Assembly (NCBI GenBank): GCA_963805065.1
Contig: CAWDSS010000010.1
Location: 147,696-211,695 of the forward strand
DNA: 64,000 nt
Reading direction: 5' to 3'
Origin: Candidatus Omnitrophota bacterium
GTDB lineage: Bacteria; Omnitrophota; Gorgyraeia; Gygaellales; Profunditerraquicolaceae
Part shown: positions 1 through 64,000 of the stretch, in pieces
Position numbering within the stretch: the first letter of the stretch is position 1
Layout of the letters: each line of letters begins with the position of its first letter
The notes under the pieces: model-generated
What the model saw: only the letters and a program-made list of their open reading frames with translations
Told to the model about the DNA's origin: nothing
Database searches by the model: none
Translations under genes and position numbers: made by a program

Positions 1-448
1 TCGCAAATTTAGCGGCAAAACTGTAGTCAGGATTAGTAAAAGTGGCAAGGGAAATTGCAAAGGACGGTATCCCGAGAATTGCTCCTTCTGTTGCCCCTGA
101 AACCGTCCCTGAATAAAGCACACTGTAACCTACGTTTTGCCCTAGGTTAATACCTGAAACAATCAAATCCGGCTTTTTCTTTAGTAAGGCTCTAATTGCA
201 AGCTTTACGCAATCAGCAGGTGTGCCGGTAGTAGCATAGCCAAAGAACTTACCGTTTCTATTAACCTTTTTAACTCTTAAGGGGTCAGAAAGCGTAATTG
301 CATGCCCAACAGCGCTTCTTTCAGCATCGGGAGCCACAATAGTAACTTTTCCTATTGTTTTAAGTGATTCGTATAGAGCTCGGATTCCTTCTGAATAAAT
401 ACCGTCATCGTTGGTTAAAAGTATATTGATTTTAGTCCTTCTTATCAT
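1..448 (-). CDS. surE: 5'/3'-nucleotidase SurE, N-terminal ~149 aa (gene runs off the window start)
   Basis: Not in the ORF track because it is cut by the window edge. My translation from ATG 448-446 reads MIRRTKINILLTNDDGIYSEGIRALYESLKTIGKVTIVAPDAERSAVGHAITLSDPL...SGINLGQNVGYSVLYSGTVSGATEGAILGIPSFAIS. The NDDG, SGINxG and YSGTV motifs are typical of SurE. An AGGAGG lies 12 nt upstream. Confidence 0.8.
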   Translation of the reverse strand, partial: MIRRTKINILLTNDDGIYSEGIRALYESLKTIGKVTIVAPDAERSAVGHAITLSDPLRVKKVNRNGKFFGYATTGTPADCVKLAIRALLKKKPDLIVSGINLGQNVGYSVLYSGTVSGATEGAILGIPSFAISLATFTNPDYSFAAKFA

Positions 449-1034
449 AGTAATTTGTATCCTCCTGAATACTATACCCTTCTTCGTATACATGGGCAGT
501 CCAACAATCGGCAAAATGCACTAATAGAGTCAAAGGCATTTCGCGGTGCGCTACTTCTTTATTGGCTTCAATATACTGTCCGTCATGATACAAAATCGCC
601 TGGGCTTCTGAGTCCGATAAAGGAATATATTTGGCGATTAAATATAGGCTTCGGGCAGCCAGGTTCATGTAGACTTCCTTGGGGTTTACCTTATAAGTCA
701 TATCCCTATTTTTTACTTCCCATTCATTATCATTCTTAAAATATCTTGGCTTTCCTGGCATACCGATTTTACCGACATCGTGCAATAACCCTACGATAAC
801 ACAAGATTCTTCAGATAACTGAGGAGCGATAGTTTCGCGTAGCTTTAGAAGCGTTTCAGTAACGCCAACACTATGCTCCAAGAGCCCGCCTTCCTTATTC
901 AAATGAAATCTCGTGCTTGCCGGACTAGTAAGCCAGCTGGTTTCGTTTTCAAGCATACCGATAAAAGTATCAAAGTCCTGCTTTCGCTTGATAACGTTAC
1001 TTTTCAATATTTCATAACGTTCCTTTATAGTCAT
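432..1034 (-). CDS. HD-domain metal-dependent phosphohydrolase
   Basis: 200 aa with an H..HD..D signature (RFHLNKEGGLLEHS, LLHDVGK, ILYHDG, HFADCW). Its 3' end overlaps the surE RBS and ATG by 17 nt, and it starts 3 nt after ORF 1038..1574, so the three genes form a coupled chain. Confidence 0.7.
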   Translation of the reverse strand: MTIKERYEILKSNVIKRKQDFDTFIGMLENETSWLTSPASTRFHLNKEGGLLEHSVGVTETLLKLRETIAPQLSEESCVIVGLLHDVGKIGMPGKPRYFKNDNEWEVKNRDMTYKVNPKEVYMNLAARSLYLIAKYIPLSDSEAQAILYHDGQYIEANKEVAHREMPLTLLVHFADCWTAHVYEEGYSIQEDTNYYDKKD

Positions 1035-1037
1035 TGG

Positions 1038-1574
1038 TCATTCCTTTCGTTCTTTGAGAAAATTGGCTATATATTCTAATAGCTCTTTTGAATTAAAATC
1101 AGGGTATTTTCCTGAGAATATTCTATAGCGATTGACACTGCTATTTTTTACGGGAATTATATTCTGAATCGATCTTTCAAGCCGTTCCCACTGCTTGGTT
1201 TTTGCCGTCTTGTCGATTTTCAGCTTTGAGATGTCCAATATTTGAATAAATAAGACCGAATCAGCCATACCTATGCGCTCATTATTTTCCGATTCATGAA
1301 TGAAGTACTTCGACAATGCAGAAGTAAGGAATTTGCCGCAGATTTGCGTTGGCTTGATATTAGCCTCTTCAATTTCTATAATAACCTTAATCTTATTATC
1401 AACGGTTATCAAGAGATCGACATTGCAATATTCAGTTACCCGCGAACGTTCCTCAGAACAAAATAAAGGAATATGCTGGTTGCCGCCGCAAGCTGGATCT
1501 TTGATAATCTTGCAGCCCGGGAATACATCTTCGTTGATTGATTTCCCGATTAATTCATGAAAAGGATGATCCAT
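1038..1574 (-). CDS. small hypothetical protein with a PD-(D/E)XK-like motif (possible restriction-endonuclease-fold nuclease)
   Basis: 178 aa. NVDLLITVDNKIKVIIEIEEANIKP fits a D-x13-E-x-E..K core. An AAGGAG RBS precedes the ATG. Nothing else is recognisable by eye. Confidence 0.35.
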   Translation of the reverse strand: MDHPFHELIGKSINEDVFPGCKIIKDPACGGNQHIPLFCSEERSRVTEYCNVDLLITVDNKIKVIIEIEEANIKPTQICGKFLTSALSKYFIHESENNERIGMADSVLFIQILDISKLKIDKTAKTKQWERLERSIQNIIPVKNSSVNRYRIFSGKYPDFNSKELLEYIANFLKERKE

Positions 1575-1601
1575 ATCTTTTCTCCTTGGCTCCTATGAAA
1601 T

Positions 1602-1644
1602 AAAAAACCTTTGCCATCTTTCCGGGCAAAGGTTTTGCTTTTTT
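1602..1644. terminator. bidirectional intrinsic terminator hairpin
   Basis: AAAACCTTTGCC-atctttccg-GGCAAAGGTTTT, with an A-run on the left (1598-1607) and a T-run on the right (1637-1644). Confidence 0.6.
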
Positions 1645-1696
1645 AATGTCCAGGTTCCCCCTTCAACTCAGGACCCTACTTTCTAAAATCATTATT

Positions 1697-1725
1697 AATA
1701 TATACCCTTTATAAGGCTTTGTCAA
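1697..1725 (-). promoter_or_regulatory. sigma70-like promoter reading leftwards
   Basis: Minus strand TTGACA (1725-1720), 17 nt, TATATT (1702-1697). It lies immediately after the stop of ORF 1734..2738 and upstream of the 1602-1644 hairpin. Confidence 0.4.
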
Positions 1726-1733
1726 CCTTTTCC

Positions 1734-2738
1734 TTAGCGCTTTTGGGCCTTAACAAACTGGTTTAGAACCAAAGGGATGCAGTCGTTCGTAAAATATAGC
1801 TCTACTTCCTGGTAGCGGTCATGTAGATTACAAGCTTTGGCAAATTCCTTATGTGATTCCGGAAACTTCTCAGGCCCGTTGATTAAAATAAGCCTGGTCC
1901 GCCTGCGTACGTCAATCGCATGCTCCGGGAAAAACATTGCTAACCCCCTTTTATGATCCTCAACCCAATTACAGTAATCAAGCCCTTGGAAGATTACGCT
2001 CTTCAGCCGCGCATTAAGCAGTTTTACATATTTAAGCTCTATTACCGTAAGCCACTTACGCTTACGCTCAAGGGCAAGGATATCAATTACCTCAGACTTC
2101 TTTGTCCCCTCACCTGCGGGTACTTCGCAATCAAGGATATCATAGCTATAGCCTCCTAATTCCCCTCCGGCTTTAAGATACTCCACTACCGCTGCCTGAA
2201 GATCCATTACTTCGTTCTTTATTTCTACGGCCTTGGTAAGGCTGTTTTCATAATGCTCTTTTATGCTCCGAAAACGTTCCTGAAGAGACTTAAACTGTTC
2301 AACATTGATAAATTGTATCAAGCGGATGTCCGGAACCGCTATTTTAAGCAGACGGATCTTTCTTAAAAATACCTCATCGAATGAATGACCCAATATTAGA
2401 AGCGGAACGGCGCTGTTACCTGCAGATATCTTATTCCAATACTCAAACACCAAAGGCAATAACTCTGTTTGCAGAGGCGTGGGTAAATCCCTTAAGTCCG
2501 TACCGGAGCCACCATAACCTACTATCGCAGCAGGTAAGTGTTTGTTTTTGACACGGATAGAACCCTTATAAAAGGCCAGATGGTTAGAGTAATTTGGGGA
2601 TTCTACGGTAACGCCGATATTATTCTTTAAATATTCTACTATATAATTAACGAACTCATAACGCTCAAGAGCTTTAACGTCAAAACGGAACCTTTTTGAA
2701 ACCCCTGAATCAAAAGAGATATCAATTTCTTTATCCAT
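1734..2738 (-). CDS. hypothetical protein with a C-terminal NucS/Shedu-like PD-(D/E)XK nuclease domain
   Basis: 334 aa. The C-terminal part CEVP...EVIDILALERKRKWLTVIELKYVK...QGLDY fits E..D-x12-ExK..QxxxY. The N-terminal ~200 aa are unrecognised. Confidence 0.4.
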   Translation of the reverse strand: MDKEIDISFDSGVSKRFRFDVKALERYEFVNYIVEYLKNNIGVTVESPNYSNHLAFYKGSIRVKNKHLPAAIVGYGGSGTDLRDLPTPLQTELLPLVFEYWNKISAGNSAVPLLILGHSFDEVFLRKIRLLKIAVPDIRLIQFINVEQFKSLQERFRSIKEHYENSLTKAVEIKNEVMDLQAAVVEYLKAGGELGGYSYDILDCEVPAGEGTKKSEVIDILALERKRKWLTVIELKYVKLLNARLKSVIFQGLDYCNWVEDHKRGLAMFFPEHAIDVRRRTRLILINGPEKFPESHKEFAKACNLHDRYQEVELYFTNDCIPLVLNQFVKAQKR

Positions 2739-2777
2739 TTTTCCACATCATTCTCGTCTATGATTATTCCATTTTGG

Positions 2778-2805
2778 CATATTCCAATATGTAATATAAC
2801 ATATT
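2778..2805. promoter_or_regulatory. candidate operator made of overlapping CATATT/AATATG half-sites
   Basis: CATATTccAATATGtaatataACATATT lies in the 87-bp divergent region between ORFs 1734..2738 and 2826..3047. Confidence 0.3.
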
Positions 2806-2825
2806 AGTGAGGGAAGTCAAACTAT

Positions 2826-3047
2826 ATGAATAAGACTATTTATTCAGAAGGTCACAAGGTGCTGGTAAATAAGTTGATAAGGGCTCGCAAAGAAAAGGGC
2901 CTTAGGCAGGGAGATGTCGCGAAATTGCTAGGCAGGACACAATCTTATGTCTCAAAAATAGAGGCTGGCCAACGCAGAGTAGACATAATTCAATTGAAAG
3001 AATTCGCGAAAATTTACAAAAAAAATCTTGATTTCTTCGTTAAATAA
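2826..3047 (+). CDS. XRE-family helix-turn-helix regulator (controller-protein size)
   Basis: 73 aa. LRQGDVAKLLGRTQSYVSKIEAGQRRVDI is a canonical XRE/HTH_3 motif. Confidence 0.8.
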   Translation: MNKTIYSEGHKVLVNKLIRARKEKGLRQGDVAKLLGRTQSYVSKIEAGQRRVDIIQLKEFAKIYKKNLDFFVK

Positions 3048-3107
3048 TATGCGTCTTCTATCTACTACAAATAACTCACCGGAAACAACTCTCTGTAAAC
3101 AGGTTAA

Positions 3108-3146
3108 AATAAAAGCGCCGCGGTGGTAAACCGTGGCGCTTTTATC
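3108..3146. terminator. bidirectional terminator between convergent genes
   Basis: AAAAGCGCCGCGG-tggtaaa-CCGTGGCGCTTTT with flanking A and T runs. It sits between the XRE stop (3047) and the terL stop (3162). Confidence 0.6.
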
Positions 3147-3161
3147 AAAATCTACTACTGC

Positions 3162-4844
3162 CTAGTAAGAAAATCTGTTCCAGCCGTACCAACCATAAGG
3201 CACAAGACCGTCGGGCGTAGGATAAACTGGCTCAGGATCTCCCGGCAGTGGAGGATAACTCCCGCCTCCAGCTAACCCAAAACTAAATTCATTACCATTA
3301 GATAGACGTACCGCAAGCTCTAAGGCATCTAATCCGTCGTCGTGTCGGCCTTTCGGGAAATACCTGCAGTCCTCCAAAAGCTGCCGGTGCTTCTTGCTGA
3401 ATTGCAAGTTGCCACTTTTAATACGCGGCCGTAGAGACTGAATCCTTGCAATTTTATCATCTTTATTAATCACTGCTTCGAGAGGAATATAAAGCCCCAT
3501 ATCCTCTCCTTTCTTCCTGACAAGATCCACAAGGACTCGCTGAAACTGGTTACTCTCAATCCCAAATTTAACAAACTTATACCTTAGACAATAAGCTAAG
3601 ATATCCTCGATTATCTTCTCTATGGGCCGGCGCTCTATATCAGCTACTATGATATAGAGTGTCTTAGAGGTTTCGTCTTTTGCCAATACGATAATAGCCG
3701 AGAAGTCTCCCTTAACCGTGCTTAACCCAAGGCTTGGATCGCAGGCGCCGTAAAACTTTACGTTATCGCCTAATAACTTCAATAAATCATCAATAGATCG
3801 CCCGGACGCATCCCAGTATACGATATTGTCTATGTCAAAAAGACAATCCCTAAGGTTAACTGGTGTGTTCTGGAATTCCGAAAGGAAACTAAGCTCATTT
3901 TCTTGCCGTATTTCCATAAGTCTGTGCAGGCTATAGCGCTTATCCCAAAGAAGCTTAGCTCCTTCATCCATTGCCATTTTATTCTCTTGATAATATTGAT
4001 AAGCTGCCGCGGGCCCACTCGCCCCCTTAAACTCCATTTTATGGTTGTAGATGTTAGCCCAAGTATCGTCCCATAAGTCCATGCGCCTAGGCCAAGTCAC
4101 AAGAGCAGGATATACCTTCTTAATCCACGTTGGGTACTCGTCTGGACAGACATATTCGCTCAAAAGACTGTAGGGATGATAAAGGTTACCAATAAAGATA
4201 TAATTGGTAACCTCTGAGCCAACTTTAAGAACCGACTTCTCGTACCAGTCTTTCATCTTGTCGCGCGATTCTACCCCAAAGGTGTTCTCGGCGTCTTCTA
4301 AATCGTCGGCCAGAACCAATGTCGGGCGGGCGGTTCCAAATCTGCGCCCGCGGATCTGCTGACCTGAACCTAGTGCCAAGACCAAAACCTTATTTCTAGT
4401 AATTATGTCTGACTGCCTCCAGCGCAGCAGTTTGAATTTACCGCTTGATTCGAATACTTCCGGAAAATCCAGCTTTAGCAATTCATTTTCCGTTAACTCC
4501 TTTTTGATGTTATCTAGTATCTGAGCTGCCTGCGAAGCTGTATTCGAAATAATCACAATAAATTCTTCTTTCGAATAGCAGATGCTGTAAATTACGTCAA
4601 TTAAGGTAACCGTGGTGCTCTTTCCGAATTCGCGCGGCGCGGCAATGGCAATCTTTTTGCCTCTTTCGAGCGTTGCGGCATCAAGTATGCGGTATATCTC
4701 AAGATGAGCCGCTGACGGGTCAAATTCCATATGGTGTCTCATATATAGCCTTGAAAATGTAAGCAGCGACTTGCTGCCTTCCTGTCTTCTTAATCTTGAT
4801 AGTTCTCTTGCGATATTATTTTTCATCTTGTTCCTCCTTTTCAT
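3162..4844 (-). CDS. terL: phage terminase large subunit
   Basis: 560 aa. Walker A is AAPREFGKST and Walker B is LVLADDLED. The C-terminal RNaseH-like nuclease acidic residues are present (YGACDPSLG, GRHDDGLDALELA). Confidence 0.85.
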   Translation of the reverse strand: MKRRNKMKNNIARELSRLRRQEGSKSLLTFSRLYMRHHMEFDPSAAHLEIYRILDAATLERGKKIAIAAPREFGKSTTVTLIDVIYSICYSKEEFIVIISNTASQAAQILDNIKKELTENELLKLDFPEVFESSGKFKLLRWRQSDIITRNKVLVLALGSGQQIRGRRFGTARPTLVLADDLEDAENTFGVESRDKMKDWYEKSVLKVGSEVTNYIFIGNLYHPYSLLSEYVCPDEYPTWIKKVYPALVTWPRRMDLWDDTWANIYNHKMEFKGASGPAAAYQYYQENKMAMDEGAKLLWDKRYSLHRLMEIRQENELSFLSEFQNTPVNLRDCLFDIDNIVYWDASGRSIDDLLKLLGDNVKFYGACDPSLGLSTVKGDFSAIIVLAKDETSKTLYIIVADIERRPIEKIIEDILAYCLRYKFVKFGIESNQFQRVLVDLVRKKGEDMGLYIPLEAVINKDDKIARIQSLRPRIKSGNLQFSKKHRQLLEDCRYFPKGRHDDGLDALELAVRLSNGNEFSFGLAGGGSYPPLPGDPEPVYPTPDGLVPYGWYGWNRFSY

Positions 4845-5508
4845 CTTTTGGTTTATCGTCCTTCTTCGTTAGTTTGTTTACTTCCTGATTTATCTCGACT
4901 TGCTCAATCCTTACTTTTAAAGCTCTAATCTTTTTTTCGGTTTCAGGATCAAGGGTACCCGCTTCTTTTGCTGCGCGCTCAATTTCACTTAACATGCTCT
5001 TAGCCTCTGCAATATCTCTTTCGCCATCCCCATCTGCTACGTGATGGAAAATATCTTCTACGATCTCCTGTGGCTTCAGGGGGAGATACCCCAATGTTTG
5101 CATTTTTTCAACCACCTCCTTTAAAACGCGCCAGGCCAGAAACTCCGACTGAGATTTCTCTCCGTTAGTCGCATCTGGACTGCGCGCAAGACGCATTAAA
5201 TGCTTATGATGCACCATAGCCTTCTGGAACATATTTCCTATAATGCATTTGGCCTGATTAATATCAGGGCTTAAGGCGTTTCGCTTCTCTATCTCTTGTA
5301 AATCTCGCCTTACGGTCCTCTCGGTTATCATAAGGATCTGTCCGATCTGCGCCTGCGTGTACCCCTCGCTGCTAAGAAATTCTACACAACGCTGTCTTAT
5401 TTCGTTAGTTAATGTTTTAGGATTTAAAGTACCGTCTTTAATTTGTTGAATCAAAGAAAGAATCGGCTCTTCATCGTCGGGGATTTCTTTTTTATTGTTA
5501 TTGCCCAT
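4816..5508 (-). CDS. putative terminase small subunit / sigma70-region-4-like HTH DNA-binding protein
   Basis: The ORF track extends to 5595, but MGNNNKKEIP (ATG 5508) gives an 11-nt overlap with the upstream gene. The HTH is GYTQAQIGQILMITERTVRRDLQEI. Its position directly upstream of terL supports the call. The acidic/basic C-terminal tail is low complexity. Confidence 0.45.
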   Translation of the reverse strand: MGNNNKKEIPDDEEPILSLIQQIKDGTLNPKTLTNEIRQRCVEFLSSEGYTQAQIGQILMITERTVRRDLQEIEKRNALSPDINQAKCIIGNMFQKAMVHHKHLMRLARSPDATNGEKSQSEFLAWRVLKEVVEKMQTLGYLPLKPQEIVEDIFHHVADGDGERDIAEAKSMLSEIERAAKEAGTLDPETEKKIRALKVRIEQVEINQEVNKLTKKDDKPKDEKEEQDEK

Positions 5509-6781
5509 CGATGACCTCCTTGAGATATTTTTTACGTATGTCTTCTGAAACTTTATCGATGCCTTTATAGGCAATGTACCGACGGACAATCGCATCGCAG
5601 TATTTCGGGTCTATCTCTATCCCAAAACAACGACGATCAATAGACTCCGCTGCAATTAATGTTGACCCGCTGCCCAAACATAGATCCAAAACGATATCGC
5701 CGCGTTCGCTGCTGTTGCGGATAGCGCGTGCCGCGAGTTCACAAGGTTTTTGAGTCGGATGTCGGTATTGGCTCGTCGGGTCTCGTTTAACCTGCCAAAG
5801 ACTGCTTTCGTTGACACCGCCATACCAGCGATGTTTTTCACCTTCCTTCCAACCGTAGAGACAAAACTCAGTTTGTTGATGATAGTCGCCGTAGGAAATT
5901 GCGAAATTCGGTTTTGCCCAAGTCAAAACGCAACCGATATGATAATTAAGATCGGTCAATAGTCGATGCATCGGTGCAAATTGGCAATGACCGTTCCAAA
6001 TATAGAATGAACATCCCGGCTCAAGCACTTTGTCAATATTGGCAAACAGCTTTTTAAGAAACTCTTCGTATTCCTCCTGGCTCAAGTTGTCCGCATAAAT
6101 TCTTTCCCAGTTACGCGAACGTTTAGGGCGAGCGGACTTGGGTCGCGGCCTGTCTCCGCCGAGATATGCGATATTGTAAGGCGGATCCATATTTACGAGC
6201 CTCGCCATTTCATTCCCCATAAGCAGCATTACGTCATCTAATATGGTAGAATCGCCGCAGAGAATACGATGGTTGCCGAGAGTAATAATGTCTCCGCGTT
6301 TGGTTTTCGGCTCTGAGATACTTTCAAGAGCGGATTGGAAATCATAATCATCTCCGTCCTTCTGTTCTCCGTAGCGGTCGAAAATCTGGCCAATCTCTGC
6401 AACATTAAAGCCCGTAACGGTTACGTCAAACTCTGGTATTTTTGATAACTCATCCAAAAGCGCAGCAAGTTTTTCTTTATCCCAACCTCCACCAACTTTG
6501 TTCAAAGCAAGATTAGCTGCTTTCTCTTTCTCCAAAGAGAAATCCACCACAAAAGCTTCGATATGAGTTATCCCTTTGGCCTTAAACACTTTTATCCGCT
6601 GCTCTCCGGAAATCACTTGATGTGTTTTTATATTAACCACGGGCAACCCCAGCAGTCCGAACTCATCAATGCTTCGTTCAATATTCTTGTATTCAGGGTC
6701 ACCCGGTTTTAAGTCAACCCGCGGGTTATAAGGTGAAAATTGATAATCATTGAGACAAATTGTCTGAATTGTGGGTTTCAT
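5498..6781 (-). CDS. ParB-like nuclease domain fused to an N4/N6 DNA methyltransferase
   Basis: 427 aa. The N-terminal part is ParB/Srx-like (YNPRVDL...ISGEQRIKV). The C-terminal MTase motifs are NMDPPYN (IV), HPTQKP and DLCLGSGST (I). A GAGGAGG RBS precedes the ATG. Confidence 0.85.
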   Translation of the reverse strand: MKPTIQTICLNDYQFSPYNPRVDLKPGDPEYKNIERSIDEFGLLGLPVVNIKTHQVISGEQRIKVFKAKGITHIEAFVVDFSLEKEKAANLALNKVGGGWDKEKLAALLDELSKIPEFDVTVTGFNVAEIGQIFDRYGEQKDGDDYDFQSALESISEPKTKRGDIITLGNHRILCGDSTILDDVMLLMGNEMARLVNMDPPYNIAYLGGDRPRPKSARPKRSRNWERIYADNLSQEEYEEFLKKLFANIDKVLEPGCSFYIWNGHCQFAPMHRLLTDLNYHIGCVLTWAKPNFAISYGDYHQQTEFCLYGWKEGEKHRWYGGVNESSLWQVKRDPTSQYRHPTQKPCELAARAIRNSSERGDIVLDLCLGSGSTLIAAESIDRRCFGIEIDPKYCDAIVRRYIAYKGIDKVSEDIRKKYLKEVIDGQ

Positions 6782-6872
6782 CTGTTACCTCCTCTGTTTG
6801 TATTTATGTTGAGTTGATAGTAAAAAACAACCTGTTACCACCTCCTTTCCCGGCTCTGCAGGCCCTAAAAAC

Positions 6873-6937
6873 CAAAAAAAACGCGATCATCTGCAAGCTT
6901 GTGTTTTCACATCACAGTATTTGCAGATAATCGCGTT
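6873..6937 (-). terminator. strong intrinsic terminator (minus strand)
   Basis: Minus strand AACGCGATTATCTGCAA-loop-TTGCAGATGATCGCGTT followed by T8 (plus-strand A-run 6874-6881). Confidence 0.65.
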
Positions 6938-7045
6938 TATGAATTGCGACTAAAGCCTTATGGGTCTTTTGGTCTATCTCTAACGAAAATCCCTTCCGGC
7001 TTTATGAATTTCTATTATGTCTAAAGAGCAATTGTTTCAGAAATT

Positions 7046-7073
7046 ACTATACACTATTTTCTTAATTTGTCAA
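7046..7073 (-). promoter_or_regulatory. sigma70-like promoter (minus strand)
   Basis: Minus strand TTGACA (7073-7068), 16 nt, TATAGT (7051-7046). It lies 29 nt after the stop of ORF 7102..7767 and ~110 nt upstream of the 6873-6937 terminator. Confidence 0.4.
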
Positions 7074-7101
7074 GATATGTTAAGGTAACAGTATTTTTTG
7101 A

Positions 7102-7767
7102 TTACTGGTGGGAGCCTTGTGTGAATTGACAATAAAGGCAGTCTTGTTTATAGGATGGAATTGAGCCATCATATGTCTTTTTTGCATTTACGAGGGCTTG
7201 CTCTATCCAAGAGCCATCCCCTTCTTGCGGTTCAAGGAAGAAATCAAAGGAAAGTTTACCTTCCACAAAACCACCATTCTTATTTACCTTAGTAAACAGG
7301 AAATACCCAGTCTTGGAAACTTTATATCCATTCTGAATAAGTAGCCACTGGTAAACTTCCATCTGACGCTTGTATTGTGGGTATATTTGGTATTGATTGG
7401 CTCCGGTAGCTTTATAATCTACTACGATTAACTCGCCTGCTGGATTAATCCATACATCATCCACAGCCCCAAAGACAAGAAAGTCTGTAGCCTTATGGTG
7501 AAATTGGATACCCGTAAAGTTATGTCGCCAAGTATCGATTTCCTTACATTTATAGGGAATGACGTTAATGTTATGTTTCTTGATAATGTAATGGGCTGTG
7601 CCGTTTTCGCGGCAGACGTCGAATTCCTGCTTCAGTAGGCCATCGATAGCAGAGTTAATCGTATATGGTGCTGGTGGTGGACGTTTAACGCCTTTCTTCA
7701 TGTCCAGCCAAAAGCAGCGTGGACAATCTAAGAATAACTCGAGTTTTGAACGAGAAAACTTGATCAT
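7102..7767 (-). CDS. Cas4/RecB-family PD-(D/E)XK nuclease with terminal cysteine pairs
   Basis: 221 aa. Motifs are GAVDDVW (D), VVDYKAT (DxK) and QMEVYQWL (QxxxY). Cys pairs sit at both ends (CPRCFW near the N-terminus, CLYCQF near the C-terminus), like the Fe-S staple of Cas4/AddB. Its ATG overlaps the RT stop (ATGA). Confidence 0.75.
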   Translation of the reverse strand: MIKFSRSKLELFLDCPRCFWLDMKKGVKRPPPAPYTINSAIDGLLKQEFDVCRENGTAHYIIKKHNINVIPYKCKEIDTWRHNFTGIQFHHKATDFLVFGAVDDVWINPAGELIVVDYKATGANQYQIYPQYKRQMEVYQWLLIQNGYKVSKTGYFLFTKVNKNGGFVEGKLSFDFFLEPQEGDGSWIEQALVNAKKTYDGSIPSYKQDCLYCQFTQGSHQ

Positions 7768-9581
7768 AATTGTAAGTTTTTAATTCTTTTAATGTGCTCT
7801 TTAATAATTGTGTGTCGGCTATATTTATCTTCAATCCTCTTCAGCAAAGAATTAAGCGATTTCCTTACGTTCCGATCATTATTCAAAGCTACAAACCAAA
7901 GACGCCAGATTTGATCTCCAATAAAAACCGAATCCAGTCCATGGAATTTCTTAATCTGATTAGTTGCATAATTTTTGTCATTAATAACGCACAGAAGAAA
8001 ATTTGCCATTCTTGAAACCGTTACGTTAAGATCTTGCGCAATCTCTCCTAGCATTTTTTTTGTTTTTTCAGGAGTATAAGATAACGGCAATAGCACAAGG
8101 GCGGCTCTTCGTATGTACCGGTGATTATTTTCATTCAGCAAATTTCTGACCTTACCTTCTGCAATTCCTTCATAAGATAGATAAAATAATGTGCCGATTG
8201 CTTGTACCCTTACATACCAATGTCGTTTGGATTTAAAAATTACAGAAAACATATTACGTAAAACTTGCTTGTTTCTTACTTTTAAATTGCGAAAAACAGC
8301 TACTAAATGTGCGGCCTGTAAATTATATAAAAATTTATGCCTGTGAAGATAAAACTCCATAGTTCTTAAAACTGGGGCAGTATTGATAAATGATCTAGAA
8401 TAACTACAAATTGCTCTAGACCTTATTGGGAATCTAATGAAATCACTTTTAAGACGATTTTTTAATAATGGAGTTTGAAGCACTCTCGCAGCGTTATAAG
8501 TCATAAATAACGCGGTTTCTAATTTCTTATCGAATTTCTTTCTTCTATATATTCTTTTGTATTCTTGCCGCAACTTAGATAATTGGGCTTTCCTATTAAC
8601 TCTTGAATTCTTAGAAGCTTCAATGATCTGTTTAATGTTTTCTGCTATTTCGTTATAGATTTCACTGCGCGCCTCTAAAGCAGTAAGAATCTTAGTTTTC
8701 TCAGCGTTCTGATTTAATCCGAGTTCTCGGAGCTTACCGCCCAATCTTAAAATAATTGCTATCGCACGTAATCTGGAAGAACTCAATATATGGATATCAT
8801 CACAGTACCTATACCACTCAATTTTTCCTTTTCTTCTCTCCTTCTCTAAGTAAGAATCTACTATATCTAAGTAATAGTTGCTTAAAATTCCAGAGACATT
8901 AGAGGAACCTTGTGGCAACCCACGATCCTGCCTTACATTGCAAGGATCTCTTAATGACCAACTTCTAAATATTTCTAGTATCATATTGATACCGCTTAAT
9001 TGCTTACCTGCTTTGAGCTTTAATATTTCACCTAGAGTTGAAAGATTAATATCTTCAAAATATGCAGTTATATCGGTCTTGGCTACATATTTATATTTCC
9101 CGCTGTCCAATCCGGTTATGATTTTTTGTATATACTCAGGCCATAAATTATACCAAGGTTCCTCAATTTTTATTTTTTCTCTTTTGTATCTAGGCAATAC
9201 AAAATAACTATGCTCTCTATCGCAAGTATACTGCAATTTTTTATCTTTTTTAAGTCGGTAAGCAGTTACCCCAGGATAAAGCCTTCTATCCAATTTAATA
9301 ATAAAATCTAGTAATAAGCGGTGAATGACCGTGAGGTCTAATATATCTACAATAATCCCTGGCCTAATCGCATATTCACCCTTAGGTAAATCAAAATTCT
9401 CCACTCTTTTTGGTCTATACTCTTTAGACTTGAGATCAGCGATGAGTTCATTTATTGTTTCTTTTAATTTATAGTCATAATCACAATATTTAAATGGATC
9501 TGGGGCAACGCTACGCTCCAAATCAGACACTGCTCTTTGAAAAGCTGCGTACATGTTTTTGTAATCAGATAACCGTGACAT
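7764..9581 (-). CDS. reverse transcriptase with a C-terminal alpha-helical repeat domain (UG/Abi-type, defence-associated architecture)
   Basis: 605 aa. RT motifs are LPKGEYAIRPG (1/2), KTDITAYFEDI (A), RGLPQGSSNVSGILSNYYL (B), YRYCDDIHIL (C) and NAEKTKIL (E). The C-terminal ~250 aa are helical and HEAT-like (HWYVRVQAIGTLFYL, HRYIRRAALVLLPL). There is no maturase X or En domain. Confidence 0.85.
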   Translation of the reverse strand: MSRLSDYKNMYAAFQRAVSDLERSVAPDPFKYCDYDYKLKETINELIADLKSKEYRPKRVENFDLPKGEYAIRPGIIVDILDLTVIHRLLLDFIIKLDRRLYPGVTAYRLKKDKKLQYTCDREHSYFVLPRYKREKIKIEEPWYNLWPEYIQKIITGLDSGKYKYVAKTDITAYFEDINLSTLGEILKLKAGKQLSGINMILEIFRSWSLRDPCNVRQDRGLPQGSSNVSGILSNYYLDIVDSYLEKERRKGKIEWYRYCDDIHILSSSRLRAIAIILRLGGKLRELGLNQNAEKTKILTALEARSEIYNEIAENIKQIIEASKNSRVNRKAQLSKLRQEYKRIYRRKKFDKKLETALFMTYNAARVLQTPLLKNRLKSDFIRFPIRSRAICSYSRSFINTAPVLRTMEFYLHRHKFLYNLQAAHLVAVFRNLKVRNKQVLRNMFSVIFKSKRHWYVRVQAIGTLFYLSYEGIAEGKVRNLLNENNHRYIRRAALVLLPLSYTPEKTKKMLGEIAQDLNVTVSRMANFLLCVINDKNYATNQIKKFHGLDSVFIGDQIWRLWFVALNNDRNVRKSLNSLLKRIEDKYSRHTIIKEHIKRIKNLQL

Positions 9582-9685
9582 AGTTATATCTTCAATAAAT
9601 GAATATTATCCTCAATCCACTTTCTTGCTTGTAGATCGGATGCCACATACATCGTAATGTAATTTTATTCCCAAACAAATATTTT

Positions 9686-10951
9686 CTAACGCAACACTAT
9701 CTTTTGCGTTTTAGCGTCATACTTATAGTTAACAATTCCTCCCGTCAAAATAAGCTCGACTGTTTTTTCAATAACTTCAATAGGAGCTATAAACCATTCG
9801 CGAGGACAATATTCAATACCCGCACTATCTACAATCTTTATATCTAAGCATGACTTCCCGAAGAATTTATGAAGCATGGATTCCATAAGGTTTGGCTTGA
9901 AGTTATAGCATTCATAATACGATACTATATGCACTGGCGCATTAAGGTATGTGTGGTCTTTTGCGGAGTTTTTTACACGTTTTTCAACCGAAGTAGATGA
10001 GAAACCTATCTTGTATAAATTTGCTATGGAGCTAATTTGCGGATTAGTACTTTTAGATTGTATTATATAAATAAACCCGGTCGAGGAGTCGTTTTTATCT
10101 ACATCATGGAGATTTTTTGACTTTTTAGGCTGATAATTCGTTATTCTCTTACCCTGCTTGTTTTTATATAACTCGGCGCTCAAAGATCTAAGAAGCATAT
10201 CCGACTCTAATCCATTTTCAAATATACATTTTAATCTTGCATTCACCTTTCCCTTGGTGGTTTTCCGCTCGCCCTTTTCTGCAACATATAGCATTATTCC
10301 TTTCAAAACATAAAAGCATCCTTTTTCTATTTGTTGTTCTTTTTCAAACTGCTTTAACTGTCTCGTTCCTTCTTGCAAGTTTTTGTGACATTCAATAAAT
10401 AAATGCTCAAATTCGTAAAAATTATCGCATTTCTTTCTCTGCGCCAAATAATCGGGCATATTTGTTTCCTTGGGCACATGCTTAATATTCAATATCTCTT
10501 CCCCACCTTTTTCGAGAATTCCTAAATCATCGCTTTTGAAAACATCATCTATTGTTCTATTAGTTTTGCCTTTATTGTTTTCACCCGAAAGATTCGAAGC
10601 GACATCTGATTTATTAGTTAGTCTCTTATTCTGCAATAGCCCATTTCTATCAAATTTAACTAATTCTTCTATCTTTTCGGGGTTTTGTCTAATGCCTTTT
10701 AGTCGAAAATATAATTTAGCTTCCTGGATATTGTCTTGCCCTGGTTCTCTATGGTGCGCTTCCACAAACTTTTGTATTTCGCCGAATGATTCAATTAATC
10801 TCTGCTTTTCAGATTTAACGGATGATGCCTTAGGTCTGACATTCAATAAACCCATTGCATCATCTTCGAATATCTTGCGGAGTTGTTCGTTCTTATCCAT
10901 TAGCGACCATTTTCCGTTTTTCATTACGTAAATATATAAGCGCCTCTGCAA
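9686..10951 (-). CDS. T5orf172/MUG113 (GIY-YIG-superfamily) domain protein
   Basis: 421 aa. The C-terminal part GFIYIIQSKS...LYKIGFSSTSVEKRVKN...ESMLHKFF...REWFIAPIEVI matches the T5orf172 pattern. The likely true start is 10924 or 10900; the latter gives an ATGGATAA-type 8-nt overlap with the helicase stop. Confidence 0.65.
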   Translation of the reverse strand: MQRRLYIYVMKNGKWSLMDKNEQLRKIFEDDAMGLLNVRPKASSVKSEKQRLIESFGEIQKFVEAHHREPGQDNIQEAKLYFRLKGIRQNPEKIEELVKFDRNGLLQNKRLTNKSDVASNLSGENNKGKTNRTIDDVFKSDDLGILEKGGEEILNIKHVPKETNMPDYLAQRKKCDNFYEFEHLFIECHKNLQEGTRQLKQFEKEQQIEKGCFYVLKGIMLYVAEKGERKTTKGKVNARLKCIFENGLESDMLLRSLSAELYKNKQGKRITNYQPKKSKNLHDVDKNDSSTGFIYIIQSKSTNPQISSIANLYKIGFSSTSVEKRVKNSAKDHTYLNAPVHIVSYYECYNFKPNLMESMLHKFFGKSCLDIKIVDSAGIEYCPREWFIAPIEVIEKTVELILTGGIVNYKYDAKTQKIVLR

Positions 10952-12818
10952 GTCTTTTCTCTAAAGGATCGGAAGAATTCATGTGGGGCTCGCTACTAGT
11001 ATTATTTACAAACGCTTTTATTTTGGGCCACAATATAATTGCTTCATCTAAAGTCATTTGCATTCTATTAAGCTCGATTGTTTCTTGTATAACTTTGAAT
11101 ATTTGTGGCGTTACAGATTTGGAAAGAATTTCAAATGCTTGCTGAAAAGGATTTATACTATCAATTAAATCTATATTTAGCTTGTCTATATCGACAAATT
11201 CTCCGGCCATCTTAATAAATCGCTGGCCTCCAATTTCTTTGATTTCCGATCGTTTAACTACAGAATCAGAAACAAGATGCTGCCTAACGACCTCGACCTC
11301 TTCCGTTGATAAATCGGGGTATTTCCTTTGGATTATTTTTGGAGTTAGCATTTTATTGATAACTTCTGGATCCATGATACCAGAAAGCGCCCTCACCAGA
11401 TCTTCGTCCTGCAAAAGACTGGCTTTAAGGTCATTTATATCTGATTCGAGAATTTCTTTTACCTTTGCCGTTGTGGGCTCTTTTAGCCCTTCAATCTTTA
11501 TTACGCCGGGCTCAGATTTATCACTTGCATTTTTTTTAGTTTTGAACTTAAAATTTGGCGCTATAACTTGTTCCATTAACAAAGAACAGGTTATGGCTTT
11601 TAACATATTATTTACAGAAATTCTTACGACATCATCGCTAGCATCTGGTTGGGCAATAAGATTTGTAAATTGTGTATGTGTTTTGTTATAACTATCTCTT
11701 GTGCATCGGCCGATTATTTGAATAATTTCCGTTAACGACCCTCTGTATCCCACGGTTAAAGCATGTTCGCAATAAGGCCAATCAAAGCCTTCTTTTGCCA
11801 TACCCAAAGCAATGATCAAATCCATATCATCTACATCTTTAATCTTTCGTAAATAATTGACAATTTTATCTCGTTCTTTCTGTTCATCATAAACAAGGTC
11901 TGCAATCTTAATAATTTTATTATCTTTTTTACGTTTTACGAATATAACTCCTGTGTGTTTATCTTGATGAATAACATCGCCTATTGTATCTAGTATCGTA
12001 TCTACTTCTTTATGCTTATCTTTTGTCGATTCTCCAGCATTAACATTGGGAATATGTATAATGGTCTTCTTATTCGTATCAAGAATCTCGCCAATAGCGG
12101 ACGTATATCTACCTTGATAGAAATGATACCCGATGCCTAAAGATTTTAAATAAGTATATCCGTTCAGCTGTTCATAGTAATTATAGGTTACTTTGGTAAA
12201 TTTACATTCGTCTTCTGGCAATAAAATAGGAATGCAATCACCTCTAAAATATGATCCTGTCATGGCTACAATATGTGCCTTTGATTTTCTAAGAACTTCC
12301 CTAAGCAATTCTCCTAATTGACTACTGATATCTGCCGAAACATGATGAAATTCATCTATCGCAATCAATGTCTTATCAAAATCTCCCTCGGCCAATCCCT
12401 CAAAAGCAAAACGTAAAGTCGCATGGGTACATATCAATATTTTATCGGAACCTTTCATAAAACGGTGGAACGCTTTAACTTTACCCGGTTCACCACCAGG
12501 CGTACAAAGATTGTCTTTAGGTTTTGGGTCCCAGTCAGCAAAAAAGCCAGTTGATTTCAAATTAGTGTTTTCAAATGAAGCGCCGATTGATCGCTCCGGA
12601 ACCGCAACAATTACTTTCTTAAGACCTTGATTGGCTAGTTTATCTAAACCAATAAACATCAGCGCCCTAGACTTACCTGATGCTGGCGGAGCCTTAATAA
12701 TCAAATACTGGGAATTGCGTGCTTTAAAAGCGCGCTCCTGCATTTCTCTCATGCCGTATTTGTTAGTTTTGGTACTCTTTCCACTTCTTTCGTATTCAGC
12801 TCTTACTATGTCTGGCAT
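10893..12818 (-). CDS. SF2 DEAD/DEAH-type (ResIII-like) helicase
   Basis: 641 aa. Motifs are I KAPPASGKSRA, Ia VAVPERSIG, II AIDEFHHV, III MTGSYFRGD and VI QIIGRCTRD. No nuclease motif is visible. Its start overlaps the upstream MTase by 23 nt. Confidence 0.85.
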   Translation of the reverse strand: MPDIVRAEYERSGKSTKTNKYGMREMQERAFKARNSQYLIIKAPPASGKSRALMFIGLDKLANQGLKKVIVAVPERSIGASFENTNLKSTGFFADWDPKPKDNLCTPGGEPGKVKAFHRFMKGSDKILICTHATLRFAFEGLAEGDFDKTLIAIDEFHHVSADISSQLGELLREVLRKSKAHIVAMTGSYFRGDCIPILLPEDECKFTKVTYNYYEQLNGYTYLKSLGIGYHFYQGRYTSAIGEILDTNKKTIIHIPNVNAGESTKDKHKEVDTILDTIGDVIHQDKHTGVIFVKRKKDNKIIKIADLVYDEQKERDKIVNYLRKIKDVDDMDLIIALGMAKEGFDWPYCEHALTVGYRGSLTEIIQIIGRCTRDSYNKTHTQFTNLIAQPDASDDVVRISVNNMLKAITCSLLMEQVIAPNFKFKTKKNASDKSEPGVIKIEGLKEPTTAKVKEILESDINDLKASLLQDEDLVRALSGIMDPEVINKMLTPKIIQRKYPDLSTEEVEVVRQHLVSDSVVKRSEIKEIGGQRFIKMAGEFVDIDKLNIDLIDSINPFQQAFEILSKSVTPQIFKVIQETIELNRMQMTLDEAIILWPKIKAFVNNTSSEPHMNSSDPLEKRLAEALIYLRNEKRKMVANG

Positions 12819-15474
12819 GTTGGCTCCGTTTTAAATTCTCCATTTCTTCATATAACATAAACAAGTGTTGTAAACGATCATTATCTGATTCAAACGGTTT
12901 ATCTTGATATAACGAGTCTATTTCTAAATCAAGTTTGCGATGAGCCACCGAAAGACTTTGCGGCATTTTGAATGGATCATAAAGTTGAGCCATGGTTTTC
13001 TCAGAGTGTAACTGTCTTTGTTCAACTATTTTAAAAACAAGCCTTTCGATGCACTCTTTTTTCTCCTTAGAAATATCAGGCATGGGGAAGGTGTTATATC
13101 CTAAAGCCGATGAATAACGAATGCGCGTTTCAAGACTTCCGCATACAGCGCGGATCCAAATCATATGCATCTTAGAGGCAATGATTCCAAATAACCAGGT
13201 TTCCGCTTCGTAAATAGCAAAAGCTAAGTTAGTTATAATTGTAGAGCTATCTACAAAACCTACTGGCAAATATTCTCTTCGCTCTGAAGAAACGGAAGGT
13301 ATAATCAAGGACTGATATTTCGTAATATTCGTCTCCCTAAATTGATGTGGCCTTTTTGCTAAATCGTGCGCGGCGCTATCACTACTACTTAGTCGCATTT
13401 TTTTGACAGAATCAACTCGTAACTTAATAGGATTTATTGCAAGAGCGTCTTTCTGATCTTGATCCAATATCCACAAACACCATCTTTCGATATCATTAAT
13501 GAACTCATCGGATCCCATAAGTCTCTTAATAAACTTAGCTGCGGAAGGATATTGTTCTAAAAGAACGTTTTTCTCTTCTGTGGTTAATATTAAATTCCCC
13601 CCGTCATATGGCATGTTACCTTTTGGCATTAAAGGTAGATTTGATATTGGGGTTGATCTCTTATGGACAATAATGTTGCTTGTAGCGGTTAGGTATGGGC
13701 TTATATTATTTACTTGGTGCGCCAATCCATTAATATAAAGTTTTTTTGTACGCTTCTCTCCGGTTTTCTGCATTCCAATAATAATCACAGTAACTCCAGT
13801 ATTTTCAGTTGCATTGCTTGCCCACTTAAATGAAGTATACGCAAAGCTTATTTCTACTTTTTGTTTTAATAAAATGGGCCAAAGTAACCCAACTTGTTCA
13901 CCTTGACAAATTGAATTTGTTGAACCAAAGGCAAATTTAGAAATAGTCGATTTAATATAACGACTACCAAGATAGAACCAGCAAGCTGCGTAGTCTAAGT
14001 TTTTAGTATTTTCAAATCCGTTAAAAACAAACGCTACGTCGGATTTTTGTTCTTTTGATTGTTTGCGAGCGCCCTTATATGGTGGGTTTCCTACCACATA
14101 GACTTCGTCATTTTCTTTTTTAGGGCATATTTTACTCCAATCTAAGCGCGTTGCATTCCCGCTTACTATATTGGCAGTTTCTTTGATTGGGATATGTTTA
14201 ACCAAACCTTCGAACTCGTTCAAATATTCGACATCCATTTGATATTCAGCTAGCCATAACGACAACATTACCATTTCAAACGCGAGAGGGTCTTGTTCAA
14301 TACCATAGAATTGTGAAAGCCTTATCTGAGAAGAATGTGGTTTTTTAAACTTCCCCAGTTCCACTAATTTTCTGATTATTTTAATTTCGAGTTTACGTAA
14401 TTCTTTATAGGCAACTATCAAAAAATTTCCAGACCCACATGCCGGATCAAACACTTTTATTTTTATTATTCGACCAAGCAAAGAAATCAAACGTCTCTGA
14501 CTCCCTTTAGATCTATTTAATTCGTCATAAAGGCCATCTAAAAATAATGGTTTAATCATCTTTAATATATTTTTAACGTTCGTATAGTATATTCCTATAT
14601 AGCCCCTGTTTTTTGAAGAGACAGCAATTTGAATCATTGAGCCGAAAATATCCGGATTTATGGTTGCCCAATTCATCTGACCGATTTCAATTATTATTTG
14701 CCTCGCTTTTCTAGAAAGAAGAGGGGTTATTTTTGATTTCTCGAATAAGCCTCCATTAACATATGGAAATTTTCTTAAATATTCTGGGCAGCCTTTTCTT
14801 TCTTTTTTATTTAAAACATTGAATACTTTTTCGAGATAGGAATTAAGGTCGTTGCCATCCTGTTGCGTATGCGAAATGACAGAATTAACAAATAAACCTT
14901 TATTATATAATCCGACATCTTCGGCGAAAAAACAAAAAAGAAGTCGTGACAAAAAAATATTAAGATTATGCTGCTGGTCAAAGGTATTTAAGGTATTAGT
15001 TTTTCTTAACTCATCGACTAGCCTAGAAATACATTCCGTAGCTCGAACATCCACTGGACTCTCATCTTTATAGGTTGCTTTTTCAAATCCAGCTAGCGGT
15101 AAGAAAAAATCGCAATATGCTCCTAAATTTTTAATATCGATCTCTAATATGTCATTGTTTTTCGTATCGGCTGCCAAGAGCTTTTTAAAGTTAGTTATGA
15201 TAATAAATCTCGGCTTATATTTAGCGCATATACAATTCTTTTGTACCTCAGACATAGCTTGATGGATATCTTTTCCATATATAGACTTAAAAAATAATTT
15301 CTTTTTCAGAACAACCTCTCCGGAATTTTTTGAAATATTAGAACCTCCATCCTGCAATCTTACAATAGAAGCTTTTGGGTAACCATAAGCCGATAGTAAG
15401 TCATAAATAAAAGATTTCTCGGAGATAGTCTTTGTAATATTTAAAAGGTTGTCTTCGATTTGATTTATATTCAT
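12796..15474 (-). CDS. MmeI-family (type IIL/IIG-like) N6-adenine DNA methyltransferase with no recognisable nuclease catalytic triad
   Basis: 892 aa. Family-typical blocks are LLFCFFAED, FPYVNGGLFE, INPDIFGSMIQ, YYTNVKNILKMIKPLFLD, FDPACGSGNFL (motif I), GNPPYKG (motif IV), STNSICQGEQVGLLWP, RWCLWI, LETRIRYSSALGYNTFP and LYDPFKMP. The N-terminal region has ..VVLKKKLFFKS.. where a D...ExK would be expected. Confidence 0.85.
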   Translation of the reverse strand: MNINQIEDNLLNITKTISEKSFIYDLLSAYGYPKASIVRLQDGGSNISKNSGEVVLKKKLFFKSIYGKDIHQAMSEVQKNCICAKYKPRFIIITNFKKLLAADTKNNDILEIDIKNLGAYCDFFLPLAGFEKATYKDESPVDVRATECISRLVDELRKTNTLNTFDQQHNLNIFLSRLLFCFFAEDVGLYNKGLFVNSVISHTQQDGNDLNSYLEKVFNVLNKKERKGCPEYLRKFPYVNGGLFEKSKITPLLSRKARQIIIEIGQMNWATINPDIFGSMIQIAVSSKNRGYIGIYYTNVKNILKMIKPLFLDGLYDELNRSKGSQRRLISLLGRIIKIKVFDPACGSGNFLIVAYKELRKLEIKIIRKLVELGKFKKPHSSQIRLSQFYGIEQDPLAFEMVMLSLWLAEYQMDVEYLNEFEGLVKHIPIKETANIVSGNATRLDWSKICPKKENDEVYVVGNPPYKGARKQSKEQKSDVAFVFNGFENTKNLDYAACWFYLGSRYIKSTISKFAFGSTNSICQGEQVGLLWPILLKQKVEISFAYTSFKWASNATENTGVTVIIIGMQKTGEKRTKKLYINGLAHQVNNISPYLTATSNIIVHKRSTPISNLPLMPKGNMPYDGGNLILTTEEKNVLLEQYPSAAKFIKRLMGSDEFINDIERWCLWILDQDQKDALAINPIKLRVDSVKKMRLSSSDSAAHDLAKRPHQFRETNITKYQSLIIPSVSSERREYLPVGFVDSSTIITNLAFAIYEAETWLFGIIASKMHMIWIRAVCGSLETRIRYSSALGYNTFPMPDISKEKKECIERLVFKIVEQRQLHSEKTMAQLYDPFKMPQSLSVAHRKLDLEIDSLYQDKPFESDNDRLQHLFMLYEEMENLKRSQHARHSKS

Positions 15475-15504
15475 TGTGCTCGCTTAATCGACCCCCGGGT
15501 CATA

Positions 15505-16416
15505 TTAAAGGCGCTTTAATTTCTTTTGATATTCGCGTATAGTTTTTGCAACATATTCGGCTAATTTAACAGGTACGGCATTGCCAATTATCTGTTCTAA
15601 AGAAGTTTTTGTTCCTTTGAATTTGAATAAAGCTGGAAAGGTTTGAATATGTCCTCTCTCAATCGTTGTTAGCGCCCTTACCTTTGAAGAAATAGCTACT
15701 ACGTCTCCCGGATGTTTTTTGTAAGCTTTCGGAATCGGCCGATTCACGCCACGTATTGTAGCGCTTGGCTCATGAATACTAAAAACGGCTCTTCTTTTAT
15801 AGCTTCTTGGATGCACATAATAGTACTCTGTTCCTAATAAATCTCCTAGATAATCATGAATGGTCATTTGTCTATCTGATTTATTTTTGTCGAGATACTG
15901 TTTTAGAAATTGATCTTTTGAGCCCAGGTGCCCAATCATAAAAAAACGCCTCCGCGCCTGAGGAACGCCGCAATAACTTGCGTCGAGTATATCCGTAGTC
16001 AAGCCATATCCAACGCTTTTTAATATCTGAGATGCTTTTTTTAGAACCTTACTTTTATCTATGGTATAAACGTTTTCCATCACAAACCATTCGGGCTTAG
16101 AGATAGCTACAATTTTAGCAAATGCTATCGTTAGATTCGCCCTACCTGACCTTTCATTTCGTTTTCCTGCAATAGAGAAGTCCTGACATGGCGGGCCACC
16201 GATTATAATATTAGGTTTCAACGAACACACGAATTCTATACTTTTATCTTTGCTCAGGTCTAAATTGTAAATAGGATGATTAAAGTTATTCTTATAAACG
16301 TCAATAGCAGGACCCCAGTTATCGAATGCAGCCAATATTTTAAACCCGGCATTTTGAAAACCTAGTGACATGCCACCGCAACCAGAAAACAAATCAACTG
16401 TACTTAAGTTCTGCAT
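15505..16416 (-). CDS. DNA (cytosine-5)-methyltransferase, copy 1
   Basis: 303 aa. Motifs are I DLFSGCGGMSLGF, IV GGPPCQDFS, VI ENV, VIII QARRRFF and X GNAVPV. Confidence 0.9.
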   Translation of the reverse strand: MQNLSTVDLFSGCGGMSLGFQNAGFKILAAFDNWGPAIDVYKNNFNHPIYNLDLSKDKSIEFVCSLKPNIIIGGPPCQDFSIAGKRNERSGRANLTIAFAKIVAISKPEWFVMENVYTIDKSKVLKKASQILKSVGYGLTTDILDASYCGVPQARRRFFMIGHLGSKDQFLKQYLDKNKSDRQMTIHDYLGDLLGTEYYYVHPRSYKRRAVFSIHEPSATIRGVNRPIPKAYKKHPGDVVAISSKVRALTTIERGHIQTFPALFKFKGTKTSLEQIIGNAVPVKLAEYVAKTIREYQKKLKRL

Positions 16417-16421
16417 TTTCG

Positions 16422-17351
16422 TTACTTTTCCCTATCTTTTATTAAATCATTGCTGTATTCAATTATGCTCTTAGCAACAAATTCTGCGAGTTTCACAGGT
16501 ACAGCATTGCCTATAATTTGATTTAAAGCCGTTTTAGTGCCTTCAAATTTGTATGTTCTAGGGAAGGTTTGAATATAACTTCTTTCTCTAACCGTTAAGA
16601 TTCGTAATTTATTGGTAATTGCTACGGGATCCCCAGGATGACCTTTATACCCTTTTGGAATGGGGCGATCTACTCCGCGTATCGTTGGGCTCGGTTGATG
16701 AATACTGAAAATGGCTCTCCTCCCATAACTCGTTGGGATTCTAAAATAATGCTTTAGTCTTAAAGAATCTCCCAAATAATCATAAATGGTCATTTGTTTA
16801 GATAATTTATTCTTATCAAAATACGGTTTAAGAAAATTATCCTTTGAGCCTAAATGACCAACCATAAACAAACGTTTTCTTATCTGAGGAACGCCGCAGT
16901 AGCTAGCATCGAGAATATCTGTAGTTAAACCATATCCGGTTTCTTTAAATAATCGATATATTTTATGAATTAAGTTACTTTTTGTAATACGGTCTACGTT
17001 CTCCATAACAAACCAGTGGGGTTTAGAAGCAACTACGATCTTCGCAAACGCTATAGTTAAAGCAGCTCTTCCGAGTTTTTCATTGCGGTGTCCAGCGATG
17101 GAAAAGTCCTGGCAGGGAGGACCGCCGATAATAACGTCAGACTTTATAGAACGTATGATCTCCGCGCTTTCTTTGACACTTAAATCTAAATCATAGATAG
17201 GATGGCTGAAATTATCTTTATATACTTGAATAGCGGGCTTCCAATTATCGAATGCGGCTATTATTTTGAATCCGGCGTTCTGAAACCCTAGAGACATTCC
17301 ACCGCACCCAGCAAATAAATCAACGACTGAATATTTTTTCGTTTTCTGCAT
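16422..17351 (-). CDS. DNA (cytosine-5)-methyltransferase, copy 2 (paralog of copy 1)
   Basis: 309 aa. Motifs are DLFAGCGGMSLGF, GGPPCQDFS, ENV, QIRKRLF and GNAVPV. It is roughly two-thirds identical to copy 1 by eye and separated from it by 5 nt. Confidence 0.9.
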   Translation of the reverse strand: MQKTKKYSVVDLFAGCGGMSLGFQNAGFKIIAAFDNWKPAIQVYKDNFSHPIYDLDLSVKESAEIIRSIKSDVIIGGPPCQDFSIAGHRNEKLGRAALTIAFAKIVVASKPHWFVMENVDRITKSNLIHKIYRLFKETGYGLTTDILDASYCGVPQIRKRLFMVGHLGSKDNFLKPYFDKNKLSKQMTIYDYLGDSLRLKHYFRIPTSYGRRAIFSIHQPSPTIRGVDRPIPKGYKGHPGDPVAITNKLRILTVRERSYIQTFPRTYKFEGTKTALNQIIGNAVPVKLAEFVAKSIIEYSNDLIKDREK

Positions 17352-17385
17352 AACCGTATCCTTTCTTTTCGGCTTTGAGAATATT

Positions 17386-17844
17386 TTAGATTAAGCGAGC
17401 TTTTGTTATCTTGTTATACATATTTTCAACCTTAATAGCACAATTTTTGGAATTTTTGATCATCTCGAAATCCCAAAACCGAATTATTTTCCACCCTTCT
17501 CTCTTTAATGACATATTCACCTGCTTATCTCTTTCAATATTTTTCTTTATTTTATTAACCCAATAATGCTTCCTTCTTTTAAAAGAATGAATTTTAGTAG
17601 ACATGTTTTTATAACCATGCCAGAAAGATGAATCGCAAAAAACTGCTAATTTATGTTTCGACCAAGAGAAATCTGGTGTTCCAAGTATATTTTTTTTGTT
17701 TTTCCTATAGCCACGTAACCCAACTTTACATAATGCGGATGCCATTAATCTTTCTATTTCAGTACCCGATGACTTTATCCGCGACATAGTATACGAGACC
17801 ACTTCTCTAGGTCTTTGCCCTTTATTAACAGTTGTATTTTTCAT
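17386..17844 (-). CDS. vsr: very short patch repair endonuclease
   Basis: 152 aa. MSRIKSSGTEIERL...LGTPDFSW..HKLAVFCDSSFWHGY matches the Vsr pattern. It is adjacent to the C5 methylases. Confidence 0.85.
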   Translation of the reverse strand: MKNTTVNKGQRPREVVSYTMSRIKSSGTEIERLMASALCKVGLRGYRKNKKNILGTPDFSWSKHKLAVFCDSSFWHGYKNMSTKIHSFKRRKHYWVNKIKKNIERDKQVNMSLKREGWKIIRFWDFEMIKNSKNCAIKVENMYNKITKARLI

Positions 17845-18022
17845 AAACCTTATTAAAATTATTATTGTGATTCTTAGACCATGCCTCTATCTCGTCCTTG
17901 CGGAACCGCCATTGTCCACCAGCCTTAAAAGATGGTATCTTTCCTTCTCTGGCAAGACGCCGTACAGTAAATGAATGCAGTTTAAGATATTTCGCTAACT
18001 CTTCTACAGTAAAGGTTTCCAT
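17825..18022 (-). CDS. excisionase/MerR-type HTH DNA-binding protein
   Basis: METFTVEELAKYLKLHSFTVRRLAREGKIPSFKAGGQWRFRKDEIEAW is the HTH_17 excisionase-family pattern. The track start 18043 was moved to Met at 18022. Its 3' end overlaps the vsr start by 20 nt. Confidence 0.65.
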   Translation of the reverse strand: METFTVEELAKYLKLHSFTVRRLAREGKIPSFKAGGQWRFRKDEIEAWSKNHNNNFNKVYEKYNC

Positions 18023-18063
18023 GGGTCCCCTCTTATATAACAAAATGTAGCAACTTGTAGTTG

Positions 18064-18092
18064 ATTATACTGCTTCCCTATGCCTTTAACAA
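18064..18092 (-). promoter_or_regulatory. candidate promoter for the leftward 11-kb gene array
   Basis: Minus strand TTGTTA (18092-18087), 17 nt, TATAAT (18069-18064). It lies in the divergent region between the HTH gene and the DUF2924 gene. Confidence 0.35.
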
Positions 18093-18166
18093 TAAAAAAA
18101 TACCTCTCTTATTACCTTGCTATATGGCGATTTATATGCCTATATTGTACTGAGGAAACCAGAGTT

Positions 18167-18622
18167 ATGAAAGAAGCTATATCTGCCAAAATCGCCAAGT
18201 TGCAGAGCGCCTCGTTTAAGGAGCTGAATAAGACATATAAAGAGCTCTTTGGCAAGGCTGAAACTGCCAGCCACAAGACCTATCTATTCCGTAGGATCGC
18301 TTATAGACTGCAGGAGCTCGAATATGGCGGTTTGTCGCAAAAGGCAAAAGATAACCTAAAAGCGCTGATTGCCAAATACGATCCTATCAATAACGCTGCC
18401 TTTAGGCCTGCGCCACCGCGGCTAAACGCATCTAATTCTAAAGACAGACGCCTGCCTATACCGGGTACCATGATCAATAAGGAATACAAAGGCTCGCGCT
18501 ACCAGGTTAAAGTCTTGGAGAACGGCTTTGAATATAAGGGCAAAATTTACACTTCTCTCTCGGCAATCGCTAAGGAGATTACCGGAGCGCATTGGAACGG
18601 ATACTTATTCTTTAGCCTATGA
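18167..18622 (+). CDS. DUF2924-family protein (usual partner of large serine recombinases)
   Basis: MKEAISAKIAKLQSASFKELNKTYKELFGK...YLFRRIAYRLQELEYGGLS...YKGKIYTSLSAIAKEITGAHWNGYLFF. A GAGGAA RBS precedes ATG 18167 (the track start 18080 is rejected). Its stop overlaps the recombinase start. Confidence 0.7.
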   Translation: MKEAISAKIAKLQSASFKELNKTYKELFGKAETASHKTYLFRRIAYRLQELEYGGLSQKAKDNLKALIAKYDPINNAAFRPAPPRLNASNSKDRRLPIPGTMINKEYKGSRYQVKVLENGFEYKGKIYTSLSAIAKEITGAHWNGYLFFSL

Positions 18623-20220
18623 AAAATGATAAAGAAATAAAACAAGTTTTATGTGCTATCTACACGCGCGTCTCGACCTCTGAAGGATTAGAGCAAGCAT
18701 TTACTTCTTTGGATAACCAACGCGAATCGGCAGAAAGTTACATCCTAAGCCAAAAATCAGAAGGCTGGGTCGCTTCTCCTGAACGTTACGATGACGGAGG
18801 CTACACAGGCGCAAATACCGAGCGCCCTGCCCTGCAAAAACTCATCTCCGATATCAAAGAAGGCAAAATAAACTGCGTAGTAGTTTATAAGGTCGATAGA
18901 TTGTCGAGATCGTTGCTTGATTTTAGCCAACTGCTTGAATTCTTTGACCAGAGCAATGTAACATTTGTCTCGGTTACGCAGCATTTTAACACCAATACCT
19001 CAATGGGGCGCCTTACCCTTAACATCCTCCTCTCCTTCGCCCAGTTTGAACGCGAAATCATCAGCGAGCGTACGCGCGATAAGATGGGTGCTGCCAAAAG
19101 GAAAGGCAAATGGATTGGCGGTAAGCCACCTTTAGGCTATGACCTAGATAAAATAAATCATAAGCTCATAATTAATCCTAAAGAAGCCAAAATTGTAAAA
19201 GAAATCTTTGATCTTTACCTTGAAAAACGTTCGCTTCTTTCGGCCACAATGGCCCTAAATGAAAAGGGATATAAAACTAAGCTTTATACTACGCTACAAG
19301 GCAAAAAAAACGGCGGTATTAGCTTAAAAAGCACGAATGTACAACTAACATTGAAGAATCCATTCTATATCGGCAAGGTAAGCTATCATGGAGAGCTTTA
19401 TCAAGGCGAACAGGAACGGATCATATCTGATGAAATCTTCCAAAAAGCTCAAGCAATACTAGCAGATAACCGCGGGGAACGCAAGATTGCAGGTACTACC
19501 AAGAATATCGGCTTATTAAGCAGCCTCTTGCGCTGTAAGGCCTGCAATTGCTCGATGTACTACGCCTACAGTATGAAAGGTAAATACAAATACTACTATT
19601 ACCTCTGTATGAACGCACAGAAACGCGGCTACAAGAACTGCCCGACGCGACTTGTTAACGCACAAACAATCGAAAATAAACTCCTTGAGTGTATAAGAAA
19701 GTTTACGCCTGATACAAGCTTACAAGGCGACGCATGGAGCGCCCTTACGCTTCAAGATCAAATCAAGCTACTTAAGTCGGTCGTAAGTCAGATAAACTAT
19801 GACGCCCACGAGGGGCTTCTTGAGATCATTCTTCATAACGATAAAAGCTGCAAATTCAGTCTAAAGCTCGAAGAGTTAAAGCATATACCGCCTCACAAAA
19901 AGGATATTGAGGTTACCAAAGAACCTCTTATCCGACAAAATCTTATATTCGCTCATCAGATTGCCAATATTATGAAAGAAAAAGATTGCAGTCTGCACCA
20001 AATATCGAAATGGATTGGTATAGCGCATCCCAGGCTCTGCCAAATCGCAAGCATGATCAACGTCTCTCCTAAGATTCAGGAAGAAATACTCTTTTCTCAA
20101 GACAAGCGCCTGTATCGAATACCTGAATATAGGCTCCGCGACATCCTCTCCAGAACAGATTGGGACAAACAGCAAGAAATCTGGAACGATCTCCTAAAAA
20201 CCTCAGATAAACAAGCCTAA
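18619..20220 (+). CDS. large serine recombinase (integrase)
   Basis: 533 aa. The resolvase catalytic domain is present (CAIYTRVSTSEG, YKVDRLSRS), followed by a recombinase domain and a zinc ribbon (CKACNCSMYY...CMNAQKRGYKNC). Confidence 0.9.
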   Translation: MKNDKEIKQVLCAIYTRVSTSEGLEQAFTSLDNQRESAESYILSQKSEGWVASPERYDDGGYTGANTERPALQKLISDIKEGKINCVVVYKVDRLSRSLLDFSQLLEFFDQSNVTFVSVTQHFNTNTSMGRLTLNILLSFAQFEREIISERTRDKMGAAKRKGKWIGGKPPLGYDLDKINHKLIINPKEAKIVKEIFDLYLEKRSLLSATMALNEKGYKTKLYTTLQGKKNGGISLKSTNVQLTLKNPFYIGKVSYHGELYQGEQERIISDEIFQKAQAILADNRGERKIAGTTKNIGLLSSLLRCKACNCSMYYAYSMKGKYKYYYYLCMNAQKRGYKNCPTRLVNAQTIENKLLECIRKFTPDTSLQGDAWSALTLQDQIKLLKSVVSQINYDAHEGLLEIILHNDKSCKFSLKLEELKHIPPHKKDIEVTKEPLIRQNLIFAHQIANIMKEKDCSLHQISKWIGIAHPRLCQIASMINVSPKIQEEILFSQDKRLYRIPEYRLRDILSRTDWDKQQEIWNDLLKTSDKQA

Positions 20221-20226
20221 ACCAAC

Positions 20227-20266
20227 AGCCGTTACGAGAGATAAGCTTCCGTAACGGCTTGTTTTT
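20227..20266 (+). terminator. intrinsic terminator after the recombinase gene
   Basis: AGCCGTTACG-13 nt-CGTAACGGCT followed by TGTTTTT. Confidence 0.6.
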
Positions 20267-20529
20267 GTGCTCAAAAGCCGCCGATATCGGCTTAATATAG
20301 CCGTTACGGAAACATTGCCGAATCAGAGATAAATCGCGCTATTTTGGAGCTTGTTACGGATGTTTCGGAGAGATTTTACACACTACTGGCGCAGATCATT
20401 TTTCCATCGAAACCTACTTAAAAAATAATGCCTCAAGTCTTTAACCCCCTAGGAGATAAAAATAGCGCTGATCCTACTTAAGAATCAACGCTATGATCTG
20501 CAATCCTCTCTCGTCGAGAGGAAAAGAAT

Positions 20530-20607
20530 TGGGGTGGCTAACGGGAATCGAACCCGCAACCTTTAGAGCCACAGTCTAACGCTCTAACCAATTGAGCTAT
20601 AGCCACC
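20530..20607 (-). tRNA. tRNA-His (GTG)
   Basis: Hand-folded as G(-1)-GTGGCTA..GCTCAATTGGTTAGAGC..TTAGA-CTGTGGC-TCTAA..GCGGGTTCGATTCCCGT-TAGCCAC-C-CCA. The extra 5' G and C73 are typical of tRNA-His. CCA is encoded. Confidence 0.9.
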
Positions 20608-20627
20608 ATTTCTATCTATTATATAAC

Positions 20628-21836
20628 TTACTTCTTCTCTTCTTTCTTGCTCTCCTCAGCAGGCGGGGTTTCTTTTGTAAAGCTACCTTCTACGGACTTC
20701 TTTATTTCATTGCCCACCGCAAAAGTACCATCCACTACTGCCTTGGAAATATCAGTCGCACCTTTTATGGTGCCTTCGATAAGCTTAGCCGGTAGCATCA
20801 AAACATCCTGCGGTTTTATAGCGCCCCCTGCGCGCGAACGCGCCAGCTTATCCTCGAAAGCCGCTTTAATGTTTCCGAAACCGAATTCCGGATTATCCAT
20901 CTTTGTCTTAATGGTAAAATCCAACTTAATGTTTCCCTCGTTAAGGGATTTAAATATTTCCAGCACCGCGTCAGTAACCCTTTCGGCTTTTTGCTGAGGT
21001 TCATCAGGCGGACGGGGCTTACGCACGATATTAGTCAATTCCAAGCTGCAGTCTGCAGCCACGTCATTGTTTGACCCGTGGATATTACTGGAAAACCCAA
21101 GCGTTGCGCTTTGAATGCGCGCCTTTTCCAGGTCCACCCACGTCGAATAATACGGGTAAAGATAAATTCCATCGATATCCTGAACATTCAAGGCTGCCTG
21201 GATATCTTTGTTAAACAGGTTAAACCAGCCCTCTGCCGAAATTTTACCTTCTTCTTTGCCTTCGCTCCAGGGGATTCTTCCTTTTAAGTCAAAATTAGTT
21301 ATTGCTGATGAGGGAAAAATATACAGATTGGTTAAATTAAAATTGACATCTTTTAACGTCATCTTTAATCCTTCTTGACCGACGGTATGGTCGATAAAAT
21401 TTACAATGCCGTCTTTGATATTCAAGCGCTTGATAATTAAACGAAACGGCTTTTTCTCGTTTGCGGGAGCAGGAGGCGCTGCCGGCTTTTTACCGGCAAA
21501 GGAAACTGGTTGCGGATGAGAAATATTTTTCTCAAGAAATATTTCCGGCTTACCTATCGCGATATTGTTTAAAGCAATTTTACCGGTTAAAAGATAAGGA
21601 ATACTGGGGGTAACTAATATTGAATCTACTTTCGCTATCCCCTCTATATCCAATTTTCTTATGCTGACGTTAAGCGGCGGAGTAAGAGAAAATTTCCCTA
21701 TGGTTACATTTTTATGGGTTAAATTTACCAGGGTCTTTGTAATAATTGCCCTGCCCCTTAATGCCACAAACCCGTAAACCGCGGCAAAAAGAAATGCTAA
21801 AACAAAAATTATAGTGTATAGAATTTTTCTCCACAT
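20628..21836 (-). CDS. membrane-anchored AsmA-like/DUF748-like protein (hypothetical)
   Basis: 402 aa. An N-terminal TM helix (ILYTIIFVLAFLFAAVYGFVAL) is followed by a beta-rich body and a KKEEKK tail. The family assignment is by general resemblance only. Confidence 0.35.
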   Translation of the reverse strand: MWRKILYTIIFVLAFLFAAVYGFVALRGRAIITKTLVNLTHKNVTIGKFSLTPPLNVSIRKLDIEGIAKVDSILVTPSIPYLLTGKIALNNIAIGKPEIFLEKNISHPQPVSFAGKKPAAPPAPANEKKPFRLIIKRLNIKDGIVNFIDHTVGQEGLKMTLKDVNFNLTNLYIFPSSAITNFDLKGRIPWSEGKEEGKISAEGWFNLFNKDIQAALNVQDIDGIYLYPYYSTWVDLEKARIQSATLGFSSNIHGSNNDVAADCSLELTNIVRKPRPPDEPQQKAERVTDAVLEIFKSLNEGNIKLDFTIKTKMDNPEFGFGNIKAAFEDKLARSRAGGAIKPQDVLMLPAKLIEGTIKGATDISKAVVDGTFAVGNEIKKSVEGSFTKETPPAEESKKEEKK

Positions 21837-21855
21837 ATTTATTTTGTGCTTATTC

Positions 21856-21932
21856 TGGTGCGCCTGGGCCGAATCGAACGGCCAACCACCTGCTTAGAAG
21901 GCAGGTGCTCTATCCAATTGAGCTACAGGCGC
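21856..21932 (-). tRNA. tRNA-Arg (TCT)
   Basis: Hand-folded as GCGCCTG..GCTCAATTGGATAGAGC..CCTGC-CTTCTAA-GCAGG..GGCCGTTCGATTCGGCC-CAGGCGC-A-CCA. Confidence 0.9.
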
Positions 21933-21940
21933 ATTATATG

Positions 21941-22015
21941 TCGGGGCGACAGGACTTGAACCTGTGACCTCTTGGTCCCAAACCAAGCGCTCTAGCCAAA
22001 CTGAGCCACGCCCCG
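21941..22015 (-). tRNA. tRNA-Pro (TGG)
   Basis: Hand-folded as CGGGGCG..GCTCAGTTTGGCTAGAGC..CTTGG-TTTGGGA-CCAAG..ACAGGTTCAAGTCCTGT-CGCCCCG-A. CCA is not encoded. Confidence 0.9.
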
Positions 22016-22204
22016 TTAATTTTTTGTTCTCCGTGGCGAAATCCCCCGGAGCCCGTCAGAGCTCTTATTAGTCTATTAAAGGGCGAAGGGGGACCCCGTT
22101 AATTATTTGTTCGCCGTGGCGAAATCCCCCGGAGCCCTAACGACTTCTGCTTACTTCAAATACTTCAATGCGAAGGGGGATGACCATATCACCCCGTTAA
22201 TTAT
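22011..22204. repeat. tandem repeat (~2.2 copies, unit ~83-97 bp) starting inside the 5' end of tRNA-Pro
   Basis: CCCCGTTAATT(t/a)TTTGTTC(t/g)CCGTGGCGAAATCCCCCGGAGCCC occurs at 22011 and 22094. CCCCGTTAATTAT occurs again at 22191. GCGAAGGGGGA occurs at 22083 and 22170. Confidence 0.7.
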
Positions 22205-22320
22205 CAAATTTTCATACTTTCGCGGCCAAAAATTTCAACCTTCAGGTCGAAATAGACAATAGCCGCTCTAGTATTCCGCCCCGGGAACCTCGGGCTAAAT
22301 CCCGAGGGGGCTTCATTATA

Positions 22321-22929
22321 TCAACTTCTTTTGTTTCGCTCAATATATTTTAAAATTATTTTTCTGGCTTTTTCCAGGGCGTGGTATCTATGGCTCATCT
22401 TGTGCTTTATTTTCTCGCCTAGCTCGGCAAATGTTTTTCTGTATTTGGGGATAATGAATAGTGGATCATAGCCAAAACCTGATGTCCCTCTTAATGCAAA
22501 CCCGATTACACCAAAGCACTTGCCCTCTACTACGCCTACCAGTCCGTCTTTGTCAGCCAAAGCCACTGCGCACACATAATGCGCTTTTCTTTGACTGACA
22601 GACAGGCCATTAAGCAACTTAAGCAGCTTTGCGTTATTCTTTGCGTCACTTTTATCTTTTCCGGAAAAACGCGAAGAATGCACTCCGGGTTTTCCTCCCA
22701 AAGCATCCACGCATAGCCCGGAATCTTCTCCCATGGTTAATTGCTTTGTCTCTCTGGCGACTTTTACCGCCTTTTTTATGGCATTATCCTTAAATGTCTT
22801 ACCGTTTTCAATTATGCGCGGCGAGGCCGGATAATCTCCCAGGGAAGTTATGTTTAACCTAAGGCCTTTAAGTATGTCTTTTATCTCTTGTAGTTTTTTC
22901 TTATTTTTGGTTGCGACTAATAATTCCAT
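22321..22929 (-). CDS. rdgB: non-canonical purine NTP pyrophosphatase RdgB/HAM1
   Basis: The start was moved from 23034 to MELLVATKNKKKLQEI (ATG 22929), because the first 35 track codons read through an intergenic repeat. Motifs are EDSGLCVDALGGKPGVHSSRF, FGYDPLF and SHR. Confidence 0.85.
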   Translation of the reverse strand: MELLVATKNKKKLQEIKDILKGLRLNITSLGDYPASPRIIENGKTFKDNAIKKAVKVARETKQLTMGEDSGLCVDALGGKPGVHSSRFSGKDKSDAKNNAKLLKLLNGLSVSQRKAHYVCAVALADKDGLVGVVEGKCFGVIGFALRGTSGFGYDPLFIIPKYRKTFAELGEKIKHKMSHRYHALEKARKIILKYIERNKRS

Positions 22930-22940
22930 TTTAGTAAATA

Positions 22941-22997
22941 GGGACACCCTTAGCTTTAGATTACAGGGTGTCCCTCGATTAAATTTAAGGGTGTCCC
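22941..22997. repeat. GGGACACCC/GGGTGTCCC triple-site element, copy A
   Basis: GGGACACCCTTAGCTTtagattacaGGGTGTCCCtcgattaaatttaaGGGTGTCCC between the rph stop and the rdgB start. A near-identical architecture occurs at 31252-31308. Confidence 0.75.
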
Positions 22998-23710
22998 TAT
23001 AGGATGTCTTTGAGGATGTTGCGCTGGATGTCAATCAACTCTTCAATGCCTTGTTGGGCCAGGAGGAGCATTTTGTCCATTTGCTCTTTGCCAAAAGGCC
23101 TTCTTTCTGCCGTGCCTTGTATTTCAATTAATTCTTTGCTCCCCGTCATTACAATATTCATGTCTACGTCGGCCTTTGAATCCTCTTCATAACATAAATC
23201 CAAAAGAAAATCTTTTCCCATAATCCCAACACTTGTGGCAGCTACAAAATCCTTTATGGGTATCTTATCAATCAGTCTGGATTTTTTTAATTTTTGGAAT
23301 GCAAAACACAACGCGATAAAACTTCCTGTTATAGAAGCAGTGCGTGTACCTCCGTCTCCCTGGATAACATCGCAGTCAATCCAGATAGTACGCTCCCCCA
23401 TTTCCTTCATATCAGTAACGGTCCTTAAAGATCTTCCTACCAGGCGCTGAATTTCATAGGTGCGGCCGGAATCTTTGCCTCTTGGGATCCTGGTCTGGCA
23501 GGAACGCGGGAGCATTCCGTATTCTGCGGTTACCCAGCCCGTGCCTGAATTTTTTAAAAAAGGCGGCACTGATTCTTCCACTGACGCTGCGCAAATTACC
23601 CGGGTATTGCCCAATTCTATCAGGCATGAGCCTTCTGCAAATTTTAAGAAATCAGGTGTAATTTTAACTTTTCTTAACTTGTCTTTACCTCTACCGTCAA
23701 GTCTGTCCAT
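22997..23710 (-). CDS. rph: ribonuclease PH
   Basis: 237 aa. Diagnostic blocks are [24 protein letters not shown] and [14 protein letters not shown]. Confidence 0.9.
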
Positions 23711-23730
23711 AATATTCCTCTCTAGTTTGG

Positions 23731-24261
23731 CTAAGCGATATTTTTGTATAAGGCTTTCCCCCGGGAATCAACAGCTATAATCAAAGGAAAATCCTTTACC
23801 TCTAATTCAAAAATTGCCTCAGGCCCCAAATCTTTATAGGCAATCGGCCGGGCAGCTGTTACATATTGAGATAACAAAGCTCCGCATCCGGCATAAGTCA
23901 CAAAATAAACTCCCTTGTATTTTTTTATTGCCGCGATAACTTTTTTTGAACGGCAGCCCTTTCCAATCATGCCTGTTAAACCTGACTTTAATAAAGCCGG
24001 GGTAAATTCATCCATGCGGCTGGATGTGGTCGGCCCGCAGGAACCGATTATTTTTCCTTTCGGGGTTTTGGTTGGACCACAATAATAAATAATTTCATTT
24101 CTTAACTCAAACGGCAATTTTTTGCGTTTGCTAATTGTCTCGGTTAGTCTTTTATGCGCCTGGTCGCGGGCAGTATAAATAATTCCACTAAGGCAAATTG
24201 CTTGGCCTGCTTTTAATTTCTTAATCTGCTTTTCTTGTAATGGCGTGGTTATGTTTTTCAT
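23731..24261 (-). CDS. class I fumarate hydratase / Fe-S hydro-lyase, beta subunit
   Basis: 176 aa. [26 protein letters not shown] and GMIGKG match the fumarate/tartrate hydro-lyase beta subunit. It is adjacent to the alpha subunit gene. Confidence 0.8.
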
Positions 24262-25104
24262 CTAAATCACTGCAGTTGCACTTCGCAACGCATGACAGCT
24301 GATATTTACCGCAACCGGTAATCCCGCAATATGCGTGGGAAAGGTTTCGATATTCACTGCCAGTGCGGTAGTTTTACCGCCTAAACCCATTGGCCCGATG
24401 TTCAAGTTATTGATTTCTTGCAATAGTTCCTGCTGCAAATGGGTTCTAGGTGCTGGGTTCTGGGTTTTAGGTTTTGAAATTTTTGCAAGCAAGGATTTTT
24501 TAGCTAAGAACACAGCGTAATCGGCGCTTCCCCCCACCCCTACTCCCACGATATAAGGAGGACAGGCATCCGGCCCGGCTAATTTTACTGTTTCAATAAT
24601 GAATTCTTTAATTTCGGATAAATCAGCTGTGGGTTTAAACATTTTAAGCCGGGTTTTATTTTCACAGCCAAATCCTTTAGGCAGTACACTTATTCTTATC
24701 TTGTTACCTCTGACAATATCCGTATGAATTACAGTGGGAGAATACCCGGGAGTCCCCCTTAAAAGCGGGTCTTCTATAATCGAGTTTCGTAAATAACCTT
24801 TTTTATATCCGCATTCAACGCCCTTGTTTATTGCCGAAAGCAAATCGCCTCTAACCTTTACTTCCTGGCCGATTTCCAAAAAAACCACGGGTAACCCTGT
24901 ATCCTGGCAGATAGCGATTCTTTCTTCTTTGGCAATAAAGGCATTTCTGATTATCGCATTCAGCGCATCCTTGGCTTTTCTATTTGTTTCCAACTGAAAA
25001 GATTTTTTAAGCGCGCGTGAAACATCCGGCCTTAACATCAAATTCGCCTGAATGCATAAATCCGAAACCGCATCCCTTATTTTAGTTGCAAGAATTATCC
25101 TCAT
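24262..25104 (-). CDS. class I fumarate hydratase / Fe-S hydro-lyase, alpha subunit
   Basis: 280 aa. ICQDTGLPVVFLEIG and GVGVGGSAD blocks are present. Confidence 0.8.
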   Translation of the reverse strand: MRIILATKIRDAVSDLCIQANLMLRPDVSRALKKSFQLETNRKAKDALNAIIRNAFIAKEERIAICQDTGLPVVFLEIGQEVKVRGDLLSAINKGVECGYKKGYLRNSIIEDPLLRGTPGYSPTVIHTDIVRGNKIRISVLPKGFGCENKTRLKMFKPTADLSEIKEFIIETVKLAGPDACPPYIVGVGVGGSADYAVFLAKKSLLAKISKPKTQNPAPRTHLQQELLQEINNLNIGPMGLGGKTTALAVNIETFPTHIAGLPVAVNISCHALRSATAVI

Positions 25105-25511
25105 TTTCTTTTATACTCGCCACTGACTGTTGTAGTTATGCCGCCGCGCGGGTTAAAAACTCCTGTAATCTTTACCCAGCGGGGCAAACTTACCTTAACA
25201 AAATCTTCCAGCATTTTATTTATAAGGTGTTCATGAAATATCCCGATATTTCGGAAGAATATAGTGTACATTTTAAAGGACTTTAATTCTATGCAGAATT
25301 TTGCCGGTGAATATTCAATTTTTATTACCGCAAAATCCGGCAAGCCTGTCTTAGGGCATATGCAGGTAAATTCCGGGACATCCAAAGTTACAGTATAAAT
25401 TTTATCCGGATACTCGTTTTTCCACACCTCGATTTCAGGCGTTTTTAAATTTCTTATATTTTTCTGCAATCCTTCATAACTTGATTTCTCACTCATCTTT
25501 GCCTTTTCCAT
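25101..25511 (-). CDS. queF: NADPH-dependent 7-cyano-7-deazaguanine reductase
   Basis: 136 aa. EFTCICPKTGLPDFA and IFHE motifs are present. It belongs to the queFECD cluster. Confidence 0.85.
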   Translation of the reverse strand: MEKAKMSEKSSYEGLQKNIRNLKTPEIEVWKNEYPDKIYTVTLDVPEFTCICPKTGLPDFAVIKIEYSPAKFCIELKSFKMYTIFFRNIGIFHEHLINKMLEDFVKVSLPRWVKITGVFNPRGGITTTVSGEYKRK

Positions 25512-25542
25512 TAACGATTAACCATTAACGATTAACGACTGA

Positions 25543-26217
25543 CTATTTTACTCCCACCACCTTATGCATCTGTGGAATTATGCAGGCGGTTATATTTTCC
25601 TGCATACAAATCTGCTTAAAATTAGCCAGTTTATCTTTTAAACTATCATAATCCTGCCGGCTGTCAGGCTGCAGAACTAAAACTACGCTTTTGTCCAGTT
25701 CATTTATTAAATCCAAACCAGCTCTTAGGTCTTTTTCTTCTGTTTCGCTGCTGATGATAACTTTTACGAAAACTTCTTTGCCTAAAGCTATCTGCAGGAA
25801 TTTCCTATGCAGGCCCCAGAGATTGCCCATTTGAGTAGAACTGGGCAGTTTAAAATCCATGGCAATAAAATCCAGATAATCTATTACGTCTGCAAGTTCA
25901 CCGGGCAAAGTGCCGTTAGTTTCAAGATAATTCCTGTATCCTGCATTTTTAGTAAGCTGCAGGACTTCTTTCAAAAAATCTTTTTGCAAAAGCGGCTCTC
26001 CTCCGGTAAAAGATATGGAATGATACTTATCCTGATAGAGCTTTATCTCCCCGAATAATTCCTGCGGTTCGTATTCAAGGAAGCGGTCTAATTTTGTATC
26101 ACAGAATTTGCAGCTGAGGTTACAGCCGAAAAAGCGCACAAAAATCTGCTTCTCACCCAGATACAATCCTTCTCCCTGGACACTCTCAAAAACTTCAGAA
26201 ATCCTTCCCTTTAGCAT
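25543..26217 (-). CDS. queE: 7-carboxy-7-deazaguanine synthase (radical SAM)
   Basis: 224 aa. EVFESVQGEGLYLGEKQIFVRFFGCNLSCKFCDT is the QueE N-terminal signature. Confidence 0.85.
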   Translation of the reverse strand: MLKGRISEVFESVQGEGLYLGEKQIFVRFFGCNLSCKFCDTKLDRFLEYEPQELFGEIKLYQDKYHSISFTGGEPLLQKDFLKEVLQLTKNAGYRNYLETNGTLPGELADVIDYLDFIAMDFKLPSSTQMGNLWGLHRKFLQIALGKEVFVKVIISSETEEKDLRAGLDLINELDKSVVLVLQPDSRQDYDSLKDKLANFKQICMQENITACIIPQMHKVVGVK

Positions 26218-26224
26218 AAGTATC

Positions 26225-26887
26225 TTAATTCAATAATGGGTCGGTACTACCGGCTTCCTTAAAGCCTTTCTGCCGGTAAAAACAACTGTCGCAAATTTGA
26301 CAGGGTTTATTTTTCCCCATATAACAAGACCGGGTTAATGCAAAAGGCACTGCTAATTTCATTCCTAACTTAATAATCCCTGCTTTTGTCATATTGATCA
26401 GCGGAGTTTCCAGGCGTATCTTCTTTTTTTCTACACCTGCTTTGGTTCCAGTAGAAATTACCCTGGCAAATGCCCGGAAAAATTCCGGCCTGCAATCGGG
26501 ATAACCGGAATAATCCTGGGCGTGGGCTCCGATAAATATCGTTTCAGCTCCCTTTGCCTCGGCAAAGGATAAGGCGAAACTTAAAAATATGATGTTACGT
26601 CCGGGCACATAGGTGTTAGGTATCTTGGTGCTTGAATGCGTCTTAGGCACTTTTATTTTTTTATCCAGTAGCGCTGAACCCTTCCAGGGAAGCCTGACTT
26701 TTATAACCTGCCAGGGGCAATCTGCTCTTTTTGCGATTTTTTTAGCCGCGTTTATCTCCCGTTTATGCAGTTGGCCGTAATCAAAAATAAGACAGTGGCA
26801 TTTATAGCCGCGCGACTTTGCAAAATACAAAGTGGTCGCAGAATCCAGGCCACCTGATAAAAGCACTATTGCTTTCTTATTCTTCAT
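26225..26887 (-). CDS. queC: 7-cyano-7-deazaguanine synthase
   Basis: 220 aa. A PP-loop (VLLSGGLDSAT) and a C-terminal Cys cluster (CYMGKNKPCQICDSC) are present. Confidence 0.9.
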   Translation of the reverse strand: MKNKKAIVLLSGGLDSATTLYFAKSRGYKCHCLIFDYGQLHKREINAAKKIAKRADCPWQVIKVRLPWKGSALLDKKIKVPKTHSSTKIPNTYVPGRNIIFLSFALSFAEAKGAETIFIGAHAQDYSGYPDCRPEFFRAFARVISTGTKAGVEKKKIRLETPLINMTKAGIIKLGMKLAVPFALTRSCYMGKNKPCQICDSCFYRQKGFKEAGSTDPLLN

Positions 26888-27233
26888 AAATGGCGCAGCA
26901 GGTTGTATTTTCCCACACGCTTACTGATTTTGGCTTCAGGTTATTGCGGCAAGCTGCATCATAAATATACTTGGCGATATTTTCCGAGGTGGGATTAACT
27001 TTTTTAAAATACGGGATGTTGTTCAGGTATTTATGGTCGAAAATTCCTAAGATTTTATTCAATTTCGCCTTCAGGTATTTAAAATCAGCAGCCATCCCGA
27101 TTTTATCCAGCCCTTCCTTTGAAACCACAAGTTCCACTTTCCAGTTATGGCCGTGTAAATCTTCGCACTTTCCTTTATACCCTCTTAAATTGTGCGCTGC
27201 GCTAAAGCTTGCCTCTATTCTTACGCTATACAT
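26877..27233 (-). CDS. queD: 6-carboxy-5,6,7,8-tetrahydropterin synthase
   Basis: 118 aa. FSAAHNLRGYKGKCEDLHGHNW is the QueD signature. Confidence 0.9.
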   Translation of the reverse strand: MYSVRIEASFSAAHNLRGYKGKCEDLHGHNWKVELVVSKEGLDKIGMAADFKYLKAKLNKILGIFDHKYLNNIPYFKKVNPTSENIAKYIYDAACRNNLKPKSVSVWENTTCCAIYEE

Positions 27234-28020
27234 TGCTCACCTTTTTTACATTATTAAGCGAACTTCCCAAAAACCTTTGCGCTAGCCCCCTAAACCATTC
27301 CGGATTATCGCTGACGAAAAACTGATGTTTACCCGGCCTCCTGCGGCTTAGCTCATTTTCTGATGCAAGAATTTTTTTTACTTCCATGGCAACCTGTTTT
27401 GCAGAATCAATCAGGATAACATTTTTACCCATGACATTTTTTATCACCGGTTTAAGCAAGGGATAATGCGTGCAACCCAGGATAACCGTGTCCACGTTAG
27501 CATCTTTTAAAGGCAAAAGATAAGTTTTGGCGACCTTTAAAACTACGTCCCCGGACAGCCACCCTTCTTCTACAAACGGCACAAATAAAGGGCACGCCAG
27601 GGAAATCACTTTTGCTTCATGGTCAAGCTGCCTGATTTCATTTTCATAAGAACGGCTTCTTATCGTGCCTTTCGTCCCAATTACTCCGATACGTTTGTTG
27701 CGTGTGGCATAAACAGCTTCTCTTACTCCCGGGTGCAGCACTCCTACCATAGGAACTTTAAAGTGGTTCTTAATCACGGGGAGCGCTACGCTGGAAACAG
27801 TATTGCACGCCACGCAAATAAGTTTCACGTCATGTTTTAATAAAAACAGAATATTCTCAATGGAAAAACGAATTACTGTCTCTTTTGACTTTATGCCGTA
27901 AGGAACGCGCGCAGTGTCCCCGAAATAAACGATATTTTCATAAGGCAATTGACGGATTAATTCTTTAACCACCGTAAGCCCGCCTACACCTGAATCAAAA
28001 ACACCTATAGGCCTTCTCAT
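27226..28020 (-). CDS. murI: glutamate racemase
   Basis: 264 aa. FDSGVGGLTV, VACNTVSS and LGCTHYPLL blocks are present. Confidence 0.9.
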   Translation of the reverse strand: MRRPIGVFDSGVGGLTVVKELIRQLPYENIVYFGDTARVPYGIKSKETVIRFSIENILFLLKHDVKLICVACNTVSSVALPVIKNHFKVPMVGVLHPGVREAVYATRNKRIGVIGTKGTIRSRSYENEIRQLDHEAKVISLACPLFVPFVEEGWLSGDVVLKVAKTYLLPLKDANVDTVILGCTHYPLLKPVIKNVMGKNVILIDSAKQVAMEVKKILASENELSRRRPGKHQFFVSDNPEWFRGLAQRFLGSSLNNVKKVSNV

Positions 28021-29138
28021 CGATTAGCTTCCTCCATTAATACTGCGCCTTGCGCATACTCTTCAATACCCGCTGCTATGGACTCTGCGATTCTTTGGCG
28101 GTAATAACTGTTTTTAAGCATGCGTTCTTCGTTTGCATTGGACAAAAAACCCACTTCCACTAATATTGCCGGCATAAAAACCCCTTTTAATACCTCGTAC
28201 CTTGCGCCCTTGACACCGATAATCTTTGTGCCCAGATCACAGCTGGCTGCCCTGCATACGGCACGCGATAAATTTACTGCCTGGCCGCGGCTGTTGGTAT
28301 AAATCATGTCCCAAAGAATAGCTTTTAAATCCGTTGCGTTATCGGCCAGATACGCACCCTCCAGGTTTAATCGATAATTTTTTGCAGCTGCTAACGCGCG
28401 TGTTGAGTCGTTTACGCTGGAAGAAACATAATAAACTTCGAAACCGCTTAGGCTCCTTACGCGGTTGGCATTAGCATGTATGCTTACAAATAAATCCGCA
28501 GCAAAATTATTGGCTTTCTCAGCTCTTATGTGTAGAGGAACAAACCTGTCTGAAGGCCGCGTTAAAAGTACCTGTACGTTATTTGCACTTAAAATCCTGC
28601 TTAGCCTCTTGGCAATATCCAAATTGACGTCTTTTTCCCGCAGGCCTGTCCTTCCGATAGCCCCGGGATCGTTTCCGCCATGCCCTGGATCAATAGCTAT
28701 TCTTTTTATCTTTGACAAAGCACCTGTAAATTTATGTTGAGGGTAAGATTCTTTAAGAAATATTCTGTCGACAATTTGTTCTTTAAAATCATAGGGCACA
28801 ACGATAGAACCCTGGTAAATATCTACCGAGTACCTTAAGTGTTGAGTTGCCCCGTCCTCCAACACCAATGTATCACCCACTTTCAGGTTTATTCTGTGGG
28901 AATCTTTTGTAAGCACAACTGTCCTGGCAAAGGTATCATAATTCCAGTCGATGTTTCTGGAACTGCATAGCGCTGCCAGTGAAAAATAAGTTGTGCCATT
29001 GATATTATAGGCAGGAATACCGCCTCCGGTAGGAGCGGTTGCGCAGCCAACAAAAGTTAAAAGTAAAAAGCCAAAAGTCAAAAGTACAAAAAATAATTTT
29101 AAATTCATTGATTTATGCATTGTTTTATAATCTACCAA
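28017..29138 (-). CDS. N-acetylmuramoyl-L-alanine amidase (lipoprotein-like)
   Basis: IAIDPGHGGNDPGAIG and VSIHANA blocks are present. The likely real start is MNLKLFFVLLTFGFLLLTFVGC (ATG 29108), which has a lipobox. Confidence 0.8.
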   Translation of the reverse strand: MVDYKTMHKSMNLKLFFVLLTFGFLLLTFVGCATAPTGGGIPAYNINGTTYFSLAALCSSRNIDWNYDTFARTVVLTKDSHRINLKVGDTLVLEDGATQHLRYSVDIYQGSIVVPYDFKEQIVDRIFLKESYPQHKFTGALSKIKRIAIDPGHGGNDPGAIGRTGLREKDVNLDIAKRLSRILSANNVQVLLTRPSDRFVPLHIRAEKANNFAADLFVSIHANANRVRSLSGFEVYYVSSSVNDSTRALAAAKNYRLNLEGAYLADNATDLKAILWDMIYTNSRGQAVNLSRAVCRAASCDLGTKIIGVKGARYEVLKGVFMPAILVEVGFLSNANEERMLKNSYYRQRIAESIAAGIEEYAQGAVLMEEANR

Positions 29139-29230
29139 ACGTTTTATTGGTGGTGTAATACTGTAGCTCGTTGTTTTGCTTGTACGACTATAATTTTATT
29201 CCAATCGAAGATGCCATTTTACATTAAAAT

Positions 29231-29269
29231 GGCATCCACCAAACGTTTCATTAATGAAACGTTTGGTGG
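29231..29269 (-). terminator. hairpin at the tmRNA 3' end
   Basis: CCACCAAACGTTTCA-ttaa-TGAAACGTTTGGTGG is a perfect 15-bp stem whose right arm includes the tmRNA CCACCA end. Confidence 0.5.
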
Positions 29270-29674
29270 AGGTGGGCGGCTTCGAAGCCGCCGTCCTTAA
29301 GCAATCAAATAAAAGCCGCTACATGCTTAGTTTATCTTTTAAGCTTGATCTTATGCGCTCCGGTAAACAGGATCTCATAAGACTGCAGCCTTTTAAGGTC
29401 TCGTTCCGGCCTCAAAGGCAAAGGCCGAAACCAGTCTACTAGTGCTCTATTTCATCCCGTAGACCGGATGAATAGAGGCTTCGGACTTAATTAAGCCCGA
29501 AGGCTGGGATGAACGCCGGCCTCATAGCCATTACTGGCAATGTTGCCATTGTTCCTAAACGTGACACTTGCGTGTTTGCGTTTATATTGTGCAAGGATTG
29601 TTAACGCGGCTAACCTCGCGTCCGCGGCATGCTGCTCTTACTCAACTTACCTAAGTCGAGCCCTTTTCACCCCC
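29264..29674 (-). ncRNA. ssrA: tmRNA (SsrA)
   Basis: The minus-strand 5' end is GGGGGTGAAAAGGGCTCGAC. The 3' end is GGACGGCGGCTTCGAAGCCGCCCACCTCCACCA, a tRNA-like T-arm and acceptor with a G3:U pair and CCA. It is adjacent to smpB. The ends were placed by acceptor pairing. Confidence 0.8.
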
Positions 29675-29772
29675 GATTTTCTGGCTATTAAATACAGGAA
29701 AATCGGTCCCGAAGCGTGCGATGAAAATTCCTTTGGAATTTTCGAGCGTTTACGCGAGGGACCTTCTCCTAT

Positions 29773-30228
29773 CTATCTTCTTCTATTCTTCATCACCCTA
29801 CGCATTTCCAAGTCGCTTTCGCGCCTTTTAATGTCTTCTCTTTTGTCGTATAGTTTCTTTCCCTTACAAAGAGCGAGTTCTATTTTTGCAAACCCCTTAT
29901 CATTAAAATACGCTCTCAGGGGAATCAGAGTCAAGCCCCTTTGCATAAGCTGGTCATTTATTCTTTCTATCTGCTTTTTATGCAAAAGCAGCCTGCGCAG
30001 CCTCGTTGCCTCTACATTCAGGTAACTGGCTTGCTCATAAGGGCTTATATGCGTATTATATAAAATGACTTCCTTATTTTCTACGCGGGCAAAACTGTCG
30101 TTTAGGTTTATTCTTCCTTCCCTTAACGACTTTACTTCACTACCCCGAAGCTCTATGCCGCACTCAAATGTCTCCAGTACTTCGTAATCCCTGTGCGCCT
30201 TGCGGTTTGTGGCAATAACCTTACTCAT
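29773..30228 (-). CDS. smpB: SsrA-binding protein
   Basis: 151 aa. IATNRKAHRDYEVLETFECGIELRGSEVKSLREGRINL is the SmpB signature. Confidence 0.9.
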   Translation of the reverse strand: MSKVIATNRKAHRDYEVLETFECGIELRGSEVKSLREGRINLNDSFARVENKEVILYNTHISPYEQASYLNVEATRLRRLLLHKKQIERINDQLMQRGLTLIPLRAYFNDKGFAKIELALCKGKKLYDKREDIKRRESDLEMRRVMKNRRR

Positions 30229-31181
30229 TTTATCATAATAATCATAAAATATAAACTCAATAATACAGGCAGAGTGATAATGCTTAAGAGGTGGCTGAAA
30301 AATATACCCTGGGTAATCAGCAAGTCTTCTTTTTTAACGTGGCGCACAAGCACTGAAAGCGTAGTTGCGCTAGGAACTGCCAACTGTATAAATATCAATA
30401 ATCCTACCAGGGGCGGAACGTTGAATTTTACAATAAACAGCAATCCCAGAACTGGTAAGATTATAAGTTTTGCCAGCGTTAATAAAACCATGACTTTTTT
30501 GTCTACGTGTCCTAAATGAATTTTAGCAAGATTTCCTCCCACGACCAGCATTGCCAAAGGCATGGTAGAATCTCCGATCATTTTAAAGGGGTTGTATATG
30601 AATTTAGGTACAAACTTTGCCCACCCTAAATATACCAACAAAAGGCTGGCCAGCGTGGCTGTTACCGGGAGGCTGAACAAGCTCTTCCAGGCGAATTTTT
30701 TCTCACTGGAAAATGCCAATAAATATATGCCTAAGGAAAACATCACAAAATTAAATCCCAAAAGGAACAAAAATAGATATATGAACATCGTGCTGACTTT
30801 ATCAGCCGGCAGCAATGCGGCTATTAACACTAACGGCAGGTATCCTGAATTCTGAAATCCTACCAGGCTTAAAAATTGCAGCTTATGCTGTTCTCCCGGG
30901 ATAAATCCCGTGAATATAAAACCTATCCCTAAGGCAAAAACAGTCACAGCCAGGCTAAGAAGCGGGAAAATCCACCAATTAGGATACATGCTGAAACTAA
31001 AATCGCCGATTAACTGGCAGAAAATCAAAAGCGGCAAAGTAATATCTATGGTCAGCCGGCTCAAGGAATCCAGCCCTTCCTCTCCCAAAACATTTTTCTT
31101 TACTAGAAAGTAGCCTATGGCGCCCAGGATAAAAATTTGCGCCACAGCAGAACCTGTAATTTTAAACGATTCTAGGAACAT
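30225..31181 (-). CDS. AEC (auxin efflux carrier) family transporter
   Basis: 318 aa polytopic membrane protein whose two-halves topology is typical of the AEC family. Assigned by resemblance. Confidence 0.6.
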   Translation of the reverse strand: MFLESFKITGSAVAQIFILGAIGYFLVKKNVLGEEGLDSLSRLTIDITLPLLIFCQLIGDFSFSMYPNWWIFPLLSLAVTVFALGIGFIFTGFIPGEQHKLQFLSLVGFQNSGYLPLVLIAALLPADKVSTMFIYLFLFLLGFNFVMFSLGIYLLAFSSEKKFAWKSLFSLPVTATLASLLLVYLGWAKFVPKFIYNPFKMIGDSTMPLAMLVVGGNLAKIHLGHVDKKVMVLLTLAKLIILPVLGLLFIVKFNVPPLVGLLIFIQLAVPSATTLSVLVRHVKKEDLLITQGIFFSHLLSIITLPVLLSLYFMIIMIK

Positions 31182-31251
31182 TTATCCTCCTGTAAAGCGT
31201 TTTATTATATCAGCAAAATCCCGGCGTCGCAATTATTTTGTTCTATCCATG

Positions 31252-31308
31252 GGGACACCCTTAGCTTCAATTTAAAGGGTGTCCCTGCTTTGAATTATTG
31301 GGTGTCCC
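31252..31308. repeat. GGGACACCC/GGGTGTCCC triple-site element, copy B
   Basis: GGGACACCCTTAGCTTcaatttaaaGGGTGTCCCtgctttgaattattGGGTGTCCC between the AEC gene start and the tRNA-Leu promoter. Confidence 0.75.
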
Positions 31309-31320
31309 TAGAGTTGCGTG

Positions 31321-31349
31321 TTGACAGGATTATAAGATTCGATTATACT
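31321..31349 (+). promoter_or_regulatory. sigma70-like promoter of tRNA-Leu
   Basis: TTGACA (31321-31326), 17 nt, TATACT (31344-31349), 10 nt upstream of the tRNA 5' end. Confidence 0.55.
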
Positions 31350-31359
31350 GGAGGCAATT

Positions 31360-31441
31360 GCGGAAGTGGCGGAACTGGCATACGTGTACGCTTCAGGAGC
31401 GTATGGGGTAACCCTTGAGGGTTCAACTCCCTCCTTCCGCA
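31360..31441 (+). tRNA. tRNA-Leu (CAG)
   Basis: Hand-folded as GCGGAAG..GCGGAACTGGCATACGT..TACGC-TTCAGGA-GCGTA, a long variable arm GGGGTAACCCTTG, then GAGGGTTCAACTCCCTC-CTTCCGC-A. Confidence 0.85.
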
Positions 31442-31446
31442 CTTTT

Positions 31447-33189
31447 TTATGGGGTTTGCTCTTTTTTGACTTTGTAAACCACAAGAAAAGGTATGGGACG
31501 GGTTTTATCTTCCTGCGAATAAACCAACTCGAAATTTTTCAGCGGCTGGCGGTTAAGCATCCTGAAAAACAAAGACTGTATCCCAAGAGGCGAAAACTGG
31601 ATATTTACTTCCGGCGAATCTTCAAACTCCTGAACAACCCTCACGTAATCATCCATCTTTAATTCCGGCGGCGCGAATAAAATACTTAGCTGCGGCAGCA
31701 GCAGGAATTGACTCCTTACGATAACCAAATCCACATTATACTTCCCGCATAACTTATAAGCATCTTCCTCATTGCTTAGATAAATCCTGGAAACATCTTT
31801 AAGTACTTCACTGCTTCCTTTGGGCATGTATTCCAGGTATTGGCCGTTAATCATCCTTAATGATCCCACAGCTTCATCTTCGCTAACCCAGGTAATATGA
31901 TCCACGGCTATAGCCTGCGGGTATTTTTGCTTTAAAAATTCCAGCATTTTTAAACTCAGGGCATTTGAACGGATTTCATTGATATTGTCGGGGTTTAAAG
32001 GCTGAATCCTGGAGCCGGAAATAATCAGGCCTGAAATTCCCACCGACAGAAACACAATTATAAATACCCACGGAATAAATAAAGATTCTTTCCTAAAAGC
32101 GCGGCGCATTATCCAGGAAAGCCCCAAGCTTATTGCTACGCAGGATATAATCGGCCCCACGGCAACATAACCACGCCAGCCGGTGTAAGTAGCAACCGCA
32201 CCTAAGAATATCCAAAGAATAACAAAAATATTCAATGCGTTTTTCCTGAAAAAAGCCATTACCAGAACAATGGGCAGGAAAAAAATAGGTACACCCGAAG
32301 TAAATATATAGAAAGGTAACGGCTTTACCTGATGCAGAACCGTGAAATTCTTCATGAACCAATCCATCTCTTTGGCATGAGGGTTTATTCCGAATTTTAT
32401 AGCCATAGGTAAATACCAGGGAAGAAAAATCACCAGAAACGGGGCCAGAAAGGCAATGAATAATTTCAAAACTGTTTTTATTGACTTGGGGTTATATAAA
32501 ATTAGCGCTAAAAATGCGCATAAATCCAAGGGCAAATAAATTAATATGGCGCCGCTCCACGCCAGAGTACTTAATCCGGATAGAATGCCTGAGACCATGC
32601 ATAACAAAGTTGCTCTTGGGCCGCGTGTATCTTTCAAAACCAAAATAAGCAAGAGGATACCTGCAAAAGCCAATAAATCCGACGGCACAAAAGGCATTAA
32701 TTCTCCTGTGCGCGCACGGATGATTACACCATAAGCAAGAGAAGTCCCTAAGGCTCCTATTAGGCTGAATAATGAGTCAGCCGTAATTGCCAGGCTTATC
32801 CAGTAAATGAGCAGGATGTAAAGCATACCTTCGAGTATATTGAAATAATGCGTGAATTTAATCAGCGATAAACCTTTATCAAAGAATTTTACCAGTTTAT
32901 AAGAAGAAGCCACCAGATAGTGAAACAGCGGCGGATAAGTCATAGCGCGATTTAGATTGGTAAATTCGTAAATGTCGGGGTTGGCCCTGTGGCCGGTTTC
33001 CACGACTTCTTTCACCTGACGGAAATGCCACCAGGCATCATCGCTGATAAGGGCATTTAAATTTATGTTCTGAGCCCGTAGAGGAATGCCTACGATACAT
33101 ACCAGAATCAAAAGCATAATTACCGTAGAGCGCTTATCAAGAATTTTGGTGATTTTAGGGACAGTTGGCTGTTGTTTATTCTTTTTCAT
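31447..33189 (-). CDS. polytopic membrane protein, possibly a GT-C-type glycosyltransferase
   Basis: 580 aa with more than 10 predicted TM helices and a soluble C-terminal domain. The first loop ISDDAWWHFRQ resembles the acidic loop of GT-C enzymes. No WWDYG motif was seen. Confidence 0.3.
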   Translation of the reverse strand: MKKNKQQPTVPKITKILDKRSTVIMLLILVCIVGIPLRAQNINLNALISDDAWWHFRQVKEVVETGHRANPDIYEFTNLNRAMTYPPLFHYLVASSYKLVKFFDKGLSLIKFTHYFNILEGMLYILLIYWISLAITADSLFSLIGALGTSLAYGVIIRARTGELMPFVPSDLLAFAGILLLILVLKDTRGPRATLLCMVSGILSGLSTLAWSGAILIYLPLDLCAFLALILYNPKSIKTVLKLFIAFLAPFLVIFLPWYLPMAIKFGINPHAKEMDWFMKNFTVLHQVKPLPFYIFTSGVPIFFLPIVLVMAFFRKNALNIFVILWIFLGAVATYTGWRGYVAVGPIISCVAISLGLSWIMRRAFRKESLFIPWVFIIVFLSVGISGLIISGSRIQPLNPDNINEIRSNALSLKMLEFLKQKYPQAIAVDHITWVSEDEAVGSLRMINGQYLEYMPKGSSEVLKDVSRIYLSNEEDAYKLCGKYNVDLVIVRSQFLLLPQLSILFAPPELKMDDYVRVVQEFEDSPEVNIQFSPLGIQSLFFRMLNRQPLKNFELVYSQEDKTRPIPFLVVYKVKKEQTP

Positions 33190-33191
33190 GG

Positions 33192-34325
33192 CTACTTAAG
33201 ATTTTTAGATTTCTTCCAGCTTTTAAAGCTTTGGAGGTATGCCTTAAATGCCGGCTTCCTGGAAAAATCATAGCGTATTATGCCAAAATCGTCAACTCCG
33301 TTATTCCAATGCCCTTTTGTATCGCGGAAAAACGCCCAGAATATTTTTTCCACGTGTTTATCCTTCAATAATTCTGAATATATTAATCTCAGCCACCCTG
33401 CCTGTTCCTCTTCGCTTGGGTTCTCCCCCATCCACCAGTTTTTTACCGAAAGGCCCTTTCTTACGCCGGGACAGCCTATTTCAGTAAGCCAGATTTTTTT
33501 CGCAGCATCGCCGTTTCTTGACATTACCTTATAAACCAAAGCAGGATACGCCTGTACTGCGTTCATCGCGCCTGGATTCAATGGCGTTTCAAAAAAATGG
33601 ATATTAAGGATGTCGAAATAATCCTTGCATCCGTTGTCATAAAGATGGTTAACGCTTGCCAATCCATTGGCTAAGCCGCCGTTTAGAATCTTGCATCCGG
33701 GGTCAGCCTTTTTAGCCGCAATATACACTTCTTTTAAAAGAAGGCAGTAACTTTTAAGCCCGTCCTGCTTTGCCCAGTAGGTATAGGAATCCGGTTCGTT
33801 CCATATTTCCCAATATTTTACCCTGCCTTTGTAACGGCTGATTACCTTGGTTGCAAAATCAACGAATAGCTTATTATCTTTAGGTGGATAATTCCACATC
33901 CTTTCTGACGATGCCCAACCGGCAGTATAATCCAAAATCCCCAGAATATTTATGTCGTTTTTAGCTAATAAACCGACAATCGTATCATATTTGGTAAAAT
34001 CGAATTTCCCCTCTTTTGGCTCGATATCCTCCCAGAGAAAATCCATCCTCACCCAGCCTGCGCCTGATTCTTTCATCAATTGCACGGCTTTTATTAAATC
34101 CTTTTTTGCAGAGTACCTGTAATTATTCCAGGAGTGCTGCCACTGCAAAAATTCCAATACTCCGAAAGGGTTATCCATATTTACGTCCCTGTTTTGAATC
34201 AAGCTACGCTGAACTATCCCGCAACAAACCACAAAAGCAATAGACACAACGATAACAACAAAAGCTATTTTATTTATGCGGCTGATCTTCAATATTGATA
34301 TAATCATCGAAGCTTGCTCTTTCAC
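33192..34325 (-). CDS. TIM-barrel glycoside hydrolase (GH5/GH39-like)
   Basis: 377 aa. WVRMDFLWEDIEPKEGKFDF and YWEIWNEPD (acid/base Glu context) are present, with WLTEIG as the nucleophile context. Confidence 0.6.
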   Translation of the reverse strand: MKEQASMIISILKISRINKIAFVVIVVSIAFVVCCGIVQRSLIQNRDVNMDNPFGVLEFLQWQHSWNNYRYSAKKDLIKAVQLMKESGAGWVRMDFLWEDIEPKEGKFDFTKYDTIVGLLAKNDINILGILDYTAGWASSERMWNYPPKDNKLFVDFATKVISRYKGRVKYWEIWNEPDSYTYWAKQDGLKSYCLLLKEVYIAAKKADPGCKILNGGLANGLASVNHLYDNGCKDYFDILNIHFFETPLNPGAMNAVQAYPALVYKVMSRNGDAAKKIWLTEIGCPGVRKGLSVKNWWMGENPSEEEQAGWLRLIYSELLKDKHVEKIFWAFFRDTKGHWNNGVDDFGIIRYDFSRKPAFKAYLQSFKSWKKSKNLK

Positions 34326-35628
34326 CCAATTCTTGTTTGACCATGCGTATTCTATCCGGAATATACGGATGCGTCTTAAAATAGGATAACGGTCTTAGCC
34401 GCTGTTTCCTTCCCACATCCTGCAACTTAAAAAGAAAGCTAATCATCCCATGCGGGTCATAACCTGCAAGTTTTGAATATTTGGTGCCCAATTTATCTGC
34501 AAGAAATTCGTCTTCCCTGCTATAACCCAGCATCAACTGAGTAACTGCGATATCCGCAGCTGCCCCCACGCTTGCTGAGTTGGATGTGGCGGCTGTCAGT
34601 ATCCTTAATACAGAATACAGTTGCGCGCCCTGGAGCCTCTTGATACTATGGCGGGCCACAATGTGGCCGATTTCATGGCCTAAAACTCCGGCTAGCTCAC
34701 TGTCATTAGCGACTTTTTCAATTAAGCCATTATTAACATAAACATACCCGCCGGGCAGCGAAAAGGCATTAACCTCTTTTTCATTGAGCACGTAAAAATG
34801 ATAGTCTATGTCTTTTCTGTCACAGACTGCAACCAGTTTCTTGCCGACATCTTCCACGCGCTTCTGGACCAAAGGGTCATCTACGAATTTATATTGTTTC
34901 TCTACCTGTTTGGATAAAGCAGCTCCCATTGCCACTTCCTTGTCGGTAGAGTAATAATAGCTTTCTTCTTCGCCGGTGGCAATGTTGTATTCCGTAGAAC
35001 AGCCGTATAATAAAAAGAGCGCCGAGAATAATAAGGGGAGCAATAAAATGCTTTGTATCTTGATGTCTAACTTTTTAAGCATCCTGTACAACTTTCTCAT
35101 TGGCAGGCCCACCACGTTATAGAAACAACCCTCGATACGTTTTATGAAAAATGCACCTCTACCCTGTATATCAAAACTGCCTGCCTTATCAAGCGGTGAA
35201 ACTTTCGCAAAATACGCAGATATCTCATCATCGCTTAATTTATCCATGTAAACTTTTGTCTTTTCATAATCGATAAGTTGCCTGCGTTTATTCTTGTCGA
35301 TTATTGCTATGCCGGTATAAAGCCATTGCGCATCTTTCGATAACCTTTTTAGCATCGCCCTTGCGTGTTTTAAGTTCCGGGGCTTACCGAAAATCTTTCC
35401 ATCCTGGACAACAATCGTGTCAGCTCCGATAATGATACCATCCTTTACTCTTTGAGCCGCTTCTTTAGCTTTGGCAAGGGCATTTCTTTTTACGATACCG
35501 GGATACGACAATCTTACAGGGTTTATCTTTTCTTCTGCCCTGCCGGACAATACCTTGAATTTCAATCCAAAAACTTCAAGTAGTTTCTTTCTGGCTTTAG
35601 AATCAGAGGCTAAATATATTTTTTTCAT
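34270..35628 (-). CDS. Maf-like nucleotide pyrophosphatase fused in frame to an M48 zinc-metalloprotease lipoprotein
   Basis: Residues 1-~180 are Maf (LASDSKARKKLL, GADTIVV, DKAGSFDIQG, NVVGLP). A signal peptide and lipobox follow (LLLPLLFSALFLLYGC), then the M48 domain (HEIGHIVARH). There are internal Met codons at 35100 and 35082. Confidence 0.7.
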   Translation of the reverse strand: MKKIYLASDSKARKKLLEVFGLKFKVLSGRAEEKINPVRLSYPGIVKRNALAKAKEAAQRVKDGIIIGADTIVVQDGKIFGKPRNLKHARAMLKRLSKDAQWLYTGIAIIDKNKRRQLIDYEKTKVYMDKLSDDEISAYFAKVSPLDKAGSFDIQGRGAFFIKRIEGCFYNVVGLPMRKLYRMLKKLDIKIQSILLLPLLFSALFLLYGCSTEYNIATGEEESYYYSTDKEVAMGAALSKQVEKQYKFVDDPLVQKRVEDVGKKLVAVCDRKDIDYHFYVLNEKEVNAFSLPGGYVYVNNGLIEKVANDSELAGVLGHEIGHIVARHSIKRLQGAQLYSVLRILTAATSNSASVGAAADIAVTQLMLGYSREDEFLADKLGTKYSKLAGYDPHGMISFLFKLQDVGRKQRLRPLSYFKTHPYIPDRIRMVKQELGERASFDDYINIEDQPHK

Positions 35629-35637
35629 AAGTCGTCA

Positions 35638-35681
35638 GCTATCAGTCGTCAGCCGTCAGCTGAAGACTGACGACTGATAGC
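35638..35681. terminator. hairpin built from GTCGTCAG-type words
   Basis: GCTATCAGTCGTCAG-14 nt-CTGACGACTGATAGC between the start of the 34270..35628 gene and the stop of the 35681..36925 gene. Confidence 0.45.
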
Positions 35682-36925
35682 TAAGAAAAAGCTGCACTTT
35701 CTCCTGCAAGATAACCAGTAGAAAATGCCGCCTGCAAATTAAATCCTCCGGTATCAGCGTCAATATCAATCATCTCTCCGCAAAAATATAAACCTTTGAT
35801 TAAACGCGATTCCATGGTCCGGGGGTTAATTTCTTTTAAAATTATTCCTCCCCGCGTTACCATTGCGTTTTCTATGGGCTCGGGCCTTACAATATCCAGC
35901 CGCATTGTTTTCAATAGATTAACTAAATTTTCGCGCTCTACCCTAGTGACCTGGCTGCTTAATTTTTCGGGATTAATTCCGGCTATCCCGATAAACACAT
36001 CTATGAGCCGCTGCGGCAACAAAGACTTTAGCGTATTCTTTATTGTTTTTTTGGAATTTAATGAAAATTCACGAAGCAGCCTGGCGTTTAACTGCTCTTT
36101 TGATAAAGCCGGCTTTAAATCAATTTCAACGTAAACACAACTAGACTCATGCAGCCAATCGGCAATCTGCCCGCTTAAACTTAACACCAGGGGCCCGGAA
36201 ATCCCAGAATCAGTAAATAACAATTCTCCTATTTCAGAAATAATTTTTTTCTTGCTATCGCTAAATTGCAGGCGAATATTCTTTAGGCTTAAGCCTTCCA
36301 GGGTTTTTGCATATTTTTGCCGCACAATTAGAGGCACTAAACCAGGTCTTAACGCAGTAACCGTATGCCCTAATTTTTTGGCTATCTCTAACCCTTCCCC
36401 TGTCGAGCCGGTAAAACCATAAGAAACTCCCCCGGTAGCTAAAATTATTTTATCCGCGGTTAAAAATTTTCCGCCTGAGAGAGACACTCCTCTAACTGCG
36501 TGGTCCTGGATAAAAATATCTTTCAGAATGGTTTTATACATAACCTTGACCTTATTATGCCCTAACTGATTCTTGAGCACTTTAAGAATGCTGTTTGACC
36601 TGTTGGCCGCGGGAAAAACCCTTAGCTGCCTTTCTACTTTAAGCTTAAGGCCCCTGGTTTCAAAAAAATTCATCAGATCCTGATTAAAAAATTTTTTAAA
36701 GGCGTCCCTTAAAAATTCGCCTCTACCGGAAAATCTTCTTAAAAAGTAATCTAATTCGCAGGCATTAGTAAGATTGCAACGGCCCTTACCGCTTAACAGG
36801 AGTTTTTTACCCAAGACAGGATTTTTTTCTATGAGAGTAACGTTACTGCGAAGCTGGCTGGCTCTTATCGCCGCCATCATTCCGGAAGGGCCGCCCCCAA
36901 CAACAACAATCTTCTTTTCATCCAC
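35681..36925 (-). CDS. HI0933/BaiN-like FAD-dependent oxidoreductase
   Basis: 414 aa. VVVGGGPSGMMAA (dinucleotide fold), GRCNLTN and the C-terminal YFCGEMIDIDADTGGFNLQ are present. Confidence 0.8.
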   Translation of the reverse strand: MDEKKIVVVGGGPSGMMAAIRASQLRSNVTLIEKNPVLGKKLLLSGKGRCNLTNACELDYFLRRFSGRGEFLRDAFKKFFNQDLMNFFETRGLKLKVERQLRVFPAANRSNSILKVLKNQLGHNKVKVMYKTILKDIFIQDHAVRGVSLSGGKFLTADKIILATGGVSYGFTGSTGEGLEIAKKLGHTVTALRPGLVPLIVRQKYAKTLEGLSLKNIRLQFSDSKKKIISEIGELLFTDSGISGPLVLSLSGQIADWLHESSCVYVEIDLKPALSKEQLNARLLREFSLNSKKTIKNTLKSLLPQRLIDVFIGIAGINPEKLSSQVTRVERENLVNLLKTMRLDIVRPEPIENAMVTRGGIILKEINPRTMESRLIKGLYFCGEMIDIDADTGGFNLQAAFSTGYLAGESAAFS

Positions 36926-36936
36926 AAAATTACCTT

Positions 36937-37497
36937 CTAGAGACCAAAATCTTTTATGCTGAATATCGAGTGAAGTTTCAAGCCGGAGTTTGCCAGATTT
37001 TCCCTTGCCCCTTCTTCTCTATCCACGATTACCAGGGCGCTGTCCACTTCAATTCCCATTTTATCCATTGCTTCTTTTGCCTCGATTAAAGCCTTGCCGG
37101 TCGTTGCCACGTCATCCACCAAAATAACCCGGTCTCCTTTTGTTAAGGCGGGGCCTTCTACCTGACGCTGCGTGCCGTGCTCTTTAGCTTGTTTTCTCAC
37201 GATAAAAGTCTTTAAAGGTAATTTATTTATGTGGCTTAATGCTGCAACGGCTCCCACAATAGGATCTGCGCCCAGCGTAGGCCCGCCTATAGCATGGATA
37301 TTTTTCCCTTTTATGAGCTCCAGGATTATGGATGCTACCAAATAAGCGCCTTCGGGTGTCAATGTAATGACTCTACCGTCCAGGTAATAATTGCTAATTT
37401 TGCCGGATGATAAAATGAATTTTCCTTTTTTAAGCGCCTGCTTCTCTAAAAGCTTAAATAATTTTTCTTTCAGCTCTCTTAACCCTTGTGTTTCCAT
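36937..37497 (-). CDS. pyrE: orotate phosphoribosyltransferase
   Basis: 186 aa. LSSGKISNYYLDGR and the PRPP loop VILVDDVATTGKA are present. Confidence 0.85.
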   Translation of the reverse strand: METQGLRELKEKLFKLLEKQALKKGKFILSSGKISNYYLDGRVITLTPEGAYLVASIILELIKGKNIHAIGGPTLGADPIVGAVAALSHINKLPLKTFIVRKQAKEHGTQRQVEGPALTKGDRVILVDDVATTGKALIEAKEAMDKMGIEVDSALVIVDREEGARENLANSGLKLHSIFSIKDFGL

Positions 37498-37530
37498 AAT
37501 GGTTTATTTTACTATTTTAAATATCTCCTG

Positions 37531-39186
37531 TCAACCCGCTTTCTCATGCTCTATGCGCAATAGATACTGGTTTCCTATGATTTTCAATACAGACATTTTG
37601 TATTGCTTACTGAGAGCGTGTTCCAGCTCTTCGGTCAATTTTTTGTTAAGAATAAAATATACTCCGGAGTGGCGCTTAAGATAGTCGTATATTTCTTGAT
37701 CTGAACCAATCATCGTTATTGGATGGGGGCTAAAGAATTGCGGTTTTGGGAACCCTATGCATATTACTTCTTTGTCCGTATAGTACCTTACGCCCCTGAC
37801 AAATGCCTTTGAGCAGATAATCGGGCCATCCACTGTATAATTTTTTAATAAATATTCGCTTATGGGCTTAGATGAGACGTATTGATCTAAGTCGTTATGC
37901 ATACAAAGACACGTTACCACAAGTGTCGGAAGCATTAAACCTAAAACAAAAACAGCTTTGGAAAATTTATGCCTAAAAATAAGTGAAGAAAATAATATTG
38001 AAAACCCGAATAATAAAAATATCAAGAAATAAAAAGGCAATTTCCAGGATAGGTAAAACGAATACCGCAGGAAAATGCCTATTAAAGCTAGCGGCATAAT
38101 AAACAGGATAATGGCGCAAGCCAGGGAAATACCAAACAATAAGCGCTTCTTGTTTTGGGACTCTATAGCATTATAAATAAAATCTCCTGTAATCACAGCT
38201 AACGCCGGAAAAAGAGGCAAAATATAGCTGACTAGTTTGGAATGGGCAAACTGAAAGACTATAAAAACTATTACTATCCAGGAAATAAGAAACGTATAAA
38301 AACTCTCTTTGCGTTGTCTTATATTCTTGAAGGCTGATATCAAAGCCGCAAGAGTAAACAGGCTCCAGGGAAACATTGTCCCTATCACAGAAAGTGGATA
38401 GAAATACCATCTATCGTTGGAGGGATGTTCTGCTACCAAAAACCTTCTGACATGGTCATTGTAAAAAAATTCCCTGCTGAAATCAGGACTGTATTTAATC
38501 ATCATGTAAACAAACCAGGGAAAAGAAATTAAGGCAAAGGCAATAAATCCCCATAAAGAATATTTATTGAACAAAAAAGCACTATCTTTTCTGATAAACA
38601 AAAATAAAAGGATAATTAATATAGGTATGAATAACCCCAGCGGCCCCTTTGTCAAAACTGCCAGGGCAGAAAAAATGAAAAACAGAACCAAGCCTTTGCC
38701 TTTCTTATTTTTGTCTGAATATCCCCCATAGAATGCCAACAAAGCAAAAAGAATAAATATGGAAAAAATCAAATCTGTAAATAAAGTCCTTGCCATGCCG
38801 ATATACAACCCGCTAGATAAGATAATTAGAGAAGAAATAAATGCCTTCTTTTCATTCTTAAGCCCTATTAATGAGAGAAAATAAACCGCTATTACGCCAA
38901 AACAGGCAAATACAGCCGGGAAAAGCCTCGCCGCGAAACTGGAAATGCCGAATAGCCCGAAAGCCACGCGCAAAAGCCAATATAAAAAAATGGGCTTTTC
39001 AAATTGCGGTTGGCCGAATAAATAAGGAGTCAGCCAACTGTTATGCTGGATCATCTCTTTTGCAGTTTGTGCGTAGAAAACCTCATCCGGGCTGGTAAGG
39101 CTAAGCAGGCCGTTTCCCAACATCAGAAAAAAATACGACAGGATAAATAGAATTATGATATATTTTAGGTTTTTCTTAACCACCAT
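37531..39186 (-). CDS. GT39/ArnT-like glycosyltransferase
   Basis: 551 aa polytopic protein. The N-terminal SPDEVFYAQTAKEM...FEKPIFLYWL is the PMT_2/ArnT signature. Confidence 0.75.
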   Translation of the reverse strand: MVVKKNLKYIIILFILSYFFLMLGNGLLSLTSPDEVFYAQTAKEMIQHNSWLTPYLFGQPQFEKPIFLYWLLRVAFGLFGISSFAARLFPAVFACFGVIAVYFLSLIGLKNEKKAFISSLIILSSGLYIGMARTLFTDLIFSIFILFALLAFYGGYSDKNKKGKGLVLFFIFSALAVLTKGPLGLFIPILIILLFLFIRKDSAFLFNKYSLWGFIAFALISFPWFVYMMIKYSPDFSREFFYNDHVRRFLVAEHPSNDRWYFYPLSVIGTMFPWSLFTLAALISAFKNIRQRKESFYTFLISWIVIVFIVFQFAHSKLVSYILPLFPALAVITGDFIYNAIESQNKKRLLFGISLACAIILFIMPLALIGIFLRYSFYLSWKLPFYFLIFLLFGFSILFSSLIFRHKFSKAVFVLGLMLPTLVVTCLCMHNDLDQYVSSKPISEYLLKNYTVDGPIICSKAFVRGVRYYTDKEVICIGFPKPQFFSPHPITMIGSDQEIYDYLKRHSGVYFILNKKLTEELEHALSKQYKMSVLKIIGNQYLLRIEHEKAG

Positions 39187-39922
39187 TTCCTTCTTTCAAA
39201 AGTTCGCTTATCGTCAGGAAGCTATAACCCTTCTTCTTCAATTGCTCGGCCAGTGGCTGGATTGCCTTAACCGTCTCGCTTCTATTCCCGCCTTCAGCGC
39301 TAAAGATTCCTCCGCTATCATGGAATAGAATTATGTCTCCGGGGCGTATGTTTTTGGTTAAATATTTTATAATGTATTTGTCGTCGAAGGTAACCCAGTC
39401 TTTTGAATTCAAAGACCAGAGGATAATCTTATATCCCATTTCCTTTACTTTCCTCTTTTCCCTCTTTGTCAGCCACGCCTTAGGCGGCCTGAAATAACGG
39501 GTAGTCTGGCCCGTGGCATTTCTAATCGCAACTTCGGCATCCCTTATCTCTCTTGCCATATCGCCCTTTTTATAATAAAGTAAAACATGATGGTCAAAAG
39601 TATGATTCCCTATCTCATGGCCCTCCTTGGCAACACGCCTTGCAACGTCAGGATATTCGGCTGCATGTTCACCCAGCATAAAGAAAGTAGCTTTAATGCC
39701 TTCTTTTTTAAGCTCATCCAAGATTTGCGGCGTCCAGACAGGTGAAGGTCCGTCGTCAAATGTTAATGCCACGACTTTACGCAAAGAGGCTACATGGTAA
39801 ATAGTCCCTTTTCTGGCAATCACCGCCTCATCAAAAAATATGCTAAGCATAGCTATCGCAAAAAGCGCAGCCGTCAGAATCAGAGCGAAAATTATAATCT
39901 TACGTTTTAATTTATTTTTCAT
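39176..39922 (-). CDS. polysaccharide deacetylase (CE4)
   Basis: 248 aa. VALTFDDGP, ATFFMLG and EGHEIGNHTFDH motifs are present. Confidence 0.85.
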   Translation of the reverse strand: MKNKLKRKIIIFALILTAALFAIAMLSIFFDEAVIARKGTIYHVASLRKVVALTFDDGPSPVWTPQILDELKKEGIKATFFMLGEHAAEYPDVARRVAKEGHEIGNHTFDHHVLLYYKKGDMAREIRDAEVAIRNATGQTTRYFRPPKAWLTKREKRKVKEMGYKIILWSLNSKDWVTFDDKYIIKYLTKNIRPGDIILFHDSGGIFSAEGGNRSETVKAIQPLAEQLKKKGYSFLTISELLKEGNGG

Positions 39923-39989
39923 ATTTGATTATTATATCATTAACAAGCAATTTTAAAAACAGATTATTGCGTCAATAGGCTCAATTATT

Positions 39990-40751
39990 TTGACAAATGC
40001 CTATTTCATTGTTATCATATTAACTATGCTACATTGGCTTTTAGGCGCTTTAACAGACATAATTTATCCAAAGGTATGCCTTTCCTGTAAAAAATTGCTA
40101 AACCAGGCAGCTACCTGTGAATTTATCTGCGAAAAGTGCCGGGACGATATTGCGATGAATGTGCCTCCTTTTTGCAAATTTTGCGGCAGGCGCCTAAAAA
40201 AAGCCAATATCACCAAAAGCATTTGCCCTGACTGCGTAAGGAAAAACCTGCATTTTGATTCGGCTTTTAGCCCCTGCGTTTACACAGGCGTTATCAAAGA
40301 TTTAATTCATGAGTTTAAATACAAAAACAAAGATTACCTGAGTAGTTTTCTTAGCAAGTTAATGATTAATTTTATCAAAGAATATAACATGCCTATTAAT
40401 TACATCGACTGTATCATACCTATCCCCTTGCATAAAACGAAGCTGCGCGAACGGGAATTTAATCAGGCGCAGGCCTTAAGCAGCTGTATTGCCAGGGAAT
40501 TCGGCAAAGAAGTCTTGAGTGGGGTGCTTCTACGTAACCGTCAAACTAAGACACAGACAGAACTTCAAACCCACGAGCGGTTGCTAAACGTCAAAGACTG
40601 TTTCCGTGTAGCTAAGCAGGAATTAGTGAGAGAGAAAAACATACTTTTAGTTGACGACGTATTAACCACAGGAGCGACTTCTTCAGAAGCAGCAAAGGCA
40701 TTAAAAAATGCAGGGGCAAATATCGTGTTTGTCCTGACCTTAGCGAACTAA
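39990..40751 (+). CDS. comF: ComF family protein (phosphoribosyltransferase-like)
   Basis: N-terminal Cys pairs (CLSCKK, CEKC, CKFCG, CPDC) and a C-terminal PRT loop (LLVDDVLTTGAT) are present. The start may be the downstream MLHWLLG. Confidence 0.75.
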   Translation: MTNAYFIVIILTMLHWLLGALTDIIYPKVCLSCKKLLNQAATCEFICEKCRDDIAMNVPPFCKFCGRRLKKANITKSICPDCVRKNLHFDSAFSPCVYTGVIKDLIHEFKYKNKDYLSSFLSKLMINFIKEYNMPINYIDCIIPIPLHKTKLREREFNQAQALSSCIAREFGKEVLSGVLLRNRQTKTQTELQTHERLLNVKDCFRVAKQELVREKNILLVDDVLTTGATSSEAAKALKNAGANIVFVLTLAN

Positions 40752-40754
40752 ACC

Positions 40755-41858
40755 ATGAGAATTCTACGCAATTATTTTTTAAAAGAGTTTATCGGCCCGT
40801 TATTTCTGGCATTGGGAGTGCTAACCTTTGTGATGATCTTAGGCAACCTCATAAGGATAGCTGACTTGGTAATAAATAAAGGCGTGGATATCTTCAGCGT
40901 ATCTAAGCTATTTTTATTTATGATACCGTCGCTTGTAAAATACACCCTTCCCATAGCAGCACTCGCTGCCGTGCTTCTATCCCTGGGCCGTCTTTCAAGC
41001 GACAATGAAATTATCGCCATAAGGGCAAGCGGCATAAACTTATTCAGCCTGATTGCGCCTCTTCTCATTGTCGGGCTGATATTGAGCCTGGTCTTGGTTA
41101 TATTTAACGACCGGGTCATACCTTATGCACATTATGCTTCAAGAAAAACACTGGTGGAAGTAGGGATAAAAAATCCTACTGCCGCGCTTGAGCCCGGTGT
41201 GTTTATAAATTCTTTTCAGAAATACGTCTTATTCATTTACAGCGTAGACCAGAAAAGAAATAAATTAGGAAACGTGCGCATATATGAACCGCAAGGCGAG
41301 GGTAAACCCACCAGAACCATTGTTGCTAAGTCAGGTGAGTTTATCAGCATCCCGGAAAAGAATATTATAAAGCTAAAGCTGATTGACGGGACTTCCGATG
41401 AACCGGACCCCAGCAATCCCGTTAATTTTTATAAATTGAATTTCAAAACTTATTTTATGAACCTGAACATGGCGCAGGCCAAGGATAAGGACAGTGTGGA
41501 GAAAAAACCCAAAGACATGACTATACAAGAATTAAATAACCAGATTTCCGGCCTGGAAAAAGAAAGCATAGATGCTGCTCCTTTGATTACGGAAATCCAT
41601 GAAAAAATCGCGCTTGCTTTTTCCTGTTTTATCTTTATTTTGCTGGGAATCCCCATGGCCATCATCACGCGACGAAGGGAGAAATCTATAAATTTCGGCA
41701 TGGCATTTATAATAGTAGGGATTTATTATATTCTTTTAATGGGCTCTGAGGCGTTAAGCCTGCAGGGTTATTTAATACCGCAGCTTGCCATGTGGCTACC
41801 CAACCTGATAATAGGCTCGATAGGCGCTTTCCTTACGTTTAGATTATGCGCATATTAG
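40755..41858 (+). CDS. LptF/LptG family LPS export permease
   Basis: 367 aa with the YjgP/YjgQ pattern (RILRNYFLKEF, SSDNEIIAIRASGI). Confidence 0.8.
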   Translation: MRILRNYFLKEFIGPLFLALGVLTFVMILGNLIRIADLVINKGVDIFSVSKLFLFMIPSLVKYTLPIAALAAVLLSLGRLSSDNEIIAIRASGINLFSLIAPLLIVGLILSLVLVIFNDRVIPYAHYASRKTLVEVGIKNPTAALEPGVFINSFQKYVLFIYSVDQKRNKLGNVRIYEPQGEGKPTRTIVAKSGEFISIPEKNIIKLKLIDGTSDEPDPSNPVNFYKLNFKTYFMNLNMAQAKDKDSVEKKPKDMTIQELNNQISGLEKESIDAAPLITEIHEKIALAFSCFIFILLGIPMAIITRRREKSINFGMAFIIVGIYYILLMGSEALSLQGYLIPQLAMWLPNLIIGSIGAFLTFRLCAY

Positions 41859-42946
41859 ACCGCTATATACTAAAATCTACCGTAGGCATCTTTTTCGCAT
41901 GCCTTTTTATGTTTCTCTTCCTCTATGTAATTATTGACGTATTTGCGCATTTAGACGACATACTGAAACAACATACAAATCTTTTGATTTTGGTTGAATA
42001 TTACCTGTCGTATTTACCTATCATATTCGTACAAGTCGCCCCAGTTGCCTGCTTATTGAGCACGCTTTATACATTCGCAAAATTAAACCGCAATAATGAA
42101 ATTATCGCCATGCGCGCGTCAGGCTTAAGCCTGTTTCAGATAACAAAAACAGTCCTTATCTTCGGCTTCATCATCAGCCTGTTTGTATTCTGGGTCAATG
42201 ACCGGTTCGTTCCCCGCTCCCTAGGTTTTACGGAGAAGATTAAATCCCGCATGGAAAGTGACAAACAAAATAATCAGGAAAAGAAACTGGAGGCAATTAA
42301 TTACCTTTCTATGTACGGTTCGAGTAATCGGTTATTCTTCATAAATAAATTTATCCCCTCCACAAATACAATGGAAGGCATAACCATTTTAGAGCATGAC
42401 GAACATCAGAATTTAACCAAAAAAATAGTGGCTAACAAGGGCGTGTTTAAGGAGGGGTTGTGGACTTTTTATCAAAGCATCACTTACAATTTTGACCGTA
42501 ACGGACAAATCCTGGAGGAACCCCAATACCTTGAAGAAGAAATAACGGATATTCCCGAAAAGCCCAGTGATTTTTTAACTCAGAGGCAGCGCCCGGATTT
42601 AATGACAATTTCACAGATGGATGATTACATATGGAAACTATCCAGGAGCGGGGCGAGCACTGTAATAAGGAACCTCAAGGTTGACCTGTATCAGAGATTT
42701 ACCTCTCCCTTGACCAGCTTGATTATCATAATTTTAGGGATTCCGTTTGCGCTGATGATCAGGAAACGCGCTACGGGGCTTTCTTCCATAGGCTTATCAA
42801 TTATCATGGGATTTTTTTATTATGTATTAAATGCCATAAGCATCGCCTTGGGCAAAGCAGGAATTCTCATTCCTGTGCTCTCCGTTTCTTTAAGCCATAT
42901 TATAGGTTTTGCAGTCGGTATTTACCTGATAACCACCCTGCCTTAA
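41846..42946 (+). CDS. LptF/LptG family LPS export permease (second paralog)
   Basis: 366 aa (RILDRYILKS, NRNNEIIAMRASGLS). It overlaps the previous gene. Confidence 0.8.
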   Translation: MRILDRYILKSTVGIFFACLFMFLFLYVIIDVFAHLDDILKQHTNLLILVEYYLSYLPIIFVQVAPVACLLSTLYTFAKLNRNNEIIAMRASGLSLFQITKTVLIFGFIISLFVFWVNDRFVPRSLGFTEKIKSRMESDKQNNQEKKLEAINYLSMYGSSNRLFFINKFIPSTNTMEGITILEHDEHQNLTKKIVANKGVFKEGLWTFYQSITYNFDRNGQILEEPQYLEEEITDIPEKPSDFLTQRQRPDLMTISQMDDYIWKLSRSGASTVIRNLKVDLYQRFTSPLTSLIIIILGIPFALMIRKRATGLSSIGLSIIMGFFYYVLNAISIALGKAGILIPVLSVSLSHIIGFAVGIYLITTLP

Positions 42947-44064
42947 AGATAGACTCTGGGGATGCGGCTACCCAGGCCGCAGACAATTTCATAAGGAATG
43001 GTATTTGAAAGGCTGGCGAGTTCTTCTGCAGAAATCTTATTTTTCCCCTGGCTGCCGATTAATACTGCCTCATCTCCTACTTTTATGGAGGCATTTCCTA
43101 CGTCTAACATCATCTGATCCATGCATATCCTGCCGCAGATTCTAAAATGTCTTCCTCTTATCAATACCGGTCCCAGATTCGACAAATTACGCGGATAACC
43201 GTCGCCGTAGCCGATAGGAAGAGTTATTATTGAGGTGTCTTTCTTGGTAATATAGTCGTGGCCATAGCTTATCCCTTGTCCCGGGGAGACTTTCTTAATA
43301 TAAATAACCTGGGTCTTTAAGCTCAATACCGGTTTTAATTGTATTTTCAAATTTTCTTTGGGGTAGAGCCCGTATATTACCAGGCCCGGGCGGACCATAT
43401 TAAAATGGCTGTCTTTATAATCTAGCACGCCAATGCTATTTGCCGCATGCACCAACGGTATTTGTATACCGGATTTATTTAATTTCTCAACCAGGCGGTT
43501 AAACAGGGTTATCTGATACTGTGTAAACTTCCTGTTCATGTCCGCAAAGGCAAAATGGGTAAAAATCCCCTCTATATTTATGAATTTTAGTTTATGAATA
43601 TACTTTACGAGCTGCTCTGCGTCCTGATGCAATACTCCGATCCTGCCCATGCCTGTATCAACTTTGACATGCACGCCTATGGGAATCCCCAGCTGTTTTG
43701 CTTTGCTACTTAAGGCAAGGGCAAATTCCTTATCGCAAACAGTAGATGTAAGCCCGTATTTAAAAAGCGGGTAGATGTCCTTTTTTAGAATCAACCCCAG
43801 TATTAATATAGGCAATTTAATATTTGCCTCCCTTAATTTTATCCCTTCATCAATAGAAGCGACTCCCAGGGCATCAACCTTGCAGGAAACTAATTTTTTT
43901 GAAACCGGGATTAAACCGTGGCCATAGGCATCCGCTTTTACGGTAACCATTATCCGAGTCTTTGGGCGAAGGAGCCTTTTAACCTGGTAGAAATTGAATT
44001 TCAGATTATCCAAATTTACTTCCGCCCATGTGGGCCTATATCCTATGTCTTTATTCATACTCAT
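42943..44064 (-). CDS. alr: alanine racemase
   Basis: 373 aa. VKADAYGHG (PLP Lys) and the C-terminal GRICMDQMMLDV are present. Confidence 0.9.
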   Translation of the reverse strand: MSMNKDIGYRPTWAEVNLDNLKFNFYQVKRLLRPKTRIMVTVKADAYGHGLIPVSKKLVSCKVDALGVASIDEGIKLREANIKLPILILGLILKKDIYPLFKYGLTSTVCDKEFALALSSKAKQLGIPIGVHVKVDTGMGRIGVLHQDAEQLVKYIHKLKFINIEGIFTHFAFADMNRKFTQYQITLFNRLVEKLNKSGIQIPLVHAANSIGVLDYKDSHFNMVRPGLVIYGLYPKENLKIQLKPVLSLKTQVIYIKKVSPGQGISYGHDYITKKDTSIITLPIGYGDGYPRNLSNLGPVLIRGRHFRICGRICMDQMMLDVGNASIKVGDEAVLIGSQGKNKISAEELASLSNTIPYEIVCGLGSRIPRVYL

Positions 44065-44100
44065 ATTAACTCAAATCTCAAAGCGCAAAATGCAAAACTT

Positions 44101-44134
44101 AAACGCAAAACTTAAAACGTTTTAAGTTTTACGT
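44101..44134. terminator. near-perfect 34-bp palindrome
   Basis: AACGCAAAACTTAAAAC|GTTTTAAGTTTTACGTT spans the tsaB stop and lies upstream of alr. Confidence 0.45.
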
Positions 44135-44833
44135 TGCACTTTTGACTTTTGACTTTTGCGTTTTGACTTTAATCTGGCATTCCTTCGGATAAAGGTAAAT
44201 CGGCTTTACGTCAAAGGAATTGTTTATTTTTTTATCCTTTATGCGCTCAAGCGCCAACTTTATGATGTTACGCGGCCTGGGATACCAATAGTCTTTATCT
44301 AAAAATGTTAGCCCAAATGTATTCTTCAGGATTTTGTCTTTATATAACTCTGCAGCATCGCCTAAAATCAGGGAATCTTTTTTAGCGATTGCAGCCAGGC
44401 CCTGCGGACTTAACAGCATGGGAGGCTTGATTCTAGACAGCTTATTGTGGTTATTCTTGAATACAGCCGCATAAATTAGGTTTCTTTTTGCATCTATTGC
44501 AGGTATTATCTGTTTATCCGTATCCGAAACATTTAAAGCCAATATATCCAGCGTGGATATTCCTATTATAGGCTTGCTTAAAGCCCAACCCATACCTTTT
44601 ATAAAAGAAATTCCCGTGCGCATACCGGTAAATGAACCTGGACCAAGGCCGCAGGCCAAATAATCTAAATCTAAAGCTTTCCAACCTAAATAATCAAGAA
44701 TCCTCTTAAGCGCAACACCTATAAATGAAGACAGGTTCCTGCCCGCCTCTAAATTATACTCGTATATCGAGCGGCCGTCGGATAATCCCACACACAAGAA
44801 TTTTGTAGTCGTATCAATGCCTAGTATCTTCAT
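44129..44833 (-). CDS. tsaB: tRNA t6A biosynthesis protein TsaB
   Basis: 234 aa. The MKILGIDTTT start and GPGSFTGMRTG block are present. The C-terminal KVKTQKSKVKSAT tail is encoded by repeat words. Confidence 0.85.
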   Translation of the reverse strand: MKILGIDTTTKFLCVGLSDGRSIYEYNLEAGRNLSSFIGVALKRILDYLGWKALDLDYLACGLGPGSFTGMRTGISFIKGMGWALSKPIIGISTLDILALNVSDTDKQIIPAIDAKRNLIYAAVFKNNHNKLSRIKPPMLLSPQGLAAIAKKDSLILGDAAELYKDKILKNTFGLTFLDKDYWYPRPRNIIKLALERIKDKKINNSFDVKPIYLYPKECQIKVKTQKSKVKSAT

Positions 44834-45287
44834 CTATTCTTTTTATCAATTCCTTGAAACGTCTTCCCCTTGCACTGAATTTAAGCATCCGGCAAGAATT
44901 ATCCAGGAGTTTCAGATCTATTTTGAGGTATTCCTTTGGCTCAAGGCAGCCAAGTCTATCTGCCCATTCAATCACGCTGATTCCATCGGCATAAAGATAC
45001 TCTTCATAACCTAAGTCAAGTATATCCTTCACAGACTCCAGCCTATAAAGGTCAAAATGGTATAACGGTAACCTCCCTTGTAAGTGCTGACGGATTAGCA
45101 CGAATGAGGGACTAATGACTTGCCGTTTTTCAATACCTAACCCACACGCTATCCCCTTGGTTAAAACGGTCTTGCCGACCCCTAGTTTTCCGAATAAACA
45201 AATTATATCTGCGGGTTTTGCATTCCTGGCGATTAATTTGCCGATCTTAATGGTATCATTTATTGACTTTGAAATTATTTCCATCAA
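44814..45287 (-). CDS. tsaE: tRNA t6A biosynthesis ATPase TsaE
   Basis: 157 aa. GKLGVGKTVLTKG (P-loop) and HFDLYRL are present. Confidence 0.85.
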   Translation of the reverse strand: MMEIISKSINDTIKIGKLIARNAKPADIICLFGKLGVGKTVLTKGIACGLGIEKRQVISPSFVLIRQHLQGRLPLYHFDLYRLESVKDILDLGYEEYLYADGISVIEWADRLGCLEPKEYLKIDLKLLDNSCRMLKFSARGRRFKELIKRIDEDTRH

Positions 45288-46180
45288 AAATGTCTAAACC
45301 CTTTGGGCTGAATAGTCCTGGCCTTATTATTTTTATCTACTAATCTCAAACCTGATTTTTTGTCTACAATTTTTCCGATTGGCTGAAAACCGGTAAGTTT
45401 TTTGTTCAGGAGTTTTTGCGCATAGCCAGGCGATAAAGTAAACAAAAGCTCAAAGTCTTCTCCCATGTGTAATGCTTCGGTTAAATTGCGCGCTTGCCTA
45501 CTTAAAGGAATCAAGTCTGCATAAATTACAGCTCCGACTCGGCTTTGTTTCAGGATGTGGCTTAAATCCTGCGCCAGGCCATCTGAAATATCTATCATAG
45601 AGTTAACCTTAAAATTTTTAACTAAAAACCTTGCTTGTTTAAGGCGCGGAGTAAAAGTAAAGTGCTTACCGCGGATAGAGCCTCCTAATTCTCCCGTAAC
45701 AAATACAATATCGCCTTTTTTTGCTCCACTTCTTAAGGCCAGGTTATTTTTTTCTACAATGCCCAGCATGCTTACGTCTATCGCAAGTTGCTTGCCACGG
45801 CTTACATCTCCGCCCACTATATTTATGTCATATTTATTTGCCGTATCAAGCATGCCTCTAAAAAGCGCGTCTATGAATTCAACTCTGGTCTTAGGCGGCA
45901 GGCTTAGGGATATGACGCAGTAACGAGGTGAACCTCCGCAGGCAGCTATATCGCTTATCTGTATGGCTATGGATTTCCTGCCAATCAAATACGGATTATC
46001 TTTAAGGGTAAAGTCGACATCCTCAACTATCATGTCGCAGGTTAACAGCTGGTAATTAAATTTATCGAGCTTTAATACTGCGCAGTCGTCTCCCGAGCCC
46101 TTTATGACAGAAGAATCAGTCAAAATTAGCTTCTTGAATCTTTCAATTAATCCGAATTCGCCTATTTTGTTTATGCGCAT
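45284..46180 (-). CDS. thiL: thiamine-monophosphate kinase
   Basis: 298 aa. IGEFGLIERF...GDDCAV and VGGDVS are present. Confidence 0.85.
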   Translation of the reverse strand: MRINKIGEFGLIERFKKLILTDSSVIKGSGDDCAVLKLDKFNYQLLTCDMIVEDVDFTLKDNPYLIGRKSIAIQISDIAACGGSPRYCVISLSLPPKTRVEFIDALFRGMLDTANKYDINIVGGDVSRGKQLAIDVSMLGIVEKNNLALRSGAKKGDIVFVTGELGGSIRGKHFTFTPRLKQARFLVKNFKVNSMIDISDGLAQDLSHILKQSRVGAVIYADLIPLSRQARNLTEALHMGEDFELLFTLSPGYAQKLLNKKLTGFQPIGKIVDKKSGLRLVDKNNKARTIQPKGFRHF

Positions 46181-46198
46181 CTTAAATACTAGTTAAAT

Positions 46199-46260
46199 AA
46201 AGGGGACGTTTCTATTTTTCTGCTGATTAGGAGGCGTTAAAAATAGAAACGTCCCCTTTT
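46199..46260. repeat. 62-bp palindromic intergenic element, copy 1 of 3
   Basis: AAAGGGGACGTTTCTATTTTT-ctgctgattaggaggcgtt-AAAAATAGAAACGTCCCCTTTT between thiL and mtnA. Near-identical copies lie at 55848-55910 and 59046-59108. Confidence 0.8.
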
Positions 46261-46283
46261 CTTTGCAGTTTTAGCTTTTGGCT

Positions 46284-47336
46284 TTACTTTTTCCTTTGTA
46301 TCATCCTTCTAATATTTCTTACATACGGCGGCCTAATCACTCCCTTGTCCGTAATAATCGCCGTAATTAAACTATTCGGCGTCACATCAAATGCCGGATT
46401 ATACACTTTTATATTTCTGGGCGCAATCTGATGCTTGAAAAACAGTTTTGTAACCTCATCGCTGCTGCGCTCTTCTATGATTATACCTTCTCCGCTCTTT
46501 ATACCGCAATCAAAAGTGGAGGCGGGTGCTGCAATATAAAAAGGGATATTATGTTTTTTTGCTAAAATAGCCAATCCAAGGGTCCCTATTTTATTTGCCG
46601 CATCTGCGTTTGCAGTAATCCTGTCCGCACCGGTAATTACCTTATTAATTTTTCCTTGCGCCATTAAGGTTGCAACCGTATTATCGCAGATAAGAGTCAC
46701 ATCGACCTTGTTTTGCATTAGTTCCCAGGCAGTCAAACGCGCTCCTTGCAGCATTGGCCTAGTTTCGCAGGCGAATACTTTTATTTTCTTGCCCTCTTGT
46801 TTTGCTTTATAAATTACCCCTAATGCCGTGCCGTAATCAATAGTAGCCAGTATACCTGCATTACAAGTGGTTAGAATTATATCGTTATTTTTAATTAATT
46901 TTGCTCCGAAAGCACCTATGCTTCGGCAAGCCCACATGTCTTCTTTGATTACTTTGATAGCTTCTTTTAAAATTAAATCCTTAATCTTTCGTATGGGTTT
47001 ATGTTTATTTTTATTCACAATACCGGTAACCCTTTCAATTGCCCAAAAAAGGTTTCTTGCCGTCGGACGGGAACTAGCTATGTAACGGGCTGTTTTTTGC
47101 AAGTCTTTGTTAAACTCAACAAAGTTCTTTGCTCGAGAATTCCTTATCCCCAGATAAACACCTAAGGCTGCTGCTGCTCCCAATGCAGGAGCTCCGCGCA
47201 CATGCATATATTTAATCGCCTGCCAGAGCTTTTTTATGTCGTCTATGTAAATATATTCCAGCCGATGAGGTAATTTTGCCTGGTCAATCAGCTTTATTCT
47301 GTTATTAGTCCATTCAATTGTCTTAATCTTCATCAT
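46284..47336 (-). CDS. mtnA: S-methyl-5-thioribose-1-phosphate isomerase
   Basis: 350 aa. LIDQAKLPH...MHVRGAPALGAAAA is present, and the protein is eIF-2B-like. Confidence 0.8.
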   Translation of the reverse strand: MMKIKTIEWTNNRIKLIDQAKLPHRLEYIYIDDIKKLWQAIKYMHVRGAPALGAAAALGVYLGIRNSRAKNFVEFNKDLQKTARYIASSRPTARNLFWAIERVTGIVNKNKHKPIRKIKDLILKEAIKVIKEDMWACRSIGAFGAKLIKNNDIILTTCNAGILATIDYGTALGVIYKAKQEGKKIKVFACETRPMLQGARLTAWELMQNKVDVTLICDNTVATLMAQGKINKVITGADRITANADAANKIGTLGLAILAKKHNIPFYIAAPASTFDCGIKSGEGIIIEERSSDEVTKLFFKHQIAPRNIKVYNPAFDVTPNSLITAIITDKGVIRPPYVRNIRRMIQRKK

Positions 47337-48458
47337 TTACAAGCCTATGAGCCTGGCAAATAAGCTCTTTTTAATTTTTATTGCCGCAGCAGGGCACGAT
47401 TCCTGGCAGCAAAAACAGGCAATGCATTTTGAATAATCAAAAACTATGCGTTCATTTTTTATCCTTATGGCCTTGGTTGGGCAGGCTTTAATGCACGTTG
47501 CACAGCTAACACAATTATCGCGTTCTACGCAGGGGTAATATCTGATAAGCTTTTTAGCTAATTTTATAACCGGATTATTCGGTTTCTTCTGTGATAATAT
47601 TGAGGGCGTGGGCAGCAAAAATGGTTCGCCCCTGGCTTCTTCCAATCTTTCACCTACTATCCTAATACGCTGCATATCGGCAACTCCCAGGCCTCTTGCC
47701 ACTGCTTCTCTTGTGGTTGGCACATCCGCGGGATTAATTCCCATAATTAATGCCATTACACTATCCAAAGCCACGCAGTCAGAGCCTGCAAATAACAAAT
47801 TGAGCTCGCGTAACTTCCCGGCTGTTGCCGGGCCATCGCCTTCCATGGCAATAATACCGTCTATGACTGTAAGCGCTGGTTTAGCTTCCTGGTACACATC
47901 AACTAAAATTTTTGCAAATTCATCTGCGTTAAAATAATTCTTATGCAATTCCGTCTTAAACGTGCCTGACACCAATCCAAAAAGATTTTTAATAGCTGCG
48001 GTAATAATCGTCAGGCCGTGGGTCTTCAGTTTAGGAACGCTAACCAGACAATCGCAATCATCTATCCAGGTAGTCAAGGGGAACTTTTCTCTCATCCGCC
48101 TTTTATCAAATTTTACTAAAGATACTCCTTCCTCGAGGCAAACTTTTTTTATTCCGGAACGCTCATATACTTCATCTACCCTCTCAATCTGGCTGCCCCA
48201 GACACTGGGGCTGTCACCAACAAATATATTACAACGGATTCCCTTTAAAACTTTTATCACCGCCCTAACCACCTCGGGATGCGTATCAATGCCAAACTCC
48301 GGCTCCTTTGCCATTAAAAGGTTAGGTTTTACTAATACCCGGCTTTCGGGTTTTACGAAATTTGCTATCCCGCCGATTAAATCTATGGCTTTCTTGACGG
48401 CACCCTCTACCAAGGCAGGGTCATAACTATTACATTTTACAATTGAAACCTCTCTCAT
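47337..48458 (-). CDS. DUF362 domain protein with a C-terminal 2x[4Fe-4S] ferredoxin domain
   Basis: 373 aa. VLVKPNLL is present, and the C-terminal part has CVSCATCIKACP and CIACFCCQESCP. Confidence 0.7.
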   Translation of the reverse strand: MREVSIVKCNSYDPALVEGAVKKAIDLIGGIANFVKPESRVLVKPNLLMAKEPEFGIDTHPEVVRAVIKVLKGIRCNIFVGDSPSVWGSQIERVDEVYERSGIKKVCLEEGVSLVKFDKRRMREKFPLTTWIDDCDCLVSVPKLKTHGLTIITAAIKNLFGLVSGTFKTELHKNYFNADEFAKILVDVYQEAKPALTVIDGIIAMEGDGPATAGKLRELNLLFAGSDCVALDSVMALIMGINPADVPTTREAVARGLGVADMQRIRIVGERLEEARGEPFLLPTPSILSQKKPNNPVIKLAKKLIRYYPCVERDNCVSCATCIKACPTKAIRIKNERIVFDYSKCIACFCCQESCPAAAIKIKKSLFARLIGL

Positions 48459-49216
48459 TTTAAATTGAAAAATTTTATCGCATTCCTAGAAGTAATCCTT
48501 CCTACCTCTTCAATGTTGATTGCTTTAATTCTGGCAATTTCCCCTGCCAATTCTTTAACATGGACTGGTTCATTCCTTTTACCCCTGAATCCCTCCGGAG
48601 ATAAATACGGCGCATCTGTTTCCAGTAAAAGCCGGTCTAAGGGAGTAATTTTTACCATATCCCTTAAGTTTTGCGCCTTTTTATAAGTTATATTACAGGT
48701 ATATGAAATCAGGAAACCTAAATCCAGGCATTTTCTTAAAAAATCCCCGTCTCCTGAAAAACAATGCACAACCGCCCTTAACGGCAAAGCATCTTTTAAA
48801 AACTTCAATGTATCTTCTTTGGCTTCGCGCGTATGTATAACGAAAGGTAAATTTAAGTCTTTACCTAATTTTATCAGGGATAAGAATAATTTTCGTTGAT
48901 TTTCTGATTTAGAATAATTTTTAAAATAATCCAGTCCTATCTCTCCTATCGCCACAACCTTGCTTTCTTTTGCCAGTTCTTTTAAAACTTGTCCATCTTT
49001 ATCGCTTGAATTATCTGCTTCATGGGGATGAATTCCCACTGCCGCATAAACATAATCGTATTTTTTGGATAATTCCACAGACCTCCTGGAGCCTTCGATA
49101 CTGGATCCGATATTAATGAGATAATCTATTCCCCGGGCCTTGGAATTTTGGATTACTGCATCTCTATCTGTATTAAATTCCGGAAAATCCAGATGACAAT
49201 GAGTATCGATAAACAT
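48455..49216 (-). CDS. tatD: TatD family metal-dependent hydrolase
   Basis: 253 aa. The MFIDTHCHLDF start, IGEIGLDY and LETDAPYL are present. Confidence 0.9.
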   Translation of the reverse strand: MFIDTHCHLDFPEFNTDRDAVIQNSKARGIDYLINIGSSIEGSRRSVELSKKYDYVYAAVGIHPHEADNSSDKDGQVLKELAKESKVVAIGEIGLDYFKNYSKSENQRKLFLSLIKLGKDLNLPFVIHTREAKEDTLKFLKDALPLRAVVHCFSGDGDFLRKCLDLGFLISYTCNITYKKAQNLRDMVKITPLDRLLLETDAPYLSPEGFRGKRNEPVHVKELAGEIARIKAINIEEVGRITSRNAIKFFNLK

Positions 49217-49222
49217 GGCTGG

Positions 49223-50737
49223 CTATTCTTTTTCTATCTCAATGCGCGGGAATAAGGGCTTGCCTTTACTAATTTTATCATTTCCTAATTGCTCTTTGAT
49301 TGATGCTGAAGTCTGTGGCATAAATGCTGCGAGCTCATCTGAAACTTTTCTTATTACATCTACTAATAACCGTATAAAGGCCTCAAGTTTTTCTTTTTTA
49401 TTTTCCTTCGCCAGATTCCAAGGCTTAGTTTCCTCAACGTATTTATTCGCCATATTTATTAATTCCCAAATCTTTTCAATAGCCAGGCTAAAATCGCAAC
49501 TCCAGCTTAATGGAGTATAAATTGCCTGGTGTAAATCCATTATCGCTTTCTTTATTTTTTCTGCGCTGTCATCAAATTTAGTCTTATATATATCCGTAGA
49601 CGGGATGTTGCCTGCATAATACTTTTCAATCATTGTAAGTGTTCGATAAACCAGGTTACCCAAATCATTTGCCAGGTCGCTGTTGAACCTTTTGATTATT
49701 GCGTCTTCAGAAAAATTACCGTCCAGGCCAAAAGGAACATCCCGCAGCAGGAAATATCTGTAAACATCGATGCCAAATTTGTTTGCCATCTCTAGCGGTG
49801 AAACTACATTGCCTTTCGATTTGGACATCTTGTCCTGATTAATCAACCACCAGCCATGCGCAAAGATTGTCTTTGGCGGCTCTATATCAAGAGCGTATAA
49901 CATTATCGGCCAATATACCGCATGCTGCCTTAAAATATCTTTACCGATCAAATGCAAATCCGCAGGCCACCATTTTGAAACATATTTATCATTCTTGTCA
50001 AACTCTCCTACGGCACTTATATAATTTATCAGTGCATCAAACCAGACATAAGTCACATGGTCAGGGCTAAAAGGCAATGGAATCCCCCAGCTGAGCCGCT
50101 CCTTAGGGCGGGAGATACACAAATCCGTCAATTTGTTCATCTCTAAGAATCTTAAAACCTCATTTTGCCTTGAAGAAGGCAGAATAAATTTAACATTTGC
50201 AGGATCTTTAATATAGTCAATCAGCCAATCCTGATATTTTGCCAGCTTAAAGAAATAGTTTTTCTCGCTTATCTTCTCTACGGGCCTCTTACAATCAGGG
50301 CAGGCGCCTTCAATTAATTGCGATTCCAACCAGAATGTTTCACAAGGCGTGCAATACCATCCCTCGTATTTATCCTGATAAATATCGCCTTTTTTATAAA
50401 GTATCTCTAAAACCTTCTGGACAGTATCGGTGTGGCGCTTTTGCGTAGTGCGGATAAAATCATTGTATGAAATATTCAGGGTTTCCCACAGGTGGTTAAA
50501 TTGCGAAACCATCTTATCGGCGAATTCCTGGGGATTTAATTTTAGCTCTTCCGCAGCTCTTTGTATCTTTTGTCCATGTTCATCGGTCCCGGTAAGAAAC
50601 CAAACATTTTCTTTGCCGCAAACTCGGCGCATGTACCTTGCCAGAGTATCAGCTGCGATATTTGTATAAGAATGGCCTATGTGTGGCGAGGCATTCACGT
50701 AATACAAAGGAGTGGTTATATAGAATTTATTTGCCAT
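49223..50737 (-). CDS. metG: methionine--tRNA ligase
   Basis: 504 aa. HIGH (PHIGHSYT), KMSKS (KMSKSKGN) and a Zn knuckle (CTPCE...CPDC) are present. Confidence 0.95.
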   Translation of the reverse strand: MANKFYITTPLYYVNASPHIGHSYTNIAADTLARYMRRVCGKENVWFLTGTDEHGQKIQRAAEELKLNPQEFADKMVSQFNHLWETLNISYNDFIRTTQKRHTDTVQKVLEILYKKGDIYQDKYEGWYCTPCETFWLESQLIEGACPDCKRPVEKISEKNYFFKLAKYQDWLIDYIKDPANVKFILPSSRQNEVLRFLEMNKLTDLCISRPKERLSWGIPLPFSPDHVTYVWFDALINYISAVGEFDKNDKYVSKWWPADLHLIGKDILRQHAVYWPIMLYALDIEPPKTIFAHGWWLINQDKMSKSKGNVVSPLEMANKFGIDVYRYFLLRDVPFGLDGNFSEDAIIKRFNSDLANDLGNLVYRTLTMIEKYYAGNIPSTDIYKTKFDDSAEKIKKAIMDLHQAIYTPLSWSCDFSLAIEKIWELINMANKYVEETKPWNLAKENKKEKLEAFIRLLVDVIRKVSDELAAFMPQTSASIKEQLGNDKISKGKPLFPRIEIEKE

Positions 50738-51530
50738 GTTCCTTTTCTTTATAACTTATTTCAATCTGGCCGCCGTCTTCAAGTTCAACTATGGCAGTGC
50801 GTTTAAATACATTAATACTTATAACCTTGGCCTTTCCCTGTGGAGTATGAATTCGTTCGCCTTCCCGCGGCATACCTTTGGACAAAAGTTTGTAAGTTTC
50901 GTATTCAAAAGAAAGGCAGCACATCAGCCTTCCGCAAAGGCCTGAAATCTTGGGGGGGTTAAGGGGCAGGCCTTCTTCTTTTGCCATTTTTATGGTCACC
51001 GGCTCAAAATCCTTTAAGAATCTTGCGCAGCAAAGTTCCCTTCCGCAAGGGCCAAAACCGCCGAAAATCCTCGCTTCATCCCGTACGCCTATCTGCCTGA
51101 GTTCTATACGAGCCTTAAAAATCTTGGCGAGGTCCTTTACCAGGCTACGGAAGTCAATCCTTCCGTTTGCCGTAAAATAAAATATTATTTTCGTGCGCTC
51201 GAAAGAATACTCCGCCTGCACAAGCTTCATATCTAATTTGTGTTCTTCTATTTTTTTAATACAGGTATTAAATGCCTCTTTTGCCTTTGACCTATTCTCC
51301 TGTATTTGCTTCAAATCAGCCTCTGTTGCCAAGCGCACAATCTTTTTCATCGGCTCTTTGGGATCGGTTACCACAGTCAATTCTTCGCTAGGCGAAACTA
51401 CCTGGCCATAATCAAGGCCCCGGTCATGGTCGACGATAACATAATCCCCTTCTTTTAGGACTAAGTTTGCCCCGTTATAAGGAAAGATTTGCCCCGAATC
51501 CCTTAACCTTACTAAGATTGACCCTTCCAT
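50727..51530 (-). CDS. PSP1 domain protein (RicT/YaaT-like)
   Basis: 267 aa with the PSP1 C-terminal pattern, including CGRELCCARFL and CGRLMCCLSFE. Confidence 0.8.
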   Translation of the reverse strand: MEGSILVRLRDSGQIFPYNGANLVLKEGDYVIVDHDRGLDYGQVVSPSEELTVVTDPKEPMKKIVRLATEADLKQIQENRSKAKEAFNTCIKKIEEHKLDMKLVQAEYSFERTKIIFYFTANGRIDFRSLVKDLAKIFKARIELRQIGVRDEARIFGGFGPCGRELCCARFLKDFEPVTIKMAKEEGLPLNPPKISGLCGRLMCCLSFEYETYKLLSKGMPREGERIHTPQGKAKVISINVFKRTAIVELEDGGQIEISYKEKEHGK

Positions 51531-52477
51531 AATTGTATCCCCAGGTTATGTAAAATCAGCCGGTTATTAATGTTCTGGCTCAAATAATTAATTGAGTCGG
51601 ATATGTAATCAAATATTTCATTTAAATCAGAATAAGTAAACCTGCTCATCGCCTTTAACAGCTCGTCCTTACGGTCAAAATTTATCAGCTCCGAGTGAGG
51701 TGCACCTGCCTTGACCAAATAAATATCCCGAAACCACGTTGCCAGGATGTTTAAACACCCCCTGATTTCATCTTTGCTTTGCATATCGAGGTTCCCCATA
51801 TGGGGCTTTGATGACAAAGCGAATTTATCGATACAGATGTTCTTTTCTCTTATTATATCGGAGTCTTTTAATTCTAAGGCGCGGCCAAACCTGCCTTCGG
51901 AAAAATAAGCTAAAAAATGCGCCCTGCCATCATCCAATCCATAGTCATTTTTTAAAATCTGTTTTAACTTAGCGCGTTGAAGTGGCAGGAATTTTAAAAC
52001 TTTGCACCTTGAAATTATGGTCTTGAATAACAACGACGGCTTATCGCTTACCAGGATTATCAAGCTGCTTTTAGTCGGCTCTTCCAATATCTTTAAAAGC
52101 GCATTGGAAGCATCAGCAGTCAAGTTATGCGCGTTATCAATGATAAATACCTTTCTCTTTGCTTCATAGGGGCGTAAACTCGCCTCTCTTTGCAAGTCGC
52201 GAATGAACTCGATTTTTATCTCGCTATCTTGTTGTTCAATAAAATGCATGTCCGGATGCTGATTATTGTCTATTTTCTTACAAGAGGCGCATTCATCGCA
52301 TGAATCCAGGCTTTCATTTAAACAATTTAGCGCCTTGGCAAGAGTTTTAGCCACCAGCTTCTTGCCCACACCTCGCGGCCCGCTAAAAAGATACCCTCCT
52401 TCAAGCTTTGAGCACTCAAGATAAGCTTTTAATATATTTATGGCCTGCGCTTGTCCCTTTATGGAATCAAATGACAT
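51512..52477 (-). CDS. holB: DNA polymerase III subunit delta'
   Basis: 321 aa. YLFSGPRGVGKK, a Zn module (CDECASC) and an SRC motif (ISRCKVLKF) are present. Confidence 0.85.
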   Translation of the reverse strand: MSFDSIKGQAQAINILKAYLECSKLEGGYLFSGPRGVGKKLVAKTLAKALNCLNESLDSCDECASCKKIDNNQHPDMHFIEQQDSEIKIEFIRDLQREASLRPYEAKRKVFIIDNAHNLTADASNALLKILEEPTKSSLIILVSDKPSLLFKTIISRCKVLKFLPLQRAKLKQILKNDYGLDDGRAHFLAYFSEGRFGRALELKDSDIIREKNICIDKFALSSKPHMGNLDMQSKDEIRGCLNILATWFRDIYLVKAGAPHSELINFDRKDELLKAMSRFTYSDLNEIFDYISDSINYLSQNINNRLILHNLGIQLWKGQS

Positions 52478-53078
52478 ATTTTTCTACTAATCCCTGTATT
52501 TTACGTTGAGTCTGATATTTATCGTAAGTCACCTTAACAACTTTTATTCTTTTAGGCTCTTGTTTAGCCAATTTAAGATATCCTCTTCTCACCTTAGAGT
52601 GGTAGGCATAGGATCTTTTTTCAATCCTGTCTTTAGAGAATTTACGGTATTCCAGGCCTTCGCGCACAGGCAAGTCCAAAAGCACGGTAAGACTGGGTTT
52701 TATCCCTGCCGTAACAAAATTTCCCATGGCTTTTATTGCGCTGATATTTATGCCCAAGCCATAACCTTGATAAGCAATTGTAGAATCAAGGAACCTGTCG
52801 CAGATGACTATTTTTCCTTTTAGAATGGCCGGTTTGATGATTTCAGCTACTATTTGCGCACGCGCTGCCATGTAAAGAAGGGTTTCAGCTTCAGGCGAAA
52901 TATGATTCCGGGGAGACAGTAATATTTCTCTTATCTTCTCGCTAATCCTGGTTCCTCCGGGCTCGCGCAGATAAAGCACTTTGTAACCTTTACTCTTTAA
53001 ATATTCGTAAAGAAGTTTTGACTGCGTGCTTTTACCGCACCCTTCAGAACCCTCGAATGTAATGAATTTGCCTTTCAT
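52467..53078 (-). CDS. tmk: thymidylate kinase
   Basis: 203 aa. FITFEGSEGCGKST and DRFLDSTIAYQG are present. Confidence 0.9.
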   Translation of the reverse strand: MKGKFITFEGSEGCGKSTQSKLLYEYLKSKGYKVLYLREPGGTRISEKIREILLSPRNHISPEAETLLYMAARAQIVAEIIKPAILKGKIVICDRFLDSTIAYQGYGLGINISAIKAMGNFVTAGIKPSLTVLLDLPVREGLEYRKFSKDRIEKRSYAYHSKVRRGYLKLAKQEPKRIKVVKVTYDKYQTQRKIQGLVEKYVI

Positions 53079-53092
53079 TTCAATTTACAAAG

Positions 53093-53162
53093 TTTAGCGG
53101 GTCCTGGCAGGGGGCGCCTCTCGCCAAATTTGGCTCGAGGCATCCCCCTGCCACCCGCTAAA
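53093..53162. terminator. long GC-rich inverted repeat with a nested palindrome
   Basis: TTTAGCGGGTCCTGGCAGGGGG...(GCCAAATTTGGC)...CCCCCTGCCACCCGCTAAA between the cysS stop and the tmk start. Confidence 0.5.
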
Positions 53163-53163
53163 T

Positions 53164-54591
53164 TCAAATCTTTTTTCTAATTTTCGTTCCGTCTTCTGTA
53201 TCCTCTACAATAAACCCTTTTTCTTCCAGTTCTCTTCTAATTTTATCGGCTGAAGCAAAATCTTTATTTTTGCGGGCCTGATTTCTTTCTTCTACTTTTA
53301 CTGCTATTTGGTCTTCAATTATGATTTCGTCTTTCAAGACTATACTTAGCACTAAGGATATCCCCAAAATATCTAATAATTCTATTATAGTTGATTTGGC
53401 ACTATAAATAAAATCTAAATCATCTATATTTTTATTAGTTAAGTTTACCAAATCATATACCGCGGCTAACCCTTGCGGAGTGTTAAAATCGTCGTCCATT
53501 GCCAAAATAAATTTATTTTTTATTTCCTCTATTTCTTTGATTTTCTTAGCTCGCGGGTTGGGGCTGATGTCTGAGAGCTTATTTGCTATCTTGTCCATCA
53601 AAATCAAGATTCTTTCTAACGCCTGCTTGGTTTCTTCAATTTTCTCTTCATTATAATCAACGGGATGAGAATAATGCGTAGATAGAAATAACAACTTCAA
53701 AAGATCAGCATTCTCATATTTATCCAGAAAGTTATTTACCGTAATAAAATTCCCTAACGACTTTGCCATTTTTTGGCCGTTGATAGTAAGCAAGCCGTGA
53801 TGAATCCAATAGCGGGCGAATTTTTTACCAGCGCCTTCGGATTGGGCGATTTCGTTTTCATGATGAGGAAATATTAAATCTATTCCTCCGCCGTGTATAT
53901 CAAATTCATCCCCTAAAATATCCGAACTCATTACGGAACATTCAATATGCCAGCCAGGCCTGCCTTTTCCCCAAGGGCTATCCCAGGATGGCTCATTTTC
54001 TTTAGCTGCTTTCCAAACAGCAAAATCCAGAGGGTTATGTTTATTTTCTGTCGGTGCAACCCGCGCACCCGAATCCATATTGTCCAATGACTGATTTGAT
54101 AATTTTCCGTAGTTTTTGGCTTTGGTTATATCAAAATAAACATCTCCTCCGGAAACGTAAGCCGTCTTTCTATCAATCAGGCTTTGGATAAAATTAATCA
54201 TTTTAGGTATATAGTCGCTGGCTTTAGGCTCAATAATCTTATCCTGGCCTATGTCTATCCCTAAGTTATTTAGCGCTTCATGATAAGATTCCAGATACTT
54301 ATCCGCCACTTTTCTAAAGGCGATATTTAAATCTTCATTAGGGAAATCTTTTCTTGCCTTATCAATAATTTTATCGTCCACATCAGTGACATTGCGGACA
54401 AACTGTACCTTATATCCTCTATAAGTAAGATACCGCCTTATGACGTCAAATATATAAGCGCTGCGTGCATGGCCTATATGAGGTTCATCGTAAACCGTGG
54501 GGCCGCAGACATACATTTTGACCTGCGGCTGTTTTAGCGGAATTAATTCTTCTTTTTTTCTGGTCAGGGAATTATATATGTAGATGGGCAT
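53164..54591 (-). CDS. cysS: cysteine--tRNA ligase
   Basis: 475 aa. HIGHARS, KMAKSLGN and WHIECS are present. Confidence 0.95.
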   Translation of the reverse strand: MPIYIYNSLTRKKEELIPLKQPQVKMYVCGPTVYDEPHIGHARSAYIFDVIRRYLTYRGYKVQFVRNVTDVDDKIIDKARKDFPNEDLNIAFRKVADKYLESYHEALNNLGIDIGQDKIIEPKASDYIPKMINFIQSLIDRKTAYVSGGDVYFDITKAKNYGKLSNQSLDNMDSGARVAPTENKHNPLDFAVWKAAKENEPSWDSPWGKGRPGWHIECSVMSSDILGDEFDIHGGGIDLIFPHHENEIAQSEGAGKKFARYWIHHGLLTINGQKMAKSLGNFITVNNFLDKYENADLLKLLFLSTHYSHPVDYNEEKIEETKQALERILILMDKIANKLSDISPNPRAKKIKEIEEIKNKFILAMDDDFNTPQGLAAVYDLVNLTNKNIDDLDFIYSAKSTIIELLDILGISLVLSIVLKDEIIIEDQIAVKVEERNQARKNKDFASADKIRRELEEKGFIVEDTEDGTKIRKKI

Positions 54592-54667
54592 ATATAGCTA
54601 ATAAACTCAAAAGTCAAAAGTAAAAAGTCAAAACTGCATCGTAAAACTTAAAACGCCTTATAGATAT

Positions 54668-55354
54668 TTACGAATCCTTCTTTTCTAAATTATCGATCCT
54701 CTTCTGCAATTCTTCTATCTCGCGCATTATGGGATCAAGCACATGGATATGATCCAGGCTGATATCGATTTTCTTTCCGTCCTGCTTAGTGACTCTTCCG
54801 GGAACACCCACGACAGTAGAATTAGCCGGCACATCTTTGATTACCACTGCATTCGAGCCGATATAAGAATTATCTCCCACGGTAATATTGCCCAGAACTT
54901 TTGCGCCAGTGCCGATTACAACGTTATTGCCTATTGTGGGATGGCGCTTGCCTTTTTCTAATCCGGTACCGCCTAAAGTAACGCCTTGATACAATAACAC
55001 GTCATCCCCGATTACAGAAGTTTCTCCGATTACTACTCCCATGCCGTGGTCGATAAAAAACCTCTTCCCGATTTTTGCGCCGGGATGAATTTCAATTCCT
55101 GTCTGGAACCTGGAAACCTGGCTGATAAGGCGCGCTAAAAAGAATAATTTAAGTTGGTATAAATTGTGGGCTACACGATAGGCTACCAAAGCATGCAGGC
55201 CCTGGTAAAGCAAAACAATTTCCAGAAAACTTTTGGCTGCCGGGTCTTTAGTCTTCGCTGCTTTTATGTCCCCGTAAAAGAATACAGAAATTAACAGGAT
55301 CTTTATAATGAACCATACAACTAGAATTAATAATATATTTATGATTAAGGTCAT
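54668..55354 (-). CDS. cysE: serine O-acetyltransferase
   Basis: 228 aa. [20 protein letters not shown] and hexapeptide repeats ([21 protein letters not shown]) are present. Confidence 0.85.
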
Positions 55355-55839
55355 TTACTCTCCTCCCTGAATAATAAAGCTGTGGCGTAACAGGCTATTG
55401 CTTCAATCTTACCGATGTCTCCTAAACCTTCAGCTGTTTTAGCTTTTATGCTTATCGAACCTGCTTGGACATTCAAAGCCTGGGCAATTTTTTCCTGCAT
55501 CAGCTTCTTGAACGGAGAAAGCACAGGCTCTTGCGCAATTACTATCGTATCAATATTAGCTATTTTAAAACCTTTTTCTTTTATTAGGCGGCCTACGGCC
55601 TTTAACAGTTCTATGCTTGAGATATCTTGGTATTGCGGATCCTTATCGGAAAAATGCTCTCCTATGTCACAAGATGCTGCTGCTCCCAGCATGGCGTCAC
55701 AGATTGCATGTAATAGCGCATCTGCATCAGAATGCCCCAACAGGCCTTTTATATAAGGAATCTCAACGCCTCCGAGGAACAATTTCCTTCCCTCGGCTAA
55801 ACGATGTATATCGTATCCTATTCCGATTCTATATTGCAT
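55351..55839 (-). CDS. ispF: 2-C-methyl-D-erythritol 2,4-cyclodiphosphate synthase
   Basis: 162 aa. [11 protein letters not shown] and [11 protein letters not shown] are present. Confidence 0.95.
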
Positions 55840-55847
55840 ATGGAAAT

Positions 55848-55910
55848 AAAGGGGACGTTTCTATTTTTTCTGCTGATTGGGAAACGCTAAAAATAGAAAC
55901 GTCCCCTTTT
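55848..55910. repeat. palindromic intergenic element, copy 2 of 3
   Basis: AAAGGGGACGTTTCTATTTTTT-ctgctgattgggaaacgct-AAAAATAGAAACGTCCCCTTTT between ispF and ispD. Confidence 0.8.
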
Positions 55911-55929
55911 ATTTTACATTTGAATCTTA

Positions 55930-56634
55930 TCATTTGTCATTAATTTTAGAGATTGCTTTTGCGATAACCAAGTCCTCGGGCGTAGTTATTTTTATATTCT
56001 TGCATGAACCCGGGACTATGCTGACATTAGCCCCGAATTTTTCTACCAGCATGGCATCATCAGTAACATCGGTATTACCGAATTTAGCAAAGGCTTTTAA
56101 GAGCAGCTGTCTTTTAAAAACCTGCGGCGTCTGAATCTCCCAGAGATCATTTCTATTTAGCGTTTCTTTTACTATGAATTTACTTTTTCCTTTTGGCTTT
56201 TTCCTTTTAACTTTTTTTATCGTAGCCTTAACCGGCACCCCCACGATAGCTGCGCCAACTTTCTTTGCTTCTTTTATAACTGCACTTATTGTATCCTTTG
56301 CTATAAAAGGCCTTGCTGCATCATGAATCAATACCAGATCCGTTTGTTCGTTTAATGCTCCGAGGCCGTTTAATACCGAATCCTGCCGTCTCCTTCCGCC
56401 TTCAACAATCTTACGGATTTTAGGCAGGCGGTATTTTTCAATTACATTAAATATACGACGAGAATTCTTCGCATTAACGACCAGGATAATCTCATCAATC
56501 AAAGGGTGCCTGTTAAATGCCAACAGGCTGTAAATTAAAATCGGCTGGGAATTTATCTTGGCAAGTACTTTTGGAACCTTTGAACTGAAACGTAAACCCT
56601 CTCCTGCTGCCAGAACAATCGCACTAATCTGCAT
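55930..56634 (-). CDS. ispD: 2-C-methyl-D-erythritol 4-phosphate cytidylyltransferase
   Basis: 234 aa. AIVLAAGEGLRF and VLIHDAARPF are present. Confidence 0.9.
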   Translation of the reverse strand: MQISAIVLAAGEGLRFSSKVPKVLAKINSQPILIYSLLAFNRHPLIDEIILVVNAKNSRRIFNVIEKYRLPKIRKIVEGGRRRQDSVLNGLGALNEQTDLVLIHDAARPFIAKDTISAVIKEAKKVGAAIVGVPVKATIKKVKRKKPKGKSKFIVKETLNRNDLWEIQTPQVFKRQLLLKAFAKFGNTDVTDDAMLVEKFGANVSIVPGSCKNIKITTPEDLVIAKAISKINDK

Positions 56635-56638
56635 AGCT

Positions 56639-57619
56639 TCACTTTTCTAATTTAGTAAAAATCATCCTCCCTGCCTGCGTCTGTAAAACAGAAGTAACTA
56701 CAACTTTAACATCCTGGCCGATAAGACGGCGCGCATCCTCGACCACAACCATCGTGCCGTCTTCTAAATACCCTATCGCCTGATTATGTTCTTTTCCTTC
56801 TTTGATTAATTTTATCTGCATTTGTTCGCCGGGGAATACCACGGCTTTGATAGCATTTGCCAGCTCATTGATATTCAAGACCCTGATACCCTGGATACTT
56901 GCGATACGGTTAAGATTAAAATCCACGGTCAATACCTTGGCAGCTAATAATTTCCCCAATTTTACGAGCTTAGAATCCACTTCGGGAATTTCAGGGAAAT
57001 CCTCTTCAGATATTGATACATCCAGCCCCGATTCTTTCTGTATGGTATGCAGCATTTCTAAGCCGCGCCTGCCTCTTTGACGTTTTATGGGATCGGTAGA
57101 ATCCGCTATCTGTTGTAATTCTTTCAATACAAACCTGGGAATTACGATTTTACCGCTTAAGAATTTTGTCTTAAGGATATCTACTATTCTTCCGTCGATG
57201 ATAACGCTTGTATCCAGAAGCGCGATATCTTCTCCCTGATCTTGCCTGCGCAGCCTCACGTAAGGAATAATGACGTTAAATTCGTCTTTTCCGCGTAAGC
57301 CGATAATCATTCCTAAATAACAAAAAACAAGAGTAAGGGTAACTTTCAAGATAGACAATGTCTCCGGTGCTATGGGAGCCAGGCTGAATGAATCGGTGAC
57401 CAGCTTAGACATAATTAAGCCTAATATAAGTCCGAATACCGTGCTTGAAAGACCCGTTACAGAAACCTTACGCATACCTACTTCCAGCATGATAATTATT
57501 AAACACACTGCCAGCCCAATAACAGCTCCCAAGATTCCTGAGCCCCTAGGTTCAAGCGTTTGAAAACCGATAATCATGCTAAACACCGCAAACAAGATGC
57601 GCACAGACAATATGTTCAT
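56639..57619 (-). CDS. membrane-anchored PIN/TRAM domain protein (YacL-like)
   Basis: 326 aa. N-terminal TM helices are followed by a PIN-like core ([12 protein letters not shown]) and a C-terminal TRAM-like beta domain. It sits between radA and ispD as in Firmicutes. Confidence 0.65.
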
Positions 57620-57623
57620 ATAA

Positions 57624-58997
57624 TTACCTCCTTACTAATAATACGTCCAGTGCCTCTTTTAAAGTCTGAACAGGGATTAATTCAATTGATCCTTTTTTTA
57701 AATTCAGGTTACGGAAATTGTTTTTCGGTAATATGCATTGTTTAAATCCTAACTTTTCTGCCTCATTTATACGTAGCGTTGCCTGGGAAATACTCCTGAT
57801 TTCTCCGGCTAAACCGATTTCACCTAAAACCACAGCCTCTGGCAAAATCATCTGCTCCCTAAAAGCAGATGCCACGGCAACGGCAACGGCTAAATCCGCA
57901 GTGGGATCTTCTACCTTTATTCCTCCGGCAACATTAACAAAAATATCCTCTGCCTCAAGATGTAATCCTATTCTTTTCTCTAAGACCGCAATTAACAAGG
58001 CTAGCCTGTTAGAATCAAACCCCTGCGCGCGCCTTCTGGCATATCCAAAGCTGGATTTACTTACCAACGCCTGTATTTCTACAAGTAAAGGCCTTGAGCC
58101 TTCTAATATTGACACAACCACCGAACCGGAAACTTCCTTAGGCCTTTCTGAGAGAAAAATTTGCGAAGGATTTTTAACTTCCATAAGGCCAGCTGAACTC
58201 ATTTCAAATACGCCAATCTCATTCGTTGAACCAAACCTGTTTTTTACTGCGCGTAAAATTCTGTATATCGAGAACCTGTCTCCCTCAAAATAAAGCACAG
58301 TATCAACTATGTGCTCTAATACCCTGGGCCCCGCAAGAGTGCCTTCTTTAGTTACGTGGCCTATAATAAAAATAGATATCCCGCAAGTCTTGGCCAATTG
58401 CGTAAGAATCCCGGCGCATTCCCTTACCTGGCTAACGCTGCCGGGAGAAGAACTTATAGTCGGCTCGAATATCACCTGGATGGAATCAATAATAACGACT
58501 TGCGGGTTGATTTTTTTTATATATTCCACGATTAAAGATAAATCCGTCTGATTCACTATGTATAGTTTTCCTGAATCAGGCGAACCCAGCCGCTTTGCCC
58601 TTAACTTTGTCTGTGCAACCGACTCTTCTCCGCTTACATAGAGCACCGTAGTTCCTTGTTGAGTCAGTCGGTCAGAAACCTGTAAAGATACCGTAGACTT
58701 ACCTACCCCGGGGTCTCCGCCAATCAATACCACTGAACCCGGAACTATTCCCCCGCCTAATACCCGGTCAAGTTCAGCTATATCTGTCTTAAGCCTGATT
58801 TGGTCTTTAATGTCTACGTCTTTAAGCAAAACCGGTTCCTGCCTATATAATGCAGCCCTCTCCCTCGGTTTTGCTACAGGAGCAGAGTAGTCTTCCTCAA
58901 CAAAAGAATTCCAACTGTTACAGTCAGGACACCTGCCCAGCCATTTGGGCGATTGGTATCCGCAATTCTGACAGCTGAATATTGTTCTTGTTCTCAT
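57624..58997 (-). CDS. radA: DNA repair protein RadA
   Basis: 457 aa. An N-terminal Zn ribbon (CQNCGY...CPDCNSW), Walker A ([10 protein letters not shown]), KNRFG and a Lon-like C-terminal domain are present. Confidence 0.95.
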
Positions 58998-59045
58998 ATC
59001 AGATTCTGTGTAACGTTTAATGTGTAATGTGTAACGTGGGTGAAG

Positions 59046-59108
59046 AAAAGGGGACGTTTCTATCTTTCTTCTAATTAGGAAACGTTAAAAATAGAAACGT
59101 CCCCTTTT
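59046..59108. repeat. palindromic intergenic element, copy 3 of 3, nested inside a larger imperfect inverted repeat (59007-59164)
   Basis: AAAAGGGGACGTTTCTAT-ctttcttctaattaggaaacgttaaaa-ATAGAAACGTCCCCTTTT is flanked by TGTGTAA(C/T)G-word arms. Confidence 0.8.
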
Positions 59109-59167
59109 CTTTACTTTATTTTGCGTTACACTGGCATTGCACATTACACTTTACACATTACACAATT

Positions 59168-59773
59168 TTATTTAGTTTTCCAGAATAACTTCCAGGGATG
59201 CTTTCGAACGTCTGTTACCAGGGCGTCCAGCTCATTATAAATTTTATCGTCGTAAAGGAGTTTTCCTATGGTGCCTTCCTTGTTTTTTACCCTGAGGATA
59301 CTGTCATTTACATTGTTGATTATATCCTCAACCGACTTTACTAATTCATTCATCGGTATAGGATCTACGCCTGTTAATTCCTGGTTAGGCAAAAGGCACT
59401 TGCTGTAATCTTTGCCCGGCATAATTTCAATATATTTTTCCCCTAATAGCCCTAATGTATTAACCCATACCGTAGAATCAAGCGGGATTTTCACATTATT
59501 CTTAATCCAACAGGCAATCTTGATTTTGGTTTTTTGTTCCTGGGGGCTAAAAACTAGATCAATATCTTTCACCTCTCCTATGTCCACCCCCGCAAACCTT
59601 ACCGGAGCGCCGTATTTTACCCCGTTTACAAAATTAAACACCAAATTAATCTGATGGCGCGAAGTCCAGGTCTTAAAATTACCTATTGAAAGAATAGCCG
59701 ACGCCAGGATGACCAGGCCCACAAGAACAAATATGCCAACTTTCATTTCCATTTTAGTTTTTCCGAATATCAT
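59168..59773 (-). CDS. mlaD: MCE/MlaD family lipid-transport protein
   Basis: 201 aa. An N-terminal TM helix and an MCE core (GAPVRFAGVDIGEVKDI) are present. It is adjacent to mlaF and mlaE. Confidence 0.75.
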   Translation of the reverse strand: MIFGKTKMEMKVGIFVLVGLVILASAILSIGNFKTWTSRHQINLVFNFVNGVKYGAPVRFAGVDIGEVKDIDLVFSPQEQKTKIKIACWIKNNVKIPLDSTVWVNTLGLLGEKYIEIMPGKDYSKCLLPNQELTGVDPIPMNELVKSVEDIINNVNDSILRVKNKEGTIGKLLYDDKIYNELDALVTDVRKHPWKLFWKTK

Positions 59774-59845
59774 TTTCTTGCCTCCGTATTTTTACTTTTT
59801 ACTTTTGGCTTTTTACTTTTAACTTTTTGCTTTTTACTTTTAACT

Positions 59846-60607
59846 TTACCTGAACCTCTCCAGCGTCTCTGTAATCGGCCCCTTGGCCAAACCGTTTATG
59901 AACTGATAAACCACAGGATGTTTAGTATTTTGAATTTCCTCAGGGGTACCTTCCGAAATAATTTTGCCCTGATACATCATGGCTATTTTGTCCGCTATTT
60001 TATACGCACTCCTCATGTCATGCGTCACTACTACTGAGGTAACTTTTAATTTATCATGAAGATTTTTTATAAGTTCGTTAATGCTGTCTGCCGTAATCGG
60101 GTCAATACCGGTTGTCGGCTCATCATAAAGTATAATCTCTGGCTTCATGCATATTGCACGGGCTAATGCCACGCGCTTTTTCATGCCTCCGCTTAATTCA
60201 GAAGGCATTAAATTTCCTATTCCGCATAACCCCACCAGGCACAAAGCTTCTTCTGTCCTCTCCAGCAGTTCCTTTTGAGGAAAATGGTTATGCTCAATAA
60301 GGCTAAACCCTACATTTTCAGCCACGGTCATGGAATCAAAAAGCGCCCCACCCTGAAAAACCATGCTGATTTTCATGCGCAATGTATTTAGCTCTTCTTC
60401 ATTAAGCTTGGCAACGTCTTGCCCCTCAATAATGATTTTACCTTTTTCAGGTTTAAATAAGCCGATTATATGCTTTAAAAGCACCGACTTCCCGCAGCCG
60501 GAGCGGCCGATAATAACGCAGGTAGAGCCCGTCTCTATGTTAAGGCTTAAGGAATCCAAAACTTTGTGGTTGCTGAAAGATTTGCTTACGTGTTTTATTT
60601 CTATCAT
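59846..60607 (-). CDS. mlaF: ABC transporter ATP-binding protein (MlaF-like)
   Basis: 253 aa. Walker A (GRSGCGKS), signature (LSGGMKKR) and Walker B (ILYDEP) are present. Confidence 0.85.
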   Translation of the reverse strand: MIEIKHVSKSFSNHKVLDSLSLNIETGSTCVIIGRSGCGKSVLLKHIIGLFKPEKGKIIIEGQDVAKLNEEELNTLRMKISMVFQGGALFDSMTVAENVGFSLIEHNHFPQKELLERTEEALCLVGLCGIGNLMPSELSGGMKKRVALARAICMKPEIILYDEPTTGIDPITADSINELIKNLHDKLKVTSVVVTHDMRSAYKIADKIAMMYQGKIISEGTPEEIQNTKHPVVYQFINGLAKGPITETLERFR

Positions 60608-60611
60608 TTCG

Positions 60612-61397
60612 CTACGGGAATATAAAGTAAAATAGTGCCGTAAAGAAACAGTCGGCAGCTAAAATCAAAACAAAGGTTATAACCACTGAGCGCGTGGTTG
60701 CCCGCCCTACTCCCTCTGCTCCGCCTTCTACGTTAAATCCTTCGTAACAACTTACAAAAGCAATAATCATACCGAAAAATACTGTTTTAAACAGACCGGT
60801 AAATAAATCCTTAAACAAAAGCGCACTGAAAGTAACCTGCCTGTACATACTGGAAGTTATCCCTAATTTTAATACGCAAATAAGATAGCTGCCGAATATC
60901 CCTATTGCATTTGCATACACAGTTAATATGGGAAGCATTATGCTTAACGCTACAAACCTTGGCACAACCAGGTATTTTATAGGATTTGTGGCAAGTGTTT
61001 CTAAGGCATCGATTTGTTCTGTTACCTGCATTGAGCCTAATTCAGCAGTAATGGACGCCCCTACTCTTCCTGCTACTACCAAGGCAGTAATAACCGGACC
61101 CAATTCTCTGACCAAGGAGAGTGCAACCATACTGGCAATATACATCTCAGAACCTATACGCTGCATGAAATAGGCTGTCTGCAGGGCAAAGATAAAACCG
61201 ATGAATAGTGCTACCAGCGAAACTATGGGGAAGCTGTCGAAGCCCGCCTTCTTTGCCTGCTCTATGATGCGGTCCTTTTGATAGGGCGGTACAAAAGTCA
61301 AATAAATTGTCTGAGCAGCTAAAACAGTCAAACCGCCCAGAAAATAATAGAATGCTAAAACCTTTTTGCCTAAATTAATAAAGAATTGGTTAATCAT
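60612..61397 (-). CDS. mlaE: MlaE family ABC permease
   Basis: 261 aa polytopic protein with an MlaE-like EQIDALE motif (VTEQIDALETLA). Confidence 0.8.
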   Translation of the reverse strand: MINQFFINLGKKVLAFYYFLGGLTVLAAQTIYLTFVPPYQKDRIIEQAKKAGFDSFPIVSLVALFIGFIFALQTAYFMQRIGSEMYIASMVALSLVRELGPVITALVVAGRVGASITAELGSMQVTEQIDALETLATNPIKYLVVPRFVALSIMLPILTVYANAIGIFGSYLICVLKLGITSSMYRQVTFSALLFKDLFTGLFKTVFFGMIIAFVSCYEGFNVEGGAEGVGRATTRSVVITFVLILAADCFFTALFYFIFP

Positions 61398-63816
61398 GTC
61401 TCAAACACCAGCTCGTTATTTTTACTTGAGACTCTTACTACCGAACCCTCTTTAAACCGCTTGGAAATAATTTCCTGGGCAAGGGGGTCTTCTAAGAATC
61501 TTTGTATTGTCCTCTTCAGGGGCCTGGCGCCAAAAATCGGGTCAAAGCCTTTTTCAATGAGAAAATCCTTTGCTTCCTGATTGATTTCCAGGATTATGTT
61601 TTGCTCTTTAAGCCTCTCAGCCACAAAACCCATCTCAATATCGATAATTCTAACCAAATCTTCCTTAAGTAAGTGGCGGAAAACTATGATATCGTCTATG
61701 CGGTTTAAAAATTCGGGCTTAAACGTACGCTTCACTTCTTCCAAAAGCTTATCTTTCATATCCTGGTAAGTAATTTCTTCTTTTTGGGTTTTAAAACCCA
61801 GGGAGCCGGTTTTACGTATTAATTCCGCACCCACGTTAGAAGTCATGATAATAATGGTATTGCGGAAATCCACTTTTCTTCCGAAGCTATCGGTCAGGCG
61901 GCCTTCTTCAAATACCTGGAGCAACAAATTAAACACATCAGGATGGGCTTTTTCAATTTCATCCAATAGAATTACAGCGTAAGGCCTGCGTCTTACTCTT
62001 TCAGTAAGTTGTCCGCCTTCTTCGTAACCCACGTAACCCGGAGGAGCGCCGATGAGGCGGGAAACATTAAACTTCTCCATGTATTCAGACATATCCAGCT
62101 GCAAAAGCGCGTCTTCATCCCCGAACATAAACTCAGCCAAGGCCCTGGCAAGCAGCGTTTTTCCAACGCCTGTTGGCCCTAAGAATACAAATGAACCTAT
62201 CGGCCTTTTGGGATCTTTGATGCCTGCGCGCGAACGCCTGACTGCATGCGCGATTGCTTCAATTGCCTCATTCTGCCCGACTACACGCCTATGTAATTCA
62301 TCTTCTATTTTTAATAATTTCTCACTTTCTTTTTCTTCCAGGCGAAATATGGGTATCCCTGTCCACTGTGCAACAATCTTGGCTATGTCTTCTTCCGTTA
62401 CTTCCGGGCGCATCTTATCTTTTGCCTGCGACCATTCGCGGTTTAACTGCTCCAATTCCTGGCGCGCAATCCTTTCCTGGTCCCTTAAGGAAGCTGCCTT
62501 CTCAAAATCCTGGGATTTAATGAATGCCTCTTTTTCTTTTCTTAACGACTCGACCCTTCTCTTCAAGCTTTTTGATGTCAGGCGGGACGATTAAAACATT
62601 TAAGCGCGCGCGCGAACCTGCCTCATCAATTAAATCAATTGCCTTATCCGGAAGGAACCTTCCGGAAATATACCTGTCGGATAATTTTGCCGCAGCCTCC
62701 AGCGCATCGTCGCGAAAAGTCACCCGATGATGCGCCTCGTATTTATCGCGCAAACCCTTTAATATTTCAATGGTCTGGTCCACTGACGGTGGCTCAACCA
62801 TAATTGTCTGGAACCTGCGCTCTAATGCCGCGTCTTTTTCGATATATTTCCTATATTCATCCATGGTGGTGGCGCCAATGCACTGCATCTCTCCGCGCGA
62901 AAGAGCAGGCTTTAAAATATTAGAGGCATCAATTGCGCCTTCAGCCGCTCCTGCGCCTACCAAGCGTATGCAGCTCATCAATAAAAATGATTACGTCCTG
63001 CGAACGCTTTATCTCTTCCATCACCGCTTTAATTCTTTCTTCAAACTGGCCGCGGTATTTTGTGCCGGCGACCATCAAAGCCAGATCTAAAACAATCATA
63101 CGCTTGCCTCTTAAAATTTCAGGCACATTTCCGGCGATAATCTGCCTGAGCCAGGCCCTCGACAATAGCGGTCTTTCCCACTCCTGCTTCGCCTAATAAC
63201 ACCGGATTATTTTTTGTGCGCCGGCTTAAGTATCTGGATAACTCTTTCAATTTCCTGCGATCTGTCGATTACCGGATCAAGTTTATTTTCTTTGGCTAAC
63301 ATCGTAAGGTCGCGGCCAAAAGCATCCAGTGCCGGAGTCTTAGTCTTAGCCTGCTGGCCCTGATTCATGCCCTGGCAATGCCGAACCTAAAAGTTCCATT
63401 ACTTCATTTCTTACCGTGTTTAAATCCATTCCCAAATTCAACAATACCTGTGAAGCAATGCCTTCGCCTTCACGGATAAGCCCTAATAACAGATGCTCGG
63501 TGCCGATATAATTATGGCCCAGAGACCGCGCCTCTTCGGCAGCAAGTTCCAGCGTCTTTTTTGCCCGCGGAGTAAAAGGGATATCTCCGATAATCTGAGT
63601 TGTGGGCCCGGGCTGAACTAATTTTTCTATTTCAAGGCGGATATTTTCCAAAGATACGCCCATCTTTTGCAACACCGCAGCTGCCACGCCTTCGCCTTCA
63701 CGGATAAGCCCGAGAAGTATATGCTCTGTTCCGATATAATCATGATTAAAACGCCTTGCTTCTTCCTTCGCCAGTATGATTACTTTTCTCGCTCTTTCTG
63801 TAAACCTGTTAAACAT
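61394..63816 (-). pseudogene. clpC: ClpC-type AAA+ chaperone interrupted by five frameshifts
   Basis: The pieces in order are the Clp_N repeats (63816-63346), [16 protein letters not shown]..., [20 protein letters not shown] (Walker A), [10 protein letters not shown]..., [14 protein letters not shown]... and an intact UVR plus D2 (61394-62566). Frame changes lie near 63348, 63229, 63146, 62969 and 62551. Confidence 0.8.
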
Positions 63817-63825
63817 GATACCTCC

Positions 63826-64000
63826 CTAAGATAAATTTAATCTGCTTCTGATAATTTCCGCCCTCTTTAAATCCCGTTCTTCTGATGAAAGCTTTTTGTT
63901 TTCTATCTTTTGCAGATGTGCTGGCTGCGTAATGATAAATAACTCATTAATCCTGCTACGATTTATATCTTTGACCATGCCAAGGTCGCTTCCCAACCTC
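63826..64000 (-). CDS. mcsB: protein arginine kinase McsB, C-terminal 58 aa (gene starts beyond the window end)
   Basis: My translation reads RLGSDLGMVKDINRSRINELFIITQPAHLQKIENKKLSSEERDLKRAEIIRSRLNLS*. The QPAHLQ...RD..RA block and the position directly upstream of clpC fit McsB. Confidence 0.6.
   Translation of the reverse strand, partial: RLGSDLGMVKDINRSRINELFIITQPAHLQKIENKKLSSEERDLKRAEIIRSRLNLS

Follow-up and report, generated by a model that had tools for sequence, protein, structure and literature searches.

A promoter-terminator leader and its proposed gating role upstream of a methyltransferase-terminase operon in an integrative element of an Omnitrophota bacterium

Gene content of the element and layout of the promoter-terminator unit

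The window, by which we mean the whole 64,000-nt stretch of DNA analysed in this study, carries on its minus strand a core operon of three genes (3162-6781) that we propose to be gated. The first gene encodes a ParB-N/N6_N4 DNA methyltransferase (ParB-MTase, 6781-5498), the second a protein of 259 amino acids with a weak sigma-70-region-4-like HTH (protein X, 5595-4816, possibly a small terminase), and the third TerL (4844-3162). Convergent with TerL lies an Xre-type HTH gene (2826-3047, plus strand), a candidate regulator which occupies the same position in the related loci L088, L089, L236, L238, and L242. Beyond this gene, below about position 430, the host gene surE is located. Upstream of the core operon and on the same strand, cargo genes encode a UG21-type reverse transcriptase (RT, 9581-7764) and a PD-(D/E)XK/Cas4-like nuclease (7767-7102), followed further upstream by genes for a T5orf172 protein, a helicase, an MmeI-type enzyme, two C5 methylases, and Vsr. 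At the opposite end, the plus strand carries an integration module consisting of a DUF2924 gene and a large serine recombinase gene (18080-20220), homologues of which were found at the equivalent place in L088, L240, L188, and L191. A tRNA-His gene (20530-20606) lies after the serine recombinase. No capsid, tail, or lysis genes were found in the element. Thus, judged by gene content, the surroundings of the unit are a compact integrative element of approximately 17-18 kb and not a lambda-type prophage.

Homologues of the MTase number in the thousands, at roughly 3,900, and many of them are named proteins from Omnitrophota or Omnitrophica MAGs. A tblastn table shows the MTase-X-TerL trio in synteny in every related locus of sufficient length. 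Downstream of the trio, these relatives usually carry a convergent Xre gene with host genes beyond it, and the trio is preceded by variable cargo comprising TIR, DUF3800, SIR2, type I and type III restriction enzymes, lipase-like proteins, AAA_13/DUF2130, and RT plus nuclease. A DUF2924 gene together with a serine recombinase gene on the opposite strand was present in several related loci, and L240 represents a minimal version of the element of about 7 kb. The closest relative of the TerL from the window matched at 88%. A blastn comparison of the region with 50,697 phage records gave no match, a pattern scan of viral contigs found no relatives of the leader described below, and no description of the element family was found in the literature searched. 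We regard the element as serine-recombinase-mobilised and satellite-like, and its family is apparently undescribed.

Between the nuclease gene and the core operon, the minus strand carries a promoter-terminator unit. A first-pass annotation had described this unit as a TTGACA-16-TATAGT promoter followed by an ORF-free stretch with an internal stem (TAAAGCC...GGCTTTA), a 17-bp hairpin with T8, and a duplicated Shine-Dalgarno (SD) motif whose second copy is the ribosome binding site (RBS) of the MTase gene. All of these features are present, with the amendment that the hairpin stem comprises 18 bp and that hairpin and T8 together span 6938-6874. The sigma-70-type promoter (7073-7046, minus strand) agrees with the consensus at 11 of 12 positions and is the top-scoring promoter site within 5000-10000. 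Six sites with at least 11 of 12 matches were observed in the 64-kb window, compared to 1.7 expected from first-order Markov simulations. Since one of these six is the tRNA-Leu promoter (31321-31349), situated directly upstream of tRNA-Leu, it serves as a positive control indicating that this consensus is in use in the organism. The transcription start predicted from the promoter lies at approximately 7039-7037 on the minus strand. Related leaders carry a perfect TTGACA at the equivalent place, and the promoter spacer is kept within one subgroup (L094, L095, L167, and L172). A -10-like CATAAT is located at 7019-7014 (minus strand), about +20 to +25 from the predicted start, and is aligned with CATATT and TATTT in L175 and L236; this motif could represent a candidate pause signal. 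An Xre operator common to the leader promoter and the Xre promoter was considered and discarded, because the two share only an 8-mer (TAACATAT), which equals the chance expectation.

The predicted leader RNA of about 165 nt extends from the predicted start to the end of the U-tract (6874-7039, minus strand) and has no ORF; specifically, no ORF of at least 20 amino acids was found on the minus strand between promoter and terminator. Inverted repeat and fold analyses place in this leader a hairpin, P1 (6951-7004, minus strand), whose base is formed by the internal stem mentioned above (UAAAGCC/GGCUUUA) and whose interior is irregular, the inverted repeat having arms of 19 nt (7004-6986 and 6969-6951). 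Folding of the whole 176-nt unit gave a z-score of -4.2, compared to -1.65 for the 103-nt leader minus the terminator, for which 13 of 200 shuffles folded as well. Thus, it is the terminator that contributes most of the structure signal of the unit. A 17-nt direct repeat (UAnUnGnAAUUCAUAAA) occurs in two copies on the minus strand (7017-7001 and 6952-6936), each just 5' of a hairpin; the repeat is peculiar to the window, none having been seen in homologous leaders. One frame of the leader reads GFSLEIDQKTHKALV, to be compared with CFGIEIDPKYCDAIV in the MTase, and the terminator loop contains AAATACTGTGAT (KYCD). Co-transcriptional folding of the window sequence revealed no competing antiterminator structure, the only alternative being a 5-bp helix, and no second copies of conserved leader motifs were found elsewhere in the elements. 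Two possible origins of the leader were rejected: descent from a decayed 3'-end of the MTase gene, for which neither Pfam nor BLASTP supported homology, and descent from a decayed copy of the small genes of relatives (encoding proteins of 149-237 amino acids or the zinc-ribbon ORF), for which tblastn gave no match.

The intrinsic terminator (6874-6938, minus strand), as delimited by repeat and fold analysis, is composed of stem, loop, and U8. Its 18-nt arms (6938-6921 and 6896-6879) are 94% complementary, forming 17 Watson-Crick pairs and one G-U pair. The loop of 24 nt contains a nested UGUG/CACA mini-stem, and the U8 tract is located at 6881-6874. Among the non-repeat terminator-like hairpins of the 64-kb window it ranks first in strength, with -25 to -29 kcal/mol. 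A simple terminator scan with a loop limit of 8 nt bypassed the hairpin (6938-6879), because its loop is too long. By its position, the terminator would also stop read-through from the RT and nuclease genes. No sigma-70-like sites with at least 9 of 12 matches were detected between the terminator and the MTase ATG, and hence expression of MTase-X-TerL appears to need read-through.

The terminator and the MTase ATG at 6781 are separated by about 91 nt, a segment that harbours both SD copies (6844-6832 and 6794-6782), which are 13 nt long, identical at 12 of 13 positions, and located 50 nt apart. The first copy (GGAGGTGGTAACAG, 6846-6832) is followed by a TTG mini-ORF of eight codons (MFFTINST*, 6830-6804), the two together occupying 6804-6846 on the minus strand, and the second (6782-6794, minus strand) is the RBS of the ParB-MTase gene. 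With regard to the earlier suggestion that the duplication might hide the RBS, the copies are direct repeats, for which no mutual pairing is possible. Across the window, L175, L088, L242, and L165, no part of the leader is better conserved than the post-terminator block (AGAGCCGGGAAAGGAGGTG), which has the consensus UUUUAGGGCCUGyAGAGCCGrGAAAGGAGGUG. A conserved zinc-ribbon ORF of 56-59 amino acids with two CxxC pairs is found just upstream of the MTase gene in L081, L090, L156, L240, and L242, and the post-terminator SD precedes only tiny, non-conserved ORFs in the window, L088, L165, L175, and L242. The first SD copy of the window is the counterpart of the SD located ahead of this ORF, or of degenerate mini-ORFs, in relatives. 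The first SD copy and its mini-ORF are probably a relic or stand-in of the small ORF of relatives, and the SD copy itself may be either such a relic or a ribosome-loading site. Both SD copies are complementary to CUGUUACCU, a sequence at 7091-7083. An anti-SD role of this sequence was not adopted on account of its location upstream of the -35 element, a chance expectation of about 0.2, and the fact that it was not seen in the L088 leader sequence.

Conservation and recurrence of the leader

An nhmmer search matched the intergenic region of the window to that of L175 with E = 4e-6, from the promoter to the post-terminator segment. Weaker matches of the window leader were obtained for L236, L088, and L242, and a profile from four leaders also picked up L165. 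An RT is absent from all of these loci. The genes upstream of the leader encode a lipase-like protein in L175, a second methylase in L236, and DUF3800 plus an HTH protein in L088; in the latter locus leader and terminator are kept and the promoter is absent. The leaders of L175, L236, and L088 are 59-73% identical, compared to 35-42% identity at MTase third codon positions. This excess over the third positions indicates purifying selection on the non-coding leader in these three loci. Identity between the window leader and its relatives is lower, at about 50%.

For L175, L236, and L088, RNAalifold predicted that P1 and a small P2 are enclosed by an outer helix (P0) and that the terminator comes next. 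Between L088 on the one hand and L175 and L236 on the other, four pairs in P1 and one in P0 show compensatory changes, counts that are derived from three to four sequences only. Pairing in the terminator stem of relatives is also preserved via compensatory changes, and three relatives with differing stems share an identical terminator apex (GUGUCCAGACAC). In P1 of the window, three of the eight homologous core pairs are mismatched. Covariance analysis, a check that had been recommended in the first-pass annotation, showed a P0/P1/P2 domain that covaries in L175, L236, and L088. The P1 core of the window is degraded.

A covariance model was built from L175, L236, and L088 only, with the window excluded. 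Its best match in the 64 kb was 6864-7039 on the minus strand, with 24.8 bits and an E-value of about 3e-4 under a rough calibration, and this match begins at the predicted transcription start; the next match in the 64 kb had E = 0.02. The alignment to the window is carried by the 5' segment, the terminator, the U-tail, and a P0-like helix (AUAAAG/CUUUAG), with P1 and P2 scored as deletions. The covariance matches to L165, L090, L157, and the window were not accepted as proof of P1 and P2 in the window, since the alignment is mainly terminator-driven. Taken together, the covariance-model alignment and the P1 mismatches show the window leader to be a divergent member of a leader family in which promoter, hairpin domain, and long terminator are constant. 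In Rfam searches of the region 6000-8000 at E-values up to 10, of the whole window at the gathering threshold, and of five homologous loci, the only match was a sub-threshold one to the 23S-methyl motif discussed below, which the homologous loci did not reproduce.

The order of promoter and terminator was recorded in a scan of the 520 nt upstream of the MTase start, in which a promoter with at least 10 of 12 matches had to be followed 40-260 nt later by a hairpin of -12 kcal/mol or stronger with at least 7 pairs, ending at a T-run. A promoter-then-terminator unit was found in 12 of 40 unique loci. The controls gave 0 of 40 on the antisense strand of the same regions and 11 of 400 for random 520-nt windows from the same loci. 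After addition of five loci, 14 of 45 showed a promoter and then a terminator, 12 a terminator only, and 5 a promoter only; the unit is not universal among relatives, as the remaining 14 of 45 loci show neither element at the thresholds used. In 26 of the 45 loci, the MTase gene is preceded at a distance of up to 330 nt by a long-stem terminator (median 18 bp). The promoter precedes the terminator without a gene between them in 13-14 loci, compared to one locus, L191, with the reverse order, and tandem terminators follow the promoter in L089, L094, and L167. In L238, L240, and L242 the same promoter type directly drives a gene of 149-237 amino acids, and in L236 a separate extra hairpin is located upstream of the promoter. 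The cargo upstream of the unit varies among the loci that bear it and includes RT plus nuclease, helicase, TIR, DUF3800, lipase-like protein, and AAA_13/DUF2130.

Assignment of the leader and proposed mode of action

The unit had originally also been read as a structured ncRNA serving the adjacent RT; the leader would then be a template or scaffold of the UG21 enzyme, as in DRT2, DRT3, DRT9, and retrons. The leader shares the strand of the RT-nuclease pair and is located about 30 nt after it, and some UG/Abi RTs require a neighbouring ncRNA (PMC9226505). However, the UG21 RT belongs to Class 1 of the UG/Abi RTs, the class with alpha-repeat C-terminal domains, and no ncRNA has been reported for UG21 (PMC9226505). 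Furthermore, the leader is not conserved beside homologous RT genes. The RT-nuclease module shares 81% DNA identity with L081 only over 9588-7124 (RT 89% at the amino acid level) and 74% DNA identity with L082/L083 only over 9582-7202 (RT 77% at the amino acid level in L082). Where this homology stops, at 7124 and 7202, the module is followed not by the leader but by other genes, namely a 1114-aa helicase gene after the nuclease gene in L081 and an HTH gene in L082. RT homologues at 56% identity, in L084-L087, stand alone in chromosomal islands. An nhmmer comparison of the window intergenic region with all RT loci gave no match, and no RT relatives were found in IMG/VR. Conversely, homologous leaders are present in the RT-less elements L175, L236, and L088, and analogous promoter-terminator units in RT-less elements including L090, L094, L095, L167, and L172. 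Among the related loci of the tblastn table, the UG21 RT occurs only in the window, L081, and L082, and the promoter-terminator unit therefore goes with the core operon and not with the cargo. On this comparative evidence we consider a role as RT partner extremely improbable and reject it.

We lean towards the view, which we hold to be moderately probable, that the unit is a cis-regulatory leader of MTase-X-TerL and constitutes a default-off gate with a promoter-proximal terminator. RNA polymerase would initiate at the strong, constitutive-looking sigma-70 promoter (7073-7046), transcribe the leader of about 165 nt, and stop by default at the 18-bp/U8 terminator (6938-6874). Termination would release a short RNA and leave MTase-X-TerL silent, and the same terminator would block transcription arriving from the upstream RT and nuclease genes. 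The core operon would be switched on only once the polymerase has turned terminator-resistant. The likely agent would be an antitermination factor that loads at the promoter or leader and is either produced upon induction or provided by a helper phage; X, Xre, and a helper-phage factor are candidates for this read-through factor. Since no competing fold beyond the 5-bp helix was found, read-through probably needs such a factor rather than ligand-driven refolding. The sequences show the elements and their order, the recurrence of this order in relatives with differing cargo, and no further recognisable promoter ahead of the MTase gene; efficient termination in vivo, regulated read-through, and the nature of the regulator are inferred. 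An antitermination switch in front of the terminase operon had already been considered in the first-pass annotation. The part of this proposal that stands is the architecture, which recurs in relatives, whereas neither an antiterminator nor a lambda-type phage came to light: searches of the element genes between 2826 and 20220 against Pfam, PHROGs, PADLOC, and NCBIfam revealed no Q-, N- or LoaP-like antiterminator. A sensing switch, in which a constitutive promoter and a long terminator are combined with release by a helper-phage antiterminator or by a factor binding the leader at the P1 loop or terminator apex, is conceivable but unlikely; it would belong to a family of terminase-encoding, defence-carrying elements of Omnitrophota and neighbouring phyla. 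If it were true, the methylase and terminase genes would be turned on exactly when a helper is present.

Several other explanations account for part of these observations. A stand-alone small RNA of about 165 nt, acting in trans or on the transcripts of the element itself, would be in accordance with a self-contained unit running from promoter through terminator, with the purifying selection on the leader of relatives and the covariation of their P0 and P1 helices, with the extra L236 hairpin that insulates the promoter from upstream transcription, and with the apex GUGUCCAGACAC remaining unchanged in three relatives despite stem variation. We nevertheless regard this as rather unlikely, given that no Rfam family matched, the C4 family included, and that neither conserved internal complementarity of the seqA/seqB/seqC type nor duplicates of the conserved motifs elsewhere in the elements were found. 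Moreover, the window leader without its terminator is not significantly structured, and leader sequences of the subfamilies are almost wholly different while the architecture is kept, a pattern that speaks for a cis role more than for a target in trans. A cis-acting RNA antiterminator like HK022 put or EAR would insulate the core operon from the cargo without providing an off switch: P1 would modify the polymerase started at the leader and thereby enable read-through, whereas cargo-derived polymerase would terminate. The conserved hairpin domain with its compensatory changes between promoter and terminator, the lack of a protein antiterminator in our searches, and the location of the terminator after the promoter as well as after the cargo genes are consistent with this model. 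It is, however, improbable in view of the Rfam searches without a match, the degraded P1 of the window, the L088 leader kept without a promoter, and the tandem terminators of some relatives, which argue for a tight block.

Little credence is also given to an ordinary operon boundary, that is, a cargo terminator combined with a leaky constitutive MTase promoter and nothing regulated. No terminator of its own follows the nuclease gene, whose end lies 28 nt from the -35 element, and 12 related loci have a terminator and no strong promoter upstream of the MTase gene, as would be expected at such a boundary. Yet a mere juxtaposition agrees poorly with the promoter preceding the terminator in 13-14 loci versus one with the reversed order, and with stems that are unusually long (median 18 bp), carry compensatory changes, and sometimes occur as tandem duplicates. 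In L236, moreover, there is a separate hairpin upstream of the promoter.

If the default-off gate works as proposed, it would be a control point that times terminase and methylase expression in widespread, undescribed elements. The elements governed in this way carry reverse transcriptases, restriction systems, TIR, SIR2, and similar cargo. One promoter and one hairpin would then offer a testable handle on induction or helper sensing in uncultured lineages. The leader is a candidate for a new cis-regulatory RNA family that is absent from Rfam. In addition, a false lead has been removed, as the UG21 RT at this locus is without evidence of a flanking ncRNA partner.

Comparison with known regulatory RNAs and mobile elements

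The unit resembles the PR'-6S-tR' region of phage lambda in that a strong sigma-70 promoter, a short RNA (about 165 nt here, 194 nt in lambda), and a strong intrinsic terminator follow one another. As in lambda late control, the terminator is located just upstream of a terminase-containing operon for which no other promoter was recognisable. In contrast to lambda-type late units, where a Q-family gene usually lies just upstream, the element is without such a gene, and the gene upstream of the unit encodes a PD-(D/E)XK nuclease. It also differs from lambda in being without lysis, head, and tail genes, and MTase-X-TerL is not a phage late operon.

P4 is a satellite, and the CI, C4, and CB RNAs enforce immunity by premature termination. 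The leader shares with the P4 PLE leader/CI RNA, the P1/P7 C4 RNA, and the N15 CB RNA a constitutive promoter and premature ends before the genes of the active cycle. Unlike these immunity RNAs, it was not matched by the C4 covariance model, neither over 6000-8000 at E-values up to 10 nor in homologous loci. It also differs from the P4, P1, and N15 RNAs in having no flanking complementary target boxes, the leader offering only P1, the terminator, and weak alternatives of 4-5 bp. With respect to a riboswitch or attenuator leader, which would combine a conserved sensor domain with mutually exclusive terminator and antiterminator folds, the covarying P0/P1/P2 domain was observed in L175, L236, and L088, and no convincing antiterminator was found in the window.

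The 23S-methyl motif (Rfam RF01065) is found upstream of methyltransferase genes in Lactobacillales. The leader resembles this motif in its two hairpins, of which the second is the terminator, in its linker (UUCAUAAACGC), and in lying ahead of a methyltransferase gene. The match, however, reached only 23.7 bits compared to a gathering score of 50 (E = 0.72 in a 2-kb search), the downstream gene encodes a DNA and not an rRNA methyltransferase, and homologous leaders gave no match. We take the architectural similarity to RF01065 to be due to chance. A non-coding, partly structured region beside a UG/Abi RT is also known from DRT2/UG2, DRT3/UG3+UG8, DRT9/UG28, and retron msr-msd. In contrast to these ncRNAs of defence RTs, the leader does not travel with the RT and adjoins MTase-TerL operons that lack an RT.

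With phage satellites (PICI, P4-like, PLE) the element shares a small size, integration, packaging-related genes without capsid and tail genes, and variable defence cargo, and with PLE it shares a large serine recombinase as integrase-type enzyme. It differs from the described satellites in carrying a full-length TerL and a ParB-MTase, and no hallmark genes of the described satellite families were seen. On the whole, the terminator-gated leader would be a variant of a known regulatory design, found here on an apparently undescribed family of elements.

Conserved promoters and repeated motifs in the leaders

Among the related loci retrieved as homologues (L-numbers, each with its own coordinates), L094, L095, L167 and L172 form a subgroup that shares the entire leader promoter including the spacer (TTGACATTTCTsAAwyTyrTGrTATATTT). 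Conservation of the spacer despite leaders that cannot be aligned 3' of the promoter suggests, from the sequence, that a regulator may bind between the -35 and -10 elements. Short motifs are repeated in and around the terminator loops of the leader subtypes in L089 (7100-7250), L094 (~4760-4900), L167 (~4800-4950) and L172 (~4880-4960). The motif GAGAAUU is found 4-6 times in the L089, L094 and L167 leaders, alongside tandem terminators, and GAUUGAAGAUUGA is repeated in that of L172. A regulator that binds RNA or DNA could recognise these repeats.

L175 (1865-1876), L236 (1984-1995) and L088 (7869-7880) have an identical terminator apex, GUGUCCAGACAC, which occurs only once per element, while the surrounding stem varies by compensatory substitutions. 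At the equivalent place the window terminator carries UGUGAAAACACA.

Stretches in and near the window leader with complementarity or MTase resemblance

Just 5' of the -35 element, the 9-nt minus-strand sequence CUGUUACCU (window 7083-7091) is a perfect complement of both Shine-Dalgarno copies (AGGUAACAG) that precede the ParB-N/N6_N4 DNA methyltransferase (MTase) gene. This sequence would occur only in transcripts reading through from the nuclease gene, and it was not seen in the L088 leader sequence. The complementarity is compatible with chance.

One minus-strand reading frame of the window leader (6915-6995) gives GFSLEIDQKTHKALV, which resembles the MTase C-terminal motif CFGIEIDPKYCDAIV, and the terminator loop holds AAATACTGTGAT, the sequence that encodes KYCD in related MTase genes. 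The MTase resemblance of the leader was rejected, having no statistical support from Pfam or BLASTP.

Palindromic repeats and a tmRNA gene elsewhere in the window

In the host portion of the window, a palindromic element of ~55 nt (GGGGACGTTTCTATTTTT...AAAAATAGAAACGTCCCC with a T-run behind it) is present on the plus strand in three copies (46202-46256, 55851-55906 and 59040-59114), which look like a repeated terminator or REP-like element. Rfam placed a tmRNA gene at 29264-29674 on the minus strand (158 bits); it is absent from the ARAGORN output.

A compact integrative element with variable cargo

The UG21 reverse transcriptase (RT) and PD-(D/E)XK nuclease genes of the window (7124-9588) share 81% nucleotide identity with L081 (259-2723) within sharp homology boundaries, and the pair behaves as a cassette. 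A 78%-identical nuclease lies immediately 5' of the leader promoter both in L157, which is devoid of an RT, and in L089, where an unrelated 330-aa RT is found in the same locus. Hence, the nuclease is not an obligate partner of the UG21 RT.

Directly 5' of the MTase gene, many relatives encode a conserved zinc-ribbon protein of 56-59 aa with two CxxC pairs (...GEAFPN.CPLC...), as in L081 (6852-7031), L090 (7759-7929), L240 (3330-3500), L242 (1347-1520) and L156 (upstream of 1364). The protein had no match in Pfam or NCBIfam, and the window is without this ORF.

A compact integrative element recurs in Omnitrophota-type MAGs: in the window (2826-20220), L088 (4305-12441) and L240 (511-7166), as well as in L089, L090, L236-L239 and L242. 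Its gene order runs from a large serine recombinase with DUF2924 through variable defence cargo to the ParB-MTase, HTH protein and TerL genes and a convergent Xre gene. Across the family this cargo comprises RT, MmeI, TIR, SIR2, DUF3800 and type I/III RM. Our literature search yielded no description of the family. The element contains no capsid or tail genes. It appears to be a satellite-like carrier of defence genes that also encodes a terminase.

Follow-up and report, generated by a model that had tools for sequence, protein, structure and literature searches.

The reverse transcriptase (RT) gene and the Cas4-like nuclease gene that adjoin each other in the window, which is the whole 64-kb stretch of Omnitrophota DNA analysed here, are considered, with a probability of roughly three in four, to be neighbours by accident and not partners, the RT being a stand-alone UG21 protein inserted as cargo beside a nuclease that belongs independently to the backbone of a mobile element. 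The identities of the domains, the non-conserved adjacency of the two genes, the homology breakpoints, the compositional break and the varied cargo upstream of the nuclease in different loci are direct observations. A sequence-only reading of the same DNA had taken the two genes for a dedicated two-gene defence system; its interpretation as a whole is partly supported.

The reverse transcriptase

The RT is encoded by a 605-aa ORF on the minus strand (7764..9581), a cassette of a single ORF, and the nuclease by a 221-aa ORF on the same strand (7102..7767); both had been described earlier with no mention of the strand and both are real according to ORF calling. The profile searches suggested for the two proteins return RVT_1 for the RT (Pfam, 9.9e-14) and PDDEXK_1 for the nuclease (4.7e-11). 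The fingers/palm core of the RT lies at aa 159-300 (8682..9107, minus strand), and the four palm motifs which had been called intact are all found in it, their codons being read directly: motif A KTDITAYFEDI (aa 168-178, nt 9048-9080), GLPQG (aa 221-225), YCDD (aa 259-262, nt 8796-8807) and NAEKTKIL (aa 292-299). Across 34 homologues there is no variation at D170, D261, D262, K295 or T296; in the same alignment two tyrosines N-terminal to the palm, Y108 and Y144, are invariant and two others, Y32 and Y35, nearly so.

The best PADLOC profile for the RT is RT_UG21 (259 bits, 1.7e-77, profile positions 3-489 of 503), with UG19 as the runner-up (177 bits, 1.6e-52), and UG21 is the top profile for all ten RT homologues tested (220-403 bits). 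The RT exceeds the RT_UG21 profile in length by about 100 aa. Since the clade of the window RT scores 220-272 bits as against 403 bits for P0041, it appears to represent a divergent branch of UG21, this placement being one by profile scores and not on the published tree.

The remainder of the protein (aa 301-605; 7767..8681, minus strand) is predicted to be an alpha-repeat, HEAT-like domain. The AlphaFold model, which is confident overall (pLDDT 89.9), is entirely alpha-helical in this part, with 19 consecutive helices and pLDDT values mostly above 90; the helical character noted earlier is thus retained, while the length of about 250 aa given for it is replaced by one of about 300 aa. PF13646 (HEAT_2) was found on the distant RT relatives P0033, P0037 and P0039. 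The top full-length Foldseek matches in the PDB are DRT6 (9wy8), DRT4 (9vdo), AbiK (7z0z, 7r06), UG15 (9l9s), AbiA (8oz7) and Abi-P2 (7r08). AbiK, Abi-P2, AbiA, DRT4 (UG15) and DRT6 (UG12) are structurally solved Class 1 polymerases and single-protein systems without ncRNA, and resemble the RT in the full-length fold (E-values 7e-12 to 1e-9 over 560-680 aligned columns), but their identity to it is only 11-15%, with TM-scores of 0.4-0.56, and the HEPN domain of AbiA-large is absent from the window RT.

As judged from the UG21 profile, the model and the Foldseek matches, the RT is a Class 1 UG/Abi enzyme, as the earlier assignment to UG/Abi RTs with an alpha-repeat C-terminus had held, and a divergent member of the already catalogued UG21, with which it shares the RT core and the HEAT-like C-terminus. 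UG21 was described by Mestre et al. (2022) as having HEAT-like repeats; that study names neither a partner gene nor a fused enzymatic domain for the group, implies a stand-alone RT-alphaRep protein and grades the association with defence as 'inconclusive' (PMC9226505).

Two other types of RT were considered and rejected. For a group II intron RT or maturase, the TIGR04416 model reaches 91.5 (cut-off 300), its match being limited to the RT core, and the RT shows neither a maturase nor an endonuclease domain; for a retron, the RT models reach 35 against a cut-off of 235. No intron or retron RNA flanks the gene either, the Rfam matches in positions 1-22000 being tRNAs only, and on both counts the earlier description is confirmed. 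The room for a flanking RNA amounts to 104 nt upstream of the RT, the downstream side being overlapped by the nuclease gene. The sequence which the RT locus has in common with L039 and L003, the two other loci with both genes, stops 1-7 nt upstream of the RT ATG, with no conserved ncRNA upstream. Judged by Rfam and by the conserved flanking sequence, the RT is without any known or conserved associated ncRNA, such RNAs being a feature of Class 2.

The Cas4-like nuclease

PDDEXK_1 covers the full length of the nuclease, and the start codon is taken to be correct since conservation among the homologues already begins at the first residue of the N-terminus (MIKLSRSKLELFLDCPRCFWL). The RecB/Cas4 motifs and the terminal Cys pairs reported earlier are present: GAVDD contains D103/D104, VVDYK contains D117 and K119, and QMEVYQW contains Q135 and Y139, the catalytic D103...D117-x-K119 lying at nt 7411-7461, and the Cys pairs are C15/C18 (CPRC, nt 7714-7725) and C210/C213 (CLYC, nt 7129-7140). 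All of these residues are invariant in the family, and D103, D117, K119, Q135 and Y139 remain so in homologues of as little as 21% identity. Profile matches in the PDB are to ACE1 (9iab, 8e-5), Cas4 (4r5q, 2e-4; 4ic1, 2e-3) and AdnAB; the predicted structure is of low confidence (pLDDT 52.7).

These matches and invariant residues identify the protein as a member of the Cas4/RecB superfamily, of the solo/MGE Cas4-like type, with a predicted four-Cys metal site, in line with the earlier proposal of a Cas4/RecB-like nuclease. With the Cas4 family (solo-Cas4, MGE-Cas4, ACE1 9IAB), AddB and AdnAB it has in common the PD-(D/E)XK core, the D...D-x-K and QxxxY motifs and the four terminal Cys; a further point of likeness is that its gene is carried by a mobile element and not by a CRISPR locus. 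It differs in the arrangement of the Cys, which is CxxC...CxxC (2+2), whereas Cas4, ACE and AddB have one N-terminal and three C-terminal Cys (1+3; PMC12094033). A CRISPR-associated Cas4 was rejected on this pattern, on the TIGR00372 Cas4 model (28.7 bits, below the cut-off of 65) and on the surroundings: no CRISPR-like array was found in the whole 64 kb, and no cas genes, cas1 and cas2 included, among the annotated neighbours in the first 22 kb or in the homologous loci examined, as had also been stated for the window. The best PADLOC Cas4 models reach only 2.7e-7 on the nuclease, and the PADLOC DRT-associated models give no match to it.

The nuclease family, with more than 6687 clusters of homologues, is over 100-fold larger than that of the RT (44 clusters), and its distant phage homologues are located in replication and recombination modules. 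Most likely, the nuclease would process DNA ends for the element or the cell, in recombination, replication or packaging, independently of the RT.

The junction between the two genes

The TGA of the RT and the ATG of the nuclease overlap as ATGA at 7764..7767 on the minus strand, where the plus strand reads tcat, and this part of the sequence-only reading is verified by direct inspection. The stop of the RT overlaps the start of the nuclease in all three elements which carry both genes (ATGA in the window and L039, TAATG in L003), an arrangement that favours a dedicated defence system of two genes, with the nuclease as processor of RT-made DNA or as an effector licensed by RT activity. Overlaps of exactly 4 nt are present at 8 of the 55 same-strand junctions in the window, and overlaps of any length at 23, and the ATGA overlap is therefore not discriminating.

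Composition and homology both change at this point. The GC3 of the RT is 29.2% and that of the nuclease 41.4%, a step of 12 points at the junction, with each gene fitting its own block (30-35% in the defence cargo versus 41-49% in the backbone). The blastn homology to loci without the RT starts exactly at 7767, the ATG of the nuclease, and the homology to L039 and L003 stops at 9588 and 9582, respectively, at the start codon of the RT. The patterns of similarity are discordant as well: the RTs of L039 and L003 are 89% and 77% identical to the window RT, whereas the window nuclease is only 76-77% identical to the copies beside UG21 RTs and 80-82% identical to those whose neighbour is a retron, an RM system or a HerA-like gene. 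All three lines (base composition, the breakpoints and the similarities) assign the RT to imported cargo and the nuclease to the backbone, and argue against a two-gene system.

Distribution of the RT-nuclease pair

The RT and the nuclease were observed next to each other in just three elements, those of the window, of L039 and of L003, whose RTs are 77-89% identical and which share the same element backbone. The nuclease is present at one of the 34 RT loci of the first set (L003), and about 20 other independent RT lineages have neither the nuclease beside the RT nor any partner gene in common. Clustering of the neighbours around the RT loci gave nothing recurrent except same-strain duplicates, and among 90 neighbours from 20 non-redundant RT loci no Pfam or PADLOC family was seen more than twice. 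RTs of about 60% identity adjoin a HEPN and a radical-SAM gene, or HATPase and DUF4325 genes. The comparison of gene neighbourhoods, proposed earlier as a check on the pair, thus goes against it.

Some observations favour a dedicated pair. The RT and the nuclease of L039 are still adjacent despite a large helicase gene between the nuclease and the methyltransferase, and in L011, which belongs to an unrelated RT lineage, a different Cas4-like nuclease gene lies 76 nt downstream of the RT. A possible YraN-like protein downstream of the RT in L013 is a weak match (E 0.018). Precedents are provided by ACE1 of the Cas4 family, which is an accessory of pAgo (PMC12094033), and by a variant of UG7/DRT8, the only published precedent among the UG/Abi RTs, in which an RT of the same class is followed by a PD-(D/E)XK-fold protein (cluster 17; Mestre et al. 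2022, PMC9226505). However, the partner in UG7 is one homologous cluster whose subclade (150 of 385 members) is congruent with the phylogeny, whereas the adjacency seen in the window recurs in no more than two related elements and most copies of the nuclease occur in other settings; further, the window RT scores 81 bits on Drt8 as against 259 on UG21. Judged against the refuting conditions set with the original proposal, a dedicated two-gene system is not supported, the RT falling in a catalogued group and the adjacency being so restricted, and it is considered very unlikely.

Genomic contexts of the nuclease

The genes that follow the nuclease form a backbone (3162..6781, minus strand) composed of a ParB_N-N6/N4 methyltransferase (5498-6781), an HTH/TerS-like protein (4816-5595) and the large terminase TerL (3162-4844), as assigned with Pfam and PHROGs (phrog_498, 4.9e-117; phrog_38, 5.3e-92). 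The same gene order after the nuclease is found in L035, L039, L050, L051 and L070. The genes immediately upstream of the nuclease differ from locus to locus and include a type VI retron (L047-49; RT_VI 7.8e-73, HTH_VI 1.9e-20), a HerA-like ATPase gene (L051), PDC-S06 (L035), a Type I RM system (L050), Gabija (L046), an Eco57I RM enzyme (L044), a PHP-SMC gene (L043), DUF6680 with MmeI and PLD-SNF2 (L070) and housekeeping genes (L037, L071, L072). Eleven of the 14 sampled contexts are without a UG21 RT, which is a further point against a dedicated pair. In favour of a link between nuclease and RTs, two RT classes, UG21 and retron VI, stand directly upstream of the same nuclease in different loci.

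Defence hotspots of prophages and satellites, such as those of P2 and P4, are flanked by conserved core genes. The element resembles them in having a fixed backbone gene with interchangeable cargo upstream (UG21 RT, retron VI, Gabija, RM, HerA-like, PDC-S06), sharp homology breakpoints and cargo with its own base composition, and differs from them in its Omnitrophota host and in its backbone, made up of a serine recombinase with DUF2924, the Cas4-like nuclease, the ParB-methyltransferase and TerS/TerL.

The same contexts may be read differently, the nuclease being a general downstream effector or accessory for any defence gene upstream of it, in which case its link with the RT would be real and not specific. 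In 11 of the 14 contexts the next genes upstream are of defence type, share the strand of the nuclease and are separated from it by 0-96 nt, two of them being unrelated RT systems, and solo-Cas4 and MGE-Cas4 enzymes have been reported as active in immunity (PMC12094033). Such a role is nevertheless very unlikely: in the three housekeeping contexts the nuclease is still 71-75% identical, retron VI, Gabija and the Type I and IIG RM systems are known as self-sufficient, the synteny is conserved downstream of the nuclease, as is typical of a core gene flanking a hotspot, and the phage homologues mentioned above belong to replication and recombination modules.

A narrower and equally doubtful proposal is that the nuclease serves as a plug-in partner for DNA-synthesising defence enzymes, trimming or degrading RT-made ssDNA as an antidote or a processor. 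The same nuclease is coupled to or abuts the UG21 RT here and the type VI retron in L047-49, and by analogy it might act as the host exonuclease that checks the product of DRT4. Since the related DRT4 depends on exonuclease control of its ssDNA product, an interplay of RT and nuclease is biochemically conceivable; if true, a gene of the element backbone would have been exapted to form a new RT-nuclease module, though the chance of this is slight.

Defence cargo and integration module

Beyond the RT, the low-GC defence cargo assigned with Pfam and GC3 extends over 9686..17844 on the minus strand and comprises a T5orf172 protein (9686-10951), a DEAD/ResIII helicase (10893-12818), an MmeI-family RM enzyme (12796-15474), two C5 methylases (Dcm; 15505-16416 and 16422-17351) and Vsr (17386-17844). 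None of these genes is common to L039 or L003. That the RT, the T5orf172 protein, the helicase and the MmeI-type enzyme constitute one multi-gene system to which the nuclease is irrelevant is extremely unlikely, for despite the common strand, low GC3 and tight packing of these genes (the helicase gene overlaps the MmeI and T5orf172 genes, and 104 nt separate the latter from the RT), the three upstream genes are found beside the RT in no other RT locus and the homology with the closest RT loci stops at the RT start codon.

The opposite end of the element is occupied by an integration module on the plus strand (18080..20220), consisting of a DUF2924 protein and a large serine recombinase (Pfam Resolvase, Recombinase, Zn_ribbon_recom and DUF2924); this pair of genes is also present in L050. 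A tRNA gene (20533-20606, minus strand, Rfam) lies beyond the module. No capsid genes are visible in the backbone, and no prior description of this Omnitrophota element family was found in the literature.

Proposed origin and function

The preferred explanation, that of stand-alone cargo beside an independent backbone gene, would account for the locus as follows. The Omnitrophota genome carries a serine-recombinase integrative element of about 17 kb, and the RT would have arrived in the low-GC defence cargo of this element as a cassette of one ORF. The nuclease would be the first gene of the backbone, in the order nuclease, ParB-methyltransferase, TerS-like protein and TerL, and would form the fixed edge of a hotspot that has received one defence system or another depending on the element.

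The biochemistry and the anti-phage role of the RT are suggested by analogy with its structural relatives, and the following course is regarded as the most likely. As in AbiK, Abi-P2, AbiA, DRT4/UG15 and DRT6, the RT may oligomerise through its alpha-repeat domain and may then synthesise ssDNA without a template, primed from a conserved tyrosine of its own, and accumulation of the ssDNA upon phage infection would lead to abortive infection. AbiK primes synthesis from Tyr44, and the conserved tyrosines of the window RT could prime in a similar manner, as could be said with respect to Tyr125 of DRT4. Synthesis by AbiK and Abi-P2 is primed by the protein and needs no template (PMC9508834), the single-gene system DRT4 produces random ssDNA primed from Tyr125 (PMC12783706), and a statement in a further source describes Class 1 DRTs as catalysing untemplated synthesis (PMC13174585).

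The analysis removes a false lead, in that the RT and the nuclease do not make up a new defence system, and carries the lesson that in compact genomes a 4-nt overlap together with an attractive domain chemistry is not evidence of a functional pair. The RT itself is a compact single-gene candidate for defence testing, and the fact that a mobile element carries an RT of the UG21 branch within clearly defensive cargo (RM systems, Vsr, helicase) lends circumstantial support to a defence role for UG21. In addition, the analysis uncovers a family of integrative elements in the Omnitrophota with a defence hotspot delimited by a Cas4-like nuclease that is very abundant, highly conserved and marked by an unusual CxxC...CxxC signature.

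Genomic organisation of the reverse transcriptase and nuclease genes

ORF calling places the gene for a 605-aa UG/Abi-type reverse transcriptase (RT) at 7764..9581 and that for a 221-aa Cas4/RecB-like nuclease at 7102..7767, the coordinates given in the sequence-only reading; both genes lie on the minus strand. Direct reading of the plus strand at 7764-7767 (tcat) confirms that the coding-strand ATGA is formed by the TGA stop codon of the RT and the ATG of the nuclease. The motifs previously quoted for the two proteins were all found and lie on invariant columns of the family alignments, namely D170 (motif A), Y259-C-D261-D262 and K295/T296 in the RT and C15/C18, D103/D104, D117/K119, Q135/Y139 and C210/C213 in the nuclease. 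The RT matches Pfam RVT_1 (9.9e-14) and the nuclease matches PDDEXK_1 over its full length (4.7e-11). The reported lack of a CRISPR-like array holds for the entire 64 kb, and tRNAs were the only Rfam families found in the window between 1 and 22000. The ATGA overlap carries little weight, since an exact 4-nt overlap occurs at 8/55 and an overlap of any length at 23/55 of the same-strand junctions in the window.

Distribution of the two genes

The RT and the nuclease had been proposed to constitute a new, dedicated two-gene defence system. This pairing is not supported, five independent lines of evidence, from the RT loci, the nuclease loci, the homology breakpoints, the composition and the discordant similarity of the two proteins, being against it. 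The RT loci sampled from GTDB genomes and JGI metagenomes number 34; the scan of genome contigs gave only two, and the evidence rests mostly on metagenome contigs, of which many are short. The nuclease is present in 1/34 of these loci (L003, with an RT 77% identical to that of the window). Exact-protein look-ups located it also in L039 (RT 89% identical) and not in L040/L041 or L042 (RTs about 60% identical). Clustering of all the neighbours revealed no recurrent RT neighbour except for same-strain duplicates, and each Pfam or PADLOC family is represented at most twice among the 90 neighbours in 20 non-redundant loci. The genes directly downstream of the RTs are mutually unrelated and encode GH97, integrase, DUF72, FRG-like, PEP-CTERM, DinB-like, radical SAM and HATPase proteins.

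Of the 14 distinct nuclease contexts sampled, three are closely related elements with this RT upstream of the nuclease, one has a canonical type VI retron there (RT_VI 7.8e-73, HTH_VI 1.9e-20), seven have another defence gene (HerA-like; PDC-S06 with Eco57I and PLD-SNF2; Type I RM; Gabija; Eco57I RM; PHP-SMC; DUF6680 with MmeI and PLD-SNF2) and three have housekeeping genes. In blastn comparisons, homology of the window to the RT-free loci ends at 7767-7769, which is the nuclease start codon, while homology to L039 and L003 ends at 9588 and 9582, respectively, which is the RT start codon; the RT is therefore a single-ORF cassette and the nuclease is part of the downstream block. The composition differs as well. 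GC3 is 29-35% for the RT, the T5orf172 protein, the helicase, MmeI, the two Dcm methylases and Vsr (7764-17844) and 41-49% for the nuclease, the ParB-methyltransferase, the TerS-like protein, TerL, DUF2924, the recombinase and the remaining window, the step coinciding exactly with the RT/nuclease junction. Further, the window nuclease shares 80-82% identity with its counterparts next to a retron, an RM system and a HerA-like gene but just 76-77% with those next to the related RTs, which are themselves 89% and 77% identical to the window RT.

There is a small probability that the RT and the nuclease nevertheless act as a pair, or that the nuclease serves as a plug-in for different systems. The stop/start overlap is retained in 3/3 elements having both genes, the pair is intact in L039 although a Mokosh-like helicase has been inserted after the nuclease, and the slot directly 5' of the nuclease is used by two different RT systems. 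An unrelated Cas4-like/DUF2779 protein is encoded 76 nt 3' of an RT (51% identical) in L011, and in L001 a classic Cas4-like gene is found on the opposite strand at a distance of 3.4 kb. A facultative interplay is also chemically plausible, because the DRT4 product is under the control of a host exonuclease (PMC12783706). The same observations are, however, equally expected in compact defence islands rich in PD-(D/E)XK genes, and the nucleases in question come from three unrelated families, seen in 2-3 of about 17 lineages.

Individual loci show further arrangements. In L040 (4225-6582), a contig labelled Helarchaeota, and in L041, the gene for a HEPN protein of 159 aa (Pfam 1.7e-11) lies upstream of a UG21-like RT (60% identical), separated from it by 34 nt, an arrangement that recalls the HEPN partnerships described for UG22 and UG19. 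The HEPN gene was not seen beside the RT in the other loci, and a recurrent HEPN partner encoded by the ~160-aa ORF 5' of the RT was rejected; the other ORFs upstream of RTs encode an AbiGi-like protein or a Schlafen-helicase fragment, or have a weak LAGLIDADG match or no match. A PDDEXK_1-positive neighbour among the RT loci was ruled out as a member of the same nuclease family by hmmsearch, hhalign and blastp. L011 (1215-11483) carries an SNF2 helicase and a Type ISP-like enzyme, followed by a UG21-like RT and a 492-aa nuclease that joins a Cas4-like region to a DUF2779 domain bearing a DFET exonuclease-like motif, and represents a second, independent RT-then-nuclease adjacency. In L047 (6807-8678), as in L048 and L049, a complete type VI retron (HTH_VI and RT_VI) ends 2 nt before the nuclease, which in L047 is 84% identical to that of the window, with ThiF/E1-like and YukD (ubiquitin-like) genes farther upstream of the retron; a ThiF gene is also present near the UG21-like RT of L042.

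The integrative element and its cargo

The nuclease is followed on its 3' side by genes for a ParB_N-N6/N4 methyltransferase, an HTH/TerS-like protein (~230-260 aa) and the large terminase, an order kept in five Omnitrophota loci (L035, L039, L050, L051 and L070) in which the element architecture recurs with different cargo. The other end of the island carries DUF2924 and a large serine recombinase, a pair also found in L050, adjoining a tRNA gene (20533-20606). This backbone and the recombinase end identify the ~17-kb region at 3100-20300 as an integrative, terminase-bearing element, with the low-GC3 cargo at 7764-17844. No capsid or portal genes are visible in it, and the element may therefore be satellite-like. 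The literature search found no specific description of this Omnitrophota element; the Omnitrophota origin is indicated by flanking genes 85-91% identical to genes of Omnitrophota MAGs and by the source names attached to the nuclease homologues.

Between the recombinase and the nuclease lies a variable slot that holds defence cargo; in the window this cargo comprises Vsr, two Dcm methylases, an MmeI-family RM enzyme, a DEAD helicase, a T5orf172 protein and the UG21 RT. The MmeI-family enzyme (12796-15474) overlaps by 23 nt the DEAD/ResIII helicase (10893-12818; weak PbeA and Cas3 matches), which overlaps by 59 nt the T5orf172/MUG113 protein (9686-10951; weak PDC-S57 match), and the three could form a single multi-gene unit. 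A tandem pair of C5 cytosine methylases (303 and 309 aa) and Vsr occupy 15505-17844, where no cognate restriction enzyme is evident; the Vsr very-short-patch endonuclease after the methylases is fused to a DUF559/MTES_1575-like region.

The scan for promoters and terminators gave no excess over the shuffled expectation. A sigma-70-type near-consensus (TTGACA, 16-nt spacer, TATAGT; 11/12 matches, from a scan that as a whole is not above that expectation) lies at 7046-7073 on the minus strand, just past the nuclease stop codon and pointing at the ParB-methyltransferase gene, and suggests that the backbone genes 3' of the nuclease may have their own promoter. As called, the HTH/TerS-like ORF (4816-5595) shares 98 nt with the ParB-methyltransferase gene (5498-6781), and its actual start codon probably lies farther downstream.

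Identity of the nuclease

The nuclease belongs to a very large family (>6,687 clusters at 90% identity), the best 120 clusters of which are 69-85% identical to it and come mainly from Omnitrophota MAGs, a conservation exceeding that of the adjoining terminase (45-54%). Even phage homologues with 21-31% identity retain the invariant signature CPRCF...GAxDD...DYK...QxxxY...CxxC. The AlphaFold model built from alignment A2 was unusable (pLDDT 52.7) because its 24 homologues span only the 69-85% identity range; a diverse profile (alignment A5) was therefore searched against PDB sequences in its place and matched ACE1 (9iab, 8e-5), Cas4 (4r5q and 4ic1) and the AdnAB nuclease domains. The earlier designation as Cas4/RecB-like is thus correct at the superfamily level. 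ACE1 is a pAgo-associated Cas4-family nuclease, which the window protein reaches by profile but from which it differs by its 2+2 Cys arrangement, the pattern in Cas4, ACE and AddB being 1+3 (PMC12094033). A bona fide Cas4 identity was rejected on this arrangement, on the TIGR00372 score (28.7 against a cut-off of 65) and on the lack of an array and of cas genes among its annotated neighbours.

Distant homologues in true phage genomes lie among exonuclease, DNA polymerase, helicase, UvsX/RecT and ParB-like genes, neighbourhoods that point to a putative role in processing DNA ends when DNA is replicated or recombined. Members of the family flank defence hotspots and also occur in ordinary housekeeping contexts (L037, L071 and L072). 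The nuclease belongs to the element backbone and is a solo/MGE Cas4-like enzyme independent of the RT.

Identity and probable function of the reverse transcriptase

Among the PADLOC models, the RT scores best with RT_UG21 (1.7e-77, 259 bits), followed by UG19, UG13a and UG23, with far weaker scores for the Drt8, AbiP2, retron and CRISPR RT models. All ten homologues tested (30-77% identity) also score best with UG21, and the value of 403 bits for one of them, P0041, identifies the clade of the window RT as a divergent UG21 branch. The RT is a divergent member of this already catalogued group, found in an informative context. UG21 is a Class 1 UG/Abi group with a HEAT-repeat-like C-terminus, is counted among the groups with inconclusive defence prediction and has no partner gene named in the main text of the survey (Mestre et al. 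2022, PMC9226505). The RT family is a rare one: a collection of 5.8 billion proteins contains 44 clusters of it.

The AlphaFold model of the RT, based on 34 homologues, is confident (pLDDT 89.9, pTM 0.89) and establishes its domain architecture, an RT core followed by an unbroken helical repeat domain (residues 301-604). The best full-length PDB matches of the model, DRT6, DRT4/UG15, AbiK, AbiA and Abi-P2, establish the fold relationship, and the RT lacks a conserved ncRNA or partner. These relatives carry out untemplated DNA synthesis with a protein tyrosine primer (PMC9508834; PMC12783706). The RT is a stand-alone Class 1 UG/Abi polymerase. By analogy with the chemistry and phenotype of these relatives, it probably oligomerises via its alpha-repeat domain and would then make untemplated ssDNA primed from a conserved tyrosine (Y108 and Y144 are invariant and Y32 and Y35 nearly so in the family alignment); a phage factor would stabilise or trigger the ssDNA product, with abortive infection as the mode of defence.

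The analysis also brings to light an abundant Cas4-like nuclease at the boundary of a defence hotspot in elements of Omnitrophota. The occurrence of a UG21 RT in this context provides circumstantial support for a defence role of UG21, for which the RT is a tractable single-gene candidate.

Follow-up and report, generated by a model that had tools for sequence, protein, structure and literature searches.

An array of defence-type genes in an Omnitrophota bacterium is a modular island of separately travelling cassettes

The nine-gene array described here, which lies in a 64,000-nt stretch of DNA from an Omnitrophota bacterium (the window), is a modular defence island whose cassettes travel separately, and not one interdependent machine. 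The exception to this separate travel is a recurring five-gene unit made up of two cytosine methylases and DnmA-YeeB-YeeC. We consider it fairly likely that an integrated mobile element carries the block as its cargo, in which stacked defence cassettes comprise this five-gene unit and an independent RT-nuclease module.

Results

As shown in Table 1, all nine minus-strand ORFs that an earlier note on this DNA had placed between 18022 and 7102 were found, with the domains it had named, and all were intact with their catalytic motifs retained. The junctions, in gene order, measured -20, +34, +5, +30, -23, -8, +104 and -4 nt, matching the overlaps, the gaps of 5-34 nt and the single 104-nt gap reported earlier. 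The overlaps amount to 20 nt where Vsr starts within the HTH gene, 23 nt between the MmeI-family methylase and helicase genes, and 8 nt where YeeC starts ahead of the helicase stop; the RT and nuclease genes meet in an ATGA overlap, indicating translational coupling. The array genes are packed in operon-like fashion. As also claimed, the array was more AT-rich than the flanking recombinase and terminase genes, with a GC content of 35.8% compared with 44.2% from the ParB-MTase gene to TerL, 42.9% in the recombinase genes and 41.3% in the rest of the window. The co-directional block of the note was correct in direction but not in significance: the minus strand also holds 48 of the 54 other window genes (89%), nine in a row has a P of ~0.35, and the shared direction is therefore uninformative.

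Table 1 Coordinates of the array and of neighbouring features in the window
Feature	Position	Strand	Remarks
HTH_17/excisionase-family gene	18022-17825	minus	profile match; 65 aa from ATG at 18022
Vsr gene	17844-17386	minus	profile match
m5C MTase, position 1	17351-16422	minus	HindV-like family; PCQ and ENV motifs present
m5C MTase, position 2	16416-15505	minus	69% identical to position 1
MmeI-family MTase, DnmA/YeeA-type	15474-12796	minus	all five MmeI domains
SF2 DEAD/DEAH helicase, YeeB-type	12818-10893	minus	
YeeC-type protein	10900-9686	minus	C-terminal T5orf172/MUG113 (GIY-YIG-related) domain
Spacer between five-gene and RT-nuclease cassettes	9685-9582	minus	104 nt
Class-1 UG/Abi RT	9581-7764	minus	best model UG21; YCDD active site
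PD-(D/E)XK nuclease, Cas4-like	7767-7102	minus	CxxC...CxxC cysteines
Promoter TTGTTA-17-TATAAT, sigma-70-type (sigma-A-type)	18092-18064	minus	10/12 match; predicted
Promoter TTGACA-16-TATAGT	7073-7046	minus	11/12, best match of the region; predicted
Intrinsic terminator	6938-6873	minus	hairpin 6938-6879 and U8; 18-bp stem, 24-nt loop
DUF2924 protein and large serine recombinase (element backbone)	18164..20220	plus	transcribed divergently from the array
tRNA-His	20530-20606		
ParB-N6/N4 DNA methyltransferase, TerS-like HTH protein, terminase large subunit (element backbone)	3162..6781	minus	

The promoter that the earlier note had called the only convincing one, at 18092-18064, stood up as a 10/12 site, but not as the only one, since a better match (11/12) falls between the last array stop codon and the terminator. 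The former site lies ahead of the HTH gene, in a divergent region common to the DUF2924/recombinase operon. The better match is probably the promoter of the next operon (ParB-MTase, TerS, TerL). Because it lies upstream of the terminator, the latter may be part of that operon's leader. The strong terminator itself, previously given as 6937-6873, was confirmed as a hairpin with a U-tract; its 18-nt arms are 94% complementary, and the 181-nt stretch that contains it folds with -52.9 kcal/mol (z = -4.9). A simple terminator scan overlooked the hairpin because of its long loop. It ends a structured leader of ~100 nt and would also halt read-through from the array.

Promoter-like sites were not enriched (38 found, compared with 42.6 +/- 5.9 in shuffles). 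The internal minus-strand matches all scored 9/12; the scan neither shows nor excludes internal promoters, and such promoters could be present in the AT-rich coding DNA. The 104-nt gap held no promoter of at least 9/12, no terminator and no stable fold (z = +0.76), and no repeats were found at the array junctions. In comparisons with related elements, homology reached only 7-17 nt upstream of the start codon with which each cassette opens. Since no longer DNA is conserved there, the cassettes probably rely on upstream transcription, which makes co-transcription of the array from one promoter plausible.

The three genes of what had been called an m6A methylase-helicase-nuclease set are present, but the methylase label was too simple for a DnmA/YeeA-type MmeI-family subunit. 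Like MmeI and the Type IIL/IIG enzymes, this protein holds all five MmeI Pfam domains, with an intact motif I (DPACGSGNF) and an intact motif IV (NPPY). Its alignment with MmeI (PDB 5HR4; E = 2.5e-177) begins at residue 84 of MmeI and is full-length from there; the MmeI segment with the catalytic D70/E80/K82 found no alignment, and the D...ExK/PD-ExK nuclease motif is absent from the array protein. Unlike in MmeI, any cleavage would have to be the work of the helicase and nuclease, which are separate proteins. A bifunctional MmeI enzyme was rejected for this gene, as the PD-ExK motif is lacking, and its product appears to be an adenine methyltransferase and specificity subunit. The PADLOC REase_MTase_IIG model scored 955 bits on it, and automatic tools would wrongly call it a stand-alone Type IIG enzyme. 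The YeeC-type T5orf172/GIY-YIG protein is presumed to be a nuclease.

Judged by gene order and domains, the triad is of the known type of B. subtilis DnmA(YeeA)-YeeB-YeeC and its homologues, which combine a MmeI-family methylase without PD-ExK, a DEAD/DEAH helicase and a T5orf172/GIY-YIG protein; order, tight spacing and location in a low-GC island beside recombinase genes are common to both. Like Type I and Type ISP systems, it pairs a sequence-reading methylase with an ATP-dependent SF2 motor and a nuclease. It differs from those systems in its subunits and in its nuclease, which has a GIY-YIG-like fold; modification of one strand is expected from the MmeI family, and HsdS and HsdR homologues are absent from the array. 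Triad loci often contain inserted unrelated genes (RhuM, Schlafen/AlbA_2), as Type I loci commonly do too. Morgan et al. 2009 (PMC2731913) described the triad as a putative system of three subunits, and their second group of MmeI homologues is of the same kind. In Vibrio crassostreae, yeeAB conferred phage resistance (bioRxiv 10.1101/2021.05.05.442762). The homologous B. subtilis dnmA-yeeB-yeeC locus showed no restriction and no phage defence (PMC9973331), so a defence role of the triad is not general.

The YeeB-type helicase is 60-73% identical across bacterial phyla and was found in at least 592 species genomes and also on 231 plasmids. Its neighbourhoods were examined in the best 80 of at least 592 loci, and trees were built by neighbour-joining. 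Among these 80 loci, an MmeI-like gene lies upstream of the helicase wherever the contig reaches, and a YeeC gene follows wherever the contig continues; in 74 of them, no other gene of the window's array is present.

Of at least 592 helicase loci, the best 80, all from other genomes, included 5 with the m5C pair. The pair was found directly upstream of the triad in L068, L069, L072, L077, L079, L149, L151-154 and L155, which gives at least eight further distinct loci besides the window; this part of the earlier functional grouping, the m5C pair with the methylase-helicase-nuclease set, does co-travel. Unlike DnmA-YeeB-YeeC as described, the array and these loci add two m5C genes, and once also Vsr. 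The five-gene variant (m5C pair and yeeABC) was not found in the literature searched. Order and tight spacing of the pair are kept on serine-recombinase elements, on tyrosine-integrase/Prim-Pol elements and on gut Clostridia contigs. In the trees, the m5C-linked triads span two helicase lineages, and the methylases of the pair group by position: those at position 2 form one clade, apart from the single HindVP-linked methylases, which contains the cassette-borne copies and three database sequences of unknown context. Compared with L149, the five cassette genes have similar dS values of 1.0-1.5, which are near saturation, and dN/dS of 0.03-0.12 (0.075 for the position-1 methylase, 0.028 for the helicase). 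Linkage is what suggests a role for the m5C pair in the unit.

Like the methylases of HindV-type Type II systems, the array enzymes are akin to M.HindV, being 55-70% identical to methylases annotated M.HindV or encoded beside an RE_HindVP gene. Unlike those systems, the array holds no HindVP-type endonuclease, and it carries its two methylases as a tandem of paralogues linked to yeeABC. It is possible, though rather unlikely, that the pair (with Vsr) represents orphan methylases that benefit the mobile element, through a shield in new hosts against Type II restriction of the HindVP type or through epigenetic regulation, and that the yeeABC link reflects common descent and not function. Indeed, the closest single relatives, 65-70% identical, are methylases of ordinary Type II systems whose endonuclease is of the HindVP type, and the target-recognition region is as conserved as the catalytic core. 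Meanwhile, the adjoining MmeI-like subunits are only 38-49% identical between cassette lineages, so no specificity co-variation is obvious, and the pair is missing from most yeeABC loci among the best 80 of at least 592. Against this, order, spacing and strong purifying selection are kept on different backbones and in two helicase lineages, and alteration of the MmeI-like motif IV to NPSY in part of the m5C-linked clade hints at functional compensation.

The genes at the head of the array are less constant. AAGAGGGG precedes the ATG of the HTH gene, whose product matched TIGR01764 with 57 bits and scored under the cutoff of the MAD1 model. In L149 its position is taken by another, non-homologous HTH gene. 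The HTH gene leads the array, is exchangeable and probably encodes a regulator. Vsr, the very-short-patch repair endonuclease, matched TIGR00632 (110.9 bits; cutoff 97.85), is missing from L149 and is positioned after YeeC in L079, and is an optional module.

The RT gave its best HMM match to UG21 (E = 1.7e-77). The C-terminal half of its predicted structure is an all-helical repeat (pLDDT 84), and the best fold matches were DRT6, DRT4, AbiK, Abi-P2 and AbiA, with which it shares class-1 UG/Abi membership, the YCDD motif and the helical-repeat half. In the available text of PMC9226505, the defence prediction for UG21 is 'inconclusive', with no demonstrated defence role and no nuclease partner named; in contrast, the array RT is coupled to a Cas4-like nuclease, in this sub-lineage only. 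RT homologues of at most 57% identity had no homologue of the nuclease beside them, and the nuclease accompanies UG21-like RTs only in close relatives. In L007 a PD-(D/E)XK homologue directly follows YeeC without an RT, so the nuclease is not exclusively an RT partner.

Comparison with related elements located the cassette borders. The window shares 80% DNA identity with L149 over 9687-17368 and 81% with L148 over 7124-9588, and these breakpoints coincide with cassette borders. L149 combines DUF2924 and its different HTH gene with the five-gene cassette. In L148 the order is TnsA-like gene, RT, nuclease, 1114-aa helicase-nuclease, ParB-MTase, TerS and TerL; the ParB-MTase also follows the RT-nuclease pair in L082.

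The earlier note had proposed that all eight defence genes form one interdependent super-system, with the m5C and m6A arms shielding the host from the helicase-nuclease and RT-nuclease arms. We regard this as very improbable, and nothing was found to show that all three arms depend on one another. Tight co-directional packing, one recognisable promoter and methylase genes upstream of nuclease genes would fit it, as would the identical 14-kb arrangement in a second assembly (L001); that copy is 100% identical over 14 kb, and is therefore the same element and not independent evidence. On the other hand, no RT homologue lies near the helicase in the best 80 of at least 592 loci, all from other genomes, the more distant RT homologues lack the nuclease, and the genes upstream of the RT-nuclease pair in L148 and L082 are unrelated ones. 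Because DNA homology breaks at the cassette borders, the three arms are not one obligate system. Sub-modules thus occur independently for the RT arm and Vsr, but not for the m5C pair.

Discussion

That the array is an inactive relic like B. subtilis dnmA-yeeB-yeeC, with only the methylases acting, as orphan epigenetic enzymes, is extremely improbable: the B. subtilis precedent (PMC9973331) and the truncated look of the element, with no portal or capsid genes found after TerL, favour it, but the nine ORFs are intact with catalytic motifs, seven genes show dN/dS of 0.03-0.12 against diverged relatives, and the helicase is well conserved across phyla.

For the modular island, we propose three or more cassettes that are inherited separately, each lacking a recognisable promoter, and that would stand head to tail behind one sigma-A-type promoter. 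In the first, an HTH regulator gene that can be exchanged would in this array be coupled to Vsr, which may repair T:G mismatches arising from m5C deamination. The third would be an independent abortive-infection-type module, in which a UG21-like RT is coupled to a Cas4-like nuclease. The second would be a restriction-modification-like unit of two HindV-like m5C methylases and DnmA/YeeA-YeeB-YeeC. Its MmeI-like subunit may read an asymmetric site, methylate adenine to mark self DNA and, as Type I and Type ISP enzymes do, bring the ATP-driven helicase and the nuclease to DNA that lacks the mark, while the m5C pair, as a long-standing partner, could supply a second self-mark. With the methylase genes nearest the promoter, modification would be expressed before restriction.

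Gene content and composition of the array

Nine minus-strand ORFs were found between 18022 and 7102, and domain and profile searches gave them the domains that the earlier note had inferred. Their predicted enzymatic roles follow from what is known of each family.

Genes of the array in order of reading; positions are those of the window
Gene	Position	Strand	Basis or remark
Excisionase-family HTH_17 protein	18022-17825	-	Domain search
Vsr	17844-17386	-	Domain search; TIGR00632
m5C methyltransferase, position 1	17351-16422	-	Domain search
m5C methyltransferase, position 2	16416-15505	-	69% identical to position 1
MmeI-family protein, 892 aa	15474-12796	-	Domain search
SF2 DEAD/DEAH helicase	12818-10893	-	Domain search
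T5orf172/MUG113 protein (YeeC-type), 404 aa	10900-9686	-	Domain search; from ATG at 10900, start as called in L001, a locus of another genome
Reverse transcriptase (RT)	9581-7764	-	Domain search
PD-(D/E)XK nuclease	7767-7102	-	Domain search

The Vsr protein scored 110.9 bits, above the TIGR00632 cutoff of 97.85. In gene order, the junctions measured -20, +34, +5, +30, -23, -8, +104, and -4 nt. The array was more AT-rich than its flanks, as had been claimed, with a GC content of 35.8% compared with 44.2% and 42.9% in the flanking backbone genes and 41.3% in the remainder of the window. Its co-directionality does not go beyond chance, because 48 of the 54 other window genes also lie on the minus strand (P of nine consecutive genes about 0.35). 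Membership in MADS, prompted by matches to mad1 and mad2, was rejected: the MAD1 model gave 60.5 bits (cutoff 80), the mad2 match was weak (E = 1.1e-17 versus 1e-287 for the IIG model), and there were no other mad genes.

The methylase-helicase-nuclease genes correspond to the YeeABC triad

Residues 66-882 of the MmeI-family protein aligned with residues 84-906 of MmeI (PDB 5HR4; E = 2.5e-177), as expected of a homologue that resembles MmeI throughout apart from roughly the first 100 residues, and all five MmeI domains were detected. Methyltransferase motifs I and IV (NPPY) were intact. The PD-ExK site was absent: the alignment begins past the catalytic D70, E80, and K82 of MmeI, the protein has no D...ExK motif, and the family consensus at the expected place is E..K+K++F, about half-conserved and likewise without D...ExK. 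In contrast to Type IIL MmeI enzymes, the window protein thus has no N-terminal PD-ExK endonuclease domain on the same polypeptide, and a bifunctional restriction enzyme of that type was rejected. PADLOC calls the gene 'REase_MTase_IIG', and annotation pipelines will name it a stand-alone Type IIG enzyme, which is a misleading label for MmeI-like proteins of the triad class.

A second group of MmeI homologues lacking the endonuclease motif was described as 'invariably' flanked by a YeeB-like DEAD helicase and a YeeC-like GIY-YIG protein, and such clusters were speculated to be a Type I-like three-subunit restriction system (Morgan et al. 2009, PMC2731913). Judged by its domains, the window's MmeI-like protein belongs to this group. 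The gene order fits as well, with a DEAD-type helicase immediately downstream of the MmeI-like gene and the GIY-YIG/T5orf172 gene after it. We identify the set as the known DnmA/YeeA-YeeB-YeeC triad, an assignment made from domain architecture and published descriptions. One-strand m6A methylation at an asymmetric site and ATP-dependent restriction are the activities predicted for it by analogy. In B. subtilis, YeeA is DnmA, the m6A methylase of GACGAG, and its locus conferred neither restriction nor phage defence (PMC9973331), whereas yeeAB of Vibrio crassostreae protected against a clade of phages (bioRxiv 10.1101/2021.05.05.442762), so that the experimental record on the triad conflicts.

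The YeeB-type helicase was found at 60-73% identity across many phyla, in at least 592 species genomes and 231 plasmids. Helicase neighbourhoods were examined at the best 80 of these at least 592 loci. In all 80, the MmeI-like gene lay upstream wherever the contig reached and the T5orf172 gene came after the helicase wherever the contig continued. The MmeI-like gene and the helicase were separated by a RhuM-family gene in 11 of the 80 loci (e.g. L002:8991-9998 and L021:2210-3919) and by a Schlafen AlbA_2/HATPase_c_4 gene in nine. Insertions of this kind resemble those commonly found inside Type I R-M loci. Of the other array members, Vsr followed YeeC in one locus (L079), an HTH_17 gene stood in front in one (L010), and none of the 80 had an RT homologue near the helicase. 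A PD-(D/E)XK homologue directly after YeeC was also seen once, in L007. There, in a Chlamydiae MAG, the nuclease gene (L007:13050-13814, 48% identical) begins 8 nt after YeeC and no RT is present, indicating that this nuclease can accompany the triad alone.

A tandem m5C methylase pair is joined to the triad

The earlier note had linked the m5C arm with the methylase-helicase-nuclease arm, and this part of its idea survived. The tandem pair recurs with its gene order kept, immediately preceding the MmeI-like gene and with junctions that are tight or overlap, in loci from Bacillus sp. (L068), Clostridia (L069), Anaerovirgula (L072), Clostridium sartagoforme (L077), Bacteroides (L079), uncultured Eubacterium (L151-154, with index entries in 47 blocks of the assembly collection), and Neobacillus (L155, within a tyrosine-integrase/Prim-Pol element), and in L149, whose helicase is 92% identical to the window's.

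Neighbour-joining trees built for the helicase, YeeC, and MmeI-like proteins placed five m5C-pair loci in one clade and the window and L149 in a separate lineage amid systems without the pair. In the methylase tree, the position-2 enzymes (from the second gene of the pair) of both lineages grouped in one clade, apart from methylases that occur singly, for example P0191, which adjoins a HindVP-type endonuclease. Between the window and L149, the five genes showed similar synonymous divergence and dN/dS of 0.03-0.12, as under strong purifying selection, with dS near saturation. Because the pair recurs, the position-2 enzymes share a clade, and the five genes have diverged similarly under purifying selection, the sequences argue that the five-gene unit is old and conserved and moves as a block. 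No description of this m5C-linked variant was found in the part of the literature searched.

The m5C enzymes are HindV-like with a well conserved recognition region, and the MmeI-like subunits are variable (38-49% identity between cassette lineages). In four members of the m5C-linked clade (L069, L072, L077, and L079), motif IV of the MmeI-like protein reads NPSY instead of NPPY, which is retained in the window, L149, and L068. All loci of the clade to which these four belong have the m5C pair, and some of its members show a degenerate motif I. NPSY may reflect a weakened adenine methylase where cytosine methylases are present. A tentative and rather speculative extension is that the m5C methylases are obligatory subunits of a YeeABC-type ATP-dependent restriction sub-family with three methyltransferases, their m5C marks supplementing the one-strand m6A mark and possibly replacing it in the NPSY clade.

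The array consists of exchangeable cassettes

All arms of the array had been proposed to be functionally interdependent, but the comparative data support functional modularity instead. The m5C pair travels with the triad, while the RT-nuclease pair and Vsr can be separate from it in relatives. At the DNA level, the window is homologous to L149 over exactly 9687-17368 and to L148 over 7124-9588. L149 carries DUF2924, a non-homologous HTH gene, and the five genes from m5C position 1 to YeeC, with no Vsr and no RT after them. In L148, the RT-nuclease pair follows a TnsA-like gene and precedes a 1114-aa helicase-nuclease, a ParB-methylase, TerS, and TerL; in L082, it lies between an unrelated 154-aa ORF and a ParB-methylase. 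Since homology ends at the borders and the cassette neighbours differ in these three relatives, the array reads as three or more exchangeable cassettes that occupy a single cargo hotspot in a serine-recombinase/terminase element family. The 104-nt gap (9582-9685) marks a cassette junction, and neither repeats nor a stable fold, structured RNA, terminator, or promoter was found in it. An integron-like cassette array was rejected, as there were no attC-like repeats at 9582-9685, 17352-17385, or 7040-7101 and the recombinase is of the serine type.

The element itself did not bear out an intact prophage context, for no portal or capsid genes were present after TerL (window 1-3161 and L150:10587-16890, the DNA beyond the window's left end). 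The genes there encode an Xre-type HTH protein, two proteins of unknown function, an HD-domain protein, SurE, DUF4238, AIPR, and two more unknowns; the defence-like DUF4238 and AIPR genes lie past the left end of the window. A 12-kb block searched by megablast against phage and plasmid records gave no match. With its load of further defence-type genes, the element resembles a prophage remnant or a satellite-like island. A tRNA-His gene (20530-20606), 310 nt past the recombinase, may mark the integration site. Elsewhere in the window, a tmRNA gene was seen at 29264-29674 (Rfam, 158 bits); ARAGORN gave four tRNA genes and no tmRNA.

The RT-nuclease pair

The best profile for the RT was UG21 (E = 1.7e-77), followed by UG19 (1.6e-52), and its active site YCDD, of the YxDD form, was invariant. 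In the AlphaFold model (pLDDT 84, pTM 0.84), the RT core was followed by an all-helical repeat half, entirely helical over residues about 300-605 with pLDDT mostly >85, and the best structural matches were DRT6, DRT4, AbiK, Abi-P2, and AbiA. Some RT homologues carry PF13646. The UG21 profile and the helical-repeat fold matching these proteins place the RT, as modelled, in class 1 of the UG/Abi group as a UG21-like enzyme with a C-terminal alpha-helical (HEAT-like) repeat. Anti-phage activity and protein-primed or untemplated DNA synthesis are putative for it by analogy. The defence prediction for UG21 is given as 'inconclusive' by Mestre et al. 2022 (PMC9226505).

The nuclease is coupled to the RT through an ATGA overlap. 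It matched PDDEXK_1 (E = 4.7e-11) and stayed below the cutoff of Cas4 models (28.7 versus 65 bits). It has a VVDYK core and cysteines in a CxxC...CxxC pattern (C15-x2-C18 ... C210-x2-C213), which differs from the 1+3 pattern of Cas4.

In the searches made, the RT family was small (44 proteins and 66 metagenome loci), and the pair was present only in the close relatives L148 (89% identity) and L082 (77%). RT homologues of at most 57% identity had other neighbours, namely a glycosidase, an integrase, proteins of unknown function, and once a different Cas4/DUF2779 protein. In L090:6670-13483, an RT homologue (51% identical) has a Type ISP-like methylase/specificity protein before it and a Cas4/DUF2779 protein after it, making this a second, non-homologous pairing of the RT family with a PD-(D/E)XK-type nuclease. 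No relative of the RT was found in viral contigs, and PD-(D/E)XK homologues were absent from phages and found once in plasmids, in an uninformative context. There was no sign of an RT-associated ncRNA, because the sequences flanking the pair lack conservation in both L148 and L082.

Promoters, leader and terminator

The promoter TTGTTA-17-TATAAT at 18092-18064, matching at 10 of 12 positions, is present, but it is not the sole convincing one, as had been stated: TTGACA-16-TATAGT (7073-7046, minus strand), the best match of the region, had been overlooked between the last stop codon of the array and the terminator. The strong terminator reported near 6937-6873 was recovered as a hairpin (6938-6879) followed by U8, a convincing intrinsic terminator. 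Promoter-like sites were not enriched (38 observed versus 42.6 +/- 5.9 in shuffles). The internal minus-strand matches were all at the 9/12 noise level, so the scan neither proves nor excludes internal promoters.

The interval 6873-7073 (minus strand), directly upstream of ParB-N6/N4 methylase/TerS/TerL, contains this best promoter match, then about 100 nt of structured leader (z = -4.9) and a terminator made of an 18-bp hairpin and U8, which together look like the regulated leader of that operon. The leader resembles an attenuator or antitermination target. Its sole Rfam match, the 23S-methyl motif, was sub-threshold (23.7 bits versus a gathering score of 50) and is probably a mere hairpin resemblance. 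At the other end, a divergent control region of 140 nt (18023-18163) separates the HTH gene from the DUF2924/large serine recombinase operon, where DUF2924 probably starts at M29 (18164).

Working model and significance

Our working model has a single sigma-A promoter, located in the divergent region beside the recombinase operon, that would drive the HTH gene; read-through from it would drive the cassettes, which have no conserved upstream DNA of their own. The methylases would be translated from the promoter-proximal transcript and the helicase and nuclease later, the RT-nuclease pair would ride at the distal end as an independent passenger of the abortive-infection type, and read-through would end at the 6873 terminator. 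Co-transcription as a full-length 11-kb transcript is only slightly more likely than not.

The locus presents promoter-less defence cassettes stacked and exchanged in one hotspot of serine-recombinase/terminase elements. Its UG21-like RT with a coupled nuclease can serve to test the putative defence role of this UG/Abi group. Few bacterial methylase-helicase-nuclease clusters are as widespread or as conserved as the triad. If true, the three-methyltransferase arrangement would address the problem of post-replication self-protection noted in the literature for one-strand modification of the MmeI type, and the recurring five-gene form, with its two dedicated cytosine methylases, offers a concrete handle on how triad systems mark self-DNA.
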